This document shows positions 1-58,641 of a stretch of DNA of 58,641 nt, in pieces; positions within the stretch are counted from its first letter, which is position 1, and every line of letters begins with the position of its first letter. The notes below the pieces were generated by a model. The model saw nothing but the letters and a program-made list of their open reading frames with translations, had not been told where the DNA came from and did no database searches. Made by a program: the position numbers and the translations under genes. This stretch comes from Thermodesulfovibrionia bacterium. Lineage in GTDB: Bacteria; Nitrospirota; Thermodesulfovibrionia; UBA6902. The stretch is taken from positions 1 through 58,641 of the forward strand of contig CALZMZ010000003.1 in NCBI GenBank assembly GCA_945788685.1, given 5' to 3'.

Positions 1-68
1 GCTTCGCATGTACAGTACGATAAATGAGTAAACTGATTTGTTTAATAAATTCTGAAGGAGCATGAGAA

Positions 69-1316
69 ATGACACCACAATCATCAATAAAGGTTACCCT
101 GGATAAAGAGGAGCGATCACTGGTAAGTAAGGAAAAGACCAGCGAATGGGTCCCCAGTAAACAGTGGAATCCCTTTAACAGCTACAAACTTCTTGCTCAT
201 GTTGAGAGGTGGAAGAAGATCAAAAGGGGTAAACCCATTCCACCACCGGTCCTGATAACAGTTGATCCAACCAATGTCTGTAACCTGAACTGTGAGTGGT
301 GCAATGCAGAATTTGTTCGTAAGGAGAGAAAGGGAAAGCTGTCTGAAAAGATTCTGCTTGAACTTGCTGATTTCCTGCCAAAATGGGGAGAAGGCAGTAA
401 TAAATGGGAACCCGGAGTCCAGGCTGCATGCATTGCAGGAGGAGGGGAACCTCTCTTGAATCCTGCTACATCCAACTTCATAGATGCAACAATAGAAAAT
501 GGAGTAGAAGTTGGGATAGTCACTAATGGCACGTTTATAAATAAGTATATTGATTCTCTTTCCCACTGTACCTGGGTGGGAGTGTCTGTTGATGCAGGAG
601 CTTCAAGCACTTTTAATAAACTGAAAGGTCTTTCCCCCGGCGGAGATAAATTTGAAAGAATTATAGGGAATGTTTCAACACTTGTTGATTACTCAAAGAG
701 ACATAACAACAGACTTGGATACAAGCATCCTGCATATGGAGTCAGCTACAAATATTTGCTTTACAAAGATAACATTTCCGAAGTCTATGAAGCAGCAAAA
801 CTTGCGAAAGAGATTGGATGTAAGAATATTCATTTCAGACCCGCAGGTACGACCTGGGACAAAATAGGTACCGAAGGGGAAGTTGTGTTTACACAGGATG
901 AGGTTTCCGAATTTAGTGAGCAGATTGAAAAGGCCCTGCAGCTGGGGGATGACGCTTTTGGTGTATATGGAGTGACACATAAATTTAACTCTCAGTTCAA
1001 CAGGGCAAACCATTTTCATAAATGCTATGCAGTTTTTATGACAGCTGTTATCGAGCCCCCTGCTGTTGCTGATGGCTCACCTGATTCCATGGTATTGGGC
1101 GTATGCTGCGACAGAAGGGGTGATGAGAAACTTGAGCTGGCAAGAAATATTGAGAATGTCCATGACATACAGAGATTATGGGGGAGTGAAGCCCACTGGG
1201 ATATACATGACAAAGTGATTGTAGAAATGGAATGTCCAAGGTGCACGTATCAGCCTCACAACCAGATTTACGAGCAGGTAATTCTGAATGACAGCATGAC
1301 ACATAAATTTATTTGA
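69..1316 (+). CDS. radical SAM enzyme with C-terminal Cys-rich auxiliary motif
   Basis: 415-aa ORF with the CxxxCxxC motif 'VCNLNCEWCN' and glycine motif 'AGGGEPLL'. The C-terminal 'GVCCD...CPRC' resembles SPASM/twitch auxiliary-cluster cysteines. An SD-like 'gaaggag' lies 8 nt before the ATG. Confidence 0.8.
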   Translation: MTPQSSIKVTLDKEERSLVSKEKTSEWVPSKQWNPFNSYKLLAHVERWKKIKRGKPIPPPVLITVDPTNVCNLNCEWCNAEFVRKERKGKLSEKILLELADFLPKWGEGSNKWEPGVQAACIAGGGEPLLNPATSNFIDATIENGVEVGIVTNGTFINKYIDSLSHCTWVGVSVDAGASSTFNKLKGLSPGGDKFERIIGNVSTLVDYSKRHNNRLGYKHPAYGVSYKYLLYKDNISEVYEAAKLAKEIGCKNIHFRPAGTTWDKIGTEGEVVFTQDEVSEFSEQIEKALQLGDDAFGVYGVTHKFNSQFNRANHFHKCYAVFMTAVIEPPAVADGSPDSMVLGVCCDRRGDEKLELARNIENVHDIQRLWGSEAHWDIHDKVIVEMECPRCTYQPHNQIYEQVILNDSMTHKFI

Positions 1317-1338
1317 AAATACAGGGAGAGGATGGAAC

Positions 1339-2304
1339 ATGATCAGCACATTAACAGAAAAAAAATCAGGGGCTTCCTGGAAAATGAAGTCTGAGGATGC
1401 AGAAAAAATAATATCCAACATAAGAGCTGCAATTAAGAAATACTATGAGGAGAGCAGTCTGACTTATGCTGTATGTGGTATTTCAGGTGGGCTTGACAGT
1501 GCGGTTATTGCAGGATTGCTGAGTAACATAGAAGGGGTAAAACCAATTGGTGTGATCATGCCCTGTGAATCGGATATGGAAGCTGAAGAGATTGCAGGGA
1601 TTGTGCTTAAGCAATATAAAATACCCGCGATACGACTGGACCTGACAGCAGACTACCACCATCTTATGGGACATTACTATACCTCTGATGGCGTGCATGG
1701 CCAGCTGACATCGGTTCTTAATGGTTATGGTGATAAAGAGCTGATCAGGTCTTTTCCTCATTGCAAGCCGAGAGCTGCGGGCAATATAAAAGCAAGGCTG
1801 CGCATGATCACTCTGTATCACATAGCGCAGTTGACAGGCGGCATTGTTATATCCACGGATAATCTTTCCGAGCTTTGTATGGGCTTCTGGACTCTTAATG
1901 GTGATGTTGGGGACCTGTCCCCCATACAGTATGTTTTAAAGGGATTGGAAGAATATACAATTGCAAAAGCACTTGGCGTTCCAAAGGAAGCTCTTGAAGC
2001 TGTTCCGACAGATGGTCTTGATGTAATTCCGGGTGGCAGCGATGAGGACCAGCTTGGTTTACCCTATAAGGACCTTGACAGGGTCATAATCTCATTGCTT
2101 AAGAATAAGCTTGATAAAGAAACAATAGATAAGGACAGCCTGTCTTTGCTGTCAAAATCCCTGTCTGAAGAACTGGGTTATGAACAAAAGCAGGTTGCTC
2201 ATATTGCAAACCAGATGATGAGAACACATTTCAAACGTAACTGGCCCAAAGTCTTTAGTCGTTCTGACATAGGGCTTCCTGATATTGAGGAGATGGAAAT
2301 ATAA
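1339..2304 (+). CDS. nadE: NH3-dependent NAD+ synthetase (PP-loop ATPase)
   Basis: 321-aa ORF with the PP-loop 'GISGGLDSAV'. It carries the NadE-type stretch 'GNIKARLRMITLY...STDNLSELCMGFWTLNGDVGDLSPI' and 'SDEDQLGLPYKDLD'. Confidence 0.85.
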   Translation: MISTLTEKKSGASWKMKSEDAEKIISNIRAAIKKYYEESSLTYAVCGISGGLDSAVIAGLLSNIEGVKPIGVIMPCESDMEAEEIAGIVLKQYKIPAIRLDLTADYHHLMGHYYTSDGVHGQLTSVLNGYGDKELIRSFPHCKPRAAGNIKARLRMITLYHIAQLTGGIVISTDNLSELCMGFWTLNGDVGDLSPIQYVLKGLEEYTIAKALGVPKEALEAVPTDGLDVIPGGSDEDQLGLPYKDLDRVIISLLKNKLDKETIDKDSLSLLSKSLSEELGYEQKQVAHIANQMMRTHFKRNWPKVFSRSDIGLPDIEEMEI

Positions 2305-2325
2305 TATGAAATTTGGAGGTTTTTA

Positions 2326-3675
2326 ATGACAGGGATTTCTGTTATAGGCCTTGGGAAGCTTGGGGCCTGTTCAGCGGCCTGTTTTGCTGCAAAGGGCTAT
2401 GAAGTAATTGGAGTTGATACGAAAACCGATTATGTGAATGCAGTTAACAATGGCAAAGCGCCTGTGTGTGAACCAAGACTTCAGGAGATTATTGATAAAG
2501 CAGGAAACAGATTAAAGGCAACTCATAGCTATAGAGATGCTATGGAAAAATCTGATGTGACGTTTCTTATTGTCCCGACACCAAGCAAGGAAAACGGTCA
2601 CTTTTCAAACAAATACATGTTTAGTGCACTTGAGCCTCTTGCAGAGGCTTTAAAAAACAGCAGTAAGGCATATCACTTATTTGTCATTACTTCAACTGTC
2701 TCTCCCGGGAGCACCGATGAATTACTGATTCCGCTGATAGAAAGATTATCAGGAAGAAAACTGAATGAAGGGTTCGGCGTATGCTATAACCCTGAATTTA
2801 TTGCACTGGGAAGCGTAATAACTCATTTTCTCAATCCTGATATGGTTCTCATAGGTGAAAGCAATGAGTACGCTGGCAGGATTCTGGAAGACATATATCA
2901 CAAAGTGTGTGAGAACTCACCCTATATGGCGAGGATGTCTATTGTCAGTGCAGAGATTACAAAGATAAGTCTTAACTCATATATCACCATGAAAATAAGC
3001 TATGCAAATACCCTTGCAAATATATGCGAGAACATACCGGGTGCTGACATTGATGATATATCAGGAGCACTTGGAGCAGACAGGAGGATTTCGCCGTATT
3101 ACATCAGAGGAGGTCTCGGCTTTGGTGGGCCCTGTTTCCCTCGTGACAACAGGGCCTTTACCGCCTTTGCAGCAAAGAATGGAGTTGACGCCAAGCTGGC
3201 AAAAACTACTGATGAGGTAAATAAATTCCAGGTGGACCATCTAATTGATCTGGTTATGGAGAATGTAAATGGTGCCGAAGATGTTTCTGTATCGATATTG
3301 GGCGCGGCTTACAAACCTGATACCCCTGTTATTGAGGAGTCTCCTGCTATTGCCATCATCAACGAACTGCTTGAGAAAAATATAATGGTTAATGTATATG
3401 ACCCGCTTGCTGCTGAAAATGTAAGAGCCATATATGGAGATAAGGTTTACTGCTCGACTTCTGTCAGGGAATGTATTGAGAACTCATCAATATGCATTGT
3501 TGCAACCCATGCAGATGAATTTAAAGCAATCGATGAGAGTTACTTTATTAACAGTCATACAACAGTAATTGACTGCTGGAGGGTTTTAGATCCATTAAGA
3601 CTTGGAAATAAAGTGAAACATATTGCAATTGGAAAATCGTTTGATAGAGAATGTTTTTCTTTTACTAATGGTTAA
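2326..3675 (+). CDS. nucleotide-sugar dehydrogenase (UDP-glucose/GDP-mannose dehydrogenase family)
   Basis: 449-aa ORF with the N-terminal Rossmann motif 'VIGLGKLGACSAACFAAKGYEVIGVD'. The catalytic-Cys motif 'GFGGPCFPRD' is present. Confidence 0.85.
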   Translation: MTGISVIGLGKLGACSAACFAAKGYEVIGVDTKTDYVNAVNNGKAPVCEPRLQEIIDKAGNRLKATHSYRDAMEKSDVTFLIVPTPSKENGHFSNKYMFSALEPLAEALKNSSKAYHLFVITSTVSPGSTDELLIPLIERLSGRKLNEGFGVCYNPEFIALGSVITHFLNPDMVLIGESNEYAGRILEDIYHKVCENSPYMARMSIVSAEITKISLNSYITMKISYANTLANICENIPGADIDDISGALGADRRISPYYIRGGLGFGGPCFPRDNRAFTAFAAKNGVDAKLAKTTDEVNKFQVDHLIDLVMENVNGAEDVSVSILGAAYKPDTPVIEESPAIAIINELLEKNIMVNVYDPLAAENVRAIYGDKVYCSTSVRECIENSSICIVATHADEFKAIDESYFINSHTTVIDCWRVLDPLRLGNKVKHIAIGKSFDRECFSFTNG

Positions 3676-3678
3676 AGG

Positions 3679-4893
3679 ATGATTAAAGAAATAACTTTAG
3701 GAGAAGAACTGTTCGCGAAAGGAGACATGGAAGGTGCTCGTAATGCATTTGATACTGTGCTGAAGACAAATCCCGGTTGTGCAGATGCGCATAACAACCT
3801 TGGTGTTTTGTACTGGCAGATTGGTGAAATTCAGACGGCCATGGACCATTTCACAGAGGCACTGGAAATCAATCCTGACAACAGGGATGTTGTTGTGAAC
3901 TGTGCTGCTGTTCTCACTTCGCAGGGAGATATCGAGAATGCTGCTGCTCTGTACAAAATGTATCTGAAGTCACATCCTGGGGATATGGAAATACACAGAT
4001 TGCTCTCGGATGTGAAATCAAGAAACAATCAACAGGATGTTGATAACTTAAATGCGAGATCAAATGATTTAATTTCTGTTAGCAATAATCAAAGAGAAGG
4101 TATCAGTAAAAGTACGGAGCTACCCCGACTTTTTGCAGTAATCAGCTGGGGACATGCTGCTACATTCTGGTTAAGCAAAATGCTTAACGCACATCAAGAG
4201 GTGTTCTGTGTTCATGACATAAAACATCAATGGTCCCAGGTAACGAACAGTGAGAAACTAAACGATGATATTTTGTATATGAAAGTTCTGGAGAAGGCAG
4301 GTTTGGGTTGTCGTCTTTCAGGAGATTGTCACGGAGTAAACAGAGAAAGAATTGACGATATTAAGGAAGTTTACGGAGAGAGGTTCAGATCAGTTGTGAT
4401 TGTTCGTCATCCGATTCCCCGCATTTTGTCGTACCTGAGCCATGCTGAAAAGAAAGGAATAGACAATTACAATCTCGATTTTGAGCATATTGAAAATTCA
4501 CTGGATGACAGATTAAAGGGACGGTTAAATACTAAAAAACAGCTTTTTTTTGTACATGTTATGGATTGTGTAAATATAATTAAATATGAAGCGGACCTGG
4601 GCCCTTTATTTACTATGGAGCGGCTTACAAAAGACACGGGAGAGCTAAATAATCTGTTAAGGTATTTATCAAATGGTGAGCTTGAATTTAAGCCTGCCAT
4701 GCTTGAAGGAGCCTTCAGTAAACAGATAAATCCTCATCAAAAGTGCAGCGATCATCATATTTCAGTAAAAGAGATATATGAATCACTTCCTGAATGGCAA
4801 AAAAAGGCCTTTAGCTATCTTTTAAATCCAACGTCAAATCAATTATATCAGGATCTTGGTTATGATTTGTCATTCATACAGACTAATAAGTAG
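3679..4893 (+). CDS. TPR-cassette protein with sulfotransferase-like C-terminal domain (tentative)
   Basis: 404-aa ORF. The N-terminal ~100 aa are TPRs ('AHNNLGVLYWQIGE', 'ALEINPDNRDVVVNC', 'LYKMYLKSHPGD'). The C-terminal half has weak PAPS-binding-like motifs 'ISWGHAATFW' and 'VIVRHPIPRILS'. Confidence 0.5.
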   Translation: MIKEITLGEELFAKGDMEGARNAFDTVLKTNPGCADAHNNLGVLYWQIGEIQTAMDHFTEALEINPDNRDVVVNCAAVLTSQGDIENAAALYKMYLKSHPGDMEIHRLLSDVKSRNNQQDVDNLNARSNDLISVSNNQREGISKSTELPRLFAVISWGHAATFWLSKMLNAHQEVFCVHDIKHQWSQVTNSEKLNDDILYMKVLEKAGLGCRLSGDCHGVNRERIDDIKEVYGERFRSVVIVRHPIPRILSYLSHAEKKGIDNYNLDFEHIENSLDDRLKGRLNTKKQLFFVHVMDCVNIIKYEADLGPLFTMERLTKDTGELNNLLRYLSNGELEFKPAMLEGAFSKQINPHQKCSDHHISVKEIYESLPEWQKKAFSYLLNPTSNQLYQDLGYDLSFIQTNK

Positions 4894-4913
4894 ATAATGT
4901 AAAGGTTATTTAT

Positions 4914-5807
4914 ATGACACTGTTAACACCAGACCAGTTAATAGAAGAAATTCTAAAAGAAGTGCCTGAATTGAGGCAATCTCTGTCTGATAAAGAACAT
5001 ATTAAAACGACAACGTTGTTGAGAGAGTATGTTTACAATCACATTGTTTGGAGTAACGACGGCCTGCAGTTACATAACTATTGTGACGGGAATGTTTCGA
5101 ATCTCTCGGTCTCTCAAATAAATTTTTTATTTAACACACGGGAAATTGGCGTTTTATGCGGAGGAGTAGCGACATATTTATCAAAAATATATGAACTGTT
5201 TGGATATCATTCATCGATTTATAATTATGGCATTCCTGACATTTCAACTCACGTAACTACTGTTGTAACAGTACCTGTCAATGGAGTTATGGAAATTGTA
5301 GTTCATGATGCAACGTTTAACCTGAGCTATGTAATACAGAAGACCGGAGATCGCAGTTTTATTAATATAATGAACCTTTTAATTGAGGGCAGAAATAAAG
5401 ATATTGAAATCAAGAAGGGCGACGTTAAAGAAAAAATTATATATTTCAGTGACAACCTTGAGGGTATTGAAAATATAGAGCTCCATAAAAAAGAAAATAT
5501 GCTCTTTGAAGAACCGATTGCAGGTACTACCATGTTGACTAACAGACCTATCTTTTATGCCAGGGGTGATATCGATTTCCATTCAAGTTATGTGAGAAGG
5601 TATGAGTCAAATATTTTAAAGGCTGTTTCTGAAAGATTACAAAAAGATATCAATAATTGTAATGTGCTCGATTTGATGCTGTTCCCGTTAAACTTGCCAT
5701 ATTTTAAACACGAAGGACTGCAGGTATTGATAAATAATCTGGAGAATGATCTTCTGAATTGCAAGTTCATGAAAAATCAGAATGACCTCAAGATTGCGGT
5801 GGTTTAG
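4914..5807 (+). CDS. hypothetical protein
   Basis: 297-aa ORF packed inside the operon. A possible Cys/His/Asp arrangement ('GVLCGG', 'THV', 'VHDAT') hints at a transglutaminase/papain-like fold, but this is speculative. Confidence 0.5.
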   Translation: MTLLTPDQLIEEILKEVPELRQSLSDKEHIKTTTLLREYVYNHIVWSNDGLQLHNYCDGNVSNLSVSQINFLFNTREIGVLCGGVATYLSKIYELFGYHSSIYNYGIPDISTHVTTVVTVPVNGVMEIVVHDATFNLSYVIQKTGDRSFINIMNLLIEGRNKDIEIKKGDVKEKIIYFSDNLEGIENIELHKKENMLFEEPIAGTTMLTNRPIFYARGDIDFHSSYVRRYESNILKAVSERLQKDINNCNVLDLMLFPLNLPYFKHEGLQVLINNLENDLLNCKFMKNQNDLKIAVV

Positions 5808-5820
5808 ATGAATAATCCTA

Positions 5821-7314
5821 TTGAGCGGAAGGGTTGATATGATCAAGAGTTCACATATTAGTATGCGCGGACTTGCAACCATGCCCTGGATTCAATTATT
5901 TGCATCGCCTGCATGCAATTTAAAATGTGATTATTGCAGTCAGCAGAGCGTTAGACGCCACAAAGTTACACATGATTTTCTTCAGGACCCGGAACTTCTG
6001 GAATTTATTTGTCGTATACCTCCAACACATATATATCTGAGCGGGGGAGAACCTCTGATCCATCCTGGAACAAAGGAATTTATCTCTCTCGCAGGCAGAC
6101 GGGGTCACAAGATTTCAATCGATACAAACCTGATGATTTCAGGAAAGAAAATTGAGGAATTAATAAGCAGTTGGGATCCGGACTGGATTGGCATTGTCAA
6201 TGTAAGCCATCATCTGATTTGCGGTATAACCCTGGAAGACATTGAATCCCGTATCAGGCCGCTCAAAGAAGCAGACATTAAGCATTTTGTCAAATATATA
6301 GGAGTCCCGGAGCACTTTCCTTTAATTGAAAGATATATGAACGTGCTGAAAGACAGAGGGACGGGTGCTGCGGTAACGGTTATGCAGGGAAATTGGAAGG
6401 GCCGGACAATTCCGGAGGAATACTCACTTGATGAAACTATAACGTTGCTGGACCTCGTCACACTTAATACACATGGTCTCCAGCTCTTTGACGGTATACA
6501 TTCCAGGGGGATGTCATGCAGGGGTGGTCAGGATTTCATAGCATACAACATGCATGACGACAGAAAGATCATATCCTGTTGTCATGGCAGTTCATATCCG
6601 CTGAACATGAATGATATCTACTTTGAAACGGGAACCAGAAACTGCCTTGAATGCAGGATAGATCAGTGCATGGCTGATATGGTTTTTATATGTGGAATTA
6701 ATGGCATAACTGATGAGATAGAAAGGTTTGACAAACTGTGTAACGGAAATTTCAAGTTTCAGGGAGTCGAGTCAGTAATACATTTTGCAGAAGAGATAAT
6801 AGACAAGGGATATAGGCTTGTCAATAACAGTAAGTTTCTAGCTGTTCGTAAGCATGTATCAAATAGCTGCCATTCTGTTACGGCATCAGGTTTTAAGATT
6901 TCTTATGATGAAGAAATATCGCATATTCATTCTCCGAAAGAAATAAACCATACGGCTGAAGACAGAGTCAGGGACGGAAAGACAGAGGAGGCAAAATCAT
7001 TACTTCATAATCTCATAAGAAAGTATCCAGAAAACAGTACTGCCTTAAATAACCTGGGGGTTGTCTATTTGCAGGAAGGAGATATGGATAATGCAATTAA
7101 ATATTTCGAAGAGGCATTAGAATTTGACCCTGATAATGGTTATGCTCTTGTGAACTTTGCTGCTGCGATGGCATCTTGTGGAAATTTTGATACTGCCGCC
7201 GCTCTCTGCAAAAAATACCAACAGACAAATACGACTAACGACGAAGCTGCAGGTCTTCTGTCAATAATTGAAGAAATTCAAATTTTACATGCAAAGGGCA
7301 AAAACATTGCTTGA
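5821..7314 (+). CDS. radical SAM enzyme fused to C-terminal TPR cassette
   Basis: 497-aa ORF with a TTG start at 5821 and an ATG alternative at 5839. Motifs are 'CNLKCDYCS', 'LSGGEPLIHP' and auxiliary cysteines 'ISCCHG...CLEC'. The C-terminal TPRs read 'ALNNLGVVYLQEGDMDNAIKYFEEALEFDPDN'. Confidence 0.75.
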   Translation: MSGRVDMIKSSHISMRGLATMPWIQLFASPACNLKCDYCSQQSVRRHKVTHDFLQDPELLEFICRIPPTHIYLSGGEPLIHPGTKEFISLAGRRGHKISIDTNLMISGKKIEELISSWDPDWIGIVNVSHHLICGITLEDIESRIRPLKEADIKHFVKYIGVPEHFPLIERYMNVLKDRGTGAAVTVMQGNWKGRTIPEEYSLDETITLLDLVTLNTHGLQLFDGIHSRGMSCRGGQDFIAYNMHDDRKIISCCHGSSYPLNMNDIYFETGTRNCLECRIDQCMADMVFICGINGITDEIERFDKLCNGNFKFQGVESVIHFAEEIIDKGYRLVNNSKFLAVRKHVSNSCHSVTASGFKISYDEEISHIHSPKEINHTAEDRVRDGKTEEAKSLLHNLIRKYPENSTALNNLGVVYLQEGDMDNAIKYFEEALEFDPDNGYALVNFAAAMASCGNFDTAAALCKKYQQTNTTNDEAAGLLSIIEEIQILHAKGKNIA

Positions 7315-7491
7315 AAGAAAAGCAGAAATTGTGGGGCATTATAAAGCGCCAGGCAAAACCATCCTGGAGCGATGGCAGTTACTTAATGAAGGTCGGAGGC
7401 AAAGTTTTCTTAAGATTGCAGGTACTTTTGTGAAAACTCTGCATTTCGTTAACAGCAGGCCTGATATTGATATTTAGAGAGGAGAGATTTT

Positions 7492-8511
7492 ATGAAAGAA
7501 GTTAAAAAAGTTGAGGTTGAAGATATCAGGGGCTTCAAAAACTATCAAGACTGGCAGCGTTTTTATATGGATATGAACAACGGAGCTTTGATACCGGACA
7601 CTGAAATATGGTCTGACACAGAAATGGTAATGAGCATTAATTCTCTCGGATGTAAAGGAGAAGAAATGGAAAATGGTATTCCGATCGTTGCATTTTTTGG
7701 AGACAGTGCCACTTTCGGTGCAAGTTTTTCAATAGACAGCTGGCCGCGAAATCTTAATATCAGAGGATGTCAGTCCCTCAATGCTGCGGTTGAGGGGTAT
7801 GAAATGGAAAGAGTACTTAATAGATATAATGAAATTTCAGAAAAAGTTAATTTGGCCGGTGTAGTAGTTTATTCCGGTTGGCACAATATTATCTACGGTG
7901 AATCGACCGAGGACTACTGGAGATCGATGCTCGATCAATTCGAAGGCGATCATATACTGGCTTTCTGTACGCTTGCTACATGCCTGACTGAAGAATGCAA
8001 ACATAGGGGTATAGATTCTCTATTATGTTCTGACAGTCCAAGAAAGAATTATGCCAATTATTTCGAATACAACCTGGAAAGCTTGAACAAGAGGTATTTC
8101 AACTTCTGGTGCAACATGGAGCCATCGCTTGAAAATCTTCAAAAGGTTGTAGATGGCGTTCAAAGATATAATAATTTTCTCAAGGAATATTGTTCTGAAA
8201 AAGGCCATGTCCTTATCGACCTTTATTCACAGTTGATTCCTGCTACCTATGAAGATATTCCAAATGATTTTTATGATGTATGCCATCTGCGTCCGGCAGC
8301 TTATCAAAAGATTGGTAAGTATGTGGGAAGCCTGCTGGATATGCCACTGAAAGACTTTCTGAAAAACAGACAGGATAAATATTTTATAGATGTTATTAAT
8401 CCAGTATCCTGTCCCGAAAGATTTGCGTTAACAGAAACACATAATAGTAGAAGGGACAGACAGGGAAATGATAGCGAAGATTTGAGAAGGAATATTTATC
8501 CATTGTGGTAG
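7492..8511 (+). CDS. SGNH/GDSL-family hydrolase (possible glycan O-acyl esterase/transferase)
   Basis: 339-aa ORF with block I 'FFGDSATFG' and block V DxxH as 'YDVCHL'. A strong SD 'agaggagag' lies upstream. Confidence 0.6.
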   Translation: MKEVKKVEVEDIRGFKNYQDWQRFYMDMNNGALIPDTEIWSDTEMVMSINSLGCKGEEMENGIPIVAFFGDSATFGASFSIDSWPRNLNIRGCQSLNAAVEGYEMERVLNRYNEISEKVNLAGVVVYSGWHNIIYGESTEDYWRSMLDQFEGDHILAFCTLATCLTEECKHRGIDSLLCSDSPRKNYANYFEYNLESLNKRYFNFWCNMEPSLENLQKVVDGVQRYNNFLKEYCSEKGHVLIDLYSQLIPATYEDIPNDFYDVCHLRPAAYQKIGKYVGSLLDMPLKDFLKNRQDKYFIDVINPVSCPERFALTETHNSRRDRQGNDSEDLRRNIYPLW

Positions 8512-8512
8512 G

Positions 8513-9397
8513 GTGGGAAAAATGATACGTATCACTGACAGCGTTAAAGCATTTTACGAGGAGCTGCCTTTTAATTATGAGCAGAAGACTTCCGAACAAA
8601 CGGAGGCCATAAAAAAACTAAATCAGCTGGAAGCCTATCCTCCACTTGCCATATATCTGTCAAAAAACCCGGGCATAAAATTGCTCGATGCAGGATGCGG
8701 AGCAGGATGGTTCAGTAACTCGGCAGCATTCTGGTACGGTCTTGATGTCTGGGGTATTGATGTATGTAAAAAAGCTGTTGACAGGGCCAAAGATGTTGCC
8801 GGGGAACTTGAACTGGCATCCAGGGTGCGCTATATCAATTCTGATCTGTTCAAGCTTCCTGAAGTTATACAAGAAAAATTTGATGTTGTTAATTCGCTGG
8901 GTGTTCTGCATCACACAAAAGACTGTTATAAGGCATTCATGTTGGTCACTTCAATGATAAAAAGTGGCGGATACTTGAATATTGGACTGTATCACAGGTA
9001 TGGGAGACAGCCACTATTGGAGATGTTTCAACCTATTAGAGACAGTCTGTCGGAGGAGTTGAGTCCCTCTGAAAGAACAATTATTGAAGAGAAGGGATTC
9101 AATATGTGGAAGTCTCTCCATGGTAAATCTTTCAGTGAAATATTTCTCCGTTCATGGTACAGAGATCAGTGTTTACATCCTCATGAAACCCAGTGGACAT
9201 TAAAAGAAGTGCTTGAATGGTGTGATGTTTGCGGTATTAAACCTTTACAGACAAGTCTGGACCGCTTTCAGGAAAATCCGGATTTTAATGAAATTACACG
9301 AAATGAAAAAGATCAGGAAAAACGCGGATACACCAGGCTTCATGATGAAAAGAAATATTTCCCCGGGTTTTTCGTGTTATGGGGGCGAAAGCTATAG
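8513..9397 (+). CDS. class I SAM-dependent methyltransferase
   Basis: 294-aa ORF with a GTG at 8513 abutting the upstream stop and an ATG alternative at 8522. Motif I is 'LLDAGCGAGWF'; the post-II region is 'FDVVNSLGVLHH'. Confidence 0.8.
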   Translation: MGKMIRITDSVKAFYEELPFNYEQKTSEQTEAIKKLNQLEAYPPLAIYLSKNPGIKLLDAGCGAGWFSNSAAFWYGLDVWGIDVCKKAVDRAKDVAGELELASRVRYINSDLFKLPEVIQEKFDVVNSLGVLHHTKDCYKAFMLVTSMIKSGGYLNIGLYHRYGRQPLLEMFQPIRDSLSEELSPSERTIIEEKGFNMWKSLHGKSFSEIFLRSWYRDQCLHPHETQWTLKEVLEWCDVCGIKPLQTSLDRFQENPDFNEITRNEKDQEKRGYTRLHDEKKYFPGFFVLWGRKL

Positions 9398-9469
9398 AGT
9401 AATTAACCGATATGATTCCCGCTAACAGTAAACATAAATATTTGATAGTAGTAAACCCAGGAGGAACGA

Positions 9470-10777
9470 ATGATTGAGGCCAATCAGGATGTTAAAGTAT
9501 TTACGCCTGCTCAGGCATACTGGAACCAGAGAGAGGTGTTAAGGTCAATGAGAGACCGCATCCATGCCTTATCTGATGCAGTTGATAACAAAAGTGATCT
9601 CTGGCCGTATCAGCTTTCACAGTTAATGGCTGCCGCACTTGAGTTCAAACCCGAAGTGATTATTGAACTGGGCCGTGGAAAGGGCAACTCAACATGCGGA
9701 TTTACTGAGGTTGCCAATCATATAAGAAGGCAGGGACATAGATGTGATGTTGTGAGCCTCTGCATATCAGAGGACTGGGAACAAACGACCCAGTGGAAGG
9801 TGATGGAAATTGTTGAAAGAGACTGGTTTGAGCCCCTGAGGGCCCTGAGGGGCAATATTCTGACGTTTGATTATGATTCAATTTTAAAAGGAGCAAAAAG
9901 ATGTCTTGTGTTCTGGGATGCCCATGGATTTGATGTAGCTGAATGTGTGCTCGGTAGAATTCTGCCAAAGATACAAGAGATGGAAAATCTTATCATTATG
10001 CATGACATCTCTGACGGACGATACATTCCTCCTGAAACATCATCTTATAACGGCCAAAGACTTTGGAGAGGAAATGACTGGTCAGGGCCGCGAATACGAC
10101 TCGGATTTATGGATTCCTCGGTTGAACAGGCTGTTGCAATTGTAGACTTTACATCCCGAAACAGGATCCCATTTGATTCTGCAGACCACAGCATTAATGT
10201 AGAAATCGGCAGCGATCCTGTGAAAATGAAAGATATGGAGAATGTCCTCGGTGATCTCTTTAACCTGGGGGCACACTGGTGCTGGTTTACGCTCAATGAT
10301 GCAAAGGGTCCTTTGACATTTCCTGATTTTCAGGCAGATGTCATGAATGATCATCTTGAAATAAACATCACTGAACAGACGCAGATAATGGGAGTTTCTT
10401 TAAACAATGCCGTTTTATCACAGCCTGATCTGGTGGAAGTAATTCAGCGAGTAAACCGTTATGTCAAGATGGAAAAACCAAAGCTTGCAGCACGAATTGT
10501 GGAAAGAGAACTCGGTAATTTAAATGAAAAGAAAGATATTCTGGCAAAGCTTGGAAACACAGACTCAGAAGAGACTAATAAGACAGATCAGAATCAGATA
10601 ATGGGAATTCCTTTAAAAGCTGATGTAACGGAAGCGGTAAAGAGAGTGAACCGTTATTTAGATATAGGAAAATCAGCCCTGGCTTTAAAAATTGTAGAGA
10701 ATGAACTTGGGCATCTTCATGAATCATCTGAAATCCTTGCAAAAATTCAAAATAATGAACATGTTGCAAGTTCGTAA
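9470..10777 (+). CDS. hypothetical protein with a possible CmcI-like methyltransferase fold and a duplicated C-terminal helical module
   Basis: 435-aa ORF with SD 'aggagg'. 'IIELGRGKGNST' and 'LVFWDAHGF...LIIMHDI' resemble the CmcI/cephalosporin-hydroxylase-type fold (weak). Two ~55-aa copies of 'QIMG..L.....V..V.RVNRY......LA..IVE.ELG.L.E...ILAK' occur 71 aa apart. Confidence 0.5.
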   Translation: MIEANQDVKVFTPAQAYWNQREVLRSMRDRIHALSDAVDNKSDLWPYQLSQLMAAALEFKPEVIIELGRGKGNSTCGFTEVANHIRRQGHRCDVVSLCISEDWEQTTQWKVMEIVERDWFEPLRALRGNILTFDYDSILKGAKRCLVFWDAHGFDVAECVLGRILPKIQEMENLIIMHDISDGRYIPPETSSYNGQRLWRGNDWSGPRIRLGFMDSSVEQAVAIVDFTSRNRIPFDSADHSINVEIGSDPVKMKDMENVLGDLFNLGAHWCWFTLNDAKGPLTFPDFQADVMNDHLEINITEQTQIMGVSLNNAVLSQPDLVEVIQRVNRYVKMEKPKLAARIVERELGNLNEKKDILAKLGNTDSEETNKTDQNQIMGIPLKADVTEAVKRVNRYLDIGKSALALKIVENELGHLHESSEILAKIQNNEHVASS

Positions 10778-10794
10778 TAGAAAGGATCGTTAAG

Positions 10795-12183
10795 ATGGAG
10801 CTTAAAGGCTGCGGTCAGCCATGGTTTGAGATGCAGATTGAGTACAATGAAAAAGTTGGCTGCTGCTGTTATTACAAGTTTGAAAAGGACAACCTTACAA
10901 TGCCTCTTGATATTGACAGGTACTGGAATGGTGATTACATGAAGCAGTTACGGGGGACAATTGCTTCCAATAATGCAGACGGCACCGGCTGCGAAGGATG
11001 TCAGTATATCAAGTATGGCACTGTCTCAGGTTTCACTACGATTCCAGAGGGGTTGACGAAGATACAGAGTGATAACTGGGATAGCGCACTGACTAATTAT
11101 CATAAAAAGGAAATGGTAATAGATTCTTATCCGGTTAAATACTATATGAACTTTGGCCTGGCATGTAATCTGAATTGTGTCATGTGCAGTCAGGAGGATA
11201 TGCGTCATACAGATAGACGACAGCTGCCAGTGGAGCCTCTTCGTAAACTTAAGGATTACTTAGTAATAGCTAATGAAATTGCGATTATCGGCGGTGAGCC
11301 GCTCATGATCCCTAATTCACGAAAGTTTATAGAGACAGTTATTAATGATCCGGATTATTCAAATGTTAAACTCTCCATTTATACAAACGGCACGCTTCTG
11401 CATAACTACATAGAACCCTTCAAAAATATGAAAAGACTGGGTATATGCATCAGTCTCGACTCAGTGGGGGAGGCATATGAATATATAAGAAAGGGTGCCA
11501 GGTGGCAGAACACGGAAAGGAATATTCTGAATTTCAAGGAGACAGGTGAGAAATACGGACTGGACTGGAATGTGAGTATTGCCGCTGTTATCATGAAAAG
11601 CAGCATACCAAGAATGGTGGATTTTGTTGACTGGTGCATAGAAAATGAAACCCCGGTCCATTTTGTTCCGATTCAGAAACAGGGATTTACACAGAATGAA
11701 GAGGTCTTTAACTATCCTGAACTGCTTGATGATATTCCTGACTGGGAAGATATTTTCGATACAGCAATTGAGAAACTGAAAAATAAAGGATGGATTGCCG
11801 GTGCCGCAAACCCGTTGACAATTATGAAAGACGAAATCAAGACACAAGCGCTTGTACCCCGGGGAGAGGCTCTTTTCAGTACAGGAGATATTGAAGGAGC
11901 ACTAAAATTGTTTATTGAGGTTAGTGAAAAAGATCCTGAAAACGTTACTGCCATTAATAACATTGCTGTGTCACACTGGCAGTTGGGAAATACAGATACA
12001 TCTATGCATTATTTTTTAAAGGCACTTAAGTTAGCCCCATATGACCGGGACACAGTTATTAACTGCGGAAAGATTCTGATCAGCCTTGATCAGCCTGAGG
12101 ACGCAAAGGTACTTTATCTGTCGTACCTGCAGAAAAGTCCTGATGAAGAGATTTCAGAGTTGATGGCATGTTTAGAGGGATGA
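10795..12183 (+). CDS. radical SAM enzyme with N-terminal Cys-rich motif and C-terminal TPR cassette
   Basis: 462-aa ORF with core 'CNLNCVMCSQ' and 'IIGGEPLM'. An N-terminal motif 'CGQPWFEMQIEY..KVGCCCYY...CEGCQY' is present. The C-terminal TPRs read 'AINNIAVSHWQLGN', 'APYDRDTVINC' and 'LYLSYLQKSPDEE'. Confidence 0.75.
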   Translation: MELKGCGQPWFEMQIEYNEKVGCCCYYKFEKDNLTMPLDIDRYWNGDYMKQLRGTIASNNADGTGCEGCQYIKYGTVSGFTTIPEGLTKIQSDNWDSALTNYHKKEMVIDSYPVKYYMNFGLACNLNCVMCSQEDMRHTDRRQLPVEPLRKLKDYLVIANEIAIIGGEPLMIPNSRKFIETVINDPDYSNVKLSIYTNGTLLHNYIEPFKNMKRLGICISLDSVGEAYEYIRKGARWQNTERNILNFKETGEKYGLDWNVSIAAVIMKSSIPRMVDFVDWCIENETPVHFVPIQKQGFTQNEEVFNYPELLDDIPDWEDIFDTAIEKLKNKGWIAGAANPLTIMKDEIKTQALVPRGEALFSTGDIEGALKLFIEVSEKDPENVTAINNIAVSHWQLGNTDTSMHYFLKALKLAPYDRDTVINCGKILISLDQPEDAKVLYLSYLQKSPDEEISELMACLEG

Positions 12184-12219
12184 TGTATTGAAAAGATTTA
12201 TTCGGCTTGGAGAAGTGAC

Positions 12220-13626
12220 ATGGAACTGAAGATGTGCGGCCAACCCTGGTTTGAGATGCAGATAGAATACAGTGAGAAAGTAGGCTGCTGCTGTTACTAC
12301 AAGTTTGGCAAAGACTCACTGAATACACCCCTTGATGTAGACAGGTACTGGAACGGCAATAAGATAAAGGAAATCAGGAAGACCATATCATCGAACAATG
12401 CCGAAGGAACAGGATGTGATGGATGTCAGTATATCAAATATTCTTCTGTTAGTAATTTTGTATCTATGCCGGATAATCTTAATCCAATCCAGTCTGATAA
12501 CTGGAGCAGGGCACTGAATAACTACCATGATAAGAGAATTACTGTAGACTCATATCCTGTTAAATATTATATGAACTTCGGGTTGGCCTGCAATCTGAAA
12601 TGTATAATGTGCTGCCAGGCTGAATCAAGAAAAGTGGATAAACGTCAATTGCCTGTAGAACCGCTGCTTGAACTGAAACCTTTTTTTATTAAAGCAAATG
12701 AAATAGCGATCATAGGGGGAGAGCCTCTTATGATCCCCGATGCCCGTAAGTTCATTGATGCAATAATTCATGACCCTGATTACTCTGACGTTAAACTATC
12801 CATCTTCACGAACGGGACCCTTCTGCACAAATATATTGAACCATTCAGAAATATGAAAAGGATCGGCATATGTATAAGCCTGGATTCCATTGGAAATGCA
12901 TATGAATACATACGACAGGGCGCAAAATGGGAAGATACAGAAAATAATATTATTGAATTTAAAGAAACCGGAAAACAGCTGGGACATTCCTGGGACGTTA
13001 ATATCGCTGCAATTGTTATGAAAAGCAGCATTCCTCTCATGGATGATTTCGTTGAATGGTGCATTGCACATGATACCCCTGTACATTTCGTCCCTTTAAA
13101 TGAAGAGAATTTCACAGGAGATGAAGATGTATTCCGTAATCCTGTGTTATTGAATAATATTCCGGCTTGGGAGGATATTCTTGATAGTGCAATTAATAAG
13201 CTCGAAAAAAGAGGATGGACCGCAGGTGGAGCAAACTCATTAAAACTGATTAAAAAAGAGCTTGTATCAAGATTACTGAACTATAAGGGAGAAGAACTTT
13301 TCAACTCTGGAGATATTGAAGGATCATTTACCTTATTTGCAAAGTCGGTTGAATCTGATCCTGCATTTGTAACGGCATTTAATAATATGGGTGTCGTATG
13401 CTGGCAATCGGGTGATAGAAAAGGTGCTATAAAGCATTTCCTGAAAGCACTGAAGAATAATCCATATAACAGGGACACTGTAATGAACTGTGGACGTATA
13501 CTGGTGAATATTGATCAGCATGAAGATGCCAGAAAACTGTATAAATCATATTTGACTCTGCATCCCGACGATAATGAGATCAGAGGGTTGTACACTGAAA
13601 TTGAAGAGATTGAGTGCGTTACGTGA
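12220..13626 (+). CDS. radical SAM enzyme, tandem paralog of 10795-12183
   Basis: 468-aa ORF, collinear with and highly similar to the upstream ORF along its whole length. Matching motifs are 'CGQPWFEMQIEYSEKVGCCCYY', 'CNLKCIMCCQ' and the TPR tail 'FNNMGVVCWQSGD...NPYNRDTVMNC'. Confidence 0.75.
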   Translation: MELKMCGQPWFEMQIEYSEKVGCCCYYKFGKDSLNTPLDVDRYWNGNKIKEIRKTISSNNAEGTGCDGCQYIKYSSVSNFVSMPDNLNPIQSDNWSRALNNYHDKRITVDSYPVKYYMNFGLACNLKCIMCCQAESRKVDKRQLPVEPLLELKPFFIKANEIAIIGGEPLMIPDARKFIDAIIHDPDYSDVKLSIFTNGTLLHKYIEPFRNMKRIGICISLDSIGNAYEYIRQGAKWEDTENNIIEFKETGKQLGHSWDVNIAAIVMKSSIPLMDDFVEWCIAHDTPVHFVPLNEENFTGDEDVFRNPVLLNNIPAWEDILDSAINKLEKRGWTAGGANSLKLIKKELVSRLLNYKGEELFNSGDIEGSFTLFAKSVESDPAFVTAFNNMGVVCWQSGDRKGAIKHFLKALKNNPYNRDTVMNCGRILVNIDQHEDARKLYKSYLTLHPDDNEIRGLYTEIEEIECVT

Positions 13627-16600
13627 AGGATAATAAAAATATAAAGGTCAGTATCGTTGTAACAGCCCGTAATGATGATCATGGCGGCGGTTTCCTGCGA
13701 AGAATGCAGGTATTCGCAAATGCACTTATCGCCCAGTGCGACAGACATAAACTTAAAGCTGAACTGATCGTAATTGAATGGAACACAATGCCTGACAGGC
13801 CTGGATTGTCAGAGGTCCTGGAGTGGCCTGAGAAAAGTGATTTCTGTTCCGTCCGGTTTATAGAGGTCCCCCCTGAAATACATAATCAATATACATATTC
13901 CTCCAATCTTGGACTTTATCAGATGATTGCCAAGAACGTTGGATTCAGAAGGTCCAGAGCAGATTATTTTCTTGCTACGAATATTGACATACTTATTTCT
14001 GACGAACTGATGAAATTCATGGCTTCAGATAATTTAAGGGAAAATGTTCTTTACAGAGTTGACAGGTATGACATACCTGAAGACATTCCACTTGATGCAA
14101 CGGTTGAGGAGCAGCTTGAGTATTGCCGGAATAACCTGACAAGGAATAATGAGAGGGACGGAACCCGCAATTTTATGACAGGTAAATATTTTCCCACATA
14201 TGTCGGTCTGTACACGGATTCGACCAGACTTCATTTTAATGCCTGCGGAGATTTCACCTTAATGCACAGGAACGACTGGTATGCTCTTCGGGGATATCCG
14301 GAATTTGACATGTACTCTGCACATATGGATTCAGTAATGCTCCTTATGGCCTACAATGCAGGAATTCGCCAGGAGATACTGCCGGATGAAATGCAGACAT
14401 ATCATATTGAACATTCCTCATCCATGATTGCGGAAAAGGCAGGTAAATTATTCAAAGACCTCAAATCAGCAGGAGTACCTCAGATAAAGGTTCCTCAAAT
14501 TGAAGACTGGGCAAGGGAGATGAACAGGGCAGGTCGGCCACTCCTCTTTAACGGACCGGACTGGGGGCATGCCACAGAAGAGCTGATAGATACATATGTA
14601 ATAAGGGCTGCCTGGGACAGAGATGGCAATGGCGCACATACGTCTGAAAGTGAAAGCATTGTCAATCCGGTTTATATGAGCGTTATTGTTTCCGGAGGTA
14701 GTACTCCCGGATCTGTTAGAAAATGTCTTGATTCAATGGCTTCACAATCTCTCTCTGCTTCTGAATTTGAAGTGCTTGCAATTTTAGATGAAGACTCAGC
14801 CAGTCACGAACTGATTGAGCAATACAGGGATAGAATCGATCTCAGGATAATACATCCGGCAAATGACAGATATTCTGCTTCATACGCAGCAGGAATTACT
14901 GGGGCCAAAGGTCATGTAGTCCTGTTTATGAATCATGACAGCATTGCCGATACCAATATGCTGCATGAACACTGGCTGTTTCATAAAAATAACCCTCCAG
15001 GCAATAAAGACATCTGGGCGCATTTGAACATTGAATATCCTGTAATGATCGGTCATAGAACATGGGATAGAAATCTCAAACTAACACCTTTAATGCAACT
15101 GTCATTAAAAGACGATAAAGACATTAAAGCCGATGACATTATCAGGTGGTGGCACTTTAAATGCGATAATCTTTCCTGCAACAGGGACTTTATTGTCAGA
15201 TACGGTAATTTTGATGAAACATTTAATGCCAACAGTGATCTTGAGATTGGTTATCGACTGTCAAAAAGGAAAATGAAAATTGTTTATAGTGACAGGGCGA
15301 GAAGTTATCTTACTACACCTTTTACAATAATCAATCTTAAGGAAACAGCTTATGCAGAAGGACAGTTTGCATTTAGGTTAATAACAAAATATTCCGATCC
15401 TGAGGTTCAGGAATGGAGCAGGCTCAGCAATGCCCGGGACAGTATTTCAGATTTAAAAGAAAGCATTGCAGCTGATCTGAAGAAACTGGAAAACAGTTCT
15501 GAAGTGAATGACGGACTTAAGAACTGCTACGATCATGTTTATGCATACCATCGAGCAAAGGGTCTGATTGACGCAGAGTCTGACAAGTTAAATATTATCA
15601 AAGAAGTATTCATGGCCAAATTATATGAAAAGGCCCGAAATCCTGATGAGAAGACAATACTTATCATATCTGAAACACTTCCATTATACGATTTATATTC
15701 TGATGACAGTGATCTGTATAACATCATTAAGATACTTGCAAGAAATCATTCAGTAACATTTCTTTCAAGGAAGGGCGTTGAAAAGGGAAAGTATATAGAG
15801 GTTCTCAGGAAAATTGGAGTGAGTGTATTTTATGACGGTCAAGGACTGAATGAACAGGTACTGGTTGAATCAAAATCATTTTGTCATGCCTCCAATGTAT
15901 CTATACAGGAGCTTCTCATTCACCGTAATTATGATTTAATACTGTTTCATGGTAGTAATGTCGGAAATAAATATATAAACCCTGTTCGGGATTTTTCCTC
16001 TCAAAGCGTTGTAATGATACGTGTTTCCGATACTGGTCTTTCACCGGAAACTGGCAGTACTGATACATTCCAAGTATATGATGAGGCAGATGTAATACTG
16101 GCATCTCAAAAAGCAGCAGAAATCATTTCATCGTCACTTCCAGGGATGATAGTTAAACCCCTGCCTGACACGAAAGACACAGACAGGCTTGAAAATGCCT
16201 TGAACGCATTAATGAGTAACCTGCCTGTACCGCAAAGTAAACACGTTGAGAAATTCAGAATCTTTCCTGAAATGGTATCGGATTCAGCATTTTGCAAAAG
16301 CACGAATGAAGTGACGGTAATTTTTGTATGTGATAATAATAGTGATACATCAATTCAATCTCTTGATTCACTGTTGAAATACTCAAATCCTGAGGTTTCG
16401 AATATCGTTGTGGCTGTTAATGATAAACGTTGCGATGGTATAGGTGATAAACTGGAAAGTGAACAGAGATACTATTTCACATATAGCAATAAGAACGAGC
16501 TGGATACATATATATCCAAAATATTAACGCATTCCCCGGGCGAATATATATCTGTTGTAGAGGGCAGCGTGATAGTCTGCCCCCAATGGGACATGAGGTT

Positions 16601-18464
16601 AATGTCCCATCTTAAAAAGGACACTCAGATAAGCGTTATTACAGCAAAACCTTCAGAATTCTTTTATAACTCACTTTATGATTTTGAAGATGATGCTTAC
16701 ACACTGTTCGTGTCTAAAAGAGGTAAAAATAAAGTTTCTTCCAGAATTAATACTCCCTGTCTGATCGTAAGACGATCAATATGCCCTGGAAATCAATTCA
16801 GTGATCTCAGTGAATTAATGGGGAGCATGTTGGCCGATAAAAAAGTAGCAGAGGCACAGGACACTCTTGTTTTTTCATTCAGGAAGGGGTTAAAGAAAAA
16901 GAAGACAAAAATCCTTGATCAGACGGTTAGTAAAAAATTGAGTGTTATTATTTCTGCATTCAATAACGGGAAAAAACTCTTTACCTGCCTTGATTCCCTC
17001 TTTCATCAGAAGTGCATTAATTATGATGACATTGAAATTATTGTAATTTATACAGGCGCTGATAAGAGAGAGGGGGATCTTTTAAATGGCAGAGGAGCTC
17101 CCTGTACGTATAAATATATTATGAAGAAAGGAATGGGAATTGCAGCTTCGCTGAATCACGGGATTAAAACAGCCAAAGGGGAACATGTACTGTTTATCTC
17201 ACAGGAAGCTATTGCCGATGAGAATGTGATAAGTGAACATATAAAGACACATATAAAACATAAGCACAGAGATATTGCAGTGCTCGGGCACATTTCCTTA
17301 TCTGGCATGAATGATTCGGCTCCTTTTATTCAGTACTTATCTAAAAACCCTAAACTGCCGTTTGCATCTCCCTATGTTTATAATTTCACAGATATAAGTA
17401 ATCCGGAAAATGCAGGACATTTCTATTTGTCTAATATTTCAGTGAATAGACAAATATTCCAGAAGGTGGGGATATTTAATGAAGATATGCCTGATGAGTG
17501 GGTTGGTCTGGATTTTGGTTTAAGATTGTCACTAAAGAGGTATAAAGTAACTTATAAGCAGAATGCATTAGTAATTAATAATACCGATATTGACCTGAAT
17601 AGGTATCTCAAAGAACAGACTTCAGCCGGTAAACAGTTTGCAGTTATGGCGTATAAGCATCCGGGTGTCTGGAATATCAAAGGTGCGAAGATGCAGTGTA
17701 TGTATTTCTATTATGGTAAGCAGGCTCTGTTTAATAGAGTCAGGGAAATTGCAGGTGAGCTTGAATGTATGGGTGATGAGCTGAGAAGCAATTATAAGTA
17801 TGCAGGTGTGTCACTGCTGGACAAGTCCTTCTATATTCTTGCTAATTACTGTTTTGCTGAGGGAATTAACGAAGTAATATGCAGAGTGGAGGGAGATGAC
17901 TGGTTGAGTACGTATATAAGAGATAATGATATTGATTCTGAAAACATTATAAATGAGAATAAGGCTTTCGAAAAGCTGTTCGAAAGTTATTGGCATATTG
18001 GTAGAGGGGATTATGAGACATTTTCCAGGTTTATCGAGCAGTCTTCAGCAATGATGGAAGGGCATCCAAGCGCATATTATGCGGCAGGTAATTATTATTT
18101 TAATCTGAGTGAATATAAGCTGGCTGAAGCTACCTTTCAGGAGGGTATTGAAAAGAGAAGAAGTTATCATGAAGATTCAGTATTTCCAGGTGAAGACGAA
18201 ACTCTCTTTGCCATATGGATTGCCATGTCATGTATTCCAGAGGGTAAGTATACAAAGGCAGCCACAGTTCTTGAGGAACTTATAGCTGAAAGATTACATA
18301 TGTCTGAAGAACAGGAAGCAATGATTTACAGGTGCCTTGACCTTAGCTACAGGGGTTTGGGTGATTTAAAAAGATCAGCTTTTTGCAGGCAGGAAGCTGA
18401 CAGGCTTAATGAAATCATAAAATCAAAACAGGAGCTTCAATCCCTTGAACGTGTATCTATTTAA
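13614..18464 (+). CDS. giant multidomain glycosyltransferase (several GT-A/GT2-like modules, a GT-B-like segment and a TPR-like tail)
   Basis: 1616-aa ORF whose GTG start overlaps the upstream stop. GT2-like N-termini recur at 'VSIVVTARND' (~13650), 'MSVIVSGGSTPGSVRKCLDSMASQS' (~14676), 'VTVIFVCDNNSD' (~16311) and 'LSVIISAFNNGKKLFTCLDSLFHQ' (~16939). The C-terminus has helical TPR-like repeats. Confidence 0.75.
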   Translation: MRYVKDNKNIKVSIVVTARNDDHGGGFLRRMQVFANALIAQCDRHKLKAELIVIEWNTMPDRPGLSEVLEWPEKSDFCSVRFIEVPPEIHNQYTYSSNLGLYQMIAKNVGFRRSRADYFLATNIDILISDELMKFMASDNLRENVLYRVDRYDIPEDIPLDATVEEQLEYCRNNLTRNNERDGTRNFMTGKYFPTYVGLYTDSTRLHFNACGDFTLMHRNDWYALRGYPEFDMYSAHMDSVMLLMAYNAGIRQEILPDEMQTYHIEHSSSMIAEKAGKLFKDLKSAGVPQIKVPQIEDWAREMNRAGRPLLFNGPDWGHATEELIDTYVIRAAWDRDGNGAHTSESESIVNPVYMSVIVSGGSTPGSVRKCLDSMASQSLSASEFEVLAILDEDSASHELIEQYRDRIDLRIIHPANDRYSASYAAGITGAKGHVVLFMNHDSIADTNMLHEHWLFHKNNPPGNKDIWAHLNIEYPVMIGHRTWDRNLKLTPLMQLSLKDDKDIKADDIIRWWHFKCDNLSCNRDFIVRYGNFDETFNANSDLEIGYRLSKRKMKIVYSDRARSYLTTPFTIINLKETAYAEGQFAFRLITKYSDPEVQEWSRLSNARDSISDLKESIAADLKKLENSSEVNDGLKNCYDHVYAYHRAKGLIDAESDKLNIIKEVFMAKLYEKARNPDEKTILIISETLPLYDLYSDDSDLYNIIKILARNHSVTFLSRKGVEKGKYIEVLRKIGVSVFYDGQGLNEQVLVESKSFCHASNVSIQELLIHRNYDLILFHGSNVGNKYINPVRDFSSQSVVMIRVSDTGLSPETGSTDTFQVYDEADVILASQKAAEIISSSLPGMIVKPLPDTKDTDRLENALNALMSNLPVPQSKHVEKFRIFPEMVSDSAFCKSTNEVTVIFVCDNNSDTSIQSLDSLLKYSNPEVSNIVVAVNDKRCDGIGDKLESEQRYYFTYSNKNELDTYISKILTHSPGEYISVVEGSVIVCPQWDMRLMSHLKKDTQISVITAKPSEFFYNSLYDFEDDAYTLFVSKRGKNKVSSRINTPCLIVRRSICPGNQFSDLSELMGSMLADKKVAEAQDTLVFSFRKGLKKKKTKILDQTVSKKLSVIISAFNNGKKLFTCLDSLFHQKCINYDDIEIIVIYTGADKREGDLLNGRGAPCTYKYIMKKGMGIAASLNHGIKTAKGEHVLFISQEAIADENVISEHIKTHIKHKHRDIAVLGHISLSGMNDSAPFIQYLSKNPKLPFASPYVYNFTDISNPENAGHFYLSNISVNRQIFQKVGIFNEDMPDEWVGLDFGLRLSLKRYKVTYKQNALVINNTDIDLNRYLKEQTSAGKQFAVMAYKHPGVWNIKGAKMQCMYFYYGKQALFNRVREIAGELECMGDELRSNYKYAGVSLLDKSFYILANYCFAEGINEVICRVEGDDWLSTYIRDNDIDSENIINENKAFEKLFESYWHIGRGDYETFSRFIEQSSAMMEGHPSAYYAAGNYYFNLSEYKLAEATFQEGIEKRRSYHEDSVFPGEDETLFAIWIAMSCIPEGKYTKAATVLEELIAERLHMSEEQEAMIYRCLDLSYRGLGDLKRSAFCRQEADRLNEIIKSKQELQSLERVSI

Positions 18465-18509
18465 GATGTATTTAATCAGCATTGCTGAAACTGAGAACGG
18501 GTCTTTGAG

Positions 18510-20186
18510 ATGTTAGGTAATGCAGTCAGACATACAACTCTTGTCAAGGCAAAAAACGGTATGCTCTCTATCAGGGTAACCTGTGAAAACGATTCAGTGA
18601 AAACTCTTCACAGCCTCTACGATCCGGAAGCTGAGGCCAGGTCCATGGTCGATACCTTTCGTTTTAATGGAAAAGGGGTCCTTGTTGTCCTGGGTCTGGG
18701 GTTGGGATATCATGTGACAGAACTTACCAGATGCTATCCTGAGGCGAAAATCATAGTTGTTGAAAAGAGCAATGAAATATACAAAAATGCAGTGAGTTAC
18801 GGCCTTGTTCATGATAAAAAGCATGAGGTATTGCAAGGGCTTACTCATGGTGAGGTTATCAGTAAAATAGCTGAAATCCAGATGCGTTCGGGATTTGTCC
18901 CTGTTACAGTTTTTCCACTGCCCTCTGCAGTATCTGCATTCCCTTCGTTTTATGATCCGATACTGACTTCTCTTAAAAATACCGAGTCAGTGAAACTATG
19001 GGACAGATTAAGGTATCGCAAATTTAAAACAGAAACCCTGGCAGTTCTCATGATTGATTCCGGATACTTTCTATTAACTGAAGCTGAAAAAGCGCTGAGA
19101 TCAAACGGTCATAAGGTTGAAAAGGTCCAGGTGCATAAAAGTGATGAGGGAGACAAAGTGATTTCCGGCCTAATTGAAACCATAGTCAAATGTAAGCCGG
19201 ACTTTTTATTAACGGTAAACCATCTTGGACTGGATGAAGAGGGGAGAATTTCAGATTTCCTTAAATCCATTGAGATGCCTGTTGCATCATGGTACGTAGA
19301 CAGCCCCAATCTTATTGTTAAGGCATTTAATAAGAACGTTTCCCCGTACATGGCACTATTCATGTGGGACAGGTCTTATATACATGATATGAAATCCATG
19401 GGATTTGAGACTGTCGAATATCTCCCTCTTGCCACGGATGAAAAAGTGTTCAGACCATTTAACAACAAAAAACACAAAAAGAAACTCTCCAGATATGCCT
19501 GTGATATCAGTTTTGTTGGTAATTCCATGGTTGAGCCTGTTGAAAAATGGATGGAAAAGGTCAATGTCCATGTCCGTCCTGTTGTAGACAGGGTATGCTC
19601 AGAGATGGTGAGATCAGGAAGCATTATGGAAATGCTGAGCGATGATGACAGGAAGGTAATTCATGGTTTGAGCGAACAAGAGAAAATGGACTTTGAAGCA
19701 GCTGTTATCTGGAAGGCGACCCAGCATTACAGGCTCGGGTGCATTGATACAATCAGGAACAGGGGGCTGCGGATTTATGGTGATAATCAGTGGAAGAGCC
19801 TGCTTCATGATAATGCTGAAATATATCCGTCTGTTAATTATTACAAAGAGCTTCCCTATCTTTTTAACGCAACCAGGATCAATTTTAATGCTACCAGCAT
19901 GCAGATGAAGGAGGCGGTCAACCAGAGGGTATTTGATGTACCTGCATGCGGATCATTTTTAATCACAGATGACCAGCAGAGTCTGCATGATCTGTTTGAA
20001 CATGGAAGGGAAGTTATTACATATAGAGATAAAGAAGAAATTCCCGGGTTGGTTGAGTTTTATCTTGACAATCCATCAGCAAGGGACAGGGTGAGCCAGA
20101 GAGCAAGAGACAGGGTGCTGAAAGAGCATACATATAAACACAGAATTGAGAGGGTTATTAAAACCTTAAGGGGGACGTTCTCATGA
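18510..20186 (+). CDS. Maf-N-like / CgeB-like (GT1-type C-terminal domain) putative protein glycosyltransferase
   Basis: 558-aa ORF. The N-terminal 'LHSLYDPEAEARSM...VVLGLGLGYHV' resembles motility-accessory-factor N-termini. The C-terminal 'RVFDVPACGSFLITDD...EVITYRD...RDRVLKEHTYKHR' resembles the CgeB/DUF3880-type domain. Both assignments are from memory. Confidence 0.55.
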   Translation: MLGNAVRHTTLVKAKNGMLSIRVTCENDSVKTLHSLYDPEAEARSMVDTFRFNGKGVLVVLGLGLGYHVTELTRCYPEAKIIVVEKSNEIYKNAVSYGLVHDKKHEVLQGLTHGEVISKIAEIQMRSGFVPVTVFPLPSAVSAFPSFYDPILTSLKNTESVKLWDRLRYRKFKTETLAVLMIDSGYFLLTEAEKALRSNGHKVEKVQVHKSDEGDKVISGLIETIVKCKPDFLLTVNHLGLDEEGRISDFLKSIEMPVASWYVDSPNLIVKAFNKNVSPYMALFMWDRSYIHDMKSMGFETVEYLPLATDEKVFRPFNNKKHKKKLSRYACDISFVGNSMVEPVEKWMEKVNVHVRPVVDRVCSEMVRSGSIMEMLSDDDRKVIHGLSEQEKMDFEAAVIWKATQHYRLGCIDTIRNRGLRIYGDNQWKSLLHDNAEIYPSVNYYKELPYLFNATRINFNATSMQMKEAVNQRVFDVPACGSFLITDDQQSLHDLFEHGREVITYRDKEEIPGLVEFYLDNPSARDRVSQRARDRVLKEHTYKHRIERVIKTLRGTFS

Positions 20187-22417
20187 GAATATCAGTTACG
20201 ATGATAACAATGAATGAGGAGAAGAATATTGAGAGGGCATTAAGCTCATGCAGCTTTGCAGATGAAATAGTTGTAGTTGACGGTGGGAGCACAGACGGTA
20301 CACTTGATATCCTTAAAGCGAATAACAAGGTTACATTGATACAGCACCCCTGGGGCAATCATTTTGGCAGGCAGAGACAGGTCTCTCTTGAACACTGCTC
20401 CGGAGAATGGGTAATAAGGCTTGATGCTGACGAGGCCTTTTCCCTGAAGTTTGAACATTTCATCAGAAATCTGCTTTCATCAACCCCGGACTCTGTCGCG
20501 GGTTATAAAGTGAGACAGTGCAACCTTGTGGGAAATGAAAAGCACTATTCAAAGATATTTGATGATTTCGAGGCCATTCCCAGAATATGGAGAAATACTC
20601 CAGATGTCAGGTGGGAACGACAGATACATGAGACATTAACCGGTATAAAAGGCGAATTGAAGTTATGTGAAGTGTATGTAGTCCATTACGGATTCCTGGA
20701 TAAAAAACGATATTGGCAGAAGGGTAAATATTATTCTCAAGTTCCTGACAGTGGTTTTAATAAGGCTGAACAGCTTTATTTCAGGGAGTATGATATTCAG
20801 CCAAGGCCTCCTGAATCAGTAGTAGCAGAACATGTACCAGAATATGTATCTGAGTCTGAAATGTCAACGTCCGGAGAGGTAGCAATTATCGGGCAATGCA
20901 CCAATACCTTAAAGGGGATTAATTTTAATAAATTATCAGATACATATAATCTGACGATCTGTCTGGATGAAAAAACTGACATTGATAATTCTCATGAGGA
21001 ATGCTGTTTTATTAAATTTCCATATGATCCGGAAGGTTCCGGAAAAATGATCGGGCTTGAGTTTGAACTCATTGACAAGGACATAATCTTTACAGAGGGG
21101 ATCGCATCGCCATGTACCTATCAGGCGATACTGGCAAAACTCAAATTCGGAATTAAGGTAATCACAATAACAACTGACGCCAGCCCTGTTGATAATGCAG
21201 TTGATAATGATACCCGTGCAATGAAAGAAATTGCCGGAAAATATGTAGATGTATTTATCGTTAATTCAGAAAATACCAGAGATGCTCTGCTGTCAGATGG
21301 AGTATCGAATAGCAAGATTGTGTTAATGCCTGTTGGTGAAAAAATTGGTGAGATGGTGATTGAAAACCCTGCATCAGCAATGAAATACAGTAATGTAATC
21401 GAGCTGATCGATCATGTGTATCTATCAACATTTAAAGGCGCAATATCAGAACTTGCAGAATTTGTACATCTGACAGAGAAAAATACATTGAAGCGCATTC
21501 GCTCTGTTTACGCGCAGCAGCTTAAGGAATGGCGGGGGGCTGTTGGAAAAGATGTAACAAAAAGCAGGGTCGCTGCATTCTACAGCGATACTGATTCATA
21601 TCTCTTTGACCTTATTCAATACAATTATGAGAGCAGTACCTACATGAAATGGTCCCAGGATCTGTTTAATCTGCTCGCAGATCTGAATAAAGCGCAGGGC
21701 CATCTGGATATATTGGACTTTGGAGGAGGGATAGGGAGCCAGCTTATTAATGTTTCATCACTTAAAGGCGCAGCGCTCAACTATGCTGATATTCCGGGCA
21801 AGACGTTTGAATTTGCACAGTGGAGATTCAACAGGAGGATGTTGAACATTAACATGATTGATGCCACAAAAGAGGATTATCTTGGCAATATGCTGTTTGA
21901 TGTTGTGTTTGCATTTGATGTCCTGGAACATCTCGTAGATCCGGAGAAATCCGTTGATTATCTTATCAGACATATTAAACCTGATGGTTTTCTGGTTGCC
22001 ATTACATCGTTTGTTGATAATGACGGAGATGCAGGCTGGCATCTGAACGTCGATAAATATACCGATGAAGGATTTTACAGTGTAATAAAGTCACTGGGGA
22101 TGGAGATGATGAATGAGGGGATACCCAGGGTCTTCAGAAAAGACAGGGAGCTTTCTGTTCTGTTATCAGAGCTGAAAACGGCAGAAATTGAGAACAGGCT
22201 TGTTGATGCCAGAACATATATGGAGCAATACCTTGAGATGAGGCCTGTTGATTTACAGATGTTGCTTCGACACGCTGATCTGTGCACAAGACTGCATGAC
22301 AGGGAAGCAACTCAGGCAAGTCTGAACAAGGTCAGGCTGTTTAATCCTGATATGCCCGAGGTCCGGGCAATTGAAGAGTTGATCAATAAGGAGAAGAATG
22401 AAGTTACATCTTGTTAA
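20183..22417 (+). CDS. GT2 glycosyltransferase - methyltransferase - TPR fusion protein
   Basis: 744-aa ORF whose ATG overlaps the upstream stop. The GT2 N-terminus reads 'ISVTMITMNEEKNIERALSS...IVVVDGGSTDGT' with 'RLDADE'. Methyltransferase motif I is 'ILDFGGGIGSQL' with 'FDVVFAFDVLEHL'. The tail is TPR-like. Confidence 0.75.
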   Translation: MRISVTMITMNEEKNIERALSSCSFADEIVVVDGGSTDGTLDILKANNKVTLIQHPWGNHFGRQRQVSLEHCSGEWVIRLDADEAFSLKFEHFIRNLLSSTPDSVAGYKVRQCNLVGNEKHYSKIFDDFEAIPRIWRNTPDVRWERQIHETLTGIKGELKLCEVYVVHYGFLDKKRYWQKGKYYSQVPDSGFNKAEQLYFREYDIQPRPPESVVAEHVPEYVSESEMSTSGEVAIIGQCTNTLKGINFNKLSDTYNLTICLDEKTDIDNSHEECCFIKFPYDPEGSGKMIGLEFELIDKDIIFTEGIASPCTYQAILAKLKFGIKVITITTDASPVDNAVDNDTRAMKEIAGKYVDVFIVNSENTRDALLSDGVSNSKIVLMPVGEKIGEMVIENPASAMKYSNVIELIDHVYLSTFKGAISELAEFVHLTEKNTLKRIRSVYAQQLKEWRGAVGKDVTKSRVAAFYSDTDSYLFDLIQYNYESSTYMKWSQDLFNLLADLNKAQGHLDILDFGGGIGSQLINVSSLKGAALNYADIPGKTFEFAQWRFNRRMLNINMIDATKEDYLGNMLFDVVFAFDVLEHLVDPEKSVDYLIRHIKPDGFLVAITSFVDNDGDAGWHLNVDKYTDEGFYSVIKSLGMEMMNEGIPRVFRKDRELSVLLSELKTAEIENRLVDARTYMEQYLEMRPVDLQMLLRHADLCTRLHDREATQASLNKVRLFNPDMPEVRAIEELINKEKNEVTSC

Positions 22418-25352
22418 TGATCAGGCACGAAGTGCTGACAGGCCAAAGCTCGGTCTTGGTTATATTTCTTCCTATCTGAAAAAATATTGTGATGATATAG
22501 AGATAAGTGTTTCCTTTCAGGGTGATGATACTATCGGTATGATAAAGAGTTTGAAGCCTGATATTGTTGGTCTCACCGCTACAACAGAAACATTTAACAA
22601 TACTGTCAGCATTGCCCGGGACATAAAGGAATCACTGGGGATGCCCCTCCTTATCGGAGGGACCCATATTACCATTCTTCCACAGCATCTGCCGGAATGG
22701 ATTGATGCAGGGGTCATAGGAGAGGGAGAAGAAACCATACGTGAGATTATTTCATCATTCAGGAAATACGGTACAGTTGCTCATGAGAACCTGAATGGCA
22801 TTGTTTTCATGGACGGTCAACATCTGATCAGGACAGATGAGAGAAAACTGATTGATCCCCTGGACAGCATACCATTTCCTGACTGGGACATGCTGGGTCT
22901 GTCAAATACCGGCCCCGGACATATTATAACTTCCAGAGGCTGTACATATAAGTGTGTATTCTGTGCATCTGCAGCCATATGGAAAAAAATCAGGTTCTTC
23001 TCTCCAGAATATGTAGTGAATGAAATAAAGACAATTGTTGAAAAGTTCGGGAGACAGGAGATTCTCATTTATGATGATCTTTTCACTGCGAACAGCAAAA
23101 GAGTGCGGCGTATAAGTGAACTTATATGTCAGGAAGGTCTGGACAGGTCAGTCAGGTTTGAGTGTCTGAGCAATGTCAACCATTTCAGTCAGGAGACAGC
23201 ACAGGACCTCAAAAAGATGAATGTGCACAGAATAAGTTTCGGGATGGAGTCAGGTTCCCCGAAAATGCTCACATATCTCAAAAAGGGGACAGTTACTACA
23301 GAAAAGATCCGGAGCGCTGTTAAAGCGGGAGTCGATAATGGACTGGAAGTCCTCGGGTCGTTTATGATCGGCACTCCGGGAGAGACTGAAGATGATATGA
23401 AAATGACATATGATTTTATTAAGGGTCTTGGATTGACAGAGGTCGGCATAAATGTAGCAACTCCTTTTCCAGGCACAGATTTATGGAACTATGCTGTTGA
23501 AAACAACTATATAAAAGATGCATGGGACGACAGCATATATGCCATGAAAACGATAACTCCGGAAACTATCAAGGACAAACAGCTTCTCTGTTCAGTTGAA
23601 AAAGACAGGTTTATTGAAATATATAAAAAATTGATAGATCTGGACAGCATGCTGATTGACCGCCGTATCAGGGTACGGACATTGAGAGATATCGTCCTGA
23701 ATACATTCGGGAAGGATATGACCCGCTCATCAACATGTAAGGTGCTGGATGTCAGCTGCGAGGACGGTGCCCTGGGTGCTGCTATTAAATCAAGGATTGA
23801 TGCTGAGGTCACAGGCATGAATCCTGATCTGCATTATGCAGCAGACTGTGAGAGAAGGCTGGATAGTGTGATAAGAGGGGACCTGAATGAAGTCGGGGTA
23901 AAATATGCTGGGGGTTATTTTGATGTAATTCTTTTTAATGAACTGATGCCTGATCATGAGACCTTCAAACATTATAATGCCCTTCTCAAACCGGAAGGTG
24001 TTATAGCGGGAACGTTTGCAAACAGGATGCATTTCTCGTACCTTGCTTACTCAGTCTTAGGCATAAACAGGCCTCTGTTTGAAACAACAGATGGCACGCT
24101 GCAGTATATGAAATGGGGTATGCCTGAAAAAGACAGGTTTCCGGGCAATGTGTTGAAAGACCTTGAATCCTTCTTAAAGAAAGAGGATTACAGCATCTCA
24201 ATTTACGAGTTCAAAGGTCTTGATAATATTTTTTCGCAAGAGTTATTACATTATCTGGGATCCTACCTGTCTCATCCTGATGAATTTTATTACGAATCAA
24301 AAGTGATAAGATATTTTTTTATGGCAGAGAATAAAACCGTATCACCTGAATTTCATAAGGAAGATAAAGCCATGGTGCGTCATGATGAGAATTGTGTTCA
24401 GGATAGCAGAAGCGGAAGCATTAAGATGAAAAAGGATAATAAAGAATCTATTGAAAATTTGGCATCTCTTGTGCCTGATCAGGCAAAGAAGATTATGCAC
24501 CCTGGATGCGGAGACGGGGAACTTGGCAAAGAACTTTTAGCCAGGGGTGCAGAAACAGTTATCGGGATTGAACGAGATACTTCAAAGTGTGAAAAAGCCC
24601 GCAGCAGCATTACTGAAGTTATATGTGGAGATATCGAAGAGGCAGATCTTCAATATGATAGTGGGTATTTCGACTGCATCATATGTGATGGTATTCTTGA
24701 ATACCTCAAAGATCCGCTTCATATCTTAAAGAAACTGAAAGACTGCCTGTCTGACACAGGTACGATTGTCGCTGTTATAGCCAATACCGGAACTATTCAC
24801 CATATTAACAAACTGATAGACGGGCAATGGAACTCGGATCATATTGATGGTCCGGATGGTATTCCCCTGAGATTTTATACAAGAAAAGAAATAGAGAATC
24901 TGTTTGATGCATCCGGTTTTGAATTGACCGGATTAAGCCCGGGTGCAATGCATCCTGAGTATCATGAGGTTGATGCTACAGCATCTCATAATGCGACAGC
25001 TGGACGTGTTTCATTGAAAGGACTGACCCCTGAAGAATTGAGAGATATGTATACTGTGAATTATCTGATCAGGGCAGGGAAGAAAGGTGTTGAGTTAGAA
25101 ATTCTCACCAGCCATGTTAACTCATTGTTGCATGATGAAAAGATAAAGGAAGCGGAACAGGCAGTTCAGAAATACCTGGAGGTCCACCTTGCTGACACCA
25201 ATGCACTTTTATTGCACGCTGATATATGTGTAATGCAGGACTTATATGAAAAGGCTCTGGAAAGTATAAATAAGGTGCTTCTTTTTGAACCGGAAAGACA
25301 GGATGCGATTGAGCTGAAAAGCAGGATACAGAAATCCGGAGTCGTTGCCTGA
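22398..25352 (+). CDS. B12-binding (class B) radical SAM enzyme fused to two class I methyltransferase modules and TPR tail
   Basis: 984-aa ORF. The N-terminal cobalamin-binding-type region reads 'DIVGLTATTE...LLIGGTHIT'. The radical SAM motif is 'SRGCTYKCVFCAS'. The two methyltransferase-like motifs are 'VLDVSCEDGALG' and 'IMHPGCGDGELG...FDCIICDGILEYL'. TPRs occupy the C-terminus. Confidence 0.8.
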   Translation: MKLHLVNDQARSADRPKLGLGYISSYLKKYCDDIEISVSFQGDDTIGMIKSLKPDIVGLTATTETFNNTVSIARDIKESLGMPLLIGGTHITILPQHLPEWIDAGVIGEGEETIREIISSFRKYGTVAHENLNGIVFMDGQHLIRTDERKLIDPLDSIPFPDWDMLGLSNTGPGHIITSRGCTYKCVFCASAAIWKKIRFFSPEYVVNEIKTIVEKFGRQEILIYDDLFTANSKRVRRISELICQEGLDRSVRFECLSNVNHFSQETAQDLKKMNVHRISFGMESGSPKMLTYLKKGTVTTEKIRSAVKAGVDNGLEVLGSFMIGTPGETEDDMKMTYDFIKGLGLTEVGINVATPFPGTDLWNYAVENNYIKDAWDDSIYAMKTITPETIKDKQLLCSVEKDRFIEIYKKLIDLDSMLIDRRIRVRTLRDIVLNTFGKDMTRSSTCKVLDVSCEDGALGAAIKSRIDAEVTGMNPDLHYAADCERRLDSVIRGDLNEVGVKYAGGYFDVILFNELMPDHETFKHYNALLKPEGVIAGTFANRMHFSYLAYSVLGINRPLFETTDGTLQYMKWGMPEKDRFPGNVLKDLESFLKKEDYSISIYEFKGLDNIFSQELLHYLGSYLSHPDEFYYESKVIRYFFMAENKTVSPEFHKEDKAMVRHDENCVQDSRSGSIKMKKDNKESIENLASLVPDQAKKIMHPGCGDGELGKELLARGAETVIGIERDTSKCEKARSSITEVICGDIEEADLQYDSGYFDCIICDGILEYLKDPLHILKKLKDCLSDTGTIVAVIANTGTIHHINKLIDGQWNSDHIDGPDGIPLRFYTRKEIENLFDASGFELTGLSPGAMHPEYHEVDATASHNATAGRVSLKGLTPEELRDMYTVNYLIRAGKKGVELEILTSHVNSLLHDEKIKEAEQAVQKYLEVHLADTNALLLHADICVMQDLYEKALESINKVLLFEPERQDAIELKSRIQKSGVVA

Positions 25353-25598
25353 TTTTATGCCTGGGAATTTCTACAGATTTCTTGACGTAAAAAGTAAACT
25401 CACTCCAGTTAGTCTTTTCAATCAATATGAATAAAGTTGTCATTCCCATGATCTGTTTTCCGTAATACTTTGAAGGATGAGCAACGGGAATCCAGTCTCT
25501 TCAGCTTTGATATTGAGAAAAATCTGTTTGAGAGAATCTGGAAAAAATGATCTGTGTATTGATAACAGTGCGGACCCAGGGGGCTCCGGAGCGCACAT

Positions 25599-26477
25599 TT
25601 ATACAAACATTCGATCACAGGTTATCAACTTATTATTTGAATTGATAATCATTTGTGTGTATTTCGTGCCATGATGCCGAACCAGCCCAAATTCTGGAAT
25701 TGCGGGGGTATCGCCGTCCATTTTCAAAGGTACGACACGACTGTGTTCAGCCCCATGTGGAATATTTTCAAACGCAAGCCCCATAGATGAGCAATCAGCC
25801 AGAGGCCATTGCCGGATACCGGTCAATCCGCGACAGATATCTGGGTTTATCGACCTGCTCGTGATATAGATTTCTGCATCTTCCTGATCAAGAATCATTG
25901 CTCCGTAATAAGGGTTAACCAGAGTTACAAAACAATTAACATCGGGATGATTTATTGTGACTTTACTCATAGTAAATGTATGCCCCGGACCCAGATTCAG
26001 AGTATCTTTGCGCAAATCCAGCTGATCATAATTATCAAACGGGACATTATGCCCCTGAAACTTTTCATAGCGACAGAAACCAGGACGGAATCCGGTACGT
26101 GCTAAAAGAGGTTTGAACTCAGCCCAGTACGAAAAGTTCTGCCAGGTAAGGTGCATATCATTCTCTGCATAAATATAGTAGCCATAATTACCTTTCTTTA
26201 CTGCATCAATAAGATCAAATTTATGAGCCCAGGTAAGTGCCCAATCCTTAAACATAGGCCTGGCAACTAACACATGGCAGGAAAGGTTCTCAAATGCTTC
26301 AACAATATGCTGCAGATCTCCACATATATCTTTCGACTCAAGGTCTATATAAATAAAACAGTCAATATCAGCTTCCCAGGCTTCATAATCTTCTAAAACT
26401 GACATCATCGTATCGATATTAGACATTGGTTTGTGTGCAGCTAAAGAAAGCCAAATTTTAGGTTTTTTTTGGAACAC
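25599..26477 (-). CDS. hypothetical protein
   Basis: 292-aa ORF, the only reverse-strand gene in the first 35 kb and convergent with the big operon. No confident motif was found; 'YIYAENDM' could be a DxD-like site. Confidence 0.5.
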   Translation of the reverse strand: MFQKKPKIWLSLAAHKPMSNIDTMMSVLEDYEAWEADIDCFIYIDLESKDICGDLQHIVEAFENLSCHVLVARPMFKDWALTWAHKFDLIDAVKKGNYGYYIYAENDMHLTWQNFSYWAEFKPLLARTGFRPGFCRYEKFQGHNVPFDNYDQLDLRKDTLNLGPGHTFTMSKVTINHPDVNCFVTLVNPYYGAMILDQEDAEIYITSRSINPDICRGLTGIRQWPLADCSSMGLAFENIPHGAEHSRVVPLKMDGDTPAIPEFGLVRHHGTKYTQMIINSNNKLITCDRMFV

Positions 26478-26945
26478 TTACTCCCTCCGGAATTGACGGC
26501 AATGTTGAAGATAAGCCACGGGCCAAATATATATGTTTCGTTTCATATAGACATAAAATAATTTTCATAATATTGAAATATAACAAGGGATCATGCATGG
26601 AAAAACCATCATTGTCAGAGGTATAGAAATATGTGCATTCATAGAGCCTCATTAGGAAAAAGTATATCCCATTTCATTATTACGGAGCAAGGATAAAATG
26701 CATGACGCATTGACACTAATTATAGATTTACAATGAAAATGTTCAGTGACACAGCGCAGTCCTGCATTGAAGATATTCAGATAGTATTTTCAGATGTGAA
26801 GTGATTGCCGGAATCAAGCTAATAGTGTTTTATCATCAGAAGCCTGCCTGCTTCGACATTACATACAAGAGGGAATTAAATAGAATACAAATGCTAATTC
26901 AGATTACACGTTAACACACCTAAAGCTCATTCACACTGACCATTA

Positions 26946-26961
26946 TTATTGACGTCAATAA
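26946..26961. promoter_or_regulatory. perfect 16-bp palindrome TTATTGACGTCAATAA, candidate activator (UAS) site
   Basis: The sequence is exactly self-complementary. It lies ~125-140 bp upstream of the sigma54-like -24/-12 element at 27084-27099. Confidence 0.3.
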
Positions 26962-27083
26962 ATTGACTGAGAATTCAGAAAACTTAATATAAAAATTATT
27001 TTTCGGCTATCCCTCTATCGTAATCCATGATTAATCAAGCAGTTAGGAACTCTTATGTATATCAATTCCATATGCCCGGATCT

Positions 27084-27099
27084 TGGCAACGGAATTGCA
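27084..27099 (+). promoter_or_regulatory. sigma54 (RpoN)-type -24/-12 promoter
   Basis: The sequence TGGCAA-CGGAA-TTGCA has the invariant GG and GC at the canonical spacing of TGGCACG-N4-TTGCA. It lies 38-53 nt upstream of the candidate starts of the 27137 ORF. Confidence 0.5.
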
Positions 27100-27136
27100 G
27101 TATATTGCTCAGGATTAATATCACGTTTGGCGTGAT

Positions 27137-28915
27137 GTGTTAAAACGGATTATGATTTTTAAGAAAAACATACAGCAACTCAGGCTGACTGACCGGGAAC
27201 TTGCAGACGGGATATCAAACGCAGGACAGTCTGTTGACGTAGTAATTTCTGAATCAAGGTCAGGTGCACCGACATTGCAGGTAAATAATACCTATATTCA
27301 CAGTTCATATGATCCTGTTAAGGAAGCAAAAGAGTGGTTAAAAAATAATGAACAATACATTCACGGGGCTGACAATATCGTTGTGTTTGGTTTCGGTCTG
27401 GGATTTCACCTGAATGAACTTTGCACAAGCACTCAAAAACAGATCACCGTGTTTGAACCTAACCTTCATGTGCTGAAGGCAGCATTTCAGAGTCAGGATT
27501 TAGAAGCTGTACTATCGAGAATTAAAATAATTACAGATGTTTCCGCACCATACTTTGAAGACGATACAGCTGTGCTGACTCTTCAGTCATCTCTGAAGTT
27601 GACCCCGGAATATTTTGATCAGGTCCTCTTAAAACTGAAAGCCAGAGACATATTAGCAAGTGGTTTGAGAATCATGGTTGTCGGTCCTGTATATGGTGGT
27701 TCACTTGAGGTTGCAAAGTACTGCTCATCATCATTGATAAACATGGGACATACAGTCGAGCTGGTTGATAACAGCAGATTTGATGACACACTGTTTTATA
27801 TAAGGGAAATAACCAGTAATAAGAACCACTATGATGCCCTTGTCGAAAAGTTTACAGCGTTGCTGTCTGAATTCATTCTGGCCCGCTGTGAGGAGTTTCA
27901 GCCCGATATTGTTATTAATCTTGCCCAGGCACCTGTAACAACTGACTGTATTGAGAGAATCAAACATTATGGTGTCAAGACCGCCTACTGGTTTGTCGAA
28001 GACTTCAGATTCATGGAATACTGGAAACAGGTAGCCGGCAGTGTTGACCATTTTTTTACCATTCAAAAAGATGATTTCTTTGAAGAAATGAAACAGTCAG
28101 GATTAGACAATTATCATTATCTCCCCATGGCAGCGTATCCTCAGGTACACAGACCTGTTGATCTGTCAGAGGAGGAAAAAAAGTATTATGGAAGTGAAAT
28201 TTCATTTGTCGGAGCCGGATATTACAACCGGAAACATTTCTTTAATGGATTCATTGACCATGATCTGAAAATCTGGGGGACTGACTGGGACATGCATTCA
28301 AAGCTTGCCGGCTTTATCCAGCGGTCAGGCAGCAGGGTAGATACGGATGAGATAGTGAGGATTTATAATGCCAGCAGGATCAATATTAATCTTCATTCAT
28401 CAACATATCATAAAGGAGTAAACCCTTTTGGAGATTTTGTTAACCCCAGGACATTTGAGATCATGTCCTGTGGAGGATTTCAGCTTGTGGACAGAAGGAG
28501 CGGACTCGATGGACTGTTTGAGGAAGGAGAAGAGGTTGTTATATTCAATGACCAGAATGACCTGCGTCAGAAGATACAACATTATCGTGAACATCCGGAG
28601 GAAGCAAAAAGAATCTCAGAGAAAGGAAGAAACAGGGTCTTAAGAGACCATACATATGAAAAGAGGATGCAGGAGATGCTTGAAGTAATAGTTGCAGATG
28701 ATTATGAACCTGCCTGCTGGGCAGATAACAGAGAGCTTGTACAGGACCTGATTACAGAGGCTGATGCAGAAACAGAGGTGGGAAGATACCTGTCACAATT
28801 TAATGAACATGAACACATAGCCCTGTCTGATATCATTGAGAAAATATCAAATGAAGATGGAGACTTATCAAGAACAGAGTCAATATTTATGATGATGAAT
28901 GAGTTTAAAGGCTGA
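27137..28915 (+). CDS. Maf-N-like / CgeB-like putative protein glycosyltransferase, paralog of 18510-20186
   Basis: 592-aa ORF with a GTG start at 27137 and an ATG alternative at 27152. 'IHSSYDPVKEAKEW...VVFGFGLGFHL' and the C-terminal 'RTFEIMSCGGFQLVD...EVVIFND...RNRVLRDHTYEKR' are collinear with the 18510 ORF. Confidence 0.55.
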   Translation: MLKRIMIFKKNIQQLRLTDRELADGISNAGQSVDVVISESRSGAPTLQVNNTYIHSSYDPVKEAKEWLKNNEQYIHGADNIVVFGFGLGFHLNELCTSTQKQITVFEPNLHVLKAAFQSQDLEAVLSRIKIITDVSAPYFEDDTAVLTLQSSLKLTPEYFDQVLLKLKARDILASGLRIMVVGPVYGGSLEVAKYCSSSLINMGHTVELVDNSRFDDTLFYIREITSNKNHYDALVEKFTALLSEFILARCEEFQPDIVINLAQAPVTTDCIERIKHYGVKTAYWFVEDFRFMEYWKQVAGSVDHFFTIQKDDFFEEMKQSGLDNYHYLPMAAYPQVHRPVDLSEEEKKYYGSEISFVGAGYYNRKHFFNGFIDHDLKIWGTDWDMHSKLAGFIQRSGSRVDTDEIVRIYNASRININLHSSTYHKGVNPFGDFVNPRTFEIMSCGGFQLVDRRSGLDGLFEEGEEVVIFNDQNDLRQKIQHYREHPEEAKRISEKGRNRVLRDHTYEKRMQEMLEVIVADDYEPACWADNRELVQDLITEADAETEVGRYLSQFNEHEHIALSDIIEKISNEDGDLSRTESIFMMMNEFKG

Positions 28916-28919
28916 ATAC

Positions 28920-30632
28920 ATGAGACAGATTTTAATCATAAATCTTACGAGAATGGGGGACCTGCTCCAGACTACGCCTCTTATGGCCGGTATCAAGTCC
29001 AAATATCCCGGCAGCAGGATCAGTCTACTGGTAAATTCAGCCTTTACAGAAGTGTGCAGAGGTATCCCCTGCATAGACGACCTGATTGAGTTTGATATGA
29101 AAGGATACCTTGTGAGACGTATGGAGGGGAAACACTCACTGGTTGAGAACTACAGGATTCTGGAAGCCCTGGTCAACAGCATTAATAACAGGGAATATGA
29201 TCTTGCGGTAAATGTAACGCATTCATCAGTCAGTGCAGTGCTTGTATCGCTTATAAGGGCAAAAGAGGTGAGAGGATTTACCATAAGTTCAGAAGGACAC
29301 AGGGTGATAAAACACCCATGGGTAAGGTATTTTTTCAATGTTATACCAAACCGCAATTATAATCCCTTTCATATAGTGGATATGTATCTCAAAATAGGAG
29401 ATGTCAGTCCGGTAACCAGAGGGCTGGTATACGATATATTTCCAGATGACGAAGAAAGGGCTGACCAGATACTTGCCAGGGAAGGCATACATAATGAGGT
29501 CCTGGTGGGCCTGCATCTTGGTGCCAGCAAAGATGAAAAAGCATGGCCGGTTTCATCTTATGCCGGGCTTGCAGATATGATATGCAAACAACTTGGGGTA
29601 AAAATAATTCTCTTTGGAACATCATCGGAAGCTCTGCTTGCATCAGAATTTGAAAAATATGCGGAAACCAGACCCGTAAATCTCGTGGGTAAGACGGGGG
29701 TCGGAGATCTTGCATCGCTGCTTAAGAAATGCAGTCTTTTCATCAGCAATGATACCGGTCCGCTGCATGTTGCTACATCAGCAGGCACAACGGTCATAGA
29801 TATATCCTTGGCAAATGTCCATTTTATGGAGACGGGACCTTTTGGAGAAGGGCACTATGTACTACAGTCTGATCTGCCATGTTCTCCGTGCGGTTTTGAT
29901 GTGCAGTGCAATGACAGGGTATGTAACTCCCTCATTACACCGGATAAGGTATTTGAGGTGGTGAAAGCAGCACTGGACGGAGCAGGGGACAACATTGAAT
30001 TGAGTACTGAAAAAATGGAGCAGGTCCAGGTGTACAGATCTTATTTTCAGGAAGATGGATATCTTGATTATAGACCTTTGATAAAACGTTCACTTGAGGT
30101 TAATGTGCTTTATCGTTTGATATACAGACAGGTCCTGAATACGGAGTCAGGGAAGATTGACTCCGGGACTGCCGGTATTTGTGAACGTATATGTAAAGAT
30201 ATTGAAGAACTCTACCTGAATGAAAGTGTACGTTTGTGTATGGAAGTCATTAGTGATGATCTGGATGTACTTGCACATCTGGTCAGACTGACAGAACAAG
30301 CATTGCGTCATCTCAGGAATCTGGAGCAGGGAGTCAGCAGAGACATCAGAGACAATAAAGAGATAAAAAATATCTGGAAAAAAATTGAACCGCTTGAAGA
30401 TGAAATTAATCTCATAGGAGACACGCATCACTGTTTTAAGCCCTTGACACTGCTTTTTGATTATTCAAGGGAGGCATTGGAAGGGGATGACCTTGAAATT
30501 CTTGTAAAGGAGTCAATTGAAATATATGAAGGCCTCTTAATTAAGGGAGAAAATATGCAGGCAATAATGACAGGAATGAAATCTGTATTGAATGTTCAAA
30601 CAGAGAACAGTAAGCTTGCCATGACGTCTTAA
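28920..30632 (+). CDS. glycosyltransferase family 9 (heptosyltransferase-like) with ~230-aa helical C-terminal extension
   Basis: The start 'MRQILIINLTRMGDLLQTTPL' is typical of GT9. 'SNDTGPLHVA' is present, as is the Cys cluster 'CSPCGFDVQCNDRVC'. The ORF track also allows a start at 28899, overlapping the upstream gene. Confidence 0.75.
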   Translation: MRQILIINLTRMGDLLQTTPLMAGIKSKYPGSRISLLVNSAFTEVCRGIPCIDDLIEFDMKGYLVRRMEGKHSLVENYRILEALVNSINNREYDLAVNVTHSSVSAVLVSLIRAKEVRGFTISSEGHRVIKHPWVRYFFNVIPNRNYNPFHIVDMYLKIGDVSPVTRGLVYDIFPDDEERADQILAREGIHNEVLVGLHLGASKDEKAWPVSSYAGLADMICKQLGVKIILFGTSSEALLASEFEKYAETRPVNLVGKTGVGDLASLLKKCSLFISNDTGPLHVATSAGTTVIDISLANVHFMETGPFGEGHYVLQSDLPCSPCGFDVQCNDRVCNSLITPDKVFEVVKAALDGAGDNIELSTEKMEQVQVYRSYFQEDGYLDYRPLIKRSLEVNVLYRLIYRQVLNTESGKIDSGTAGICERICKDIEELYLNESVRLCMEVISDDLDVLAHLVRLTEQALRHLRNLEQGVSRDIRDNKEIKNIWKKIEPLEDEINLIGDTHHCFKPLTLLFDYSREALEGDDLEILVKESIEIYEGLLIKGENMQAIMTGMKSVLNVQTENSKLAMTS

Positions 30633-30697
30633 AAAAATACATGAAAGGGACAAAATTCCTGATGCTGATGTATTCAATATAAAACAAGGAGGAAAAA

Positions 30698-31126
30698 ATG
30701 AATGAAACAAAAGTTGTAACAGAGCAGCCTGAGATACTCCAGGCTATTAAAAACAGTGTAGGAGATGCAAGGCATGTAGTAAAAGAACTTGCAGAGGTTT
30801 TTACTGAACGTATCCAGCCGTTAAGACTGGAAGAAAGTGAAAGTGTTTTCAATGATCTGACCCAGAATATTTATGATCTCCAGGGCCTGATGGAGTTTAT
30901 TATGGAACTGAAGAACGGTATGAACTATTTTGAAGGATTCGGTTTACCGGCTGATCCCATAACATCCGATGGCAGCGGGCTTGCATTGTTCAATGAGATG
31001 CATACTTCCATGGAATCCAAGGACTGGGTAATGCTGGCAGATCTTATTGAATATGAATTGTCACCGCTCCTGCTTAAAGAGGCAGAATGGTTAGGTGAAC
31101 TGAATGACATACTCATGGAGTATTAG
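30698..31126 (+). CDS. hypothetical small acidic helical protein
   Basis: 142-aa ORF with strong SD 'aaggagg'. No motif was recognised. Confidence 0.5.
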   Translation: MNETKVVTEQPEILQAIKNSVGDARHVVKELAEVFTERIQPLRLEESESVFNDLTQNIYDLQGLMEFIMELKNGMNYFEGFGLPADPITSDGSGLALFNEMHTSMESKDWVMLADLIEYELSPLLLKEAEWLGELNDILMEY

Positions 31127-31238
31127 GACAGGCTACGTTCAAGATTTGATAATGGTCAACCGATTAGTAAAGAGAGACCTTTATTATTTGTCCTTAACCC
31201 ATGTAATAAATGGTTCGGATATATTGAAAATAAACTGG

Positions 31239-31808
31239 ATGAGGGAGAAAATCCTTGTTGCTGATGATGATTATATAGTCAGGGATCTTGTTGTCAAATT
31301 TTTATCAGACGAAGGATACGCAGTAGCCGTAGCAAGCGATGGTATTGAAGCTTTCAATATGCTCAGACGTGAAGACTTTAAACTTGTACTTTCCGATCTC
31401 AGGATGCCCGGTGCAGATGGGATGGAAGTACTGAGGGCAGCTATCAGAACAGATCCCAATATTGCGGTAGTGATTATTACAGCATATGGAACGCTTGATA
31501 CGGCACTTGAGGCCATGAATGAAGGAGCGTATGACTATATTGTAAAACCGTTTGTAATGCAGCAGTTGCTCCTGGTTGTTAGAAATGCATATAGAATGGC
31601 GATATTAATCGAAGAAAATGAAAAGCTGGCATTACAGCTTAAAGAAACATATAGATCACTTGAGGCCTGTAAGTCGACCAATGCACGGAGTTCAGCTATG
31701 AACGACAGGCCTGATCCGGAAACGGACAATAACCATGAAGCAGATGAAGTCAACAGAGAAAGTATAAAAAAATATAATTCTCTGGTTAATGGACTTAAAA
31801 TTAATTAA
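31239..31808 (+). CDS. response regulator, receiver domain with coiled-coil tail and no recognisable output domain
   Basis: CheY-like motifs are 'ILVADDD', phospho-Asp 'LVLSDLRMPGADG', 'VVIITAYG' and 'DYIVKPF'. The start is placed at the internal ATG ('MREKILVADDD'), because the ORF-track start at 31104 overlaps the upstream gene. Confidence 0.8.
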   Translation: MREKILVADDDYIVRDLVVKFLSDEGYAVAVASDGIEAFNMLRREDFKLVLSDLRMPGADGMEVLRAAIRTDPNIAVVIITAYGTLDTALEAMNEGAYDYIVKPFVMQQLLLVVRNAYRMAILIEENEKLALQLKETYRSLEACKSTNARSSAMNDRPDPETDNNHEADEVNRESIKKYNSLVNGLKIN

Positions 31809-31852
31809 TCGTGAAATGTAATGGCAGTATTTAAGAAAAATCGGAGGCCAAG

Positions 31853-32458
31853 ATGACCGATGAAGAAAAAGAAATAAAACAGGGTGAAGAGAGAAGAAGA
31901 TATTTCAGGGTTGATGATGTGATATCTGTAGTTGCAAATCCCATTCATGTTGATAAAGAAAAGAGTGATGAATTTGCAAAGACTATTGCTACATCCCGGG
32001 CATTTTCTCTTGTGGAAGGTCAGAATTTGGATGCAGCTGACAACGATAATTCAGTGCCTCTTGATTCTGACAATAAAAAATTATATGAAATGATGACAGA
32101 ACTGAAAGCAAAACTTGATTTTATCATCAACCAGTTTATGCTGGAAAAAGAAGGGTTGAATAATCCGGAAAAGAAGTTTGTTAACATCAGTGCGTCCGGA
32201 ATCAGGTTCACTGTCGATCATCCCGTGAATGAGGGTGACATAATGGATATAAAGCTTCTTTTGCCTACATACCCCCCCGTAGCTGTCTTTGCCTATGGAG
32301 AAGTATTAAGAGCAGTTCCTCTGGACAATGGAAAGTATGATGTAGCTCTTGAGTATCTCAACATGTCTGAATCAGTAAAAAACGAAATTATACAGTATGC
32401 CTTTGCGCATCAGCGGGATACAATCCGCAAAACAAAGAGCGCGGAGAATAATGAATAA
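31853..32458 (+). CDS. PilZ-domain c-di-GMP receptor with a long insertion between its binding motifs
   Basis: 201-aa ORF. RRxxxR is at residues 14-19 ('RRRYFR') and (D/N)xSxxG at residues 111-116 ('NISASG'). Its stop overlaps the downstream motA-like start (ATGAATAA). Confidence 0.75.
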   Translation: MTDEEKEIKQGEERRRYFRVDDVISVVANPIHVDKEKSDEFAKTIATSRAFSLVEGQNLDAADNDNSVPLDSDNKKLYEMMTELKAKLDFIINQFMLEKEGLNNPEKKFVNISASGIRFTVDHPVNEGDIMDIKLLLPTYPPVAVFAYGEVLRAVPLDNGKYDVALEYLNMSESVKNEIIQYAFAHQRDTIRKTKSAENNE

Positions 32459-33209
32459 AGCGAGCATATTAGGTGTATTAGTTGGTATCCTGGCCATCCT
32501 TGGTGGCAATGCGCTGGAAGGCGGAAATGCCGGATCCATATTGCAGGGATCTGCAGCGCTGATAGTTTTTGGCGGCACATTCGGCGCAACTGTTTTAAGC
32601 TTTTCGGGAAAAGACATTATGCTGGCAGCAAGGATGTGTAAAAGCGTATTTTATGATAATAAATTACTGCCAAATGAAGAGTCGATAATATCGGATATGG
32701 TGCAATTTGCTTCAAAAGCCAGAAAAAACGGGATACTCTCTCTTGATAGAGACATGTCCAGACTGCAGTATGGTTTTTTCAGAAGAGCTGTCAGGCTGGC
32801 AATAGATGGCATTGATCCAAATACTATCCAGACTACACTTGATCAGGAGAACAAGACCTTTGAGGAAGAAAGAGGCAGAGCAGCAAAAGTGTTTGAAGCT
32901 GCAGGCGGTTATGCTCCCACCATTGGAATTATAGGTGCGGTCCTTGGACTTATACATGTTATGGAAAATCTGAGTGACCCGACCAAGCTCGGCTCTGGCA
33001 TAGCTGTTGCATTCGTGGCAACCGTATATGGTGTAGCTTCTGCAAATCTCATACTTTTACCAATGGCAAAAAAAATGATCAACAATATTAAAGATGAAAT
33101 ATTTGTTAGAGAGATTATTGTGGAAGGCGTGTCAAGCATACAGGCAGGCAAGAGCCCTTTCTATCTGAAAGAGCATTTAAGCGCATTTGCCTCAAAACAT
33201 AAAAACTGA
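32451..33209 (+). CDS. MotA/PomA-family stator channel protein
   Basis: The protein is ~252 aa starting 'MNKASILGVLVGILAILGG'. The C-terminal TM pair with 'APTIGIIGAVLGLI' and 'AFVATVYGVASANLILLP' is typical of the MotA/TolQ/ExbB family. Confidence 0.85.
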   Translation: MNKASILGVLVGILAILGGNALEGGNAGSILQGSAALIVFGGTFGATVLSFSGKDIMLAARMCKSVFYDNKLLPNEESIISDMVQFASKARKNGILSLDRDMSRLQYGFFRRAVRLAIDGIDPNTIQTTLDQENKTFEEERGRAAKVFEAAGGYAPTIGIIGAVLGLIHVMENLSDPTKLGSGIAVAFVATVYGVASANLILLPMAKKMINNIKDEIFVREIIVEGVSSIQAGKSPFYLKEHLSAFASKHKN

Positions 33210-33252
33210 CAAAAAAGTCGATTTATTTTTATTACACTGTACAGCTATAGCT

Positions 33253-33960
33253 ATGAGAAAGAAAAGGAAAGAAGTTAAGAGTCATGAGAATGTTGAAAGG
33301 TGGATGGTGTCATACGCTGATTTTGTTACGCTGTTATTCTGTTTTTTTACGGCAATGTATGCTATCAGTAATGTAGACACCAACAAGCTTGAGAAATTTG
33401 CATCTTCCATGAAGACAGCGTTTAATGATGGCGAAAAAGTGAAAAATTTTTCGGTTATTGATGATGTCCAGGTTCTACTCCCTACTTCAGCGGAGACTGA
33501 ATCCAGCATAAGAGAGATGCTGAGTACCATCATAAAGGAATCTGATGGATCGCTAGATGTTAAAAGGGACAAAAGGGGGATTGTGATTGCAGTTGCCGAT
33601 AAGATGCTTTACAAATCAGGTTCGGCGGAACTGAAAGAAGATGCTGTAAACTTTCTTGATCAATTGGTACAACCGATTCTGGAGTATCCAAACCCGGTAA
33701 GGATTGAAGGGCACACAGACAATATTCCCATCCATACGAAATCGTTCCCTTCAAACTGGGAATTGTCAGCATCCAGGGCAATTAACGTCGCAAAATATTT
33801 TGTTGATAAACATGATGTTGATCCTGGAAGGATTACCTCCATAGGTTATGCAGAACACAAACCGGTTGCATCAAATGACAGCCCTGATGGACGTGCCAAA
33901 AACAGGCGGGTAGATATAGTTCTCTTAAGTGACAAGGAAAGCAGAAAAGAACCGTACTAG
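33253..33960 (+). CDS. MotB/PomB-family stator protein (OmpA-like C-terminus)
   Basis: 'WMVSYADFVTLLFCFF' is the plug/TM segment with the conserved Asp. The OmpA-like domain reads 'RIEGHTDNIP...SNWELSASRA...NRRVDIVL'. The start is set at the ATG giving 'MRKKRKE'. Confidence 0.85.
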   Translation: MRKKRKEVKSHENVERWMVSYADFVTLLFCFFTAMYAISNVDTNKLEKFASSMKTAFNDGEKVKNFSVIDDVQVLLPTSAETESSIREMLSTIIKESDGSLDVKRDKRGIVIAVADKMLYKSGSAELKEDAVNFLDQLVQPILEYPNPVRIEGHTDNIPIHTKSFPSNWELSASRAINVAKYFVDKHDVDPGRITSIGYAEHKPVASNDSPDGRAKNRRVDIVLLSDKESRKEPY

Positions 33961-33961
33961 A

Positions 33962-33996
33962 CAATTTCCAATTTCCAAGCTCAAATGCCAAATACA
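33962..33996. repeat. decaying period-7 tandem array (CAATTTC-like units)
   Basis: The units are caatttc caatttc caagctc aaatgcc aaataca. The array starts 2 nt after the motB-like stop codon. Confidence 0.5.
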
Positions 33997-34042
33997 TGCC
34001 CAACCTGACTCAATGTTATAATTCATACGCCTGATACGTTAG

Positions 34043-34155
34043 GTCATTCCCGCAGTTTTTTAAGCGGGAATCCCTAGTGATGCTAGTTTTCTGGATTCTC
34101 GATGCGAGTCTACGCGAGAGTCGCTCCGACCCGCTCAACTGACCGCGGGAATGAC
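34043..34155. repeat. small palindromic intergenic element with 11-nt terminal inverted repeats GTCATTCCCGC...GCGGGAATGAC
   Basis: The terminal inverted repeats were read directly. An inner 8-bp hairpin pairs ATTCCCGC with GCGGGAAT at 34046-34071. A related copy lies at 44970-45046. Confidence 0.55.
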
Positions 34156-34231
34156 GGGTATATGCAGTGGACATGTTATAAGTATTTTCAGCTCTTTATT
34201 AAATCTGACAGTTTCTGACAAAATAAGAACC

Positions 34232-35332
34232 ATGACTGTTCCGGAAAAAGACAACGAAACAGAACTGAAACAGCAGTCATTGCTGTTCAGACAGATTTTT
34301 AAGAGTCAGAAGTGGTGGCAGAATATTATTGATGCAATTACGGATTATCTTTTTGTAATTGATCAGGAATATAAAATACTGCGGACGAACAAGGCGTTTG
34401 CAAATTTGTTTGACAAGGATCCCGCCAATATAATTATGACACCATATTATGAACTTTTTGATCTGACCGGTCCTCATGAGTGGGCGACTCTCCTGATAGA
34501 AAAGGAAAGCTTACAGCCCAAGTCGGTCGAGAGGGAAATAAACGGTTCAACATATCTTATCAGTTCATATCCGATTTATTTTGATGAGCATGATGCGACC
34601 GTTTATATCATGAAGGATATCACTGAAACGAGAAGATTGAAGGACCAGGTGTATCACCTTGATAAGTTATCATCGCTGGGTACGTTGACATCAGGTGTTG
34701 CACATGAGATCAATAATCCTTTGACCGGCATTATCGGGTATACGGAAATGCTCTTAATGAAGAACAAGGATGACACTCATAAAAAATACCTTCAAAATGT
34801 CTATGACTCTGCAATCAGGTGCAAGAAAATAGTTGAGAACATGCTGACCTTTTCGAGACAGCACAGAGCAGAGAAAAGCATAGAAAAGGTCAATGACCTT
34901 ATAAACAGGACTGTTGAGCTTCATGAATACTGGCTTAAATCTACAAACATCAAGATAATAAGGGACTACGGAGATGTCCCGGGTATTTCTATAGACCGCC
35001 AGCAGTTCCAGCAGGTCATCCTTAATCTTCTGATTAATGCTGAACATGCCATTTCAGAGAGAAATGTCAAAGGTGAAATTGCTTTTAGAACATCTTACAA
35101 TGAGAAAACAGGCAGCGTTAATATAATAGTTTCTGATAACGGTTCAGGAATACCACCTGATGTCCTTGCAAAAATATTTGATCCGTTTTTCACTACCAAA
35201 CCTGTAAATAAGGGGACAGGTCTTGGTCTTTCCATAGCCCACGGTATCATTGCTGAACAGGGTGGAACAATAGAGGTTGAGAGTAGTATGGGAAAAGGTA
35301 CTTCATTTATCATTAACCTTCCATGCTCGTAA
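34232..35332 (+). CDS. cytoplasmic PAS sensor histidine kinase
   Basis: Motifs are H-box 'GVAHEINNPLTGIIGYTEML', N-box 'LLINAEHAI', G1 'DNGSGIP' and G2 'GTGLGLSIAHG'. No TM segment is apparent. The start is set at ATG 34232, because the ORF-track ATG at 34151 lies inside the repeat element. Confidence 0.85.
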   Translation: MTVPEKDNETELKQQSLLFRQIFKSQKWWQNIIDAITDYLFVIDQEYKILRTNKAFANLFDKDPANIIMTPYYELFDLTGPHEWATLLIEKESLQPKSVEREINGSTYLISSYPIYFDEHDATVYIMKDITETRRLKDQVYHLDKLSSLGTLTSGVAHEINNPLTGIIGYTEMLLMKNKDDTHKKYLQNVYDSAIRCKKIVENMLTFSRQHRAEKSIEKVNDLINRTVELHEYWLKSTNIKIIRDYGDVPGISIDRQQFQQVILNLLINAEHAISERNVKGEIAFRTSYNEKTGSVNIIVSDNGSGIPPDVLAKIFDPFFTTKPVNKGTGLGLSIAHGIIAEQGGTIEVESSMGKGTSFIINLPCS

Positions 35333-35655
35333 CAGTTCAGGTTTACAATTGAAGTGAAATGATAACCTGAAGTGTTAAATGTTTGCAAAGGCTTTTCCTT
35401 TTTCGGCTGATAAATTACAAATAAATTACAAGATCCAAATTCCAAAAAATGAACTACCGCCCGACTATGGATAATAAGACAGTAGTCTTATGTTCCGGAG
35501 CGTTACCTTAACCGGTTCTCCTGGTCTTCTCACGTTTTGATAATTGGTGCTTATTTGATATTTGTATTTTATTATTTGTTATTTATGCCCTGAGAAAGCA
35601 GGAAAAGCGTTTACAGACATTGAATGTGCATCTAGTGTTCAGAACTATTGAAGCA

Positions 35656-36681
35656 TTAGAAAACCGGATTCCATCCTTTTTTATCAATTACAGGTGAAAA
35701 GTCGTTTTCAGAAGCATCCCCGGTCCGGCTTTCCTTGGGGGAGGATGGAGCAGTTTCAGGCTTTTTATCGATTTTCGGTTCTTCGATAACAACCTTGATT
35801 GAATCTTTATCGTTATTACCCCTGGCCGTAACTGTTGATTTGTCTATTATTTGCAATAGTTCCTTTGACATTTTCTTTGCAGGGTCATTGTCGTTTATTA
35901 ACGGGTTTTTAGGTTTCTTCTTCTGGGGGAACTTAAGAATGATGCTTATCCTCCTGTTTCGGGCATCATTCGGGTCCTCCTTTATGAGTGGATCAGTGTC
36001 AGCAAACCCTGCTACACTGACAAGTCTTTCAGGATCGAGCCCATTAGCTTCAAGTTCTCTTCTCGCTGAAGATGCCCTTTCAGTGGAAAGTTCCCAGTTA
36101 CTGTAATTTTTTCCTGCAAAGGGCAGAGCGTCTGTATGTCCCTCAATGCTGACCCGATTTTTAATGGATTTGATATTTTCAGCAATTATGCTCAGGATCT
36201 CGCTGGCCTTTGAAGTCATTTTATTACTTCCGCGCTGGAACATGGTACTGCCTTCATTGTCTGTAAGGTGTATCCTAATTCCATCCCGGACTTTCTCTAT
36301 TAACACCTGGTCTTCAAGATCACCCAGTTTGTCTGAAATCGCTTTACTTAAGCTTTCCTGAATTTCATCAGCAGCATCATCATCTCCCTCCCGTTCTATC
36401 AATACCTTTTCATTTCCCTGTCCAGCTGTATTGAATAAATCTGCTTCTGCACCGCCAAGGAAGGAACTTCCGCTTTCTGAATAGAGGCTGAAATTCTTAT
36501 AATATTCAGATATACGTGCCCTTTTCTCGTCAGAGACCATTGAAAGAAGCCATAAAAGCAGAAAAAAGGCCATCATGGCAGTGACAAAATCAGCGTAAGC
36601 TACTTTCCATGCTCCGCCATGATGACCGCCACCTGTAACTTTCTTTATTTTCTTTATAATAACAGGCTTGCGATTGCTCAT
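35656..36681 (-). CDS. motB: flagellar stator protein MotB with Lys/Pro-rich C-terminal extension
   Basis: 341-aa ORF with 'AWKVAYADFVTAMMAFFLLLWLL' and the OmpA-like 'SIEGHTDALPF...SNWELSTERA...NRRISIIL'. Its start overlaps the motA stop. Confidence 0.85.
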   Translation of the reverse strand: MSNRKPVIIKKIKKVTGGGHHGGAWKVAYADFVTAMMAFFLLLWLLSMVSDEKRARISEYYKNFSLYSESGSSFLGGAEADLFNTAGQGNEKVLIEREGDDDAADEIQESLSKAISDKLGDLEDQVLIEKVRDGIRIHLTDNEGSTMFQRGSNKMTSKASEILSIIAENIKSIKNRVSIEGHTDALPFAGKNYSNWELSTERASSARRELEANGLDPERLVSVAGFADTDPLIKEDPNDARNRRISIILKFPQKKKPKNPLINDNDPAKKMSKELLQIIDKSTVTARGNNDKDSIKVVIEEPKIDKKPETAPSSPKESRTGDASENDFSPVIDKKGWNPVF

Positions 36682-37526
36682 GACCTGAGGGATTCTTCAA
36701 GTTCTGTGAAACCCGGCTTTGCTACGGAAGGGATGACCCGTCTCGCATATTCAACAGCTATTTGCGGTGCAGCGCCTCCAACGAATGACACCAATGCTAT
36801 CTTGATTACTTTAAAAGCGAGCATATCTTCTTCAGCAATATGCTCAAGATTTGTGCCGATAGGTCCGACAAATCCATAACTTAAAAGAACACCGAGAAAT
36901 GTCCCGACCAGTGCCGCACCAATGCTTGCTCCTAATATTTCGGGCGGTTCGCTGACCTTTCCCATAGTTATTACGACGCCTAGAACAGCTGCAACAATTC
37001 CCAGGGCAGGAAGTCCATCCGCAATCTTATTAATACTGTGAGCAGGAATCAGTGCCTCATGATGATGGGCCTCCATCTCGATTTCCATAACATCATCAAG
37101 CTCATGAGGTGTGACATTGGTCGATATTATTACTTTGAGATTATCGCACAGGTAATTCAGGGCATGATGATTTTTGAGAAGGCTCGGGTACTTGGTGAAT
37201 ATGGGACTTTCAGCAGGATTTTCAATATCACCTTCAATGGCTATAAGTCCCTCTTTTCTCATTTTTGAAAAAACCGCATTCAGCACACCTAAAATTTCAA
37301 GGAATTCTCCCTTGCTGGTACTCTTTGATGAAAGCACTCTCATCATGTTCTTAAGCACCAAGCCAAGAATTTTCCCCGGTGACGAAATAATGAATGCTCC
37401 TACTGCGGCCCCACCGATTATAAGCAGTTCCGTAGGTTGAAACAGAACATGCAGGTTACCGTGATGCAGGACGTAACCACCAATAACAGATCCAAAAACA
37501 ACAATCAGGCCTATTATTACGAGCAT
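36678..37526 (-). CDS. motA: flagellar stator protein MotA
   Basis: 282-aa ORF starting 'MLVIIGLIVVFGSVIGGYVLHHGNL'. 'GLPALGIVAAVLGVVITM' and 'GAALVGTFLGVLLSYGFVGP' are classical MotA motifs. SD 'aggaagg' is present. Confidence 0.9.
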   Translation of the reverse strand: MLVIIGLIVVFGSVIGGYVLHHGNLHVLFQPTELLIIGGAAVGAFIISSPGKILGLVLKNMMRVLSSKSTSKGEFLEILGVLNAVFSKMRKEGLIAIEGDIENPAESPIFTKYPSLLKNHHALNYLCDNLKVIISTNVTPHELDDVMEIEMEAHHHEALIPAHSINKIADGLPALGIVAAVLGVVITMGKVSEPPEILGASIGAALVGTFLGVLLSYGFVGPIGTNLEHIAEEDMLAFKVIKIALVSFVGGAAPQIAVEYARRVIPSVAKPGFTELEESLRS

Positions 37527-37587
37527 GTCATTCCTTCCTGATATTTCATAAATTTTCTTCCAGGTTCCGAGATCCTTCTAGGTATAT

Positions 37588-37614
37588 ATTCGGTCAATGA
37601 CAATCAAAACTTTA
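37588..37614 (-). promoter_or_regulatory. sigma28 (FliA)-like promoter for motAB
   Basis: The reverse complement reads TAAAGTTT-tgattgtcatt-GACCGAAT, compared with the consensus TAAAGTTT-N11-GCCGATAA. The -35 element is exact. The -10 keeps the CCGA core. It lies ~60 nt upstream of the motA ATG. Confidence 0.4.
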
Positions 37615-37761
37615 ACCTGGCTTATAATCTCTGGTTCACCATAACATATTTAATTAAAAGGAAAAAATATATTTGTACTTACGTGAAGAACCTGATGTAC
37701 TTGAATTAAGTGATTACATCTATTAATGTTATTTAATCTATATTCTAAGGAGGTTATTGGT

Positions 37762-37950
37762 ATGGAATGCAGGATGGAGAAACATAAGCCCGATTGCAAC
37801 TGCACGTATGAGCCGTGCAGCAGAAAGCATAAATGCTGCGAATGTCTGCATTATCACAGAAGGAACAATGAACTTCCTGCCTGTTTTTTTAACAGTGAAC
37901 AGGAAGCAACATACGACAGGTCTGTCCGTTATTTTATAAGCACACGGTAA
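37762..37950 (+). CDS. small Cys-rich protein (conserved hypothetical)
   Basis: The start at '[32 protein letters not shown]...LPACFF' is preceded by SD 'aaggagg'. There are nine Cys in about 50 residues. Confidence 0.55.
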
Positions 37951-38163
37951 AAATATGAGCTGTCAGATGATAGACTTTATTGCCGGCAGAATGATATCTT
38001 GTGACACGGAATCTCACTTTAAATTCGGCAAACCGACATTTGGTAATTAGTAATATTTATGTCTGGTTCATGTCTGCAAAAAAAAGTATTGATAATTTTT
38101 TCAAAAAAGTGCAGATTAGTATAGTTCAATGATGAACGCATAAACCTAATGTAGGAGGAGAGA

Positions 38164-38607
38164 ATGGCAAAAAAGAAAGCAGCGAAGAAGAAGGCAGTAA
38201 AGAAAAAAGCAGCAAAGAAAAAGGCAGCTAAGAAGAAAGTAGCTAAGAAGAAAACAGCCAAGAAAAAAACCACTAAGAAAAAAGCCGCAAAGAAAAAGGT
38301 TGCAAAGAAGAAAGTAGCGAAGAAGAAAACTGCAAAGAAAAAAGCCGCTAAAAAGAAGAGAAAACCTAATCCTGCATTTATGAGGCCTGTGAGTATCAGT
38401 GATGCACTGGCACAGATAGTCGGCAGCAAACCTATTCCCAGGACCGAGGTCACAAAAAAGCTCTGGGCATACATTAAGAAGAACAAGCTGCAGGACTCTG
38501 TCAATAAGAGAATGATCAACGCTGATGCCAAGTTGAAAGCAGTTCTCAAGAAAGCCAAGGTATCAATGTTTGAGATGACCAAACTGGTCAGTAAGCATCT
38601 CAGCTAG
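38164..38607 (+). CDS. SWIB/MDM2-domain protein with histone-H1-like Lys/Ala repeat N-terminus
   Basis: 147-aa ORF with SD 'aggagg'. The N-terminus is ~12 tandem A(A/V)KKK pentapeptides. The C-terminal 'RPVSISDALAQIVGSKPIPRTEVTKKLWAYIKKNKLQD' is SWIB-like. Confidence 0.8.
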   Translation: MAKKKAAKKKAVKKKAAKKKAAKKKVAKKKTAKKKTTKKKAAKKKVAKKKVAKKKTAKKKAAKKKRKPNPAFMRPVSISDALAQIVGSKPIPRTEVTKKLWAYIKKNKLQDSVNKRMINADAKLKAVLKKAKVSMFEMTKLVSKHLS

Positions 38608-38840
38608 TTTTTTTACAGGGTTCCATTACCTGTAAAAGAAGTTAGACAGATATTCTGAACAGTCGTTGGTTGAATGTATGAATGGTGCTGGTCTGCGTGC
38701 TGTCACACGTTTTATGCTGTTCATTGCACAAAACAGATCATGTGAACATCTTTTTTGCCATTACACATGATAGCATGTCCAGTCACTATTGCCAGGTGAT
38801 ACTGGATCGGGATCATTGTACCATCAGATAATAATTATGA

Positions 38841-38878
38841 ACAGGAAATTACAATTCTGTAATTTCCTGTTTTTTCTT
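38841..38878 (+). terminator. rho-independent terminator
   Basis: A perfect 13-bp stem pairs ACAGGAAATTACA with TGTAATTTCCTGT around a 4-nt loop, followed by a T-run. Confidence 0.65.
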
Positions 38879-39240
38879 TATTCTGTCCCATGAATTATGT
38901 TCTGCTAAACATCTGCTATAGCTGTAATAGATTCATTGTGGCGATACTAATTATGTTCAGAATTAGAGAACAAAGAAAAATCACTATATCTGTATTATCA
39001 ATGAAATATAACCTATCTCCATTCTGAAGATTGGTTGAAGTTATTAATAAAGAAGACGCCCATCAAATGGTAAAGATTTTAATTGTCAATTCACATCCAT
39101 TCATTTCAATATACATTTCAAAAGTAAGGATTCCTTACACAATGAGAGTCTTGCATTAAACCACGTGTCATTCCTTTTTAATCCTGCTGTTTTCGTCAGA
39201 TCCATGTCTTGAGAAAAACCTTTAACCTTTTTAAAAAAAC

Positions 39241-39268
39241 TAAATAATTAGATGAATAATACCGATAA
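39241..39268 (+). promoter_or_regulatory. sigma28-like promoter upstream of PilZ gene
   Basis: The sequence is TAAATAAT-N12-ACCGATAA, with a -10 that matches 7 of 8 positions of GCCGATAA. The TAAA-N16-CCGA spacing is the same as in the motAB candidate. It lies 68 nt upstream of ATG 39336. Confidence 0.35.
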
Positions 39269-39335
39269 GATTACATATTAATTAAACCGAATAACTTTTG
39301 GCCTTAAGAACTTATTGCAGGAGAAGTAAGACAAA

Positions 39336-39701
39336 ATGAAAAAACAGATGGAAAGAAATATTTATCAGGAAGAAACAGCAGAACGTCCTGCAAGGAAATC
39401 TGCTCAGTTTCCCATTACTCTAATTGTAGGTGACAACAGGTATGCCGGCAATATAATGAATATATCAGTGAACGGAGTCGCAATATTTGTGGATACCCAT
39501 TTCCCTGAAAAAACTATAGATTGTAAAAAAAGAGAAATCCTTACACTTGAGGTACAATCTCCACTTGGAAAATTAATAAAGTTGAAGTGCAGGATCATAT
39601 GGCTCCGCTTTCAACAGTATTCGGAAGGCCTTACAACCAGTATGGGAATGGAAATTATAGATCCGCCAGAAGATTTCATAAACCTGTTCAAAAATTTATA
39701 G
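39336..39701 (+). CDS. single-domain PilZ protein (N-terminal Arg motif degenerate)
   Basis: 121-aa ORF with 'NISVNGVAIF' matching (D/N)xSxxG. The upstream 'ERPARKS' is only an RxxR. The size and beta-rich pattern fit PilZ. Confidence 0.6.
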   Translation: MKKQMERNIYQEETAERPARKSAQFPITLIVGDNRYAGNIMNISVNGVAIFVDTHFPEKTIDCKKREILTLEVQSPLGKLIKLKCRIIWLRFQQYSEGLTTSMGMEIIDPPEDFINLFKNL

Positions 39702-40254
39702 TGTATAAAACATATTATTGCAGCAGGTTATGTATCCGCTTAATCTTTTACCTTGATTAACTCTACTTCAAAATCAGGATCGAATATGGGCCAATTTCAC
39801 GTCCTGCACCACGCTCACCACAGATAGGAACGGAATGTATATAGGGTTGCTCCTTTTCCGGTTCACTTTCAAACGTTAATCATCAAGTTTGATATCTTCT
39901 CAGTTTCTCGATAACATGATTTATTGATTACCTGATGACCTCATTAATTTTGAACATGTATCGGAATAGGCCTGACGATCTATCAATAACGTCAATATCT
40001 ATTCATTCTCATATGTTAGTTTTATCACTTTACTGAATATGTTAATTGTAAATCAATAAGTATTCAGGACAGGTTTTTATACATATAGTTTTGTTGATTT
40101 CTCAAATGACCTTACTTATAATAAATGCATCTTTTCTAATCTCATCAATCTTTAAGCAATGCGAAAAGGGGGAAGGACAAGGTCGCTATTTTCTGCTACA
40201 GTTTTTTATAATAGGTTGCACGAAGGTTGAAAAAACCGTTTAAAATCAATAAGA

Positions 40255-40340
40255 GCCGGAGTGGTGGAATGGCAGACGCGGTGGACTCAAAATCCATTGT
40301 CCGCAAGGACGTGCGGGTTCAACTCCCGCCTCCGGCACCA
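40255..40340 (+). tRNA. tRNA-Leu (anticodon CAA), CCA encoded
   Basis: The acceptor stem pairs GCCGGAG with CTCCGGC. The anticodon loop is CTCAAAA, the variable arm is long, and the T-arm is GCGGGTTCAACTCCCGC. The sequence closely resembles E. coli tRNA-Leu(CAA). Confidence 0.9.
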
Positions 40341-40367
40341 TACTATTAGTGCGATCAATATTATCTT

Positions 40368-40823
40368 ATGATTAATACCATCAAACAGTTTTTTGAAAAA
40401 AACATACAGACGTCGCCTGATTCTTCAGAAAAAATCTCAGAGCATTCTCTTCAACTTGCCACCGCATCATTGATGATCGAGATGATGAGAGCTGATGCTG
40501 AGATCAGTGATGAAGAGCAAAGCTCAATAACAAATGCCATAAAGTCGAAATTTAACCTGAGTGAAGAAGAGACGGAAAATATAATAAAGCTTGCTGAAGA
40601 GGAGATATCCAGAGCAACCGGGTATTTTGAATTTACCTCGCTGATTAATAAAGGATATACATATGATCAGAAGCTGAAGGTTATTGAGCATCTCTGGGAA
40701 GTAGCATTTTCGGATGCGGTTCTTGATAAATATGAAGAGCACATGGTCCGTAAAATAGCAGACCTTATACATGTTTCTCATAAAGATTTTATTGATGCAA
40801 AATTAAGAGTACGCAATAAATAA
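40368..40823 (+). CDS. TerB-family (tellurite-resistance-like) protein
   Basis: 151-aa ORF. '[21 protein letters not shown]' and '[30 protein letters not shown]' form the two-helix-pair pattern of the TerB fold. Confidence 0.6.
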
Positions 40824-40852
40824 TGGTCATCTCCTGAAGAGTTGCGACAAGG

Positions 40853-41047
40853 TGAGGGTCCAAGGGGTCAAGGATTCAAGTGAAATATAAAAAATATCAG
40901 AACAGACATCGTCTGGAATTTACTCAGTCATTAAATGAAACAGTTTTATAATAGATAATATATAAAGGAAGTTTAGTCAGGACGTAAAAAGTACTTTATA
41001 ATTGTTAAAAGTATTCACTTCAACCCTTGAATCCTCGAATCCTATTC
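40853..41047. repeat. inverted pair of period-8 arrays (TCAAGGNN / NNCCTTGA) flanking an AT-rich spacer
   Basis: The left arm is 'tccaaggg gtcaagga ttcaagtg' (40859-40882). The right arm is 'cacttcaa cccttgaa tcctcgaa tcctattc' (41016-41047), which is the reverse complement of the same unit family. Confidence 0.5.
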
Positions 41048-41169
41048 AGCAAGTAATGGGAGAAGAACATAAATAATCAGCTCCATTTCTGGCTGTAGGA
41101 TAAACACTTACAATTTGCTCGGACTGATTCCACTTATTAATGTCAGGTGTCAGATGATATAATTCCAAT

Positions 41170-41376
41170 ATGGGACTTCTACAAAAACGGGTTTTGGAAG
41201 TCATTGATAATCTGAACTGGCTTTTGGAATCGCATGACAGCTCCGTTGAACTGCTTGAAGTTAAGGGTAATAAAGTAGTGATTCATTGTGAAGGCCAGTG
41301 CATGGACTGTGAAACAGACTGTGTTAATGTGGCATTCAGAGAGAGAATGCCTGAAGTAGAACTGGTATTCCAGTAA
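41170..41376 (+). CDS. small NifU-C-terminal-like protein (tentative)
   Basis: 68-aa ORF. 'VLEVIDNLNWLLESHDSSVELLEVKGNKVVIHCEGQCMDC' follows the Nfu/NifU C-terminal domain pattern, including CxxC. Confidence 0.45.
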   Translation: MGLLQKRVLEVIDNLNWLLESHDSSVELLEVKGNKVVIHCEGQCMDCETDCVNVAFRERMPEVELVFQ

Positions 41377-41520
41377 TATTAAGCAGGTTAACGTCTTTCC
41401 TTTTTTTCCAACGAAAAGTATCCAAAGCAGCCGATACTTGTCTATCATTGCAAAAAAATATAAAATAGTCTGTACGTTTATTTCGTATAGTGCTTTATTG
41501 CCTATCAGAACGGAATAATA

Positions 41521-42054
41521 ATGAATAATAAATTGAATTATAAAATAGGTATCATTTCTCTTGGACTACTCCTTGCGCTGTCATTACCAGGAGGAAATGT
41601 TGCAGATGGTTTTAATTCAGAAGCATTTGCCGCCGGGACAGGTACAGAAGCTCCCGGGTTTGTTCTGCATAGCCTTTCCGGTGATAAAGTATCATTGCAA
41701 TCATTTAAAGGCAAACCTGTTTTATTGAATTTCTGGGCCACATGGTGTCCGTATTGCAGGAAAGAGCGTGCTCACCTTAATAAACTGTATAAGGAGTACG
41801 AAGATAAAGGGCTGGTCATATTATCAGTGTCTACAGACAGGTCCATTAAAAAGCTGAAAAAATACATGGATGATACACCGGCTGAATTTATTGTGCTGTC
41901 TGACAGGGAAGGTCGTGTATCATCATCCTATAATATAATGGGACTGCCCTCATCACTTCTGATAAATCGAGAGGGAATAATCAAATACAGGTTTACCGGG
42001 TTCAGGGAATGGACAAGTAAGGACTCAAAAAGAGTCATCGACAGTCTTTTTTAA
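41521..42054 (+). CDS. secreted TlpA/ResA-family thiol:disulfide oxidoreductase
   Basis: 177-aa ORF with signal peptide 'IISLGLLLALSLPGG'. The thioredoxin motif is 'NFWATWCPYCRKE', and 'GLPSSLLINREG' is present. Confidence 0.8.
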   Translation: MNNKLNYKIGIISLGLLLALSLPGGNVADGFNSEAFAAGTGTEAPGFVLHSLSGDKVSLQSFKGKPVLLNFWATWCPYCRKERAHLNKLYKEYEDKGLVILSVSTDRSIKKLKKYMDDTPAEFIVLSDREGRVSSSYNIMGLPSSLLINREGIIKYRFTGFREWTSKDSKRVIDSLF

Positions 42055-42149
42055 CTGCTGTACATTGTTGACAAAATATCAATCTATGATTAGAATTTCA
42101 CACACATTTTTAATATTCATATAACTTTTACAATGTAAAGGAGGGGGTT

Positions 42150-42545
42150 ATGTATCCTGATGACCTTAAATACCACAAAGAGCACACATGGGTAAGAGTA
42201 GACGGTAACAGGGCAACAGTTGGAATTACATTTTATGCACAGGAGACTCTTGGAGACATTGTGTATATTGATGAACCGGATATTGATTCATCTGCCGAAT
42301 CCGATATAGAGTTTACCCAGATTGAGTCTACAAAAGCCACTTCAGCAGTTATCAGTCCTGTAAGCGGAAAAGTAATTGAGTTTAATGAAGAGCTCACCGA
42401 TTCACCGGAAATAATTAATGAAGATCCATATGGCAAAGGATGGATAGTTGTAGTTGAGCTGGAAGATGAATCCGAGCTTGACAAGCTGCTGGATGCAGGA
42501 TCGTATGAAAAGTATGTGGAAGAAGAGGTGAAAGAGAAAGAATGA
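42150..42545 (+). CDS. gcvH: glycine cleavage system protein H
   Basis: 131-aa ORF with 'HTWVRVDGNRATVGITFYAQE'. The lipoyl-Lys motif is 'ESTKATSAVISPVSGKV', and 'INEDPYGKGW' is present. SD 'aaggaggg' lies upstream. Confidence 0.9.
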   Translation: MYPDDLKYHKEHTWVRVDGNRATVGITFYAQETLGDIVYIDEPDIDSSAESDIEFTQIESTKATSAVISPVSGKVIEFNEELTDSPEIINEDPYGKGWIVVVELEDESELDKLLDAGSYEKYVEEEVKEKE

Positions 42546-43936
42546 AAATAACTGTACTGGGAGCCGGACCCGGAGGATATGTTGCTGCAATCAAGGCTGC
42601 ACAGCTTGGCGCTGAAGTTACGGTAATTGAAGATGGCGAAGTAGGTGGTACCTGTCTGCACTGGGGATGCATTCCTACCAAAACTCTCATAGCATCAGCC
42701 GAGGTTCTTCATAAAATGAAAAATGCAAAGAATTATGGTCTTGAGCTTGAAGGCACGGTTACTCCCAATATAGAAAAAATAGTTGACAGAAAGAACAAGG
42801 TTGTAAGCACACAGACAAAAGGGATACGCGGACTCTTTAAATCATGGGGTGTCAGTTTAATTGAAGGTCGTGGAGTCATTATTGATCCAAAAACAATCCA
42901 GGTGACGCTTAAGGACGGATCAACACAGGATGTTAATACTGACAAAATAATAATTGCAACCGGATCAAGACCGGCCCAGATTCCTGTTTTTCCCTTTGAC
43001 GGTAAAAGGATAATTTCCAGTGATAATGCAGTAAATCCTGATTCAATTCCTGAAAGTTTGCTTATCGTTGGCGCAGGGGTAATAGGGTGTGAGTTTGCGT
43101 TCATATACAAAGAATTCGGTGCTGAAGTGACCATGGTTGAAATGATGCCAAACGCAGTATCAACAGAGGATGAAGAGATCTCACAGATTCTGGAGAGAGA
43201 ATTGAAGAAAAACAAGATCAAGCTCCTTACCAATACAAGTGTAGAAAAAGTGAATGTCAAAGATAATGGTGTTTCTGTGCAGCTTGCCGACGGAAAATCC
43301 ATAGAGGCTGAAAAGGTGCTTGTATCGATCGGACGTGCTGTTAACAGTGAGAACATCGGACTTGAAGATGTGGGTGTTAATAAGGGACAGCGTGGAGACA
43401 TTATTGTAGATGAAAAACTTCAGACAAGCGTTGACGGCATTTATGCAATTGGAGATGTTATTGGTGGTATAATGCTTGCCCATCTTGCTTCAAAGGAAGG
43501 TATCGTGGCTGCGGAAAATGCCATGGGAGGAAACTCAAAGGTCAACTATGATGTTGTGCCCGCTGCCATCTTTACAAGCCCTGAAATAGGTTCTGTAGGT
43601 CTGAGAGAAAAGCAGGTCGCTGAAAAAGGCATAAATTATAAAGTAGGAAGATTTCAGTTCAGGGGACTGGGAAAGGCCCATGCCATGGGTGAAATTTCCG
43701 GACTGTTTAAGATAATTTCCGAACAGGAGTCAGATAAAATACTCGGTGCTCATATCATCGGTGCTCATGCATCTGACCTGGTTCATGAGATTGCAGTAGC
43801 CATGGAAAAAGGTCTGACCGTAAAGGACATCGCACATACCATTCATGCGCATCCAACTCTTGCAGAGGGAATCATGGAAGCTGCAGAAGATGTCCATGAC
43901 ATGGCAATTCACTCACCGAAGCGCGTAAGTTCGTAA
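42542..43936 (+). CDS. lpdA: dihydrolipoyl dehydrogenase
   Basis: 464-aa ORF with FAD motif 'VLGAGPGGYVAA' and redox disulfide 'GGTCLHWGCIPTK'. The C-terminal 'HAHPTLAE' is present. The start overlaps the gcvH stop (ATGA). Confidence 0.9.
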   Translation: MKITVLGAGPGGYVAAIKAAQLGAEVTVIEDGEVGGTCLHWGCIPTKTLIASAEVLHKMKNAKNYGLELEGTVTPNIEKIVDRKNKVVSTQTKGIRGLFKSWGVSLIEGRGVIIDPKTIQVTLKDGSTQDVNTDKIIIATGSRPAQIPVFPFDGKRIISSDNAVNPDSIPESLLIVGAGVIGCEFAFIYKEFGAEVTMVEMMPNAVSTEDEEISQILERELKKNKIKLLTNTSVEKVNVKDNGVSVQLADGKSIEAEKVLVSIGRAVNSENIGLEDVGVNKGQRGDIIVDEKLQTSVDGIYAIGDVIGGIMLAHLASKEGIVAAENAMGGNSKVNYDVVPAAIFTSPEIGSVGLREKQVAEKGINYKVGRFQFRGLGKAHAMGEISGLFKIISEQESDKILGAHIIGAHASDLVHEIAVAMEKGLTVKDIAHTIHAHPTLAEGIMEAAEDVHDMAIHSPKRVSS

Positions 43937-43968
43937 GATCGTAAGCGCGTAAGATATTAAGTTCACTT
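43921..43968. repeat. period-8 tandem array (NNNCGTAA units) spanning the lpdA stop codon
   Basis: The units are gcgcgtaa gttcgtaa gatcgtaa gcgcgtaa gatattaa gttcactt. The lpdA TAA (43934-43936) is the end of unit 2. Confidence 0.7.
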
Positions 43969-44048
43969 CCCCACTTCCTCACTAAAGGCAGATTTTATGT
44001 TAATTTATATGTCAGCGAGTTATATAATTTATTAAGAGAAAAAATGTT

Positions 44049-44885
44049 ATGACAACCCGTGAAATCAGTGCAGGAAACATAAAAATTGGAAACAGCAATC
44101 CTCTTGCATTCATTGCAGGCCCCTGTGTAATTGAAAGCGGGGAGTCTACTCTTAAAGCTGCTCATCAAATTAAAGAAATATCAGAACGTCTGAATGTTCC
44201 GGTTATTTTTAAAAGTTCATATGATAAGGCAAATAGAACTTCACTGGCGTCATTCAGGGGGCCGGGTATTAAAGAAGGGCTGGCCATACTGGACAGGGTA
44301 AAGAAAGAAACCGGAATGGCCGTGCTCTCTGACATACATTCCGTAGATGAGATTGAGAAGGCGGCTGAGGTGCTTGACATAATACAGATACCGGCTTTTT
44401 TATGCCGACAGACAGAGATAGTGCTGGAGGCTGCAAGGACCGGCAGAACCGTCAATGTCAAGAAGGGACAGTTTCTGGCGCCGCCGGATGTGGAAAACAT
44501 AATCGAGAAAATAACATCTGAGAATAACTTCAACATAATCATTACTGAAAGAGGCACTTCATTCGGATATAATAATCTGGTTGTGGATATGAGGGGCATA
44601 CCAGTCATGCAGGGTTTTGGATTCCCTGTAGTATTTGATGCTACTCACAGTGTGCAGCTTCCGGGAGGACAGGGCGGCAGTTCAGGGGGAGAGCGCGAAT
44701 TCATAGAGACCCTTTCCAGATCTGCTGTAGCTGCAGGCTGCGATGCAGTGTTTATGGAGGTCCATGAAGACCCTGATAACGCTCCCTGTGATGGTCCTAA
44801 TATGCTGCCTCTTGGGAGATTCTCTGATCTTGCCGGAAGATTAATGGAACTTCATAAGATGATTAAAAAATGGGAATCCGGTTAA
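44049..44885 (+). CDS. kdsA: 3-deoxy-8-phosphooctulonate (KDO-8-P) synthase
   Basis: 278-aa ORF with 'FKSSYDKANRTS', 'VFDATHSVQLPGG' and 'IQIPAFLCRQT'. Confidence 0.9.
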   Translation: MTTREISAGNIKIGNSNPLAFIAGPCVIESGESTLKAAHQIKEISERLNVPVIFKSSYDKANRTSLASFRGPGIKEGLAILDRVKKETGMAVLSDIHSVDEIEKAAEVLDIIQIPAFLCRQTEIVLEAARTGRTVNVKKGQFLAPPDVENIIEKITSENNFNIIITERGTSFGYNNLVVDMRGIPVMQGFGFPVVFDATHSVQLPGGQGGSSGGEREFIETLSRSAVAAGCDAVFMEVHEDPDNAPCDGPNMLPLGRFSDLAGRLMELHKMIKKWESG

Positions 44886-44969
44886 TATTTAATGGTTATT
44901 AGTTATTATATTAAATAATTTTGCTGCTGAGACCGCAGAATATTTAAAATTTGTATATTGGTTTTCAGT

Positions 44970-45046
44970 GTCATTCCCGCTTGTCGGGAATCATCTAGCC
45001 TGATGGTTCATGTTTGTATGAATGATGCTGGACAGGCCAGAATGAC
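44970..45046. repeat. second copy of the GTCATTC...GAATGAC palindromic element family
   Basis: The left end is GTCATTCCCGC with the hairpin ATTCCCG-cttgt-CGGGAAT. The right end is CCAGAATGAC. It is intergenic, upstream of kdsD. Confidence 0.4.
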
Positions 45047-45103
45047 AGAAATATTGAACTGCGGAATAAACAGCAGGATATTTAATTGATAAATATTATA
45101 TGA

Positions 45104-46081
45104 ATGATGGATATGAATGAAATTATTGATGAAGCAAAGAATATACTCAAGATAGAGGCCGAAGCTGTTGAAGCGCTTATCAACAGAATAGACGAGTCTT
45201 TTGTTGAAGCCATAAATATTATGTATACCTGCTCCGGTAAGGTAGTCGTTACCGGCATGGGAAAGTCAGGCATTATTGGTAAAAAGATTGCCGCCACACT
45301 TGCTTCTACAGGTACACCTGCACTGTTTCTGAATCCGGCTGAAGGTAGTCACGGTGATGTAGGGATGGTATCAAAAGGGGACGTCATGCTGGCAATTTCA
45401 AACAGCGGGGACACTGACGAGATAACCAGATTATTACCTACCCTGAAGAGACTGGATATAAAGATAGTAAGCATGACCGGCAGCAAAGGATCATTACTTG
45501 CCAGGTCTTCAGATGTATCTCTTGATATATCGGTCAATGAAGAGGCATGTCCCATGGGTCTGGCACCAACCGCTTCTACCACTGCGACACTTGCAATGGG
45601 AGATGCACTGGCAATTTCTCTTCTCAATAAAAAAGGATTTACCGAGGAGGACTTCGCACTGTTTCATCCGGGAGGTCATCTGGGCAAAAGGCTTCTGCTG
45701 ACTGTCGAAGACCTTATGCATACGGGTGATGCCGTGCCTGTTGTCCTTAATGATATCCTTATGAAAAATGCGATAATCGAAATATCATCAAAAAGACTGG
45801 GTATTACTGCTGTTGTGAATGATGACCGCATTCTGGAGGGTGTCATTACAGACGGCGACCTGAGAAGAGGACTGGAAAAATGGGGTGAGGAATTTTTCTC
45901 CTTAAAAGCCGGTGATGTTATGACGTACAATCCAAAGATCCTGAGAAAGAACATGCTTGCCGCCAAAGCGGTCTCAATGATGGAAAAGTACTCAATCACG
46001 GTTCTCATGGTGACCGATGATGATAATAATATTGAAGGGATTCTTCATCTGCATGATCTGCTGAAGGCAGGAATTGTTTAA
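45104..46081 (+). CDS. kdsD: arabinose-5-phosphate isomerase (SIS domain + two CBS domains)
   Basis: 325-aa ORF with the SIS motif 'VVVTGMGKSGIIGKKIAATLASTGTPA'. The C-terminus has tandem CBS-like segments. Confidence 0.9.
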   Translation: MMDMNEIIDEAKNILKIEAEAVEALINRIDESFVEAINIMYTCSGKVVVTGMGKSGIIGKKIAATLASTGTPALFLNPAEGSHGDVGMVSKGDVMLAISNSGDTDEITRLLPTLKRLDIKIVSMTGSKGSLLARSSDVSLDISVNEEACPMGLAPTASTTATLAMGDALAISLLNKKGFTEEDFALFHPGGHLGKRLLLTVEDLMHTGDAVPVVLNDILMKNAIIEISSKRLGITAVVNDDRILEGVITDGDLRRGLEKWGEEFFSLKAGDVMTYNPKILRKNMLAAKAVSMMEKYSITVLMVTDDDNNIEGILHLHDLLKAGIV

Positions 46082-46084
46082 AAT

Positions 46085-46119
46085 AATTACGAATTACGAA
46101 TTACAAATTTCAAATAATG
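46085..46119. repeat. heptanucleotide tandem array (AATTACG x5, degenerating)
   Basis: The units are aattacg aattacg aattaca aatttca aataatg. The array fills the kdsD-kdsC spacer, and the last unit contains the kdsC ATG. Confidence 0.8.
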
Positions 46120-46644
46120 GATAAAAAAATTATAGAAAAGGCCAGCAAAATTAAACTGCTTATCCTTGATGTAGATGGTGTTATGACAGACGGCAGTATC
46201 ATTCTTGACAATGAGGGGAATGAACTGAAGAGGTTTCATGTAAGGGATGGTCATGGTATTAAAATGCTTGGCAAGGCCGGTATTGAGACCGCTATCATAA
46301 CAGGCAGGCAATCAAAAGTAGTTGAGTTGCGGGCAAAAGAACTCGGGATAAAGGATGTATATCAGAAGATATTTGTTAAATCAGAAATATATGAGCAGTT
46401 ACGCAAAAAATATGAGTGTGAGAATGAAAACATTGCTTTTATGGGGGACGACGTTGTAGATCAGGAACTTTTTAAAAGGGCAGGTCTGACTGCTGCTCCG
46501 GCAGATGCTGAAGAATCTGCAAAAAAATGGGCCGATATAGTATCCGGCAAAAATGGCGGCAGGGGAGCGGTCAGGGAATTCGCAGATATTATTCTTAAAG
46601 CAACAGGCAAGTGGGAACAGGTCTCCGGGGAATCCCTTGGTTAA
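46117..46644 (+). CDS. kdsC: KDO-8-phosphate phosphatase (HAD, YrbI family)
   Basis: 175-aa ORF with HAD motif I 'LLILDVDGVMTDG'. 'AIITGRQS' and 'AFMGDDVVD' are present. Confidence 0.85.
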   Translation: MDKKIIEKASKIKLLILDVDGVMTDGSIILDNEGNELKRFHVRDGHGIKMLGKAGIETAIITGRQSKVVELRAKELGIKDVYQKIFVKSEIYEQLRKKYECENENIAFMGDDVVDQELFKRAGLTAAPADAEESAKKWADIVSGKNGGRGAVREFADIILKATGKWEQVSGESLG

Positions 46645-47179
46645 TCTGCCCACCATAATTACTGTCAGCAGAATCATCATAATTCTTCCATTTGTTCTTG
46701 TTGCTCCCCAAAGTCCGTTTTGGGGCGCCATACTCTTTTCAATAGCAGCCATTACTGACTACTTTGACGGATACTTTGCGCGCAAAACAAAACAGGTCAC
46801 GAAATTCGGAATTCTCCTTGATCCCATAGCTGACAAGCTCCTGGTAATGTCAGCATTAATTCTGTTTGTAGACATGGAATTGATACCGGCCTGGATAGCC
46901 ATAGTAATCATTACGCGGGAGTTCATTGTTACCGGATTGAGAATAGTTGCATTAACAATGGACATAGTCATACCTGCTGAAATGGGTGGTAAAGTCAAAG
47001 TGACCGCTCAGATTGCATCCATAATAACGCTTCTGGTTGACAGGACATTTATTGCCATTGATTTTTATGGTTTGGGAATTCTGTTACTCTGGATTGCCAT
47101 GATTGTGGGACTTATTTCAGGTATTCAGTATTTTATTTTATTCTGGAAAACGATAGACATGACAGACAGGGATTCTTGA
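46637..47179 (+). CDS. pgsA: CDP-diacylglycerol--glycerol-3-phosphate 3-phosphatidyltransferase
   Basis: The CDP-alcohol phosphatidyltransferase motif DGxxAR-x8-G-x3-D-x3-D appears as 'DGYFARKTKQVTKFGILLDPIAD'. The start is placed at TTG 46637 ('LVNLPTIITVSR'), overlapping the kdsC stop. The ORF-track ATG at 46553 would overlap kdsC by 92 nt. Confidence 0.8.
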   Translation: MVNLPTIITVSRIIIILPFVLVAPQSPFWGAILFSIAAITDYFDGYFARKTKQVTKFGILLDPIADKLLVMSALILFVDMELIPAWIAIVIITREFIVTGLRIVALTMDIVIPAEMGGKVKVTAQIASIITLLVDRTFIAIDFYGLGILLLWIAMIVGLISGIQYFILFWKTIDMTDRDS

Positions 47180-47247
47180 GAAGTCAGAAGTAAGAAGTCA
47201 GAAGTAAGAAGTAGGAAGTGAGAAGTGAGAAGTAACGAGTGACAGTT
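47178..47247. repeat. heptanucleotide tandem array (NNGAAGT x10)
   Basis: The units are gagaagt cagaagt aagaagt cagaagt aagaagt aggaagt gagaagt gagaagt aacgagt gacagtt. The array begins inside the pgsA TGA. Confidence 0.9.
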
Positions 47248-47267
47248 TCCATTAAAGAGAGTTTTAA

Positions 47268-47774
47268 ATGAATACAGACTTACTCTTATATATGTTGGTT
47301 CCAGCAGCATTTCTGCTGGGCTCTGTTCCATTTGGACTTATTTTTACGAGAGGATCGGGAGTAGATCTCAGAAGCACGGGCAGCAGGAATATCGGTGCAA
47401 CAAATGTATTAAGAAGTGTCGGTAAAATACCCGCTATACTTACCCTGCTGTTTGATGGATTAAAGGGTGCTGTTCCACTCATCATGTGCAGATATCTTCT
47501 CAGCATGAACTATCCGGAGCTTTCAGCCGGGGAGCTGTGGATGTCTGTTATTGGTTTGACTGTTGTACTGGGTCACATGTATTCGGTCTTTTTAGGATTT
47601 GAAGGTGGTAAAGGGGTTGCCACAGGCATAGGTGTGATAGCTGCCTATAGTCCATCAGTGTCAATTATATTGATAATAATATGGATACTGGTCGCAATAA
47701 TTTCAAAATACTCCTCTCTTGCTGCGCTGGTTTCAGTTGCTGCACTTGGCCGGGAAAGAATCGAGGATGGGTAA
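47268..47774 (+). CDS. plsY: glycerol-3-phosphate acyltransferase PlsY (unusually short C-terminus)
   Basis: 168-aa ORF with 'GSRNIGATNVLR', 'DGLKG' and 'GHMYSVFLGFEGGKGVATG'. It ends 'AALGRERIEDG' directly at the next heptamer array. Confidence 0.8.
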   Translation: MNTDLLLYMLVPAAFLLGSVPFGLIFTRGSGVDLRSTGSRNIGATNVLRSVGKIPAILTLLFDGLKGAVPLIMCRYLLSMNYPELSAGELWMSVIGLTVVLGHMYSVFLGFEGGKGVATGIGVIAAYSPSVSIILIIIWILVAIISKYSSLAALVSVAALGRERIEDG

Positions 47775-47841
47775 GAAGAAAGAAGTGGGAAGTGAAAAAT
47801 GAGAGGTAAGAGGTGAGAAGTACGAGGTGATGGGTAGTGCG
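47772..47841. repeat. heptanucleotide tandem array (TNNGARG x10)
   Basis: The units are taagaag aaagaag tgggaag tgaaaaa tgagagg taagagg tgagaag tacgagg tgatggg tagtgcg. The first unit is the plsY TAA and the last contains the queC GTG. Confidence 0.9.
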
Positions 47842-48622
47842 TAAAAAGGCTATAGTTCTGTTAAGCGGTGGACTTGATTCTGCTACTACTTTTGCGGTGG
47901 CAATTGCAGAAGGGTATGAGGTTTATGCGCTCAGCTTTGATTATGGTCAGAGACATAAAGTGGAACTTGATGCATCCCGGCGCATAGCTGAATATTATAA
48001 AGTAGATAAACATCTTGTTATTGATATCAATTTAAGAGGGATCGGCGGGTCTGCATTAACTTCAGATATTGAGGTTCCTAAGAACAGACAACAGAGCACA
48101 GAATACAGAACGCAAGACACAATTTACAGATCACAGATTACAGATCTTAGATTACAGAAAGAAACACAAATTCCTGTTACCTATGTCCCTGCCAGGAATA
48201 CAATATTCCTTTCATTAGCACTGGCATGGGCGGAGACGTTGAAAGCGTCTGATATTTTCATCGGGGTCAATGCAATAGACTACAGCGGCTATCCTGATTG
48301 CAGACCTGAATATATACAGGCATTTGAAGATATGGCCAATCTTGCGACAAAGGTTTCGGTGGAAGGAGATATCAAGTTTGAAATCCGCACACCGCTTATT
48401 GTACTTTCCAAGGCTGAGATTATAAAAAAGGGGAGGGAACTTGGCGTTGACTATTCGCTTACCTGGAGCTGTTATGATCCGCAAGAATCAGAGAACAGAG
48501 CACAGAACACAGAACATAGACAAGAATACATTCCATGTGGCAAATGTGACAGTTGTATTCTCCGGGCCAGGGGCTTTGAAGAAGCCGGATTATCAGATCC
48601 TCTGAAACCTCCTGTGGAGTGA
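47837..48622 (+). CDS. queC: 7-cyano-7-deazaguanine synthase QueC carrying two in-frame repeat-derived insertions
   Basis: 261-aa ORF with a GTG start and the PP-loop '[12 protein letters not shown]'. '[13 protein letters not shown]', '[11 protein letters not shown]' and the Zn-type cysteines 'SCY...CGKCDSC' are present. Confidence 0.85.
48084..48167. repeat. heptanucleotide array (ACAGANN x12, 84 nt) inside queC, in frame
   Basis: The units are acagaca acagagc acagaat acagaac gcaagac acaattt acagatc acagatt acagatc ttagatt acagaaa gaaacac. The array encodes '[28 protein letters not shown]'. Confidence 0.85.
48481..48529. repeat. second heptanucleotide array (ACAGARC-like, ~6-7 units) inside queC
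   Basis: The units are gcaagaa tcagaga acagagc acagaac acagaac atagaca agaatac. The array encodes '[16 protein letters not shown]', between 'SCYDP' and 'CGKCDSC'. Confidence 0.75.
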
Positions 48623-48625
48623 ATA

Positions 48626-48646
48626 TATCGAAGTTGATCTTCGATA
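48626..48646 (+). terminator. hairpin immediately after queC (weak terminator candidate)
   Basis: An 8-bp perfect stem pairs TATCGAAG with CTTCGATA around a 5-nt loop, 4 nt after the stop. The downstream U-tract is poor. Confidence 0.3.
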
Positions 48647-48887
48647 GACGGAATTATATTATTTGCATTTTCAGTCCCTCACCACAGGCCCACACAAATC
48701 TTATTGAGCAGATCGACAAATTAGAGGTTTTTAAAACATTGATTATATTTTTCAATTGCACAAATAGATCATTTAGTGATAAATTATAGATGTAGGCGTT
48801 TTCTATCGTTGATCATTTAAAAAGCTCTCTTTCATAAATAAAATACTGATGTTAAGTGAACCAGACTGTGATTGAGTCTGAAACATT

Positions 48888-49577
48888 ATGAAAAACAGAA
48901 GAAACTATTACCGCATACTTCAGGTTCAGCCGGATGCTCCTCTTGAAATAATCCGTGCAAGTTATCGCACGATTATGAGGGAATTGATGGGGCACCCGGA
49001 TTTTGGAGGTGATCATCATGATGCCATTATTTTTAATGAAGCTTATGCGACGTTGAGTGATAGTGTTAAACGTGCTGAATATGACAAAAAATATTTAAAA
49101 TATATTTCTAATAAAACAGCAGATGAATTAAATATCAGAAAAGAGTCTTCTACAAATATTAACGACCCTCTCCGAACAAGACCTTTTACCCGTCAAACAA
49201 AAGATGTTAAGGACAGTCAGGATTATACGGACCTGAAATCAAAAAAAACTCAAAAGGCATATTGTGAGAACTTTTATCGTGCTGTTAATCGTGTGAAAAT
49301 GAAAGGAACAGAGCTGTACTATTTCACCTCTTCAAATAAAAAACGGCAAGCAAAAATACTGGACCTGTCTCCAAAAGGAATTCGTTTTACCAGCACAGAG
49401 AAATTGACTCGTGAGTCAAATATTAAGATAGGATGTTCTTTATTTAAAGCTGAAGCTGAGGTGGTAAATTATAATCAGGACCTCTCAAGTGACAGGCCCG
49501 TTTATTCAGTTGGGGCCCGCTTCCTCAAGGTTAAGTTTAAGAATCAGACAAGCTCTTTTTATTCTAAATTCGTATAA
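48888..49577 (+). CDS. J-domain (DnaJ-like) - PilZ fusion protein
   Basis: 229-aa ORF. The N-terminal J domain reads 'NYYRILQVQPDA...MGHPDFGGD...AYATLSD..KRAEYD' with HPD. The C-terminal PilZ motifs are RxxxR ('YRAVNR') and DxSxxG ('DLSPKG'). Confidence 0.7.
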   Translation: MKNRRNYYRILQVQPDAPLEIIRASYRTIMRELMGHPDFGGDHHDAIIFNEAYATLSDSVKRAEYDKKYLKYISNKTADELNIRKESSTNINDPLRTRPFTRQTKDVKDSQDYTDLKSKKTQKAYCENFYRAVNRVKMKGTELYYFTSSNKKRQAKILDLSPKGIRFTSTEKLTRESNIKIGCSLFKAEAEVVNYNQDLSSDRPVYSVGARFLKVKFKNQTSSFYSKFV

Positions 49578-49584
49578 TTACCAT

Positions 49585-49809
49585 ATAGAATCTGTCCTCA
49601 TATGCCTGCTTGGAGGTATAATTGGCGCCGCTCTCGGTACAGGTTCTGTTGTTGCCATATCGCATCTGAGCAATAAACCCATACTTCTGGCTACTGAATA
49701 TATTGGAATAGCATTGTGCATATCCATTATCGTCGGTATTGTATCGGGCATTTACCCTGCGGCCAGAGCAGCGTCCATGGACCCGGTGGATGCCCTGCGA
49801 TTTGAATAA
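49585..49809 (+). pseudogene. 3' remnant of an FtsX/MacB-type ABC transporter permease gene
   Basis: It encodes only the last ~74 aa, 'IESVLICLLGGIIGAALG...IVGIVSGIYPAARAASMDPVDALRFE', which is the conserved C-terminal helix of FtsX-like permeases. There is no upstream permease or ATPase sequence, and it abuts the stop of the DnaJ-PilZ gene. Confidence 0.7.
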
Positions 49810-49875
49810 ATAATAACGTTGCAGCATTAATAGGTATCTGGATTAGTAGTTTAAAAAGATCAGTCGAACAGAATG

Positions 49876-50412
49876 TTATCTGTATTTCAATCCAACAGAT
49901 ATCCAGAAGAATGGATTTATTACTCTTATTAATGAAGATGCTCTGTTAGACTTGTAAACAGCAATCGCCCGGTCTATATAATCTATTGCTATATCCGGTT
50001 CAATATCATTACGGCCAAGATTGAAAATATTAAGTATCAAATTTATATTTTTGCCGTGTTCCCTGACAGATACCGAAGGGGTAGAGACAGTATAGGTTTT
50101 TATTCCTGCATGACTTATTATTGCGTAAGCATTCTTTATGATCAGATTAATGCTTTTCTTTGCATCTGCTGCTTCCGGCTTTTCATTATACGTACCGGAT
50201 ACCATATTGAGTATGCTGTTATCAAAATATGTTTGCACCAATGACCGAAATTGTGTTAATAATTTTAGTCGTGCCCTGTTTTCCCAGTAGGGTATATCTT
50301 TATAATTTTTTCTTGCCTGCTTCATTAATTTTCTAACGTATTTGTATTCGATCCGTATTTGATATGCAGGATATTTTCTGCCTGTACCTATTATTCGGTC
50401 TGGAAGTCGCAA
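49876..50412 (-). CDS. hypothetical protein
   Basis: 178-aa ORF with a TTG start and an internal ATG alternative at 'MKQARKNY'. No motif was recognised. It is isolated on the reverse strand. Confidence 0.4.
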   Translation of the reverse strand: MRLPDRIIGTGRKYPAYQIRIEYKYVRKLMKQARKNYKDIPYWENRARLKLLTQFRSLVQTYFDNSILNMVSGTYNEKPEAADAKKSINLIIKNAYAIISHAGIKTYTVSTPSVSVREHGKNINLILNIFNLGRNDIEPDIAIDYIDRAIAVYKSNRASSLIRVINPFFWISVGLKYR

Positions 50413-50617
50413 TTCTTGATGTATCGGGCATCAGTCGGACATTTCACGTTTTCGCGCTTTTTGTAATTTATATCACGGATTTTCAATGAAAAAAAAGATT
50501 ATCTTATTACATTAATGACCCGCAACTAATGATGGCAGGAGATTATTGTAATACTCAAGAATACATGAGGATGTTCCGGTAATGTTAATGATATTAATTA
50601 AATTCAGGAGGTAATGT

Positions 50618-51206
50618 ATGCTTAAAAAATGGGGATCAGAAAAAAGTAATGGTAATTCTGATAGTTCTAAAAAGGACATTCAGAAGGATATTGATGATAA
50701 TGCAGAAAATGTGACATCCGATAAAGGCACTGGTGACAGAAAGGTAAATAACATCCTCAAGGGATGCAAAGTAACAGGAAATATCAATGTAACCTGTGAC
50801 ATGGTATTAAGTGGAGATGTGGAAGGTAATATAATGTAAGGGCAATATTGAGTCCGGGAGTGGAGATGTTGACATCAGGGGAGAGTTAAGGAAAGGAAAC
50901 ATAACAACAGGCGGCAATGTATCAATCTCCGGAAAATTCACCGGAGGAGAAGTAAAAGCAAAGGGCAAGATATTTGTAAACTGTGAATTTACAGGTAAGC
51001 TGGAAGGAAATGAGATCGAAATCGGTGCGAATGCTCATGTCAGGGGAGAATTATTTTACACAGAGTATATCTCGGTGGCCAGAGGTGCCAAAGTGGAAGT
51101 ACATCTTTGTCGTATCCCGGATGAGAGTAAAGGAGAAAATAAAACGCAGCAGAAAAAAGTTCCGGACATGAAGCCGCCCGTGAAAGAATTGGTTGGTGTG
51201 AAATAA
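50618..51206 (+). pseudogene. bactofilin (DUF583-type polymer-forming protein) interrupted by a +1 frameshift near 50835-50840
   Basis: Frame 1 (50618-50839) ends 'ILKGCKVTGNINVTCDMVLSGDVEGNIM*'. The +1 frame is open from 50835 to 51206 with no start codon. It continues the beta-helix repeat: 'GNIESGSGDVDIRGEL.KGNITTGGNVSISGKFTGGEVKAKGKIFVN..FTGKLEGNEIEIGANAHVRGEL'. Confidence 0.65.
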
Positions 51207-51460
51207 ATAGAGCAGTACAATGTGAAATGAAATATATTGCTTATGTTTCATCATTATATATAAAAGATTTGCAATTACATAATATGACCTGAATTACAAA
51301 AGCCTTTACAAGTTTTGTAAAGGCTTTTCTTAACTTGATCCTGGATCCCATGCTGTTTTCAATGTAATTTTCATTCACCTCAACTTTTAACTTATAAGTT
51401 GTTATATTTGTGAATGATGAAGGTAATCGGATAGTTGAGAAAATAAAGGAGACTGAAACT

Positions 51461-53578
51461 ATGGCACTTCTCCAGGACATAATGAATGCAGAGAAATGGA
51501 ATCCCGGTATTAAAAAGGATTCCAATGCAAATGATGAAAAAGAAATTACAATTACCAAGGTTGATGGCGATAACATATCTATTGAAGGTTCTTCTCAAAA
51601 CACCACAAAGCATAAAGAATTGAATTCATTGATAATGGAGCAACATCCGGGTGCATTGCAGCACGATACATCTACAGTAGAAAACATCAAGGGATTACAA
51701 TCTTCATCCAGACAAGTATCTGTGAAATCAGCCTCTATAACGGATACAGCTGAAATGAATTTCACTCAACCCAAACCATCTTCGGTCAGCGCCTTTAAGA
51801 CAAAAAAAAGAGTGAGAAAAAACGGTAAGCTGTGGATCTTACTTATGGCAGGCCTCCTCATCAGTATAGTGTCAGGTGCCGGTATGGCTCTATGGCTGTC
51901 AGGCTCTGACAGCAACACGGATAACAGTCTGCAGGCAAACTATGTTGAAAATAGTGATATGGTCTTAAGTGGAGATGATGAAGATTATATTACTGACGAT
52001 GGCGGTATTGCCATGGGAAATGAGAGTGATTTTCCGGATGAAGATCTGTATGCCGTCATGGATGGCGATAATGAACATATTATTGAAGAAGGCGAACTTT
52101 ACAAGGGAAGTGAAAGTGGAATTCTTGATGAAGATCTGTATGCTGTCATGGATGAAAATGATATGGAATTAAATGACATGGAATATGCTGAAGATGATCT
52201 TTCAGATATTGCATTGGAAGATTCTTCTTTTAATGAAGAAATTGCAGTGGCATCAGTTCATGGTAACAAGCCGGGTACGCTTGAAGAAAACGGCGAAATC
52301 ACTATGAAAGAGGAGTCTCCATCAGACGATAAGATAGCAGCTGCTATTTCCTCACTGAAAGAAAATAGAGACAAAGAAATAATAATAGAGAAAGAAGTAC
52401 AGGAAAAACCTGTTACGCCGAAATCCACGGAAAAAGTCAAACAGCCGACGGTAAAGAAGTCATCCTCTGTATTTGCAGAGAAGAAACAATTAACAATAGT
52501 AAAGCCTGTTTCACAAGAAACAGAAGTGAATAAGAAAATATCCGATACAAAAAAATTTACAGTTAATAACGGAACTCAGTCAATAAGCAACAGTGCACAA
52601 AAAACTGATAAACTGGCAAATCAGAAATCAAGTGAAGCTCCAATTACTTCCACAAATAAAGTTCTGGAGCCTCATAAAGCAGAGCCTGTTGAAGTATCTG
52701 TCAAAGAAATACTGCAGCTGGCCCCTGTTAAGTTGAAAGAGTCAATTAAAATACCCGTTAAGACAGCATCAAAGCAGGAAAAGCCTTTTTTCAGTAATAC
52801 TGAGGTTAAAGCTGTACCAGTCGATATTCCTGTGGTTAAAGAAAAAGAAATAACAGCATCGAAACAGAAAAAGACAGCCATTGGCATTACCGGGATTAAT
52901 ACTCTCCCAACCGGGATAGCTTCAGCTAAGGATCATGTTGTGACAGCTTCAAAACAGGATAAACCTTATCCCGGGAATACAAAGATTAAATCTCCTCAAA
53001 CCGGAATATCATCAATTCTCAAGGAAATGAGTGTAAATTATGAGGACCAGTTTAACAGCAATACAAACAACTGGCCGGAATATGACATCAGTAAAGCCTC
53101 TGCAGTCATAGCAAAGGGAGCGTATCACATTGAAAACAGGGTGCGCACAGGTACTCATGCGCTGGTCCACCCTGATGGGGTGCCAATTGATATGGATTTA
53201 ATGATTGATGTTTCAATCGGGTCGGTCCGTAGTTCAGGCAACAATTCTTATGGCTTCATTTTTGGTGCAAAAGATACCAGTAATAATTATGCATTTCTTG
53301 TTAGGAACGGTCAGTTTTATTCAATAGAAAAAATGACTGGAGGTAAAAGTACGGAAATGCGGGGAGGACAGATAGATAACATATTCATAAGCGGGGACTC
53401 TCAAAAGTCAATGAAAATAGTAAAACGGAAGAATATAATCCGTTTTTATATCGATGGTCATCTGATTGATGAAATTGCAGATATTGACTATTTCGGAAAT
53501 AAGATAGGGTTTCTTATAAGAGGAAAAGCAAGGATGTCTGTTGACCGTACACGAACGCAGATCAGGTTTCAGAAATAA
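51461..53578 (+). CDS. single-pass membrane protein with acidic and Lys-rich repeat regions and a C-terminal ~180-aa domain shared with 53728-54399
   Basis: The ATG at 51461 has SD 'aaggag'; the ORF track starts at GTG 51410. The TM helix is 'LWILLMAGLLISIVSGAGMALWL'. Repeats are 'DEDLYAVMD' x2 and 'TASKQ.KP' x3. The C-terminal domain runs 'NNWPEYD...YGFIFGAKDTSNNYAFLV...IRFYIDGHLIDE'. Confidence 0.6.
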   Translation: MALLQDIMNAEKWNPGIKKDSNANDEKEITITKVDGDNISIEGSSQNTTKHKELNSLIMEQHPGALQHDTSTVENIKGLQSSSRQVSVKSASITDTAEMNFTQPKPSSVSAFKTKKRVRKNGKLWILLMAGLLISIVSGAGMALWLSGSDSNTDNSLQANYVENSDMVLSGDDEDYITDDGGIAMGNESDFPDEDLYAVMDGDNEHIIEEGELYKGSESGILDEDLYAVMDENDMELNDMEYAEDDLSDIALEDSSFNEEIAVASVHGNKPGTLEENGEITMKEESPSDDKIAAAISSLKENRDKEIIIEKEVQEKPVTPKSTEKVKQPTVKKSSSVFAEKKQLTIVKPVSQETEVNKKISDTKKFTVNNGTQSISNSAQKTDKLANQKSSEAPITSTNKVLEPHKAEPVEVSVKEILQLAPVKLKESIKIPVKTASKQEKPFFSNTEVKAVPVDIPVVKEKEITASKQKKTAIGITGINTLPTGIASAKDHVVTASKQDKPYPGNTKIKSPQTGISSILKEMSVNYEDQFNSNTNNWPEYDISKASAVIAKGAYHIENRVRTGTHALVHPDGVPIDMDLMIDVSIGSVRSSGNNSYGFIFGAKDTSNNYAFLVRNGQFYSIEKMTGGKSTEMRGGQIDNIFISGDSQKSMKIVKRKNIIRFYIDGHLIDEIADIDYFGNKIGFLIRGKARMSVDRTRTQIRFQK

Positions 53579-53727
53579 ACAGATATGCTGATGTATTTCA
53601 CCATAAGTACAACTAAACATAACAGGGTAAAACCTTCAATATACATTAAAGAAAAGTTCATATATGCATAGTTGTGAGCTGTGTCCGGCTTACTGCCGGA
53701 GTAAATTAAAAAATGAGAGGTGATCAG

Positions 53728-54399
53728 ATGAGAAAAATTGGCTGCATAATTCTTTCAGGTTTTTTAATGGCTGTTTTAATAACGGCACATGCATCTTTTG
53801 CACAGGATAATGGGTCCGGGATATCTTCTACTTTAAGAGAGATGTCTGTCGTGTATGAGGACAAGTTCGATACACACTCCAACAACTGGCCTGAATATGA
53901 AAACAGTTTATCTTCGGCCCTGATAAATGATGGAGAATACCATATTGAAAATAATGAAAAAGGGAGCCTGCATGTTGTTCTGCATCCTAATGGTATTTCC
54001 ATGGGAATGGACTCCATGATTCAGGTCTCGATCAGTGATATTCGGGGGGCAGGAAGGTATTCTTACGGGTTTGTCTTTGGTGCTAAAGACACGTCCAATA
54101 ACTATTCACTCCAGGTCACGAACGAAAATCTGTATATCGTCGAAAAAATGGTCAATGGAAAACGTAAAGAAGTTGCAAGAGGGCCGATCGACAATGTTTT
54201 TTCCAGCGACAGTTTTGGCAAGACCCTTAAGCTGGTAAAACAGCGGGATAAAATAAGGTTTTATGTCGATGATAACTATGTTGACGAGCTGCTCATTTCC
54301 GACGCCAAATTTCCGGGAGACCTGGTCGGGTTCCTTGTCAGTGGCAGGGCAAAAATATCGGTAGACTGGACGAGGACACAGATTAAATACAAAGGGTAG
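53728..54399 (+). CDS. secreted protein consisting of the shared ~180-aa domain (possible lectin/jelly-roll fold)
   Basis: The signal peptide is 'MRKIGCIILSGFLMAVLITAHASFAQ'. The rest aligns by eye with the C-terminus of the upstream ORF: 'NNWPEYE', 'YGFVFGAKDTSNNYSLQV', 'IRFYVDDNYVDE', 'VDWTRTQIKY'. Confidence 0.65.
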   Translation: MRKIGCIILSGFLMAVLITAHASFAQDNGSGISSTLREMSVVYEDKFDTHSNNWPEYENSLSSALINDGEYHIENNEKGSLHVVLHPNGISMGMDSMIQVSISDIRGAGRYSYGFVFGAKDTSNNYSLQVTNENLYIVEKMVNGKRKEVARGPIDNVFSSDSFGKTLKLVKQRDKIRFYVDDNYVDELLISDAKFPGDLVGFLVSGRAKISVDWTRTQIKYKG

Positions 54400-54538
54400 A
54401 AGCTGTAATATAAGCAGGATCAGGCGTATATTGAGTTATTGATTAAATTATGACGTAAATGTATTTACTCAGGGGCGGTTTTCAAACCTCATATCATAAA
54501 TCAAGGGAGGATCCCTCGTTCCCTACTTATGAATGATG

Positions 54539-57500
54539 TTATGAATTTAAAATATTTCTTTCAATTGCTTCTCCGGCAATATGATCTCCGAGTGCCCGGT
54601 AAGCCTCAAACTGGGCGTCATCAAAGAATTGATCTGCTGTTGTCTGATGAGGGAAGTCCGCGTTGTCTTTTTGGTAATTCTTCACATGAACAGGCAGTTT
54701 ATATTTCCTTTTCACATTCTTTCCATATTTTTCTTTTTCTAATACGATTTCAGGCTCACTCAATGATGATTTTAGATAGATAAGTCTTCCGTCCTTTTCT
54801 TCATCATATTCTACATCATTCCCTTTATGGGGTGGATATTTGATAGTTCCTATGGCAACGCTGCTCTTACTCAATTGATACGTTCCGTCCTTATTTTTCT
54901 CAGGAACAATTTTGGACAGATCGATATCAATCTTTATGTTCTCTTCAATATAGGCCATTCTCACGACATTGTTAAAGGATGTAAAACTGTAATTGCCGTC
55001 ATCCTCACCATCGCAAATGACGATCAACTTGACGCGCCTTTGCAGGAGAGGCAGAAACCCGAGATTATCGCCTGTGTGTCCGCCATCGGATACATTAACA
55101 AGACGCTTACGTGCATCACACAAATCAAATAGCTCATATCCCAGCCACATTGGCCAGTATGTTGGCCAGTGTATCGGTTTTTTCACGCGTTTATTGGTTT
55201 TTTTTGTCAGACAACACCAGAGATTTACAATCCATGTTGGCCAGTAAATTGGTTCTGTCTCAGTTTTAGAGCCTCTTTTTCTAACGTAGCTCCAGTGATC
55301 TGTATCCCACATTCGCCAGTATATTGGTTTTTTTTCTGGATTAACTTTTATCTTATTACAGTAAGCCCATGGATTTGCCATCCAGTAACCGAGTCTGATA
55401 TTAAAAAGAGTTGCAGCAAACGCCTGAGCGCCGAAGGAATGAAAGCCCATGGCCGAGCCTGCAGCAGCAGCGGAAATTGTCATGGCCCTTGCAAGTTTGG
55501 TTTCACCATCACGATACGCGCTTGTCTTGACATAGCCCGTTACTCGGGAACCAACATAGTTTTTACTGAAAATGAAATGTTCTGATAGCATCCTCTTTCT
55601 GTTTAGCTCTTTGGAGCCCTGAAGGTTTAGGGCAGCGACAATAATATGATATGGACCGCGATTGTTATTTTCCCCTATATCCATTAATTTGAGATCGTCA
55701 TGATTCCGGATATTTTTCAATGGCATGCCCTGCTGTTTACACTTATCATCTTTTGCCCGTCTGATACGGGCGTCAGTCTTCAGATAAGCCTCGGTCAGAC
55801 GGTCTCGATAGAAATAATGGGGGGAAACCCTGTTTGAATCAACTATGATACCCAGTCCGCTGAATATAAGAAAGGCAACAACAGCGATCACTGATTCAAA
55901 CCAGGGTGATAAGAAGCGAAAGACCGGGTCAAGGTAAATGTGATGTGTGATTATTTTTGACACAACATCAAAACTGAGGGCAAGGAACAGAAATACAAGC
56001 AGTGAAAGGAGCGGCTTGCGTATTGTATCCATCATTTTACTGAATTTACCACCCTGACCTGTCTTCTGTTTCAGGACTAGAAAACTAAACAAAAGAGTTA
56101 TGGCTGTCCACCAGAATTTCATCGAAAAGTAGCTGAGTGAGAACAGGAATACTATTATTACCGGTACGATTATAGCGAGAACAATCCCGTAGAACGTAGC
56201 GCCCTGGATTGCACTGTAGAGGGAGCGATGGACCCGGTCTACTTCATCTTCAGATTTAAAACACAATCCCGCGTGAACAACCAACAGGGATATAATTTTG
56301 CCGCCAAATGCATAGCTCAGGGGGAGAAACAATACAGATAGTTGGTAAGGGTCTTCATGTGTCCATTGATACGTTAATGCAGCAATTATCGTGGCAATCA
56401 CTGCCACAATAACAGAGTAAATATTCAATCCGTGAATAAATTTAATTTCATAGTGGTCCTCAATATTAAATCCAGCCTTTGTATCCATGGTTGGATTTGG
56501 AGCATTCTTATTAATTTTTTCCCGTATTATATTTGCACGATAAATAAAAGATAAAGTCGTAATAAATCCAAGCAGAATAAAAAAAATATGAACTTTCCAA
56601 ATTTGTGGGTATCCTGTATAGAACATATTATATAGCGGTACGCCAATCCGTGAGTACCCCCATGCTTTCAGTTCATTTAATAGATATTCCGTGCTGGACT
56701 CTTCCACGTTGCTTGCGTGATTAAGAAGCGATTTTTGATGCTCTGTAGAGACAAGGGGATGAGACAGTTTTTGCTGCTTGGAAGAATTATCGAAATTAAG
56801 CGATTTCCCCAGAGTTTCCAGGAAATTGTCAGTACCTTTGGAGAACTCTATGTCCTTGTATCGCTTTAATTTATTAACAACATCATCAGGAACACCCTCA
56901 ATGGTTAAATATGATAGTGTCTTGTCGGTGATAATATATCTGTATTTTACGTCATAATTGAGTTCGTCTAACATTTTAAGAGGGCTGCCTGCTGCTAAAA
57001 TAAGTAAAAAATGTATGAGAGAAGTGGCCATGATGATTAACAGCGTATACAGGACTAAATGATGGAAGATGCCGGTTGTAAGTGTACCGACTACACGCTG
57101 CAGGCCGCGGCTGAGAATGTCCTTCCGTGGAAGAATATACTCGCCATGAGTTCTCAAGTGATGGATTTGATGCCGAACACTGAGGCTGGCATCTTCACCT
57201 GTTTCATATGATACTACCTTGCCTGATTCATCAATTTTTTCTAAATCAACAAAAGGAGAGTTTTCAGGATCAACCCCGGTACCATCTGTTGCGCCAGAAG
57301 CATCTTGTGTTAACAAAGAAGTCAAACAGCTGCCAATATACCCACCTCCGGAAACTGTGCTCAGATAGTCAAATCTTCTAAATATCTTCTCCCTGATGAG
57401 TTTCTGCATCATTCCCAGACAGAGGGTTGCCGATCGAATGCCTCCACCTGAAAAACAGATACCCAAGGCGTCCTTTGAATCTTCGATTGTATCTTGTATG

Positions 57501-57604
57501 TTATTCTTTGCACGACGCTTGTTGATGTATTCAATTTCAGAATCAATAACTGCCTGCAAATCATCTGTATAAAAGTCATTTTTTGGATTAGTTTCAGAGT
57601 TCAT
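54539..57604 (-). CDS. patatin/cPLA2-like phospholipase with a large multi-TM insertion between the catalytic Ser and Asp motifs
   Basis: 1021-aa ORF. The oxyanion motif is 'FSGGGIRSA', the nucleophile elbow is 'STVSGGGY' and the catalytic Asp motif is 'VSDGGHTGDNLG'. About 400 aa of hydrophobic helices separate Ser from Asp. Family-typical 'FYRDRLTEAYL' and 'NIRLGYWMANP' are present. Confidence 0.8.
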   Translation of the reverse strand: MNSETNPKNDFYTDDLQAVIDSEIEYINKRRAKNNIQDTIEDSKDALGICFSGGGIRSATLCLGMMQKLIREKIFRRFDYLSTVSGGGYIGSCLTSLLTQDASGATDGTGVDPENSPFVDLEKIDESGKVVSYETGEDASLSVRHQIHHLRTHGEYILPRKDILSRGLQRVVGTLTTGIFHHLVLYTLLIIMATSLIHFLLILAAGSPLKMLDELNYDVKYRYIITDKTLSYLTIEGVPDDVVNKLKRYKDIEFSKGTDNFLETLGKSLNFDNSSKQQKLSHPLVSTEHQKSLLNHASNVEESSTEYLLNELKAWGYSRIGVPLYNMFYTGYPQIWKVHIFFILLGFITTLSFIYRANIIREKINKNAPNPTMDTKAGFNIEDHYEIKFIHGLNIYSVIVAVIATIIAALTYQWTHEDPYQLSVLFLPLSYAFGGKIISLLVVHAGLCFKSEDEVDRVHRSLYSAIQGATFYGIVLAIIVPVIIVFLFSLSYFSMKFWWTAITLLFSFLVLKQKTGQGGKFSKMMDTIRKPLLSLLVFLFLALSFDVVSKIITHHIYLDPVFRFLSPWFESVIAVVAFLIFSGLGIIVDSNRVSPHYFYRDRLTEAYLKTDARIRRAKDDKCKQQGMPLKNIRNHDDLKLMDIGENNNRGPYHIIVAALNLQGSKELNRKRMLSEHFIFSKNYVGSRVTGYVKTSAYRDGETKLARAMTISAAAAGSAMGFHSFGAQAFAATLFNIRLGYWMANPWAYCNKIKVNPEKKPIYWRMWDTDHWSYVRKRGSKTETEPIYWPTWIVNLWCCLTKKTNKRVKKPIHWPTYWPMWLGYELFDLCDARKRLVNVSDGGHTGDNLGFLPLLQRRVKLIVICDGEDDGNYSFTSFNNVVRMAYIEENIKIDIDLSKIVPEKNKDGTYQLSKSSVAIGTIKYPPHKGNDVEYDEEKDGRLIYLKSSLSEPEIVLEKEKYGKNVKRKYKLPVHVKNYQKDNADFPHQTTADQFFDDAQFEAYRALGDHIAGEAIERNILNS

Positions 57605-57830
57605 ATCAAATCCCTTTCATATACAGGTTTAGTCCTATCTCTTTCTGTTCACCGGGTTTGAAAATAACTATCATGGAGCCTCGCTGACTGGAAGTATATC
57701 CGATCTTATGCCCATATGCAAGAAAATAAATTATATATGCGAAGGCATTGAAATTATTAATTATACATGTTAATGTGGGCAAAGGTTTAACAAAAAAGCG
57801 CGGTTTTTCTAAGGAAAAAGAGGAGGGAAT

Positions 57831-58641
57831 ATGGAAATCTTAAAAAGGCTCTTTGGCGATTTCAGATTCTTGATATTGTGTCGTGTTTTATCGCTGGTTG
57901 TTTTATTTAATGTTGGAGCATCTTATGCTGAGCAGGAAAATGCAAATGCAGACAGGAGGGGTAATCTGCAGGTGAGATTTCATAATGGTCTGGTGATTGA
58001 AAATTTTGCATCTGGTGAGCGTGACAACTATCTGAATCCGGATGAGGCATCAAGAGCCGTTACGCTGTTGGCTTGGATTTTGCCTACCGGCTTTATGGGA
58101 ACTCTGATCCGGTTACATGGTTTGATAATCCTCAGATATGGTTGTATGGCAATACCCTCCATGGAGTGCGAAGCACTGAAGTTAATTGCGATGATCATCC
58201 CAAACTGAATTTCTGCAAAAATAACGTGAATATTGATCCGAATGCGTCGGAGAATCTGTATATATTGAGAAATGCAACAAGCCTGGAAGGTTTTTTAGGG
58301 ATACGATATGAGTTTCATACACTGCAGGGAGAAAGCAGCGGATCAGACAAGGGACCGGCAGCCAATGTGTATTTTAGCGGTCAGTTAGGATTACTCACAG
58401 TTTCTGATAGCGGTGGTGATGTTATTGATGTCCATCATTTATCTACAGGTGTTGTCATTACAGCAGGTGACTTCAGAAACAGTTTTATAGAAGCGGGTTA
58501 TGGAAAAAATGATTTATTTGAAAAAAACAGAAACCGGAGGTTTAAAGTTAATGCCATGGCAATGTGGCGTTCCAGCAAAATAGTGAAAGAGGTACCATTA
58601 CTGGCACAATTTGCTATCTTTGCAAAGATAGCCGCTGATAC
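57831..58641 (+). pseudogene. signal-peptide protein (beta-rich, possibly outer-membrane) with an apparent -1 frameshift near 58045-58060; 3' end outside window
   Basis: Frame A gives the signal peptide 'LSLVVLFNVGASYAEQ' and then turns into hydrophobic nonsense before its stop at 58208. A second frame is open from 58046 to the window end with no start codon. It reads like a real protein: 'YRLYGNSDPVTWFDNPQIWLYGNTLHG...LGIRYEFHTLQGES...'. Confidence 0.4.

Follow-up and report, generated by a model that had tools for sequence, protein, structure and literature searches.

In-frame heptanucleotide repeat arrays at two sites within queC of a Thermodesulfovibrionia bacterium, probable passengers in length-tolerant loops

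Tandem arrays of heptanucleotide simple sequence repeats (SSRs) are a known kind of bacterial repeat. The cyanobacterial STRR and GGGGA(T/C)T arrays and the GGGAATC arrays of Xanthomonas (Rehm et al. 2015, PMC4692102; Mrazek et al. 2007, via PMC4679880) are long simple sequence repeats (LSSRs) that, in the part of these accounts drawn on here, are over-represented relative to other unit lengths, lineage-restricted, variable in unit number, occasionally arranged as inverted pairs, located mostly in intergenic regions near the starts and stops of co-oriented genes, and under-represented in coding regions. The TAACTGA direct repeats of marine Beggiatoaceae and some Cyanobacteria and Bacteroidetes, for which a translational role has been proposed, often run right up to a start codon and differ between close strains by indels in 7-nt increments (MacGregor 2015, PMC4679880). 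A minority occur inside ORFs in the stop-free orientation, with a 7-aa period (LSVISYQ) and in one case in a variable surface loop of an RpoC-like protein, such that intra-ORF heptamer arrays in surface loops have already been reported (PMC4679880). Two further systems are the Rickettsia palindromic elements (RPEs), which demonstrate that in-frame palindromic insertions can be tolerated in housekeeping genes (PMC10969869), and the (ATCTTTC)n repeats in the hmw1A/hmw2A promoters of Haemophilus influenzae, a proven phase-variable heptanucleotide SSR of 13–24 units (PMC8262952).

The window (the whole 58.6-kb stretch of DNA analysed, from a Thermodesulfovibrionia bacterium) carries two such arrays inside queC (7-cyano-7-deazaguanine synthase) and others at neighboring gene junctions (Table 1). 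Both queC segments would belong to the LSSR class, in a host lineage that appears unusually rich in such arrays. The tandem 7-nt units, their excess over other unit lengths, restriction to a lineage, mostly intergenic placement near the starts and stops of co-oriented genes, variable unit number and occasional inverted pairs are all shared with the STRR-type LSSRs; here, however, the lineage is the Nitrospirota/Thermodesulfovibrionia, to which heptamer-array biology is thereby extended, the units are A/C-rich (NACAGAA, AGAAGTA) and without G-quadruplex potential, and two arrays lie inside a conserved enzyme gene, unlike the coding-region depletion described in that part of the STRR literature. 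The peptide period, the 7-nt increments and an array ending at a start codon (kdsD–kdsC) are shared with the TAACTGA repeats (PMC4679880). Whereas those repeats have a single dominant genome-wide unit and intra-ORF hosts that are mostly hypothetical proteins, many unit families turn over here, and the arrays sit in a conserved enzyme of tRNA modification, at two sites that are orthologous throughout a class-level clade, one of them in a Zn-binding loop; the 7-aa quantisation across orthologues is likewise not described in PMC4679880.

The ORF is a bona fide QueC (TIGR00364/PF06508). Its product scored 203.2 bits against TIGR00364 (cut-off, 150.3; profile positions 1–201 of 201 covered) and 129 bits against PRK11106, falling below the threshold of 378 because the latter models an enterobacterial subfamily. 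It aligns as two blocks to the solved QueC structures 3BL5 (phmmer, E = 9e-30) and 2PG3, and its best database match, itself excepted, is 79% identical. The PP-loop ATP pyrophosphatase motif (SGGxDS) is present as SGGLDS at residues 10–15, with S10, G11, G12, D14 and S15 invariant among 39 orthologues, and 76 columns are invariant across the window QueC and 38 orthologues. A putative Zn site of four cysteines occurs near the C-terminus, where Cys212 aligns to the first cysteine of the 3BL5 motif C-x8-C-x2-C-x2-C and the Cys234/Cys237/Cys240 triad to its CGECPAC, with a first spacer of 21 residues instead of 8. The enzyme is presumably active. No second queC was present within the 58.6-kb window, a Pfam scan of 20 window ORFs detected no other queuosine-pathway genes, and an Rfam scan of the window returned neither a family match nor a preQ1 riboswitch. 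The only tRNA found by that scan lies at 40255–40337.

Table 1. Features of the queC region, with positions in the window
Feature	Position	Strand	Details and basis
Intergenic array, AATTACG x 4, kdsD-kdsC spacer	46085..46115	+	TRF; sequence
Intergenic array, AGAAGT[ACG] x 8-9, upstream of plsY	47179..47242	+	TRF, 8.1 copies, 86% matches
Intergenic array, GAAGTRA / GAGGTRA units, truncated plsY-queC spacer	47770..47830	+	TRF, period 14/7
queC (7-cyano-7-deazaguanine synthase)	47837..48622	+	261 aa, GTG start, unbroken reading frame
Insert 1, ~11-12 degenerate heptamer units, consensus NACAGAN	48081..48167	+	Period-7 self-match, 7-nt register, structure alignment
Cys212 codon, first Zn ligand (SCY)	48470..48472	+	Invariant in 39/39 aligned orthologues
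Insert 2, ~6 degenerate heptamer units (CAGARCA), 18 codons in frame	48480..48533	+	TRF, period-7 self-match
Cys234, Cys237 and Cys240 codons (CGKCDSC), other Zn ligands	48536..48556	+	Invariant in 39/39 orthologues

Two in-frame heptamer arrays inside queC had been reported in a preliminary description, and both were recovered as segments of strong 7-nt periodicity that are extra relative to the solved structures. With the array boundaries drawn in that description, the observed period-7 self-match was reached in 0 of 20,000 shuffles, and for 48480–48533 a single shuffle of 20,000 did (P ≤ 5e-5 overall). Self-match at period 7 was 0.62 in insert 1 and 0.60–0.64 in insert 2, compared to only 0.21–0.30 at period 3. 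For periods 4–12 in 84-nt windows, period 7 alone exceeded a self-match of 0.56, and positions reaching 0.55 numbered 124 for period 7, 12 for period 8 (at 43.9 kb), and 9 for period 12 (in a Lys-rich repeat at 38.2 kb). The inserts were rejected as true 21-nt repeats, with a 21-nt self-match not above that at 7 nt and no 21-nt superperiod. TRF tracts (73–90% matches) cover only the cleaner part of insert 1 (48124–48158) and 48481–48530 in insert 2, and the longest perfect heptamer tracts are 13 nt (1.9 units) and 16 nt (2.3 units), respectively.

Insert 1 (87 nt, 29 codons in frame; 49% A, 14% T) directly follows ‘IEVPK’ and reads in 7-nt register as AACAGAC AACAGAG CACAGAA TACAGAA CGCAAGA CACAATT TACAGAT CACAGAT TACAGAT CTTAGAT TACAGAA AGAAACA CAA. 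Query residues ~82–107 (~25 aa) are unaligned to 3BL5 and 2PG3, in which 3–8 residues occupy this position. The register and peptide originally given for 12 units at 48084–48167 hold, but the array proper comprises ~11 units because the last ~10 nt (AGAAACACAA) are flank conserved among relatives. Insert 2 (CAAGAAT CAGAGAA CAGAGCA CAGAACA CAGAACA TAGACAA GAATACA TTCCA) does lie in the Zn-binding loop between Cys212 (‘SCY’) and Cys234 (‘PCGKCDSC’), though the ~14 residues first ascribed to it amount to a 13-residue gap against both 3BL5 and 2PG3 and a net gain of ~9 aa against the shortest loops in its own clade. The encoded residues are 79% polar or charged and 13% hydrophobic (core, 41% and 43%). 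A role of the arrays as a feedback sensor of queuosine-decoded codons (N/D/H/Y) was rejected, the fractions of 0.19 (inserts) and 0.15 (core) giving no clear signal.

An AF2 model of the window QueC matched 3BL5 best in Foldseek (E = 8.5e-15; TM 0.84, normalised to target), followed by 2PG3, and conforms to the Rossmann-like adenine-nucleotide alpha-hydrolase fold of solved QueC. Modeled confidence was high in the core (pLDDT ~90) and below 50 for residues 72–118 and 221–228; the model thus leaves the QueC fold intact and predicts each insert as a disordered loop.

Heptamer arrays were found at one or both queC sites in 17 of 18 Nitrospirota loci (both sites, n = 9; neither, L006). Unit sequence (CACAGAA, CTCAAAA, CCCGGAA, AGTCAGA, GTGACAA/CTCGTTA, CGTCACG, CGAGAGA/CACTCGT, CAGGATR/CATCATG) and copy number vary among the Thermodesulfovibrionia/Nitrospirota orthologues while the two sites stay fixed, the segment between them having one and the same length, 312 nt, in each of the 11 loci compared. 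Long loops free of DNA repeats, named in the preliminary description as evidence against inserted arrays, did not emerge among the orthologues, whose long loops consist of heptamer arrays too. Replacement can be complete, as for insert 2 of P0044 and P0121; the latter was rejected as a frameshifted form of the former, with DNA alignment and alternative frames unrelated. The gene junctions that bear arrays in the window do so too in a 3.17-Mb contig (CP070632.1), whose queC has arrays in decayed form. Inserts are missing altogether from some QueC of the phylum (e.g., P0111, 224 aa), and in a 76-member cluster without array-type inserts the full-length members listed (12/15; 40/76 read) did not vary in length. 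Length differences in clusters 3 and 4 (P0113, P0120) were attributable to start-codon calls and truncations and not to arrays. Scanning with the clade alignment yielded ~7 Nitrospirota loci from genomes, while the matches listed from metagenomes were distant QueC (53–64% identity), with no close relatives among them.

Codon differences indicate that the core of queC is under purifying selection, with synonymous changes far exceeding non-synonymous (e.g., 41:11), and that the inserts evolve almost without protein-level constraint, with 2 synonymous to 18 non-synonymous differences in insert 1 between the window and L084. The earlier proposal that only multiples of three units keep the frame was borne out: changes of one or two units in array 1 lead to stops at codons 100–132, truncating QueC, and those in array 2 delete the three ligands Cys234, Cys237 and Cys240, and orthologue lengths follow 7-aa steps. 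Among the 18 closest proteins, insert 1 measures 8, 15, 22 or 29 residues or 11, 18, 25 or 32 residues in 17 (length mod 7, chi-square p = 1.1e-8, uncorrected for phylogenetic non-independence; distinct lengths only, p = 0.011), with none of the control moduli from 4 to 9 significant and p = 0.0017 for modulus 10. One 21-nt (3-unit) indel in insert 1 separates P0060 from P0129 (>90% identical; core, 95% nucleotide identity), another distinguishes L168 from L169, and lengths in L082, L083, L084 and the window differ by 21 and 42 nt. Some insert length differences are 3, 9 or 24 nt. As the sites are in frame, only multiples of three units can be visible there.

Beyond queC, arrays occupy several junctions of the kds-pgsA-plsY-queC operon. 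The plsY–queC array ends 7 nt 5′ of the queC start, includes an SD-like GAGGTGA, and belongs with the array at 47179 to repeat family D1; plsY, as assembled, is without its last ~49 codons, exactly where the array begins, and the same junction bears arrays in L083, L084 and L172. The array upstream of plsY begins at the pgsA stop codon, has the highest period-7 score in the window, and is barred from coding sequence in this orientation because its unit has TAA in one frame. The AATTACG array fills the kdsD–kdsC spacer, abutting the kdsC ATG (46117), and has orthologues of similar sequence in L001, L086 and L172. All window arrays with at least 24/35 period-7 matches lie within 2.5 kb of the 58.6-kb window. 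A laxer threshold adds two weak AT-rich tracts, at 33961 and 35552.

In Nitrospirota loci centred on queC, 40 period-7 arrays were counted in 127 kb, compared to 0–5 for each of the other periods from 5 to 11. This corresponds to 3.2 arrays per 10 kb versus 0.24 in the queC loci of other phyla (13-fold), with other periods at ≤0.4 per 10 kb. No arrays were found inside genes other than queC in the same loci and the genes neighboring queC have constant lengths across relatives, so that a rule in which any permissive loop will do does not fully explain two queC arrays across the whole clade. A search with the peptide (HRTQNTE)6 for hosts of CACAGAA arrays returned 56 domain-less ORFs of 36–74 aa, probably intergenic arrays called as genes and thus uninformative on other host genes.

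Overall, the queC inserts are quite probably old, decayed heptamer arrays carried as passengers in two length-tolerant loops of a functional QueC. Tolerated surface-loop insertion, which the preliminary description had set beside a switch, is supported by the variable array-bearing sites of the orthologues, selection on the core with the inserts nearly unconstrained, length steps of 21 nt, and the disordered loops of the AF2 model. The arrays would sit in two solvent-exposed loops and be transcribed and translated, the 7-nt unit being read in all three frames in turn such that three units would make one 7-residue peptide period. Selection would pass only units that are stop-free in every frame and net changes of three units (21 nt). 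In young, regular arrays, copy number may shift by replication slippage or unequal exchange, slippage being the presumed mechanism; point mutations would later erode the arrays and variant units re-expand locally, so that the unit sequence may turn over with the array site unchanged. The hydrophilic, disordered peptide would leave the PP-loop ATPase core and the four-cysteine Zn site undisturbed and is presumably neutral. The locus would then offer a natural example of non-triplet simple repeats living inside an essential-type enzyme gene, with a 7-residue length quantum across orthologues. Further, lengths from 9 to 47 residues are tolerated in the first spacer of the QueC Zn knuckle, a range of use in engineering and in annotation, where inserts of this kind are not to be read as frameshifts, inteins or new domains.

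It is unlikely that the arrays have acquired a function, whether at the RNA level, as unstructured A/C-rich tracts (or hairpins in relatives) acting on translation of the operon or on the stability of its mRNA, or at the protein level, as a disordered spacer or interaction segment, the two forms being judged jointly. Such a function would fit the persistence of arrays at the two intragenic sites and at gene junctions across relatives of ~60–80% protein identity, the clustering of the window arrays, and the conserved sequence of the kdsD–kdsC array, placed at its start codon like the TAACTGA arrays (PMC4679880). Several relatives also have inserts of paired inverted, complementary arrays that fold into strong hairpins, far better than shuffles (z = −4.5 and −3.2). 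All four window arrays, however, fold no better than shuffles (intragenic arrays, z = −1.9 and +0.2, not significant), and a structured-RNA reading was dropped for the window genome for this reason. The units are not conserved between lineages, the peptide appears to evolve almost neutrally, some orthologues of the phylum are without inserts, and neither the Rfam scan nor the codon counts gave a positive signal. On present evidence, no new regulatory mechanism is revealed.

A broader possibility, distinctly unlikely, is that the queC of Thermodesulfovibrionia is a targeted or selected array host, with arrays kept at the two orthologous sites and at the junctions of the operon because they form a cis-regulatory or evolvability module or a slow queuosine contingency switch. 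If true, it could entail structure- or protein-mediated translational control of the kds-pgsA-plsY-queC operon or, in its switch form, populations able to salvage preQ0 or queuine. Many relatives carry paired inverted arrays as long hairpins inside coding sequence.

Laboratory Escherichia coli can do without queuosine, whose precursors can be salvaged, so cells that had lost QueC could be viable. The potential phase-variation switch suggested in the preliminary description, in which slippage by single units would toggle queC and yield subpopulations with or without de novo queuosine synthesis, would draw on this, on the severity of the frame changes described above, and on the young perfect tracts (3.3–4.4 units) of some relatives. 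Copy number in the queC arrays does change over evolutionary time with only 3-unit net changes seen, implying that out-of-frame changes occur and are removed. As for (ATCTTTC)n at hmw1A/hmw2A, unit number could alter expression, and as in contingency loci the frame can be shifted by an intragenic SSR of a length not divisible by three. Nevertheless, an operating switch is very unlikely, and the idea is not supported for the window genome. Proven switches are long perfect tracts of host-adapted pathogens, located in their surface or virulence genes, whereas these arrays are degenerate, lie in a housekeeping gene, and contain no more than 1.9 and 2.3 perfect units compared to 13–24 in hmw (PMC8262952). 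Both insert lengths are identical in five of six close orthologue pairs (L001/L086, P0003/P0004, P0006/P0009, P0007/P0012 and P0011/P0014) despite accumulating substitutions, the exception being P0005/P0013 (26 vs 22 and 25 vs 26 aa), and L085, from another sample and an exact-protein match to P0003, has array coordinates that match those of L084. The queC gene is frameshifted in none of the 17 additional Nitrospirota loci read as DNA. Where truncated database QueC proteins were checked, the sequence stops either at the edge of a contig (P0122, annotated as partial) or outside the arrays, and in no case at an array frameshift.

An origin of the inserts from small palindromic mobile elements integrated in frame, akin to MITEs or RPEs, instead of in-situ slippage is highly improbable for the window. 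Hairpin inserts do occur in relatives, as two inverted arrays around an A-rich loop (insert 1 of L007, L168/L169 and L170/L171; insert 2 of L002), with a second, G/C-rich palindrome nested centrally in insert 2 of L168. These resemble small palindromic elements, are not predicted by simple slippage, and hint at a different origin or at structural selection. A 21-nt module coding for LP(T/A)G(Q/K/R)(Q/A)G recurs at either site in six orthologues, and neighboring arrays share units, suggesting local copying. The window inserts, like RPEs (PMC10969869), are repetitive, non-coding-type DNA in frame in a conserved metabolic gene at fold-compatible positions. Unlike those ~150-bp dispersed elements of conserved sequence and peptide, they are direct 7-nt arrays without inverted arms or partners, with no second copy within the window and no dispersed full-length copies detected. 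Lengths change by heptamer units within an arm, which is SSR behavior, and the 21-nt module has a single DNA instance, with LPTGQAG located only in L083 when all fetched DNA was searched.

That the arrays or their copy numbers are metagenome assembly errors, or queC a plain decaying pseudogene, is scarcely credible. In favor of such a reading are the MAG-type origin of the contig, the fact that assemblies do break at arrays (within insert 1, P0122 runs into a contig edge) and the truncation of the adjacent plsY where an array starts. Against it, homologous arrays recur at both sites in independent assemblies of many different samples, the 3.17-Mb contig among them, and the frame is intact and free of stops, with catalytic and Zn residues kept and synonymous changes prevailing in the core. 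Heptamer arrays can be flagged as spots where MAG assemblies break or lose sequence.

The open reading frame carrying both arrays was identified as queC by the NCBIfam equivalog TIGR00364 (203 bits, cut-off 150, entire profile covered) and by matches to two solved QueC structures, 3BL5 from B. subtilis (E = 9e-30) and 2PG3 (E = 2e-27). Both structural alignments were interrupted at the identical two positions: residues ~82–107 of the window protein were unmatched where the structures have 3–8 residues, and a 13-residue gap separated Cys212 (SCY) from Cys234 (PCGKCDSC), within the zinc motif C-x8-C-x2-C-x2-C of 3BL5. Set in a 7-nt register, the DNA at both positions resolved into degenerate heptamer arrays, with period-7 self-matches of 0.62 (insert 1) and 0.60–0.64 (insert 2), equalled in ≤1/20,000 shuffles, and period-3 values of 0.21–0.30. 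Tandem Repeats Finder detected only the cleaner cores (48124–48158 and 48481–48530). A 21-nt superperiod was sought in the queC arrays and was absent; the true unit is therefore 7 nt, for which 7 aa is the minimal frame-preserving step. The observation in the preliminary description was thus confirmed, its coordinates, unit count, peptide, and placement relative to the zinc cysteines all proving correct.

Features in the window and array features at queC loci of relatives (L-numbers)
Locus	Feature	Position	Strand	Description
Window	queC (QueC)	47837..48622	+	261 aa, GTG start; TIGR00364 match
Window	insert 1	48081-48167	+	degenerate heptamer array (7-nt register): AACAGAC AACAGAG CACAGAA TACAGAA CGCAAGA CACAATT TACAGAT CACAGAT TACAGAT CTTAGAT TACAGAA AGAAACA CAA
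Window	insert 2	48480-48533	+	degenerate heptamer array (7-nt register): CAAGAAT CAGAGAA CAGAGCA CAGAACA CAGAACA TAGACAA GAATACA TTCCA
Window	kdsD/kdsC spacer array			AATTACG x 4; adjoins kdsC ATG
Window	pgsA/plsY spacer array	starts 47179		AGAAGTN x 8-9
Window	plsY/queC spacer array	47770-47830		heptamer array
L007	paired inverted-array insert	4227-4321		long imperfect hairpin
L002	paired inverted-array insert	4662-4758		long imperfect hairpin
L168	paired inverted-array insert	1748-1831		long imperfect hairpin
L170/L171	paired inverted-array insert	1733-1828		long imperfect hairpin
L084, L083, L087	array unit			CACAGAR
L083, L082	array unit			CTCAAAA
L087	array unit			CCCGGAA
L001/L086	array unit			AAGAACA
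L004	array unit			AGTCAGA
L002	array units			GTGACAA + CTCGTTA
L003	array unit			CGTCACG
L007	array units			CGAGAGA + CACTCGT
L168/L169	array units			GAGTWAC + CACTCRT
L170/L171	array units			CAGGATR + CATCRTG

Period 7 was the sole strongly enriched repeat period across the 58.6-kb window, and all arrays with ≥24/35 period-7 matches were confined to less than 2.5 kb (46085–48533), where five arrays occupied the kdsD/kdsC, pgsA/plsY, and plsY/queC junctions and the two sites within queC; a laxer threshold added only two tracts, weak and AT-rich, at 33961 and 35552. The gene order (gcvH, lpd, kdsA, kdsD, kdsC, pgsA, plsY, queC) was common to relatives, including the 3.17-Mb contig CP070632.1, as were arrays at corresponding junctions (on CP070632.1, locus L172, 8177–8228 and 9967–10012). 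The closest QueC proteins (58–79% identity) were all from MAGs, the named ones being labelled Nitrospirota, Nitrospiraceae, Thermodesulfovibrionales, Thermodesulfovibrionia, or Dissulfurispiraceae, and one Deferribacteres. Adjacent arrays often had units in common (window 47179 and 47770; two AAGAACT arrays of L083; the 5'-UTR array and an insert-1 arm of L170), suggesting local copying of units between neighbours. Octamer arrays also occurred in the window lpd–kdsA spacer (43924–43983; CGTAAGAT x 4, then CACTTCCC x 2.5), as did several period-8 arrays in L002, so that the array-forming process is not strictly confined to 7 nt.

An alignment of 39 QueC orthologues contained 76 invariant columns, SGGxDS and all four cysteines among them, and two hypervariable blocks that coincided exactly with the two insert sites; across 120 homologues, insert 1 spanned 6–32 aa and insert 2 spanned 6–44 aa. 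DNA was examined for 17 further Nitrospirota queC loci, of which 16 had period-7 arrays at one or both sites (both in 8), with differing units. Nitrospirota queC loci had 3.2 period-7 arrays per 10 kb and those from other phyla 0.24; arrays of other periods stayed at ≤0.4 per 10 kb. CACAGAA-type peptides (RTQNTEH etc.) were present at both sites even among orthologues of 60–70% identity, and the queC arrays are therefore long-standing residents and not a recent invasion. All intragenic arrays in the examined loci were within queC, the remainder lying at gene junctions, and QueC length spanned 242–284 aa in genomes where neighbouring proteins stayed constant (KdsD 324–325, KdsC 175, PgsA 177–186, PlsY 206–212 aa), with occasional shorter calls as exceptions (KdsC 126 aa and PlsY 199 aa in L085; PlsY 139 aa in L084). 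Throughout a clade, queC has two arrays, and neighbouring genes have none within them. Two further peptides recurred in the inserts: ‘LP(T/A)G(Q/K/R)(Q/A)G’, encoded by a 21-nt partly palindromic module (L083 3292–3312) and found in one or other insert of six orthologues (P0002, P0006, P0009, P0048, P0078, P0106), and ‘IPNPQSP’, a translated (CCCCAAT)n, which corresponds to the GGGGATT repeat of Nostoc in reverse complement.

At each of the 11 loci compared, exactly 312 nt separated the two inserts, and synonymous codon differences in this segment were far in excess of non-synonymous (e.g., 41:11, 40:9, 33:9), which argues that queC is a working gene in all compared lineages. Insert 1 of the window and that of L084, equal in length, shared 63% identity; of their codon differences, 2 were synonymous and 18 non-synonymous, which means essentially no constraint at the protein level. 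In 17 of the 18 closest orthologues, insert 1 measured 8/15/22/29 or 11/18/25/32 aa; with relatedness ignored, chi-square tests supported a modulus of 7 (p = 1.1e-8 for the 18; p = 0.011 on distinct lengths only), with p > 0.15 for all moduli 4–9 otherwise and p = 0.0017 for modulus 10. One ladder rose by 7 aa per step (P0018, 11; P0008, 18; P0006, 25; P0002, 32). At the DNA level, L083 differed from L082 by three additional CTCAAAA units and one 21-nt module. Within one 90%-identity cluster, P0060 (282 aa) and P0129 (275 aa), whose cores were 95% identical in nucleotide sequence, were set apart by a single indel of 21 nt (three units) in one insert-1 arm. Insert 2 was wholly different between P0044 and P0121 (120 and 72 nt; core identity 90%), also from a single 90%-identity cluster. 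In a 76-member 90%-identity cluster with inserts that were not array-like, length was constant among the full-length members listed (12/15; 40/76 read).

An AlphaFold2 model built with a 39-sequence alignment had a confident core (pLDDT ≥90 for 101 residues; pTM 0.74) that best matched 3BL5 (TM 0.84, target-normalised), then 2PG3, while residues 72–118 and 221–228 had pLDDT <50 and lacked regular secondary structure. The inserts, with DNA of ~50% A, were 79% polar/charged and 13% hydrophobic (core, 41% and 43%). Low pLDDT and polar composition fit exposed, disordered loops; the zinc geometry we infer solely from conservation of the four ligands. Array-bearing hypervariable sites, a conserved core, an unconstrained insert 1, and predicted disorder together support tolerated loop insertion, which had been put forward as the alternative to a phase-variation switch.

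The frame argument behind such a switch was sound: when array 1 gained or lost one or two units, stops resulted at codons 100–132, and such changes in array 2 eliminated Cys234/237/240; the quantised insert lengths imply that out-of-frame changes arise and are then purged. In H. influenzae hmw, a heptanucleotide repeat proven to be phase-variable has 13–24 perfect units (PMC8262952), whereas the longest perfect tracts of the window arrays were 13 and 16 nt (1.9 and 2.3 units), making them poor substrates for slippage. Both insert lengths were kept in 5/6 close orthologue pairs despite accumulating substitutions, no frameshifted queC was seen at the DNA level in the window and 17 further Nitrospirota loci, and the truncated database QueC entries inspected ended at contig edges or off the arrays, none being a frameshift inside an array. 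A switch operating at queC in the window genome is therefore unsupported and very improbable; it is more plausible in some relatives with young tracts of 3.3–4.4 perfect units. A QueC fragment annotated as partial (P0122, contig of 14,208 nt) stopped within the right arm of insert 1; metagenome assemblies are evidently interrupted by the arrays or hairpins.

The window plsY (47268–47836) appeared truncated, matching the 206–212-aa PlsY of relatives up to residue 160 only; the last ~49 codons, which cover the last TM helix and a conserved motif at the C-terminus, were replaced by ‘GRERIEDG*’ running into the array at the plsY/queC junction, reflecting either a genuine deletion associated with the array or a collapse in the assembly. 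L084 and L085, contigs from different samples, had identical QueC (P0003) and differing plsY, which in L084 (2456–2970) had internally lost residues ~143–177 with a frame change and in L085 (2350–2970) was intact; their called kdsC lengths were 175 and 126 aa.

In many relatives, the inserts were two inverted, mutually complementary heptamer arrays flanking an A-rich loop, in frame, with strong predicted RNA hairpins (L007 insert 1, -35.4 kcal/mol, z = -4.5; L002 insert 2, z = -3.2); the window queC arrays were direct repeats only and unstructured by RNA folding. Insert 2 of L168 (2133–2258; in-frame translation PPTPPSPSRGEGEGGGE) was nested, with outer arms (CAGAACA)n and (GCTCTGG)n around a G/C-rich palindrome, CCCCCACCCCTCCCTCCCCCTC-GAG-GGGGGAGGGTGAGGGAGGGGGTG. 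Paired inverted arrays are not predicted by simple slippage; insertion of small palindromes, or selection acting on structure, may account for them.

Among long SSRs, heptamers are known as the class over-represented in scattered lineages of bacteria, lying mainly between genes and near their ends (Mrazek 2007 as summarised in PMC4679880; Rehm 2015, PMC4692102). MacGregor described TAACTGA arrays that frequently terminate 1 nt ahead of start codons and vary between strains in 7-nt increments, with 10 lying inside ORFs, oriented so that no stops are read (LSVISYQ period), one of them within a variable loop on the surface of an RpoC-like protein (PMC4679880). The queC arrays are of this type, in a phylum and a host gene that are new for it. 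In the literature consulted, we found no description of arrays that persist at two orthologous sites in a conserved enzyme or lie within a zinc knuckle, of 7-aa length quantisation, or of in-frame inverted-array hairpins such as those of the relatives. For repetitive insertions tolerated in frame, the best analogy is offered by the Rickettsia palindromic elements (PMC10969869), though the window inserts do not fit that class because they lack inverted arms and no dispersed copies were detected.

Read on its reverse strand, the AGAAGTA array has no stops and gives a spurious 68-aa ORF (47125–47331, -; LLLTSHFLLLTSDF...), and a search of public databases with the peptide (HRTQNTE)6 returned 56 tiny ‘proteins’ without domains, probably translated intergenic arrays. 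Elsewhere in the window, an ORF at 38164–38607 (+) encoded AKKK-type repeats at the N-terminus (DNA 38167–38358; periods 15 and 75 nt) preceding a globular domain. Its syntenic counterpart in L172 was called SWIB, with a masked N run ahead of the gene, and the product looks like a SWIB-domain protein bearing a tail similar to histone H1.

Follow-up and report, generated by a model that had tools for sequence, protein, structure and literature searches.

The window analysed here is a stretch of 58,641 nucleotides from the genome of a Thermodesulfovibrionia bacterium of the phylum Nitrospirota (GenBank assembly GCA_945788685.1, contig CALZMZ010000003.1, positions 1 to 58,641). Its forward strand carries, at 48888-49577, an open reading frame for a protein of 229 amino acids, with an ATG at 48888 and a TAA at 49575-49577. 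The product, here called J-PilZ, joins a J domain to a PilZ domain. The start codon is supported by the N-terminus MKNRRNYYRIL, which is common to all relatives in a 41-sequence alignment. The protein begins with the J domain, continues with a disordered linker of about 50 residues and ends in a C-terminal six-stranded barrel. Its features are as follows:

48888..49577, + strand: whole J-PilZ gene, from the ORF list; 486 full-length homologues; single copy in the genome
48903..49085, + strand: J domain, residues 6-66, with model helices at 7-10, 19-32, 43-56 and 59-83 (Pfam PF00226, PDB matches, AlphaFold)
48897..48932, + strand: N-terminal signature R-R-N-Y-Y-R-I-L-Q-V-Q-P, residues 4-15; family-specific, with invariant positions in the alignment
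48993..49001, + strand: HPD tripeptide H36, P37, D38, read from the sequence; invariant in the 41-sequence alignment
49137..49271, + strand: disordered linker, about residues 84-128, of low pLDDT; position of the family's CxxC...CxxC ribbon, lost here
49278..49292, + strand: RxxxR motif, R131-A-V-N-R135, just before barrel strand 1; invariant in both alignments
49362..49379, + strand: DxSxxG motif, D159-L-S-P-K-G164, in the turn between strands 2 and 3; invariant in both alignments
49278..49538, + strand: PilZ domain, residues 131-217, a six-stranded barrel (AlphaFold, Foldseek, hhalign)
49539..49574, + strand: conserved C-terminal tail, residues 218-229, consensus G-S/T-F-x-S, from the alignment; in the place of the canonical PilZ alpha-helix

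The G+C content of the gene is 36.7%, against 41.9% for the genome. Upstream of it lies the series kdsD-kdsC-pgsA-plsY-queC, in which the pgsA-like ORF (46553-47179) and the end of the kdsC-like one (46117-46644) have about 90 bases in common as listed (46553-46644); pgsA probably starts at a more downstream position. Eight bases past the J-PilZ stop codon begins an orphan fragment of 74 codons (49585-49809, + strand), the C-terminal part of an FtsX/MacB-type permease (Pfam FtsX, 28.4 bits) with no upstream permease or ATPase sequence, which looks like a deletion or rearrangement scar. Beyond it are three ORFs without a Pfam match, at 49876-50412 (- strand, 178 aa, G+C 34.8%), 51410-53578 (+ strand, 722 aa, 38.7%) and 53713-54399 (+ strand, 228 aa, 42.4%). 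The first two are below the genome in G+C and the third is not, and the segment as a whole (49876-54399) may be variable or acquired. A further ORF of 1021 aa at 54539-57604 (- strand) has a weak partial match to patatin-like phospholipases at its N-terminus (27.3 bits, just below the cut-off).

Two other ORFs of the window match Pfam PilZ, at 31853-32458 (+ strand, 37.1 bits) and 39336-39701 (+ strand, 33.2 bits), so that an earlier note on this DNA, made from the sequence alone, was right to count the fusion as the third PilZ protein in the window. Rfam, applied to the whole window at its gathering threshold, returned a tRNA at 40255-40337 and nothing else. A hairpin at 48862-48880, just 5' of the start codon, was dismissed (z = -2.2, not conserved in the related loci L001-L003), and a scan for promoters and terminators gave no more matches than the shuffled expectation.

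The surroundings of the gene are not conserved. When the ORFs of 80 related loci and of the window were clustered by BLASTP, no neighbour family was common to more than 19 loci, and the largest cluster, of 19 loci, consists of generic histidine-kinase and receiver proteins whose distances vary. Even the locus of a 67%-identical relative (L001) shows no synteny. The lack of a conserved neighbour means that the neighbourhood offers neither an operon partner nor a client candidate.

Assignment of the two domains

The earlier note had read a J domain with its HPD tripeptide from the segment 'LMGHPDFGGD' (residues 33-42) and had named Pfam as the check. Pfam DnaJ (PF00226) matches residues 6-66 of the window protein with 39.8 bits (E 4.8e-10), well above its cut-off of 27.8, and a search of the genome locates the domain at 48903-49085. 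The HPD, at residues 36-38, is invariant in 41 relatives and is flanked by helices on either side in the AlphaFold model, in which the J domain is helical with a pLDDT of about 85-94. A profile of the family, compared with the PDB, matched solved J domains with E-values down to 1e-11, and matched 5nro_B, the DnaJ chain of a DnaK complex, at 3.5e-9. Helix I holds the family's N-terminal signature (residues 4-15), with an arginine pattern like RRxxxR; in the 41-sequence alignment (A1), the residues N3, R5, N6, Y8, R9, L11, Q12, V13, Q14, D16 and A17 are invariant.

The remainder of a canonical DnaJ is missing, as the same note had stated. Neither the CXXCXGXG zinc-finger nor DnaJ_C gave a Pfam match in the window protein at E-values up to 10, and the NCBIfam models for DnaJ, CbpA and TopJ matched the J domain alone, with scores far below their cut-offs. 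With no G/F region, no CXXCXGXG zinc-finger domain and no DnaJ_C domains, the protein falls into class C (type III) of the J-domain proteins. Pfam likewise found no HSP70 domain in J-PilZ.

For the C-terminal half, the note had claimed both PilZ motifs at normal spacing and proposed that the domain be checked by profile or by structure prediction. The motifs are where they were said to be ('YRAVNR', residues 130-135; 'DLSPKGIRF', residues 159-167), with 23 residues between R135 and D159. The Pfam check gave a divided result, as the window protein on its own scores 17.7 bits against PilZ (PF07238; E 0.0045, residues 146-214), below the cut-off of 22.5. Because of this shortfall, the assignment was put to four further tests.

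Firstly, R131, R135, D159, S161 and G164 are invariant in alignment A1, in which mean column identity is 39%, and again in a second alignment, A2; the HPD and both PilZ motifs occur together in 256 of the 271 relatives fetched. Secondly, Pfam PilZ matches 35 of 41 relatives at E-values of 0.01 or less (best E 1.2e-7). Thirdly, hhalign compared a profile built from the last 104 residues with 17 Pfam-passing PilZ domains from the host genome, giving a probability of 86% (E 4.8e-6, 82 columns) with both motifs in register. Against the PDB, the C-terminal profile found the PilZ domain of Alg44 (4rt0/4rt1) at an E-value of about 0.005, in an alignment that pairs RxxxR with RxxxR and DxSxxG with DLSAGG.

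The fourth test was structural. AlphaFold2, given the family alignment, predicts six strands between residues 136 and 217 with a pLDDT of 86-92, and the top Foldseek matches of the model in the PDB are PilZ domains: BcsA (4hg6, 4p00), MrkH, Alg44 (4rt0, 4xrn), YcgR (5y6g), PA0012 (8u0i) and PlzA, with E-values around 1e-4 and a probability of 1.00. TM-scores, normalised to target length, are 0.53-0.73 for single-domain targets, and most of the top structures were solved with c-di-GMP bound (4p00, 5y6g, 4rt0, 8u0i, 5kgo). The linker (residues 82-131) is disordered in the model, with a pLDDT below 50, and the pTM of 0.45 denotes low confidence in the relative placement of the domains. A canonical PilZ domain ends in a C-terminal alpha-helix (Galperin and Chou, bioRxiv 10.1101/814665); the AlphaFold model has none after strand 6. 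The corresponding residues form a tail, of which 222-229 have a pLDDT below 50, and F217, G222, F224 and S226 are nearly invariant in the family, the window protein having S at 222. Taken together, the invariant motifs, the Pfam matches of the relatives, the hhalign comparison and the predicted fold with its Foldseek matches identify the C-terminal half as a PilZ domain. The earlier proposal thus stands on the relatives' profile matches and on the predicted barrel, and fails for the Pfam score of the window protein taken alone.

A conserved fusion with a dispensable ribbon and a patchy distribution

Full-length homologues of the window protein number 486 in a collection of 5.8 billion proteins. 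Relatives cover 98-100% of the query with E-values down to 6e-91, and their homology runs the whole length of the protein, including the linker and the G-S/T-F-x-S tail. An exhaustive search of 1.84 billion representatives returned 2729 matches at E-values of 0.001 or less, 591 at 1e-10 or less and 57 at 1e-30 or less. J-PilZ is therefore confirmed as a real, conserved fusion: with 486 full-length homologues and with the HPD, R131, R135, D159, S161 and G164 all invariant, it lies far beyond chance.

The consensus order of the family is J domain, linker with a CPxC...CxxC four-cysteine ribbon, PilZ domain and tail. A strict pattern finds the ribbon in 190 of 256 family members. The window protein has only one cysteine in its linker and lacks the CxxC-x(8-20)-CxxC arrangement. 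In a maximum-likelihood tree of 84 family members, it falls into a clade of 14 ribbon-less proteins (support 100/97), with the ribbon-bearing P0010, P0012 and P0016 as its sister group. Since this clade is nested among ribbon-bearing lineages, the tree identifies the absence of the ribbon in it as a derived loss, and at least five such losses are forced by well-supported branches of the tree. As judged from these sequences, the J and PilZ domains are the constant core and minimal unit of the family, while the putative zinc ribbon is dispensable; that the pair stayed constant while the ribbon was lost several times suggests that the two domains are selected together. What is specific to the window is a ribbon-less variant of the family, and this variant would make a convenient minimal construct.

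Some long members of the family (300-400 aa, for example P0130, P0134, P0143, P0140 and P0271) contain a second J-like copy. The HPD is missing from this copy in all 31 long members, and the copies nonetheless retain N-(Q/R)-R-N-Y-Y-R-(I/L)-L-x-V-Q-P-D-A almost letter for letter. The preservation of the signature in copies without an HPD suggests that it is selected for something other than Hsp70 stimulation.

The family occurs in at least 262 species genomes from many phyla, according to a pattern-seeded scan in which each species was represented by a single genome. Carriers include Nitrospirota, Acidobacteriota, anammox Planctomycetota (Scalindua), Calditrichota, Deferribacteres, KSB1, Desulfuromonadales, Gemmatimonadota and many Gammaproteobacteria. 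The best 80 loci include a single named culture-collection strain, Legionella waltersii ATCC 51914 (L059), and one other record that is not labelled as a MAG; none of them is from Myxococcus. Within the phylum of the window, the family was present in five of 401 sampled genomes, that of the window included, with one copy each, and it was found in one of nine other genomes of the host's taxonomic family. This sparse and patchy spread, together with the adjacent permease scar, fits a candidate accessory gene that is mobile by transfer.

Possible function and comparison with known systems

The host assembly (2.6 Mb, 84% complete) contains the partners that a c-di-GMP-dependent co-chaperone would need. 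Contig C24 carries an operon of hrcA, grpE, dnaK and a gene for a CbpA/DnaJ-like J protein, with DnaK at 36247-38175 (- strand). A second full-length DnaK, 75% identical to the first, is encoded by an orphan gene on contig C11 (13569-15494, + strand), and the canonical dnaJ lies on contig C101 (3426-4505, + strand), followed by an HspR/MerR-like gene. Both Hsp70 genes are on other contigs than the J-PilZ gene. The c-di-GMP signalling of the host genome is unusually dense, its 2.6 Mb containing 32 GGDEF domains and 31 matches to PilZ. Given DnaK, GrpE, DnaJ and so many GGDEF domains, both the chaperone and the ligand should be available to J-PilZ.

Two side observations concern these genes. A single-domain PilZ gene (2081-2476, + strand) lies two genes upstream of the canonical dnaJ on contig C101, making a second loose association of PilZ and chaperone genes in the host genome. 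Two full-length Hsp70 genes are present in all five J-PilZ carriers of the phylum sample, and four of five non-carrier relatives have one. A link between J-PilZ and the second DnaK paralogue is only a weak lead, however, because, in the full phylum sample, genomes outside the window's class normally have two such genes and because, although only nine of 135 genomes within the class have two, the two carriers among those nine are kin.

It is established that J domains with an HPD bind Hsp70 in its ATP state and set off hydrolysis, that a class C J protein derives its specificity from a second module, and that PilZ domains act as ligand-dependent protein-interaction switches. Against this background, a c-di-GMP-responsive Hsp70 co-chaperone is a plausible and the most economical functional reading, and we consider it on balance probable, by a modest degree, that J-PilZ, as a J-domain protein of class C, directs DnaK to a client in a manner controlled by c-di-GMP. 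The PilZ barrel would bind c-di-GMP through RxxxR (131-135) and DxSxxG (159-164). By sequence and model, RxxxR lies precisely at the entry of the flexible linker into the barrel, and ligand binding may order this junction, creating or exposing a partner-binding surface as in other PilZ effectors. The tethered J domain would dock on ATP-bound DnaK through its HPD loop and trigger ATP hydrolysis, whereby DnaK would lock onto whatever the PilZ domain holds. The predicted outcome is DnaK action on a specific client that depends on the level of c-di-GMP. Binding of c-di-GMP, stimulation of DnaK, the coupling of the two and the existence of a specific client are all points that we infer. In favour of this moderately probable reading, we count the invariant motifs and the folds of both domains, the partners in the host and the precedent of a PilZ-DnaK protein in Myxococcus xanthus. 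Against it, we count the Pfam PilZ score below cut-off, the missing C-terminal helix, the lack of a conserved neighbour pointing to a client, the deletions of M. xanthus PilZ-DnaJ genes without a phenotype and the fact that intact motifs are no guarantee of binding.

An unlikely alternative, which still deserves serious weight, is that c-di-GMP gates the J domain itself. A ligand at the junction of linker and barrel would clamp or release the J domain, so that Hsp70 stimulation would be switched on or off without a dedicated client, possibly with the involvement of the R4-R5-x-x-x-R9 signature. Junction binding of this kind is familiar from the two-domain PilZ proteins YcgR and PlzD, in which the ligand closes the domains onto each other, and RxxxR of J-PilZ is likewise located at the interdomain junction. 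The invariance of NRRNYYR[IL]LxVQPDA across phyla and its retention in the 31 second J-like copies that lack an HPD also speak for a role of this kind. However, the low inter-domain confidence of the AlphaFold model (pTM 0.45) and the disordered linker speak against it. R5 and R9 lie within or beside helix I, unlike the flexible loop of PilZ, and the signature may simply stabilise that helix; any contact between the domains is putative.

It also seems rather improbable that the C-terminal half is a PilZ-like barrel that does not bind c-di-GMP and serves as a constitutive protein-protein adaptor, bringing DnaK to a partner. Non-binding PilZ adaptors do exist, that of the type IV pilus being one, and such an adaptor would accord with the sub-threshold Pfam score and the absence of the C-terminal helix. 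Intact motifs do not settle the matter, since PlpA has them and shows no detectable binding (PMC8316039). Yet non-binding PilZ domains normally lose their motifs, whereas the five motif residues here are invariant across phyla at an overall identity of 35-40%, and the heavy c-di-GMP signalling in the host genome is a further argument against a ligand-free domain.

Quite improbable, in our estimate, is an arrangement in which c-di-GMP acts as an intramolecular staple, the R4-R5-x-x-x-R9 signature and the PilZ motifs RxxxR and DxSxxG binding the ligand jointly; even so, were it to hold, the ligand would directly occlude or expose the Hsp70-activating face of the J domain, and J-PilZ would be the first small-molecule-gated J domain, with a direct c-di-GMP input into the Hsp70 cycle. 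The idea of a CbpA-like nucleoid-associated co-chaperone, suggested by the name 'curved DNA-binding protein CbpA' of many relatives in JGI records and by the NCBIfam CbpA match (residues 5-80, E 1.4e-7), was rejected as exceedingly improbable, as that match comprises the J domain only (31.3 bits against a cut-off of 403), the DnaJ_C domains by which CbpA binds DNA and dimerises are absent, and a separate CbpA/DnaJ-like protein is already encoded in the hrcA-grpE-dnaK operon.

The c-di-GMP-responsive recruitment of DnaK to a client would, if true, offer the messenger a general means of aiming the ATP-driven chaperone at a chosen protein, and would make J-PilZ the first J protein known to be under nucleotide-messenger regulation. 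Because J-PilZ is a small, soluble-looking protein with clear point-mutant controls, the idea is directly testable in vitro. Full-text literature searches turned up no study of a J-PilZ protein and, in the literature searched, no report of a class C J protein under nucleotide-messenger regulation. The main text of a large survey of J domains makes no mention of PilZ, and a preprint surveying PilZ domains makes none of chaperones.

c-di-GMP controls motility, adhesion, polysaccharide synthesis, transcription and the cell cycle. To our knowledge, its links to protein quality control are few, the PilZ-DnaK proteins of Myxococcus being the main example. In M. xanthus, the PilZ-DnaK chaperones CsdK1 and CsdK2 act during heat stress on a specific client, the PilZ protein CdbS, which they stabilise (Seidel et al. 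2023, PMC10313047). The earlier note knew of no characterised example of the fusion; this holds for J-PilZ, but PilZ-DnaK has been characterised (PMC10313047). What CsdK1 and CsdK2 share with J-PilZ is the joining of PilZ to a part of the Hsp70 machinery, and with it a link, predicted for J-PilZ, between c-di-GMP signalling and chaperone action. They differ in that their PilZ domain is placed on Hsp70 itself, whereas J-PilZ, which has no Hsp70 domain, has it on a J-domain co-chaperone. Of the two CsdK PilZ domains, c-di-GMP binding is predicted for just one (PMC10313047), whereas the binding motifs are invariant throughout the J-PilZ family. Kuzmich et al. 2021 (PMC8316039) also noted M. xanthus proteins that combine PilZ with DnaJ, and took the combination to suggest that they take part in protein folding or quality control; they are likened to J-PilZ here by domain combination. 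Kuzmich et al. deleted all 24 PilZ genes of M. xanthus and found phenotypes only for plpA, pixA, pixB and pkn1, the deletions of DnaJ-bearing PilZ genes having no motility, exopolysaccharide or development phenotype (PMC8316039).

Among J proteins, J-PilZ most resembles in plan HscB and DjlA, both of class C, which share with it an HPD J domain, a specialised targeting module and the lack of the G/F, zinc-finger and DnaJ C-terminal domains. J-PilZ differs from HscB and DjlA in that its targeting module is a predicted second-messenger receptor. Among PilZ proteins, it has its barrel fold and motif placement, with RxxxR on the linker that leads into the barrel and DxSxxG at strands 2-3, in common with the two-domain effectors YcgR, PlzD/VCA0042 and MrkH and with the single-domain PilZ of Alg44, PA0012 and MapZ. 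Where canonical PilZ effectors have a C-terminal helix, however, the J-PilZ family has the conserved G-S/T-F-x-S tail, and where two-domain PilZ effectors carry an N-terminal barrel of the PilZN type, J-PilZ carries a J domain.

Follow-up and report, generated by a model that had tools for sequence, protein, structure and literature searches.

The control of phospholipid breakdown and remodelling in bacterial membranes is poorly understood, and PlaF of Pseudomonas aeruginosa is among the few intracellular phospholipases A that have been studied (PMC9132575). PlaF is a phospholipase A1 tethered to the inner membrane, where it faces the cytoplasm and degrades or remodels endogenous glycerophospholipids, and it has been proposed to serve a bacterial Lands cycle (PMC9132575). 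Its fold is that of an alpha/beta-hydrolase, with a Ser-Asp-His triad and a single N-terminal transmembrane (TM) helix. In the patatin/cPLA2 superfamily, classical patatins (PF01734; patatin 1OXW, PlpD 5FYA and RssA-type proteins) carry G-G-x-R, G-x-S-x-G-like and D-G-G motifs in a contiguous domain of about 190-330 aa, and are soluble or peripheral. The eukaryotic group IV cPLA2 enzymes (alpha 1CJY; delta 5IZ5 and 5IXC; PLA2_B, PF01735) combine a Ser-Asp dyad with an Arg-bearing G-G-G-x-R loop, an x-S-G-[GS] nucleophile elbow and a long stretch between Ser and Asp, and they work at the cytoplasmic membrane face, with a C2 domain and Ca2+-dependent recruitment. CapV of CBASS (PMC12480259) is a small, soluble, cyclic-nucleotide-activated lipase of the patatin superfamily that attacks its own cell's inner membrane from the cytoplasm, and its gene always lies beside a CD-NTase gene. 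The toxins ExoU and VipD (3TU3, 4AKX, 4AKF, 4KYI) are large soluble proteins that carry extra domains after the patatin core and, injected as effectors, are switched on by host factors.

The 58,641-nucleotide stretch of Thermodesulfovibrionia DNA analysed here (the window) encodes a patatin/cPLA2-like protein that is compared with these below (Table 1). The original prediction, made from the sequence alone, described a 1021-aa patatin-like lipase whose catalytic motifs are split by a block of TM helices; that arrangement is present, and the motifs are near-invariant in 120 aligned homologs. We think it probable that the protein is a standalone inner-membrane acyl hydrolase of the patatin/cPLA2 superfamily, with Ser85 and Asp840 as its dyad, that acts on the cell's own lipids.

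Table 1. Coordinates of the lipase gene, its motifs and its flanking elements in the window.
Feature	Residues	Position	Strand	Basis or remark
Shine-Dalgarno-like AAAGGGA		57611..57617	-	6 nt upstream of the ATG at 57604; sequence reading
Membrane-split patatin/cPLA2-like hydrolase gene (P0001)		54539..57604	-	1021 codons plus stop; ORF list and translation
N-terminal catalytic half	1-165	57110..57604	-	beta-(Gly loop)-alpha-beta-(nucleophile elbow)-alpha; Pfam Patatin and AF2
Oxyanion/phosphate-binding motif S-G-G-G-I-R-S	52-58	57431..57451	-	follows strand 47-52; part of FSGGGIRSA (residues 51-59, nt 57428-57454)
Nucleophile elbow T-V-S85-G-G	83-87	57344..57358	-	G-x-S-x-G variant, T first; part of STVSGGGY (residues 82-89, nt 57338-57361)
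Inserted membrane block	166-588	55841..57109	-	Kyte-Doolittle hydropathy and AF2 helices
Loop TM1-TM2, outward-facing (putatively periplasmic)	206-334	56603..56989	-	about 130 aa, non-hydrophobic
C-terminal catalytic half	589-1021	54542..55840	-	AF2 alpha/beta domain, mostly pLDDT >85
Signature F-Y-R-D-R-L	598-603	55796..55813	-	directly after TM8
Signature N-I-R-L-G-Y-W-M-A-N-P	735-745	55370..55402	-	family alignment
Repeat unit 1, PEKKPIYWRMWDTDHWSYVRKRGSK	756-780	55265..55339	-	extra copy
Repeat unit 2, TETEPIYWPTWIVNLWCCLTKKTNK	781-805	55190..55264	-	extra copy
Repeat unit 3, RVKKPIHWPTYWPMWLGYELFDLCD	806-830	55115..55189	-	aligns with the family's single P-x-FWP-x-YL
Catalytic Asp motif S-D840-G-G-H	839-843	55076..55090	-	after strand 835-839; part of VSDGGH (residues 838-843, nt 55076-55093)
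Terminator-like hairpin		54502..54518	-	21 nt past the stop codon; consensus scan only, site count not above shuffles

The N-terminal half is the part most readily tied to known lipases. In the AlphaFold2 (AF2) model its strands at 47-52 and 80-84 and its helices at 55-71 and 86-97 all exceed a pLDDT of 90, and the nucleophile elbow sits between the second strand and the second helix. The S, G, G, G and R of the oxyanion motif are invariant in 117 of the 120 homologs, with gaps in the remaining 3, and V84, the nucleophile S85, G86, G87 and G88 are kept in 119. Judging by motif position, we take R57 to correspond to Arg200 of cPLA2. The elbow departs from the superfamily pattern G-x-S-x-G at its first position, where Thr or Ser stands instead of Gly throughout the family and Thr in this protein. 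A search with the Pfam Patatin model, which the original prediction had proposed, recovers the N-terminal 175 aa on their own (30.4 bits against a cut-off of 27.7), but the whole protein falls below the 27.7-bit gathering threshold at 27.3 bits; the domain is interrupted, and of the 191 model positions only 1-52 align, to residues 49-102.

The C-terminal half is recognisable through its family. F598 and R602 of the FYRDRL signature are invariant and Y599, D601 and L603 are kept in 119 of the 120 homologs, while N735, R737, G739, W741, N744 and P745 of the second signature are invariant in all of them. These segments had been called family-typical, which is correct for the family of membrane-split proteins described below but not for patatins generally. 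D840 is kept in 118 homologs and G841 in 119. S85 and D840 are 755 residues apart, and the earlier figure of about 770 had been counted roughly from the oxyanion motif. For this half, neither Pfam nor the classical patatins give a significant sequence match; aligned to the latter with hhalign, its D-G-G ... N ... I-V-x-x-D block falls in register at a non-significant E of 0.096. Neither C2 nor PLA2_B has a Pfam match in the protein itself. PLA2_B does match several homologs, in some as short partial hits, and that in homolog P0146 (model positions 289-336) covers the SDGGH motif.

The hydrophobic region between the halves was correctly foreseen as a block of helices, of which there are eight (residues 166-205, 332-367, 381-415, 422-449, 457-492, 495-510, 520-556 and 566-587), but it is interrupted by the long non-hydrophobic loop between the first two. 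There is no N-terminal hydrophobic signal. Since the number of TM helices is even and Lys and Arg are concentrated in the loops of one side (6+3+6, or 15, inside against 0+0+2, or 2, in the short loops outside), the positive-inside rule would place both catalytic halves in the cytoplasm and the TM1-TM2 loop outside. This predicted orientation puts the Ser and Asp motifs on the same face of the membrane, whereas motifs on opposite faces had been named as the finding that would speak for an inactive fold. The outer loop is lineage-variable, with an alignment occupancy of 0.17-0.65 across the 120 homologs, and is modelled as short helices and strands with pLDDT 52-90.

AF2 folds the whole protein into a single compact body (pLDDT 85.8, pTM 0.85), with pLDDT values above 90 within both halves, an arrangement that would allow Ser85 and Asp840 to come together in one catalytic domain. 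The best Foldseek matches are cPLA2 alpha (1cjy) and cPLA2 delta (5iz5), with probabilities of 0.99-1.00 over 422-442 aligned columns, though with low TM-scores (TMt 0.21-0.27), rmsd values of 16-20 A and E of only 2e-3; patatin, VipD and PlpD come next. A profile search of PDB sequences returned only weak hits, to VipD, cPLA2 delta and alpha and ExoU, all on the N-terminal half. The patatin-like label stands as far as the superfamily Ser-Asp motifs are concerned, but the predicted fold resembles cPLA2 more closely than plant patatin.

Set beside group IV cPLA2, the lipase shares the dyad, the Arg-bearing glycine loop, the elbow and the long Ser-Asp stretch, and it would likewise work at the cytoplasmic membrane face. 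It differs in being bacterial, in lacking a C2 domain and Ca2+-dependent recruitment, in the absence of significant sequence similarity over its C-terminal half and in the low TM-scores. Eight TM helices lie inside its catalytic domain, so unlike cPLA2 it should be permanently embedded in the membrane. The 755 residues between Ser and Asp and the Thr in the elbow likewise separate it from the contiguous domain of classical patatins. Its likeness to ExoU and VipD is confined to the weak N-half profile and fold matches and to large size; it is a polytopic membrane protein rather than a soluble one, and it has no secretion-system context.

These features suggest how the enzyme may work. Residues 1-165 would provide the Gly-rich oxyanion loop and the nucleophile elbow, and residues 589-1021 the remaining alpha/beta core and the Asp; both halves would leave the membrane on the cytoplasmic side and pack as a single catalytic domain on the inner leaflet. 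There the enzyme could deacylate the cell's own glycerophospholipids or lysophospholipids straight out of the bilayer, as a phospholipase A or lysophospholipase of the Lands-cycle type in membrane-lipid turnover or remodelling. PlaF would be its functional analogue, although the folds are unrelated and the likeness lies in the proposed working mode only.

The membrane block is as conserved across the family as the catalytic halves, with R460, G468 and P481 invariant and S461 nearly so, which suggests more than a passive anchor. It could be that the TM helices provide a groove through which a lipid is drawn out or flipped and handed to the Ser-Asp site, making the protein a transacylase, an acyltransferase or a translocation-coupled lipase whose product is a modified lipid, such as an N-acyl or acyl-exchanged phospholipid, and not a free fatty acid; group IV cPLA2 enzymes do include transacylases and N-acyltransferases (PMC7603386). 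We regard this as unlikely, as Foldseek finds no confident match of the TM block to a transporter or scramblase (TMEM16, ferroportin and MFS proteins have probabilities of 0.15 or less) and nothing in the window points to an acyl acceptor pathway.

The lipase belongs to a very large family. More than 5128 homologs were found, and the representative clusters at 50% identity number 13,788 at E<=1e-3 and 4,015 at E<=1e-30; the TM-split, cPLA2-like family is present in at least 584 GTDB species from many phyla. It is defined here by its homologs and is unnamed, and no published study of or biochemical data on any member were found in the literature. Six elements recur in the same order, namely SGGG[IV]R[SA]AT, [ST]VSGGG, a polytopic TM block, FYRDRL, NxRxGxW..NP and SDGGHTGDN, and all six are present in that order in the protein studied here and conserved in the 120 aligned homologs. 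Fusions to Lipase_3, a second lipase, occur in the same subfamily and point to lipid metabolism.

The most distinctive feature of this member is a Trp-rich region directly before the Asp motif, which is a diverged, lineage-specific, in-frame tandem triplication, in units of 25 codons, of the P-x-FWP-x-YL helix that the family conserves directly upstream of the Asp strand. The copies begin at P760, P785 and P810, a spacing of exactly 25 codons. At the DNA level the core CCRATWYAYTGGCSAAYRT occurs at 55309, 55234 and 55159 (75-nt spacing) and nowhere else in the window; no match is expected in shuffles, a figure that has to be read with the pattern having been derived from the copies themselves. 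When the gene is compared with itself at a lag of 75 nt, identity reaches its maximum of 0.72 at codons 754-760, over 4 SD higher than in the remainder of the gene (0.285 +/- 0.10). Tandem Repeats Finder reported nothing, since identity between the units over 75 nt is no more than 44-64%, units 1 and 2 marking the upper end at 64%. The three copies of KKPI(Y/H)WP.W that had been noted are real, except that the first reads PIYWRMW, with R for P, and the second has no KK. Unit 3 also holds a 12-nt internal mini-duplication at 55147/55159 (HWPT/YWPM).

Unit 3 is the family's own segment: it aligns with the homologs' FWPxYL, its W817, L821 and E824 are at least 90% conserved, and its helix 817-825 has a pLDDT of about 87-90. 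Units 1 and 2 are modelled with low confidence (pLDDT below 50 over residues 763-775 and 777-789). Among 225 relatives the triplication occurs only in this protein, and the segment is single-copy in the other 224; the triple repeat is private to this gene and not a trait of the family. Its description as aromatic and interfacial was borne out: on the Wimley-White scale the copies score as strongly membrane-interfacial, ranking second (unit 2) and third among the 13-mers of the protein, and the extra copies carry basic linkers (KK, RKRGSK and KKTNKRVKK). The two extra copies most likely act as added interfacial anchors, or as a floppy lid, which would lie near the active-site entrance at the anionic cytoplasmic leaflet.

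Could the repeat, or the gene, be an artefact? The source genome is a metagenome-assembled genome (MAG) of 192 contigs, 84% complete and with 4.5% contamination, and the gene is located 1 kb short of the end of its contig, in a region for which same-genus genomes have no counterpart, which leaves room for an assembly error or a gene from a contaminating organism; an inert relic or a purely structural membrane protein would be a related reading. All of these are very unlikely. The frame is unbroken through its 1021 codons with every catalytic residue retained, over the 8 kb that end at 48.6 kb the contig and same-genus genomes are collinear, and the repeat units are too diverged for assembler collapse or expansion.

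The gene is accessory. A search of the 25 nearest relatives did not find it, only 7 of the 151 genomes of the phylum have matches, and its surroundings, past a break in synteny, are a rearranged, genome-specific mosaic region. The genome has a second, divergent paralog, likewise not found in the relatives searched. The absence from relatives and the rearranged region suit a gene with an accessory or conflict function no less well than one for housekeeping remodelling, and lipases of the patatin type, such as CapV of CBASS, have an established place among defence effectors (PMC12480259). The lipase could on that basis be a self-contained toxin or an abortive-infection effector, a silent membrane phospholipase whose TM block or outer loop senses phage or envelope stress and which then destroys the cell's own membrane; both the outer loop and the aromatic insert vary, as would be expected of the fast-evolving parts of a sensor.

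The surroundings of the family tell against such a role. No PADLOC family matches the lipase (the best E, 0.09, is to an unrelated model), no partner gene is conserved in 80 loci from many phyla, and a survey of 73 homologs and their 123 nearest neighbours shows no defence enrichment and no family of any kind, defence families included, shared by more than 2 of the neighbours, the defence-type matches being generic domains (MotB/OmpA, an ArsR-like HTH, a sigma-54 activator and a cysteine desulfurase). The homolog genes are mostly monocistronic, the three contexts examined in detail consist of ordinary metabolic genes, and of 2.9 million viral contigs a single one carries a relative. At this locus the neighbours are one convergent and one divergent gene, neither with a Pfam assignment, and no sensor, cyclase or secretion-system genes were seen in the flanks within the window, in agreement with the earlier remark that no sensor or cyclase partner adjoins the gene. 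Unlike CapV, then, the lipase has neither a partner nor a PADLOC match nor a nucleotide-sensing domain, and it has a polytopic membrane block. We consider a conflict effector rather unlikely. The original prediction had offered a gated suicide lipase or a remodelling lipase and proposed a survey of the neighbours of homologs for defence association; the first option loses ground with the absence of that association, and the second is the most plausible reading.

A bolder version of the remodelling lipase deserves mention, although we hold it only tentatively. The eight-helix block may be a lipid-feeding or gating module that passes phospholipids sideways into the cPLA2-like site, with the aromatic segment as an expandable lid, tripled here, whose copy number tunes access; the enzyme might then serve a Lands cycle or be a switch that, triggered by stress or phage through a sensor of its own, demolishes the membrane. 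If this were true, the family would represent a new class of intramembrane-fed phospholipases in thousands of bacteria.

The TM-split family appears to have a cPLA2-like catalytic domain set into the inner membrane. The private triplication is a natural experiment on the conserved aromatic segment beside the catalytic Asp, and it implies that this segment is tolerant of change and probably membrane-interfacial. Characterisation of a single member would give a function to many proteins now annotated as “patatin-like phospholipase family protein”, and would offer a view of how a Ser-Asp lipase is fed from the bilayer.

Sequence profiles and structure prediction together place P0001, the product of the gene under study, in the patatin/cPLA2 superfamily, closer to cPLA2. 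Translation of the ORF recovered every motif of the original prediction at its place in P0001 (see table), and the patatin domain it had expected was found in the N-terminal half only: the Pfam Patatin match is confined to residues 49-102 (model positions 1-52), and it reaches 30.4 bits for the isolated N-terminal piece but 27.3 bits for the full protein, below the cut-off of 27.7. The isolated C-terminal half (residues 589-1021) matched nothing in Pfam, even at E<=10, and P0001 fell into no NCBIfam or PADLOC family. As a single sequence it matched no PDB sequence, and the family profile gave only weak matches, all in the N-terminal half, to VipD, cPLA2 delta, cPLA2 alpha and ExoU. Several homologs have PLA2_B (PF01735) matches, precomputed or freshly found, and the one in homolog P0146 spans the segment S-D-G-G-H-T-G-D-N. 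By these profiles, P0001 is a conventional member of neither Pfam family.

The AlphaFold2 model of P0001, built from a 119-sequence alignment (mean pLDDT 85.8, pTM 0.85), has the canonical strand-Gly loop-helix-strand-elbow-helix at residues 47-97, and strand 835-839 runs into D840. The top Foldseek match in the PDB is cPLA2 alpha (1cjy; E 2e-3, probability 1.00, 422-435 columns), with cPLA2 delta (5iz5/5ixc) also first-ranked, followed by patatin (1oxw/4pkb), VipD and PlpD. A 420-residue insertion is expected to lower the TM-scores, and these are indeed low (TMt no higher than 0.27), so the fold match is supportive but short of decisive. Aligned by hhalign to 21 classical patatins, all encoded in genomes of the same phylum, the C-terminal half gave no significant match (E 0.096, probability 0.6%); in that alignment D-G-G, the next Asn and an 'I-V-x-x-D' strand are in register. 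It also paired TISAAAAGSAMG (residues 708-719) with the patatin nucleophile elbow, which we judged spurious; this segment more probably matches the patatin 'A-S-x-A-x-P-x-x-F' block.

Features of the P0001 gene, its product and its flanks (nucleotide positions are those of the window)
Feature	Position	Strand	Basis or remark
P0001 gene	54539-57604	-	ORF, 1021 residues
Ribosome-binding site AAAGGGA	6 nt 5' of the P0001 ATG		sequence reading
Terminator-like hairpin	3' of the P0001 stop codon		consensus scan; count of such sites not above shuffles
S-G-G-G-I-R-S	residues 52-58		
T-V-S85-G-G	residues 83-87		
TM helices	residues 166-205, 332-367, 381-415, 422-449, 457-492, 495-510, 520-556, 566-587		
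F-Y-R-D-R-L	residues 598-603		
N-I-R-L-G-Y-W-M-A-N-P	residues 735-745		
PIYW, PIYW, PIHW	residues 760, 785, 810		
S-D840-G-G-H	residues 839-843		
Repeat DNA cores	55309, 55234, 55159		pattern search
12-nt internal mini-duplication of unit 3	55147		
Convergent neighbouring gene	53713-54399		no Pfam assignment
Divergent neighbouring ORFs	57831 onward		no Pfam assignment

The family that P0001 defines is large. A word-indexed search returned 5128 significant proteins among 8000 scored candidates, and when 50%-identity representatives were searched exhaustively, 13,788 clusters matched at E<=1e-3, 8,581 at 1e-10 and 4,015 at 1e-30, the weakest of which are probably ordinary patatins matching the N-terminal half alone. 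With one genome scanned per GTDB species, at least 584 family loci came to light; among the matches listed, the carriers belong to Desulfobacterota, Bacteroidota, Acidobacteriota, Gemmatimonadota, Planctomycetota, Verrucomicrobiota, Alpha-, Beta- and Gammaproteobacteria, Campylobacterota and others, and cultured carriers include Spirosoma endophyticum DSM 26130 and Massilia aurea. A 120-member alignment shows little or no variation in the oxyanion motif, the nucleophile Ser, the Asp motif, FYRDRL and NxRxGxW..NP, and the hydrophobic block is occupied in nearly every sequence. That both halves of the dyad are so well conserved speaks for an active enzyme, and we regard it as very improbable that P0001 is an artefact or an inert relic. 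Some homologs (P0054, P0073, P0074 and P0076) combine two lipases in a single polypeptide, with a class-3 lipase domain (PF01764) at the N-terminus, and one member, P0128, has a C-terminal rhodanese domain. Our literature search found no publication on a TM-split patatin or cPLA2-like architecture; the lipocone paper mentions patatin in passing only.

Hydropathy and the AlphaFold2 model agree on eight helices in the block that separates the catalytic halves. The N-terminus of P0001 is hydrophilic, and with it placed inside, the predicted cytoplasmic loops hold 6, 3 and 6 Lys/Arg residues versus 0, 0 and 2 in the short outside loops. The even number of helices and this charge bias would leave both catalytic halves in the cytoplasm, with Ser85 and Asp840 predicted on the same side of the membrane rather than on opposite sides, the arrangement that would have spoken against the original prediction. 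Three residues within the block (R460, G468 and P481) are invariant, and the block has no confident structural relative, every Foldseek match having a probability of 0.41 or less. Between TM1 and TM2 lies a non-hydrophobic loop of about 130 residues (206-334; window 56603-56989), predicted to face outward; relatives mostly lack it or have a far shorter version (occupancy 0.17-0.65). The model gives it several helices and a small sheet, with mixed confidence, and it matched no family.

The triple Trp-rich repeat of the original prediction is borne out, with three units of exactly 25 codons each. In relatives, the stretch from N-x-R-x-G-x-W to the Asp strand is typically 42-44 residues long and contains one 'N-P-E-x-x-x-x-F-W-P-x-Y-L' segment; in P0001 it has 97 residues and 10 Trp, and residues 750-830 hold 9 of the protein's 17 Trp. 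Over 75 nt, units 1 and 2 share 64% identity, and self-identity at a lag of 75 nt peaks at 0.72 at the repeat versus 0.285 +/- 0.10 elsewhere in the gene. Tandem Repeats Finder reported no repeat in 54900-55600 because the units are too diverged, but the pattern search and the self-identity at lag 75 reveal it. A terminator-like hairpin that the consensus scan placed inside the gene (55147-55172, + strand) is implausible as a terminator, being a by-product of the 12-nt mini-duplication (ACTGGCCAAYRT x2).

Unit 3 aligns with the conserved segment of the family (conservation of W817, L821 and E824 is 90% or more) and its helix, 817-825, is modelled confidently, whereas units 1 and 2 have pLDDT <50. 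All alignments of the representative library to P0001 are interrupted at about 745-763 and continue at about 815, and the triplication was seen in none of 224 relatives. Of all 13-mers in the protein, the second and third most favourable on the Wimley-White interfacial scale lie in units 2 and 3, and both units are bordered by Lys/Arg-rich linkers. Read from its sequence, the repeat is an old in-frame tandem triplication of a putative interfacial aromatic helix adjoining the active site; the duplication itself is plain in the DNA, and it is tolerated and perhaps useful for binding the anionic inner leaflet. Homologs of Bacteroidota type (P0050-P0060, P0067, P0068, P0071 and P0078) have an independent Trp-rich insert of 30-50 residues at the same site, for example 'WLxYRWxKLxGW' between NxRxGxW and SDGG, and aromatic insertions seem to arise repeatedly at this hot spot.

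We propose that P0001 would be a constitutively membrane-embedded, cytoplasm-facing Ser-Asp acyl hydrolase, drawing a phospholipid or lysophospholipid from the inner leaflet. Its interfacial entrance would be formed by the aromatic helix or helices together with the conserved juxtamembrane segments, namely residues 140-178 before TM1, FYRDRL after TM8, and NIRLGYW..NP. That it is instead a transacylase or a lipid-handling machine strikes us as quite unlikely.

The gene neighbourhoods bear on whether P0001 is a self-contained conflict effector, a role in keeping with one suggestion of the original prediction, that it could be a gated suicide lipase. Three homolog contexts checked gene by gene have unrelated metabolic genes as neighbours. 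When ORFs were called and clustered in 80 family loci from many phyla, the commonest neighbours were receiver-domain proteins, in 11 loci, and short-chain dehydrogenases, in 7, at scattered distances, and in only about 19% of the loci did a gene on the same strand lie close by on either side. Among the 123 nearest neighbours no Pfam family occurred more than twice, and PADLOC gave at most two matches per model, all to generic domains. In these counts the family shows neither a conserved partner nor a visible link to defence islands, and we consider the effector role unlikely. Three other readings were rejected: a CBASS effector by the lack of a partner gene, a secreted toxin by the polytopic structure and the lack of a secretion context, and a phage-borne gene by the single contig with a relative among 2.9 million viral contigs in IMG/VR. 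That relative (L122, IMGVR_UViG_3300038300_000076, 5001-6737) is on a 62-kb contig, less than 7 kb from one of its ends, and may therefore be host flank of a prophage call.

The P0001 gene is clearly accessory. Of 151 genomes searched in the phylum, 7 have a match, distant in every case, and the 25 nearest relatives, of which 3 share the genus, 12 the family and 10 the order, gave none. DNA comparison showed that the window from about 40.2 to 48.6 kb, up to queC, is collinear with three same-genus genomes. Past 48.6 kb synteny breaks, with a DnaJ-PilZ gene, a 178-aa ORF, a bactofilin and LamG-like paralogs matching scattered places, and 54539-58641 has no DNA match at all in those three genomes. 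GC falls from about 0.42 to 0.36-0.40 past 48.5 kb, and 48600-58641, at the end of the contig, resembles a mosaic accessory region. Among the matches listed, the closest relatives of P0001 (47-49% identity) are on metagenome contigs and in a Desulfobacterales MAG; horizontal acquisition would be the simplest reading. The same genome encodes a second, divergent family member, P0233 (1120 aa; locus L011, contig C116 of G000, 617-3979, + strand), likewise not found in the 25 nearest relatives. It has SGGGIRSAT, TVSGGG, FYRDRL, NIRLGYW and SDGGH, but its TM block is shorter (about 6 helices, counted by eye) and it lacks the FWPxYL segment; an extra C-terminal region of about 350 aa contains a Cys/His-rich patch, CEHCDCDNCDICIKHDC, and matches nothing in Pfam.

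Four features set the window apart: the aromatic segment is privately triplicated, the outward loop is long, the genome has a second divergent paralog, and the location is genome-specific and rearranged. The role of P0001 is probably lipid turnover or remodelling, as has been proposed for PlaF, an unrelated protein (PMC9132575), and the class-3 lipase fusions in the same subfamily fit lipid catabolism.
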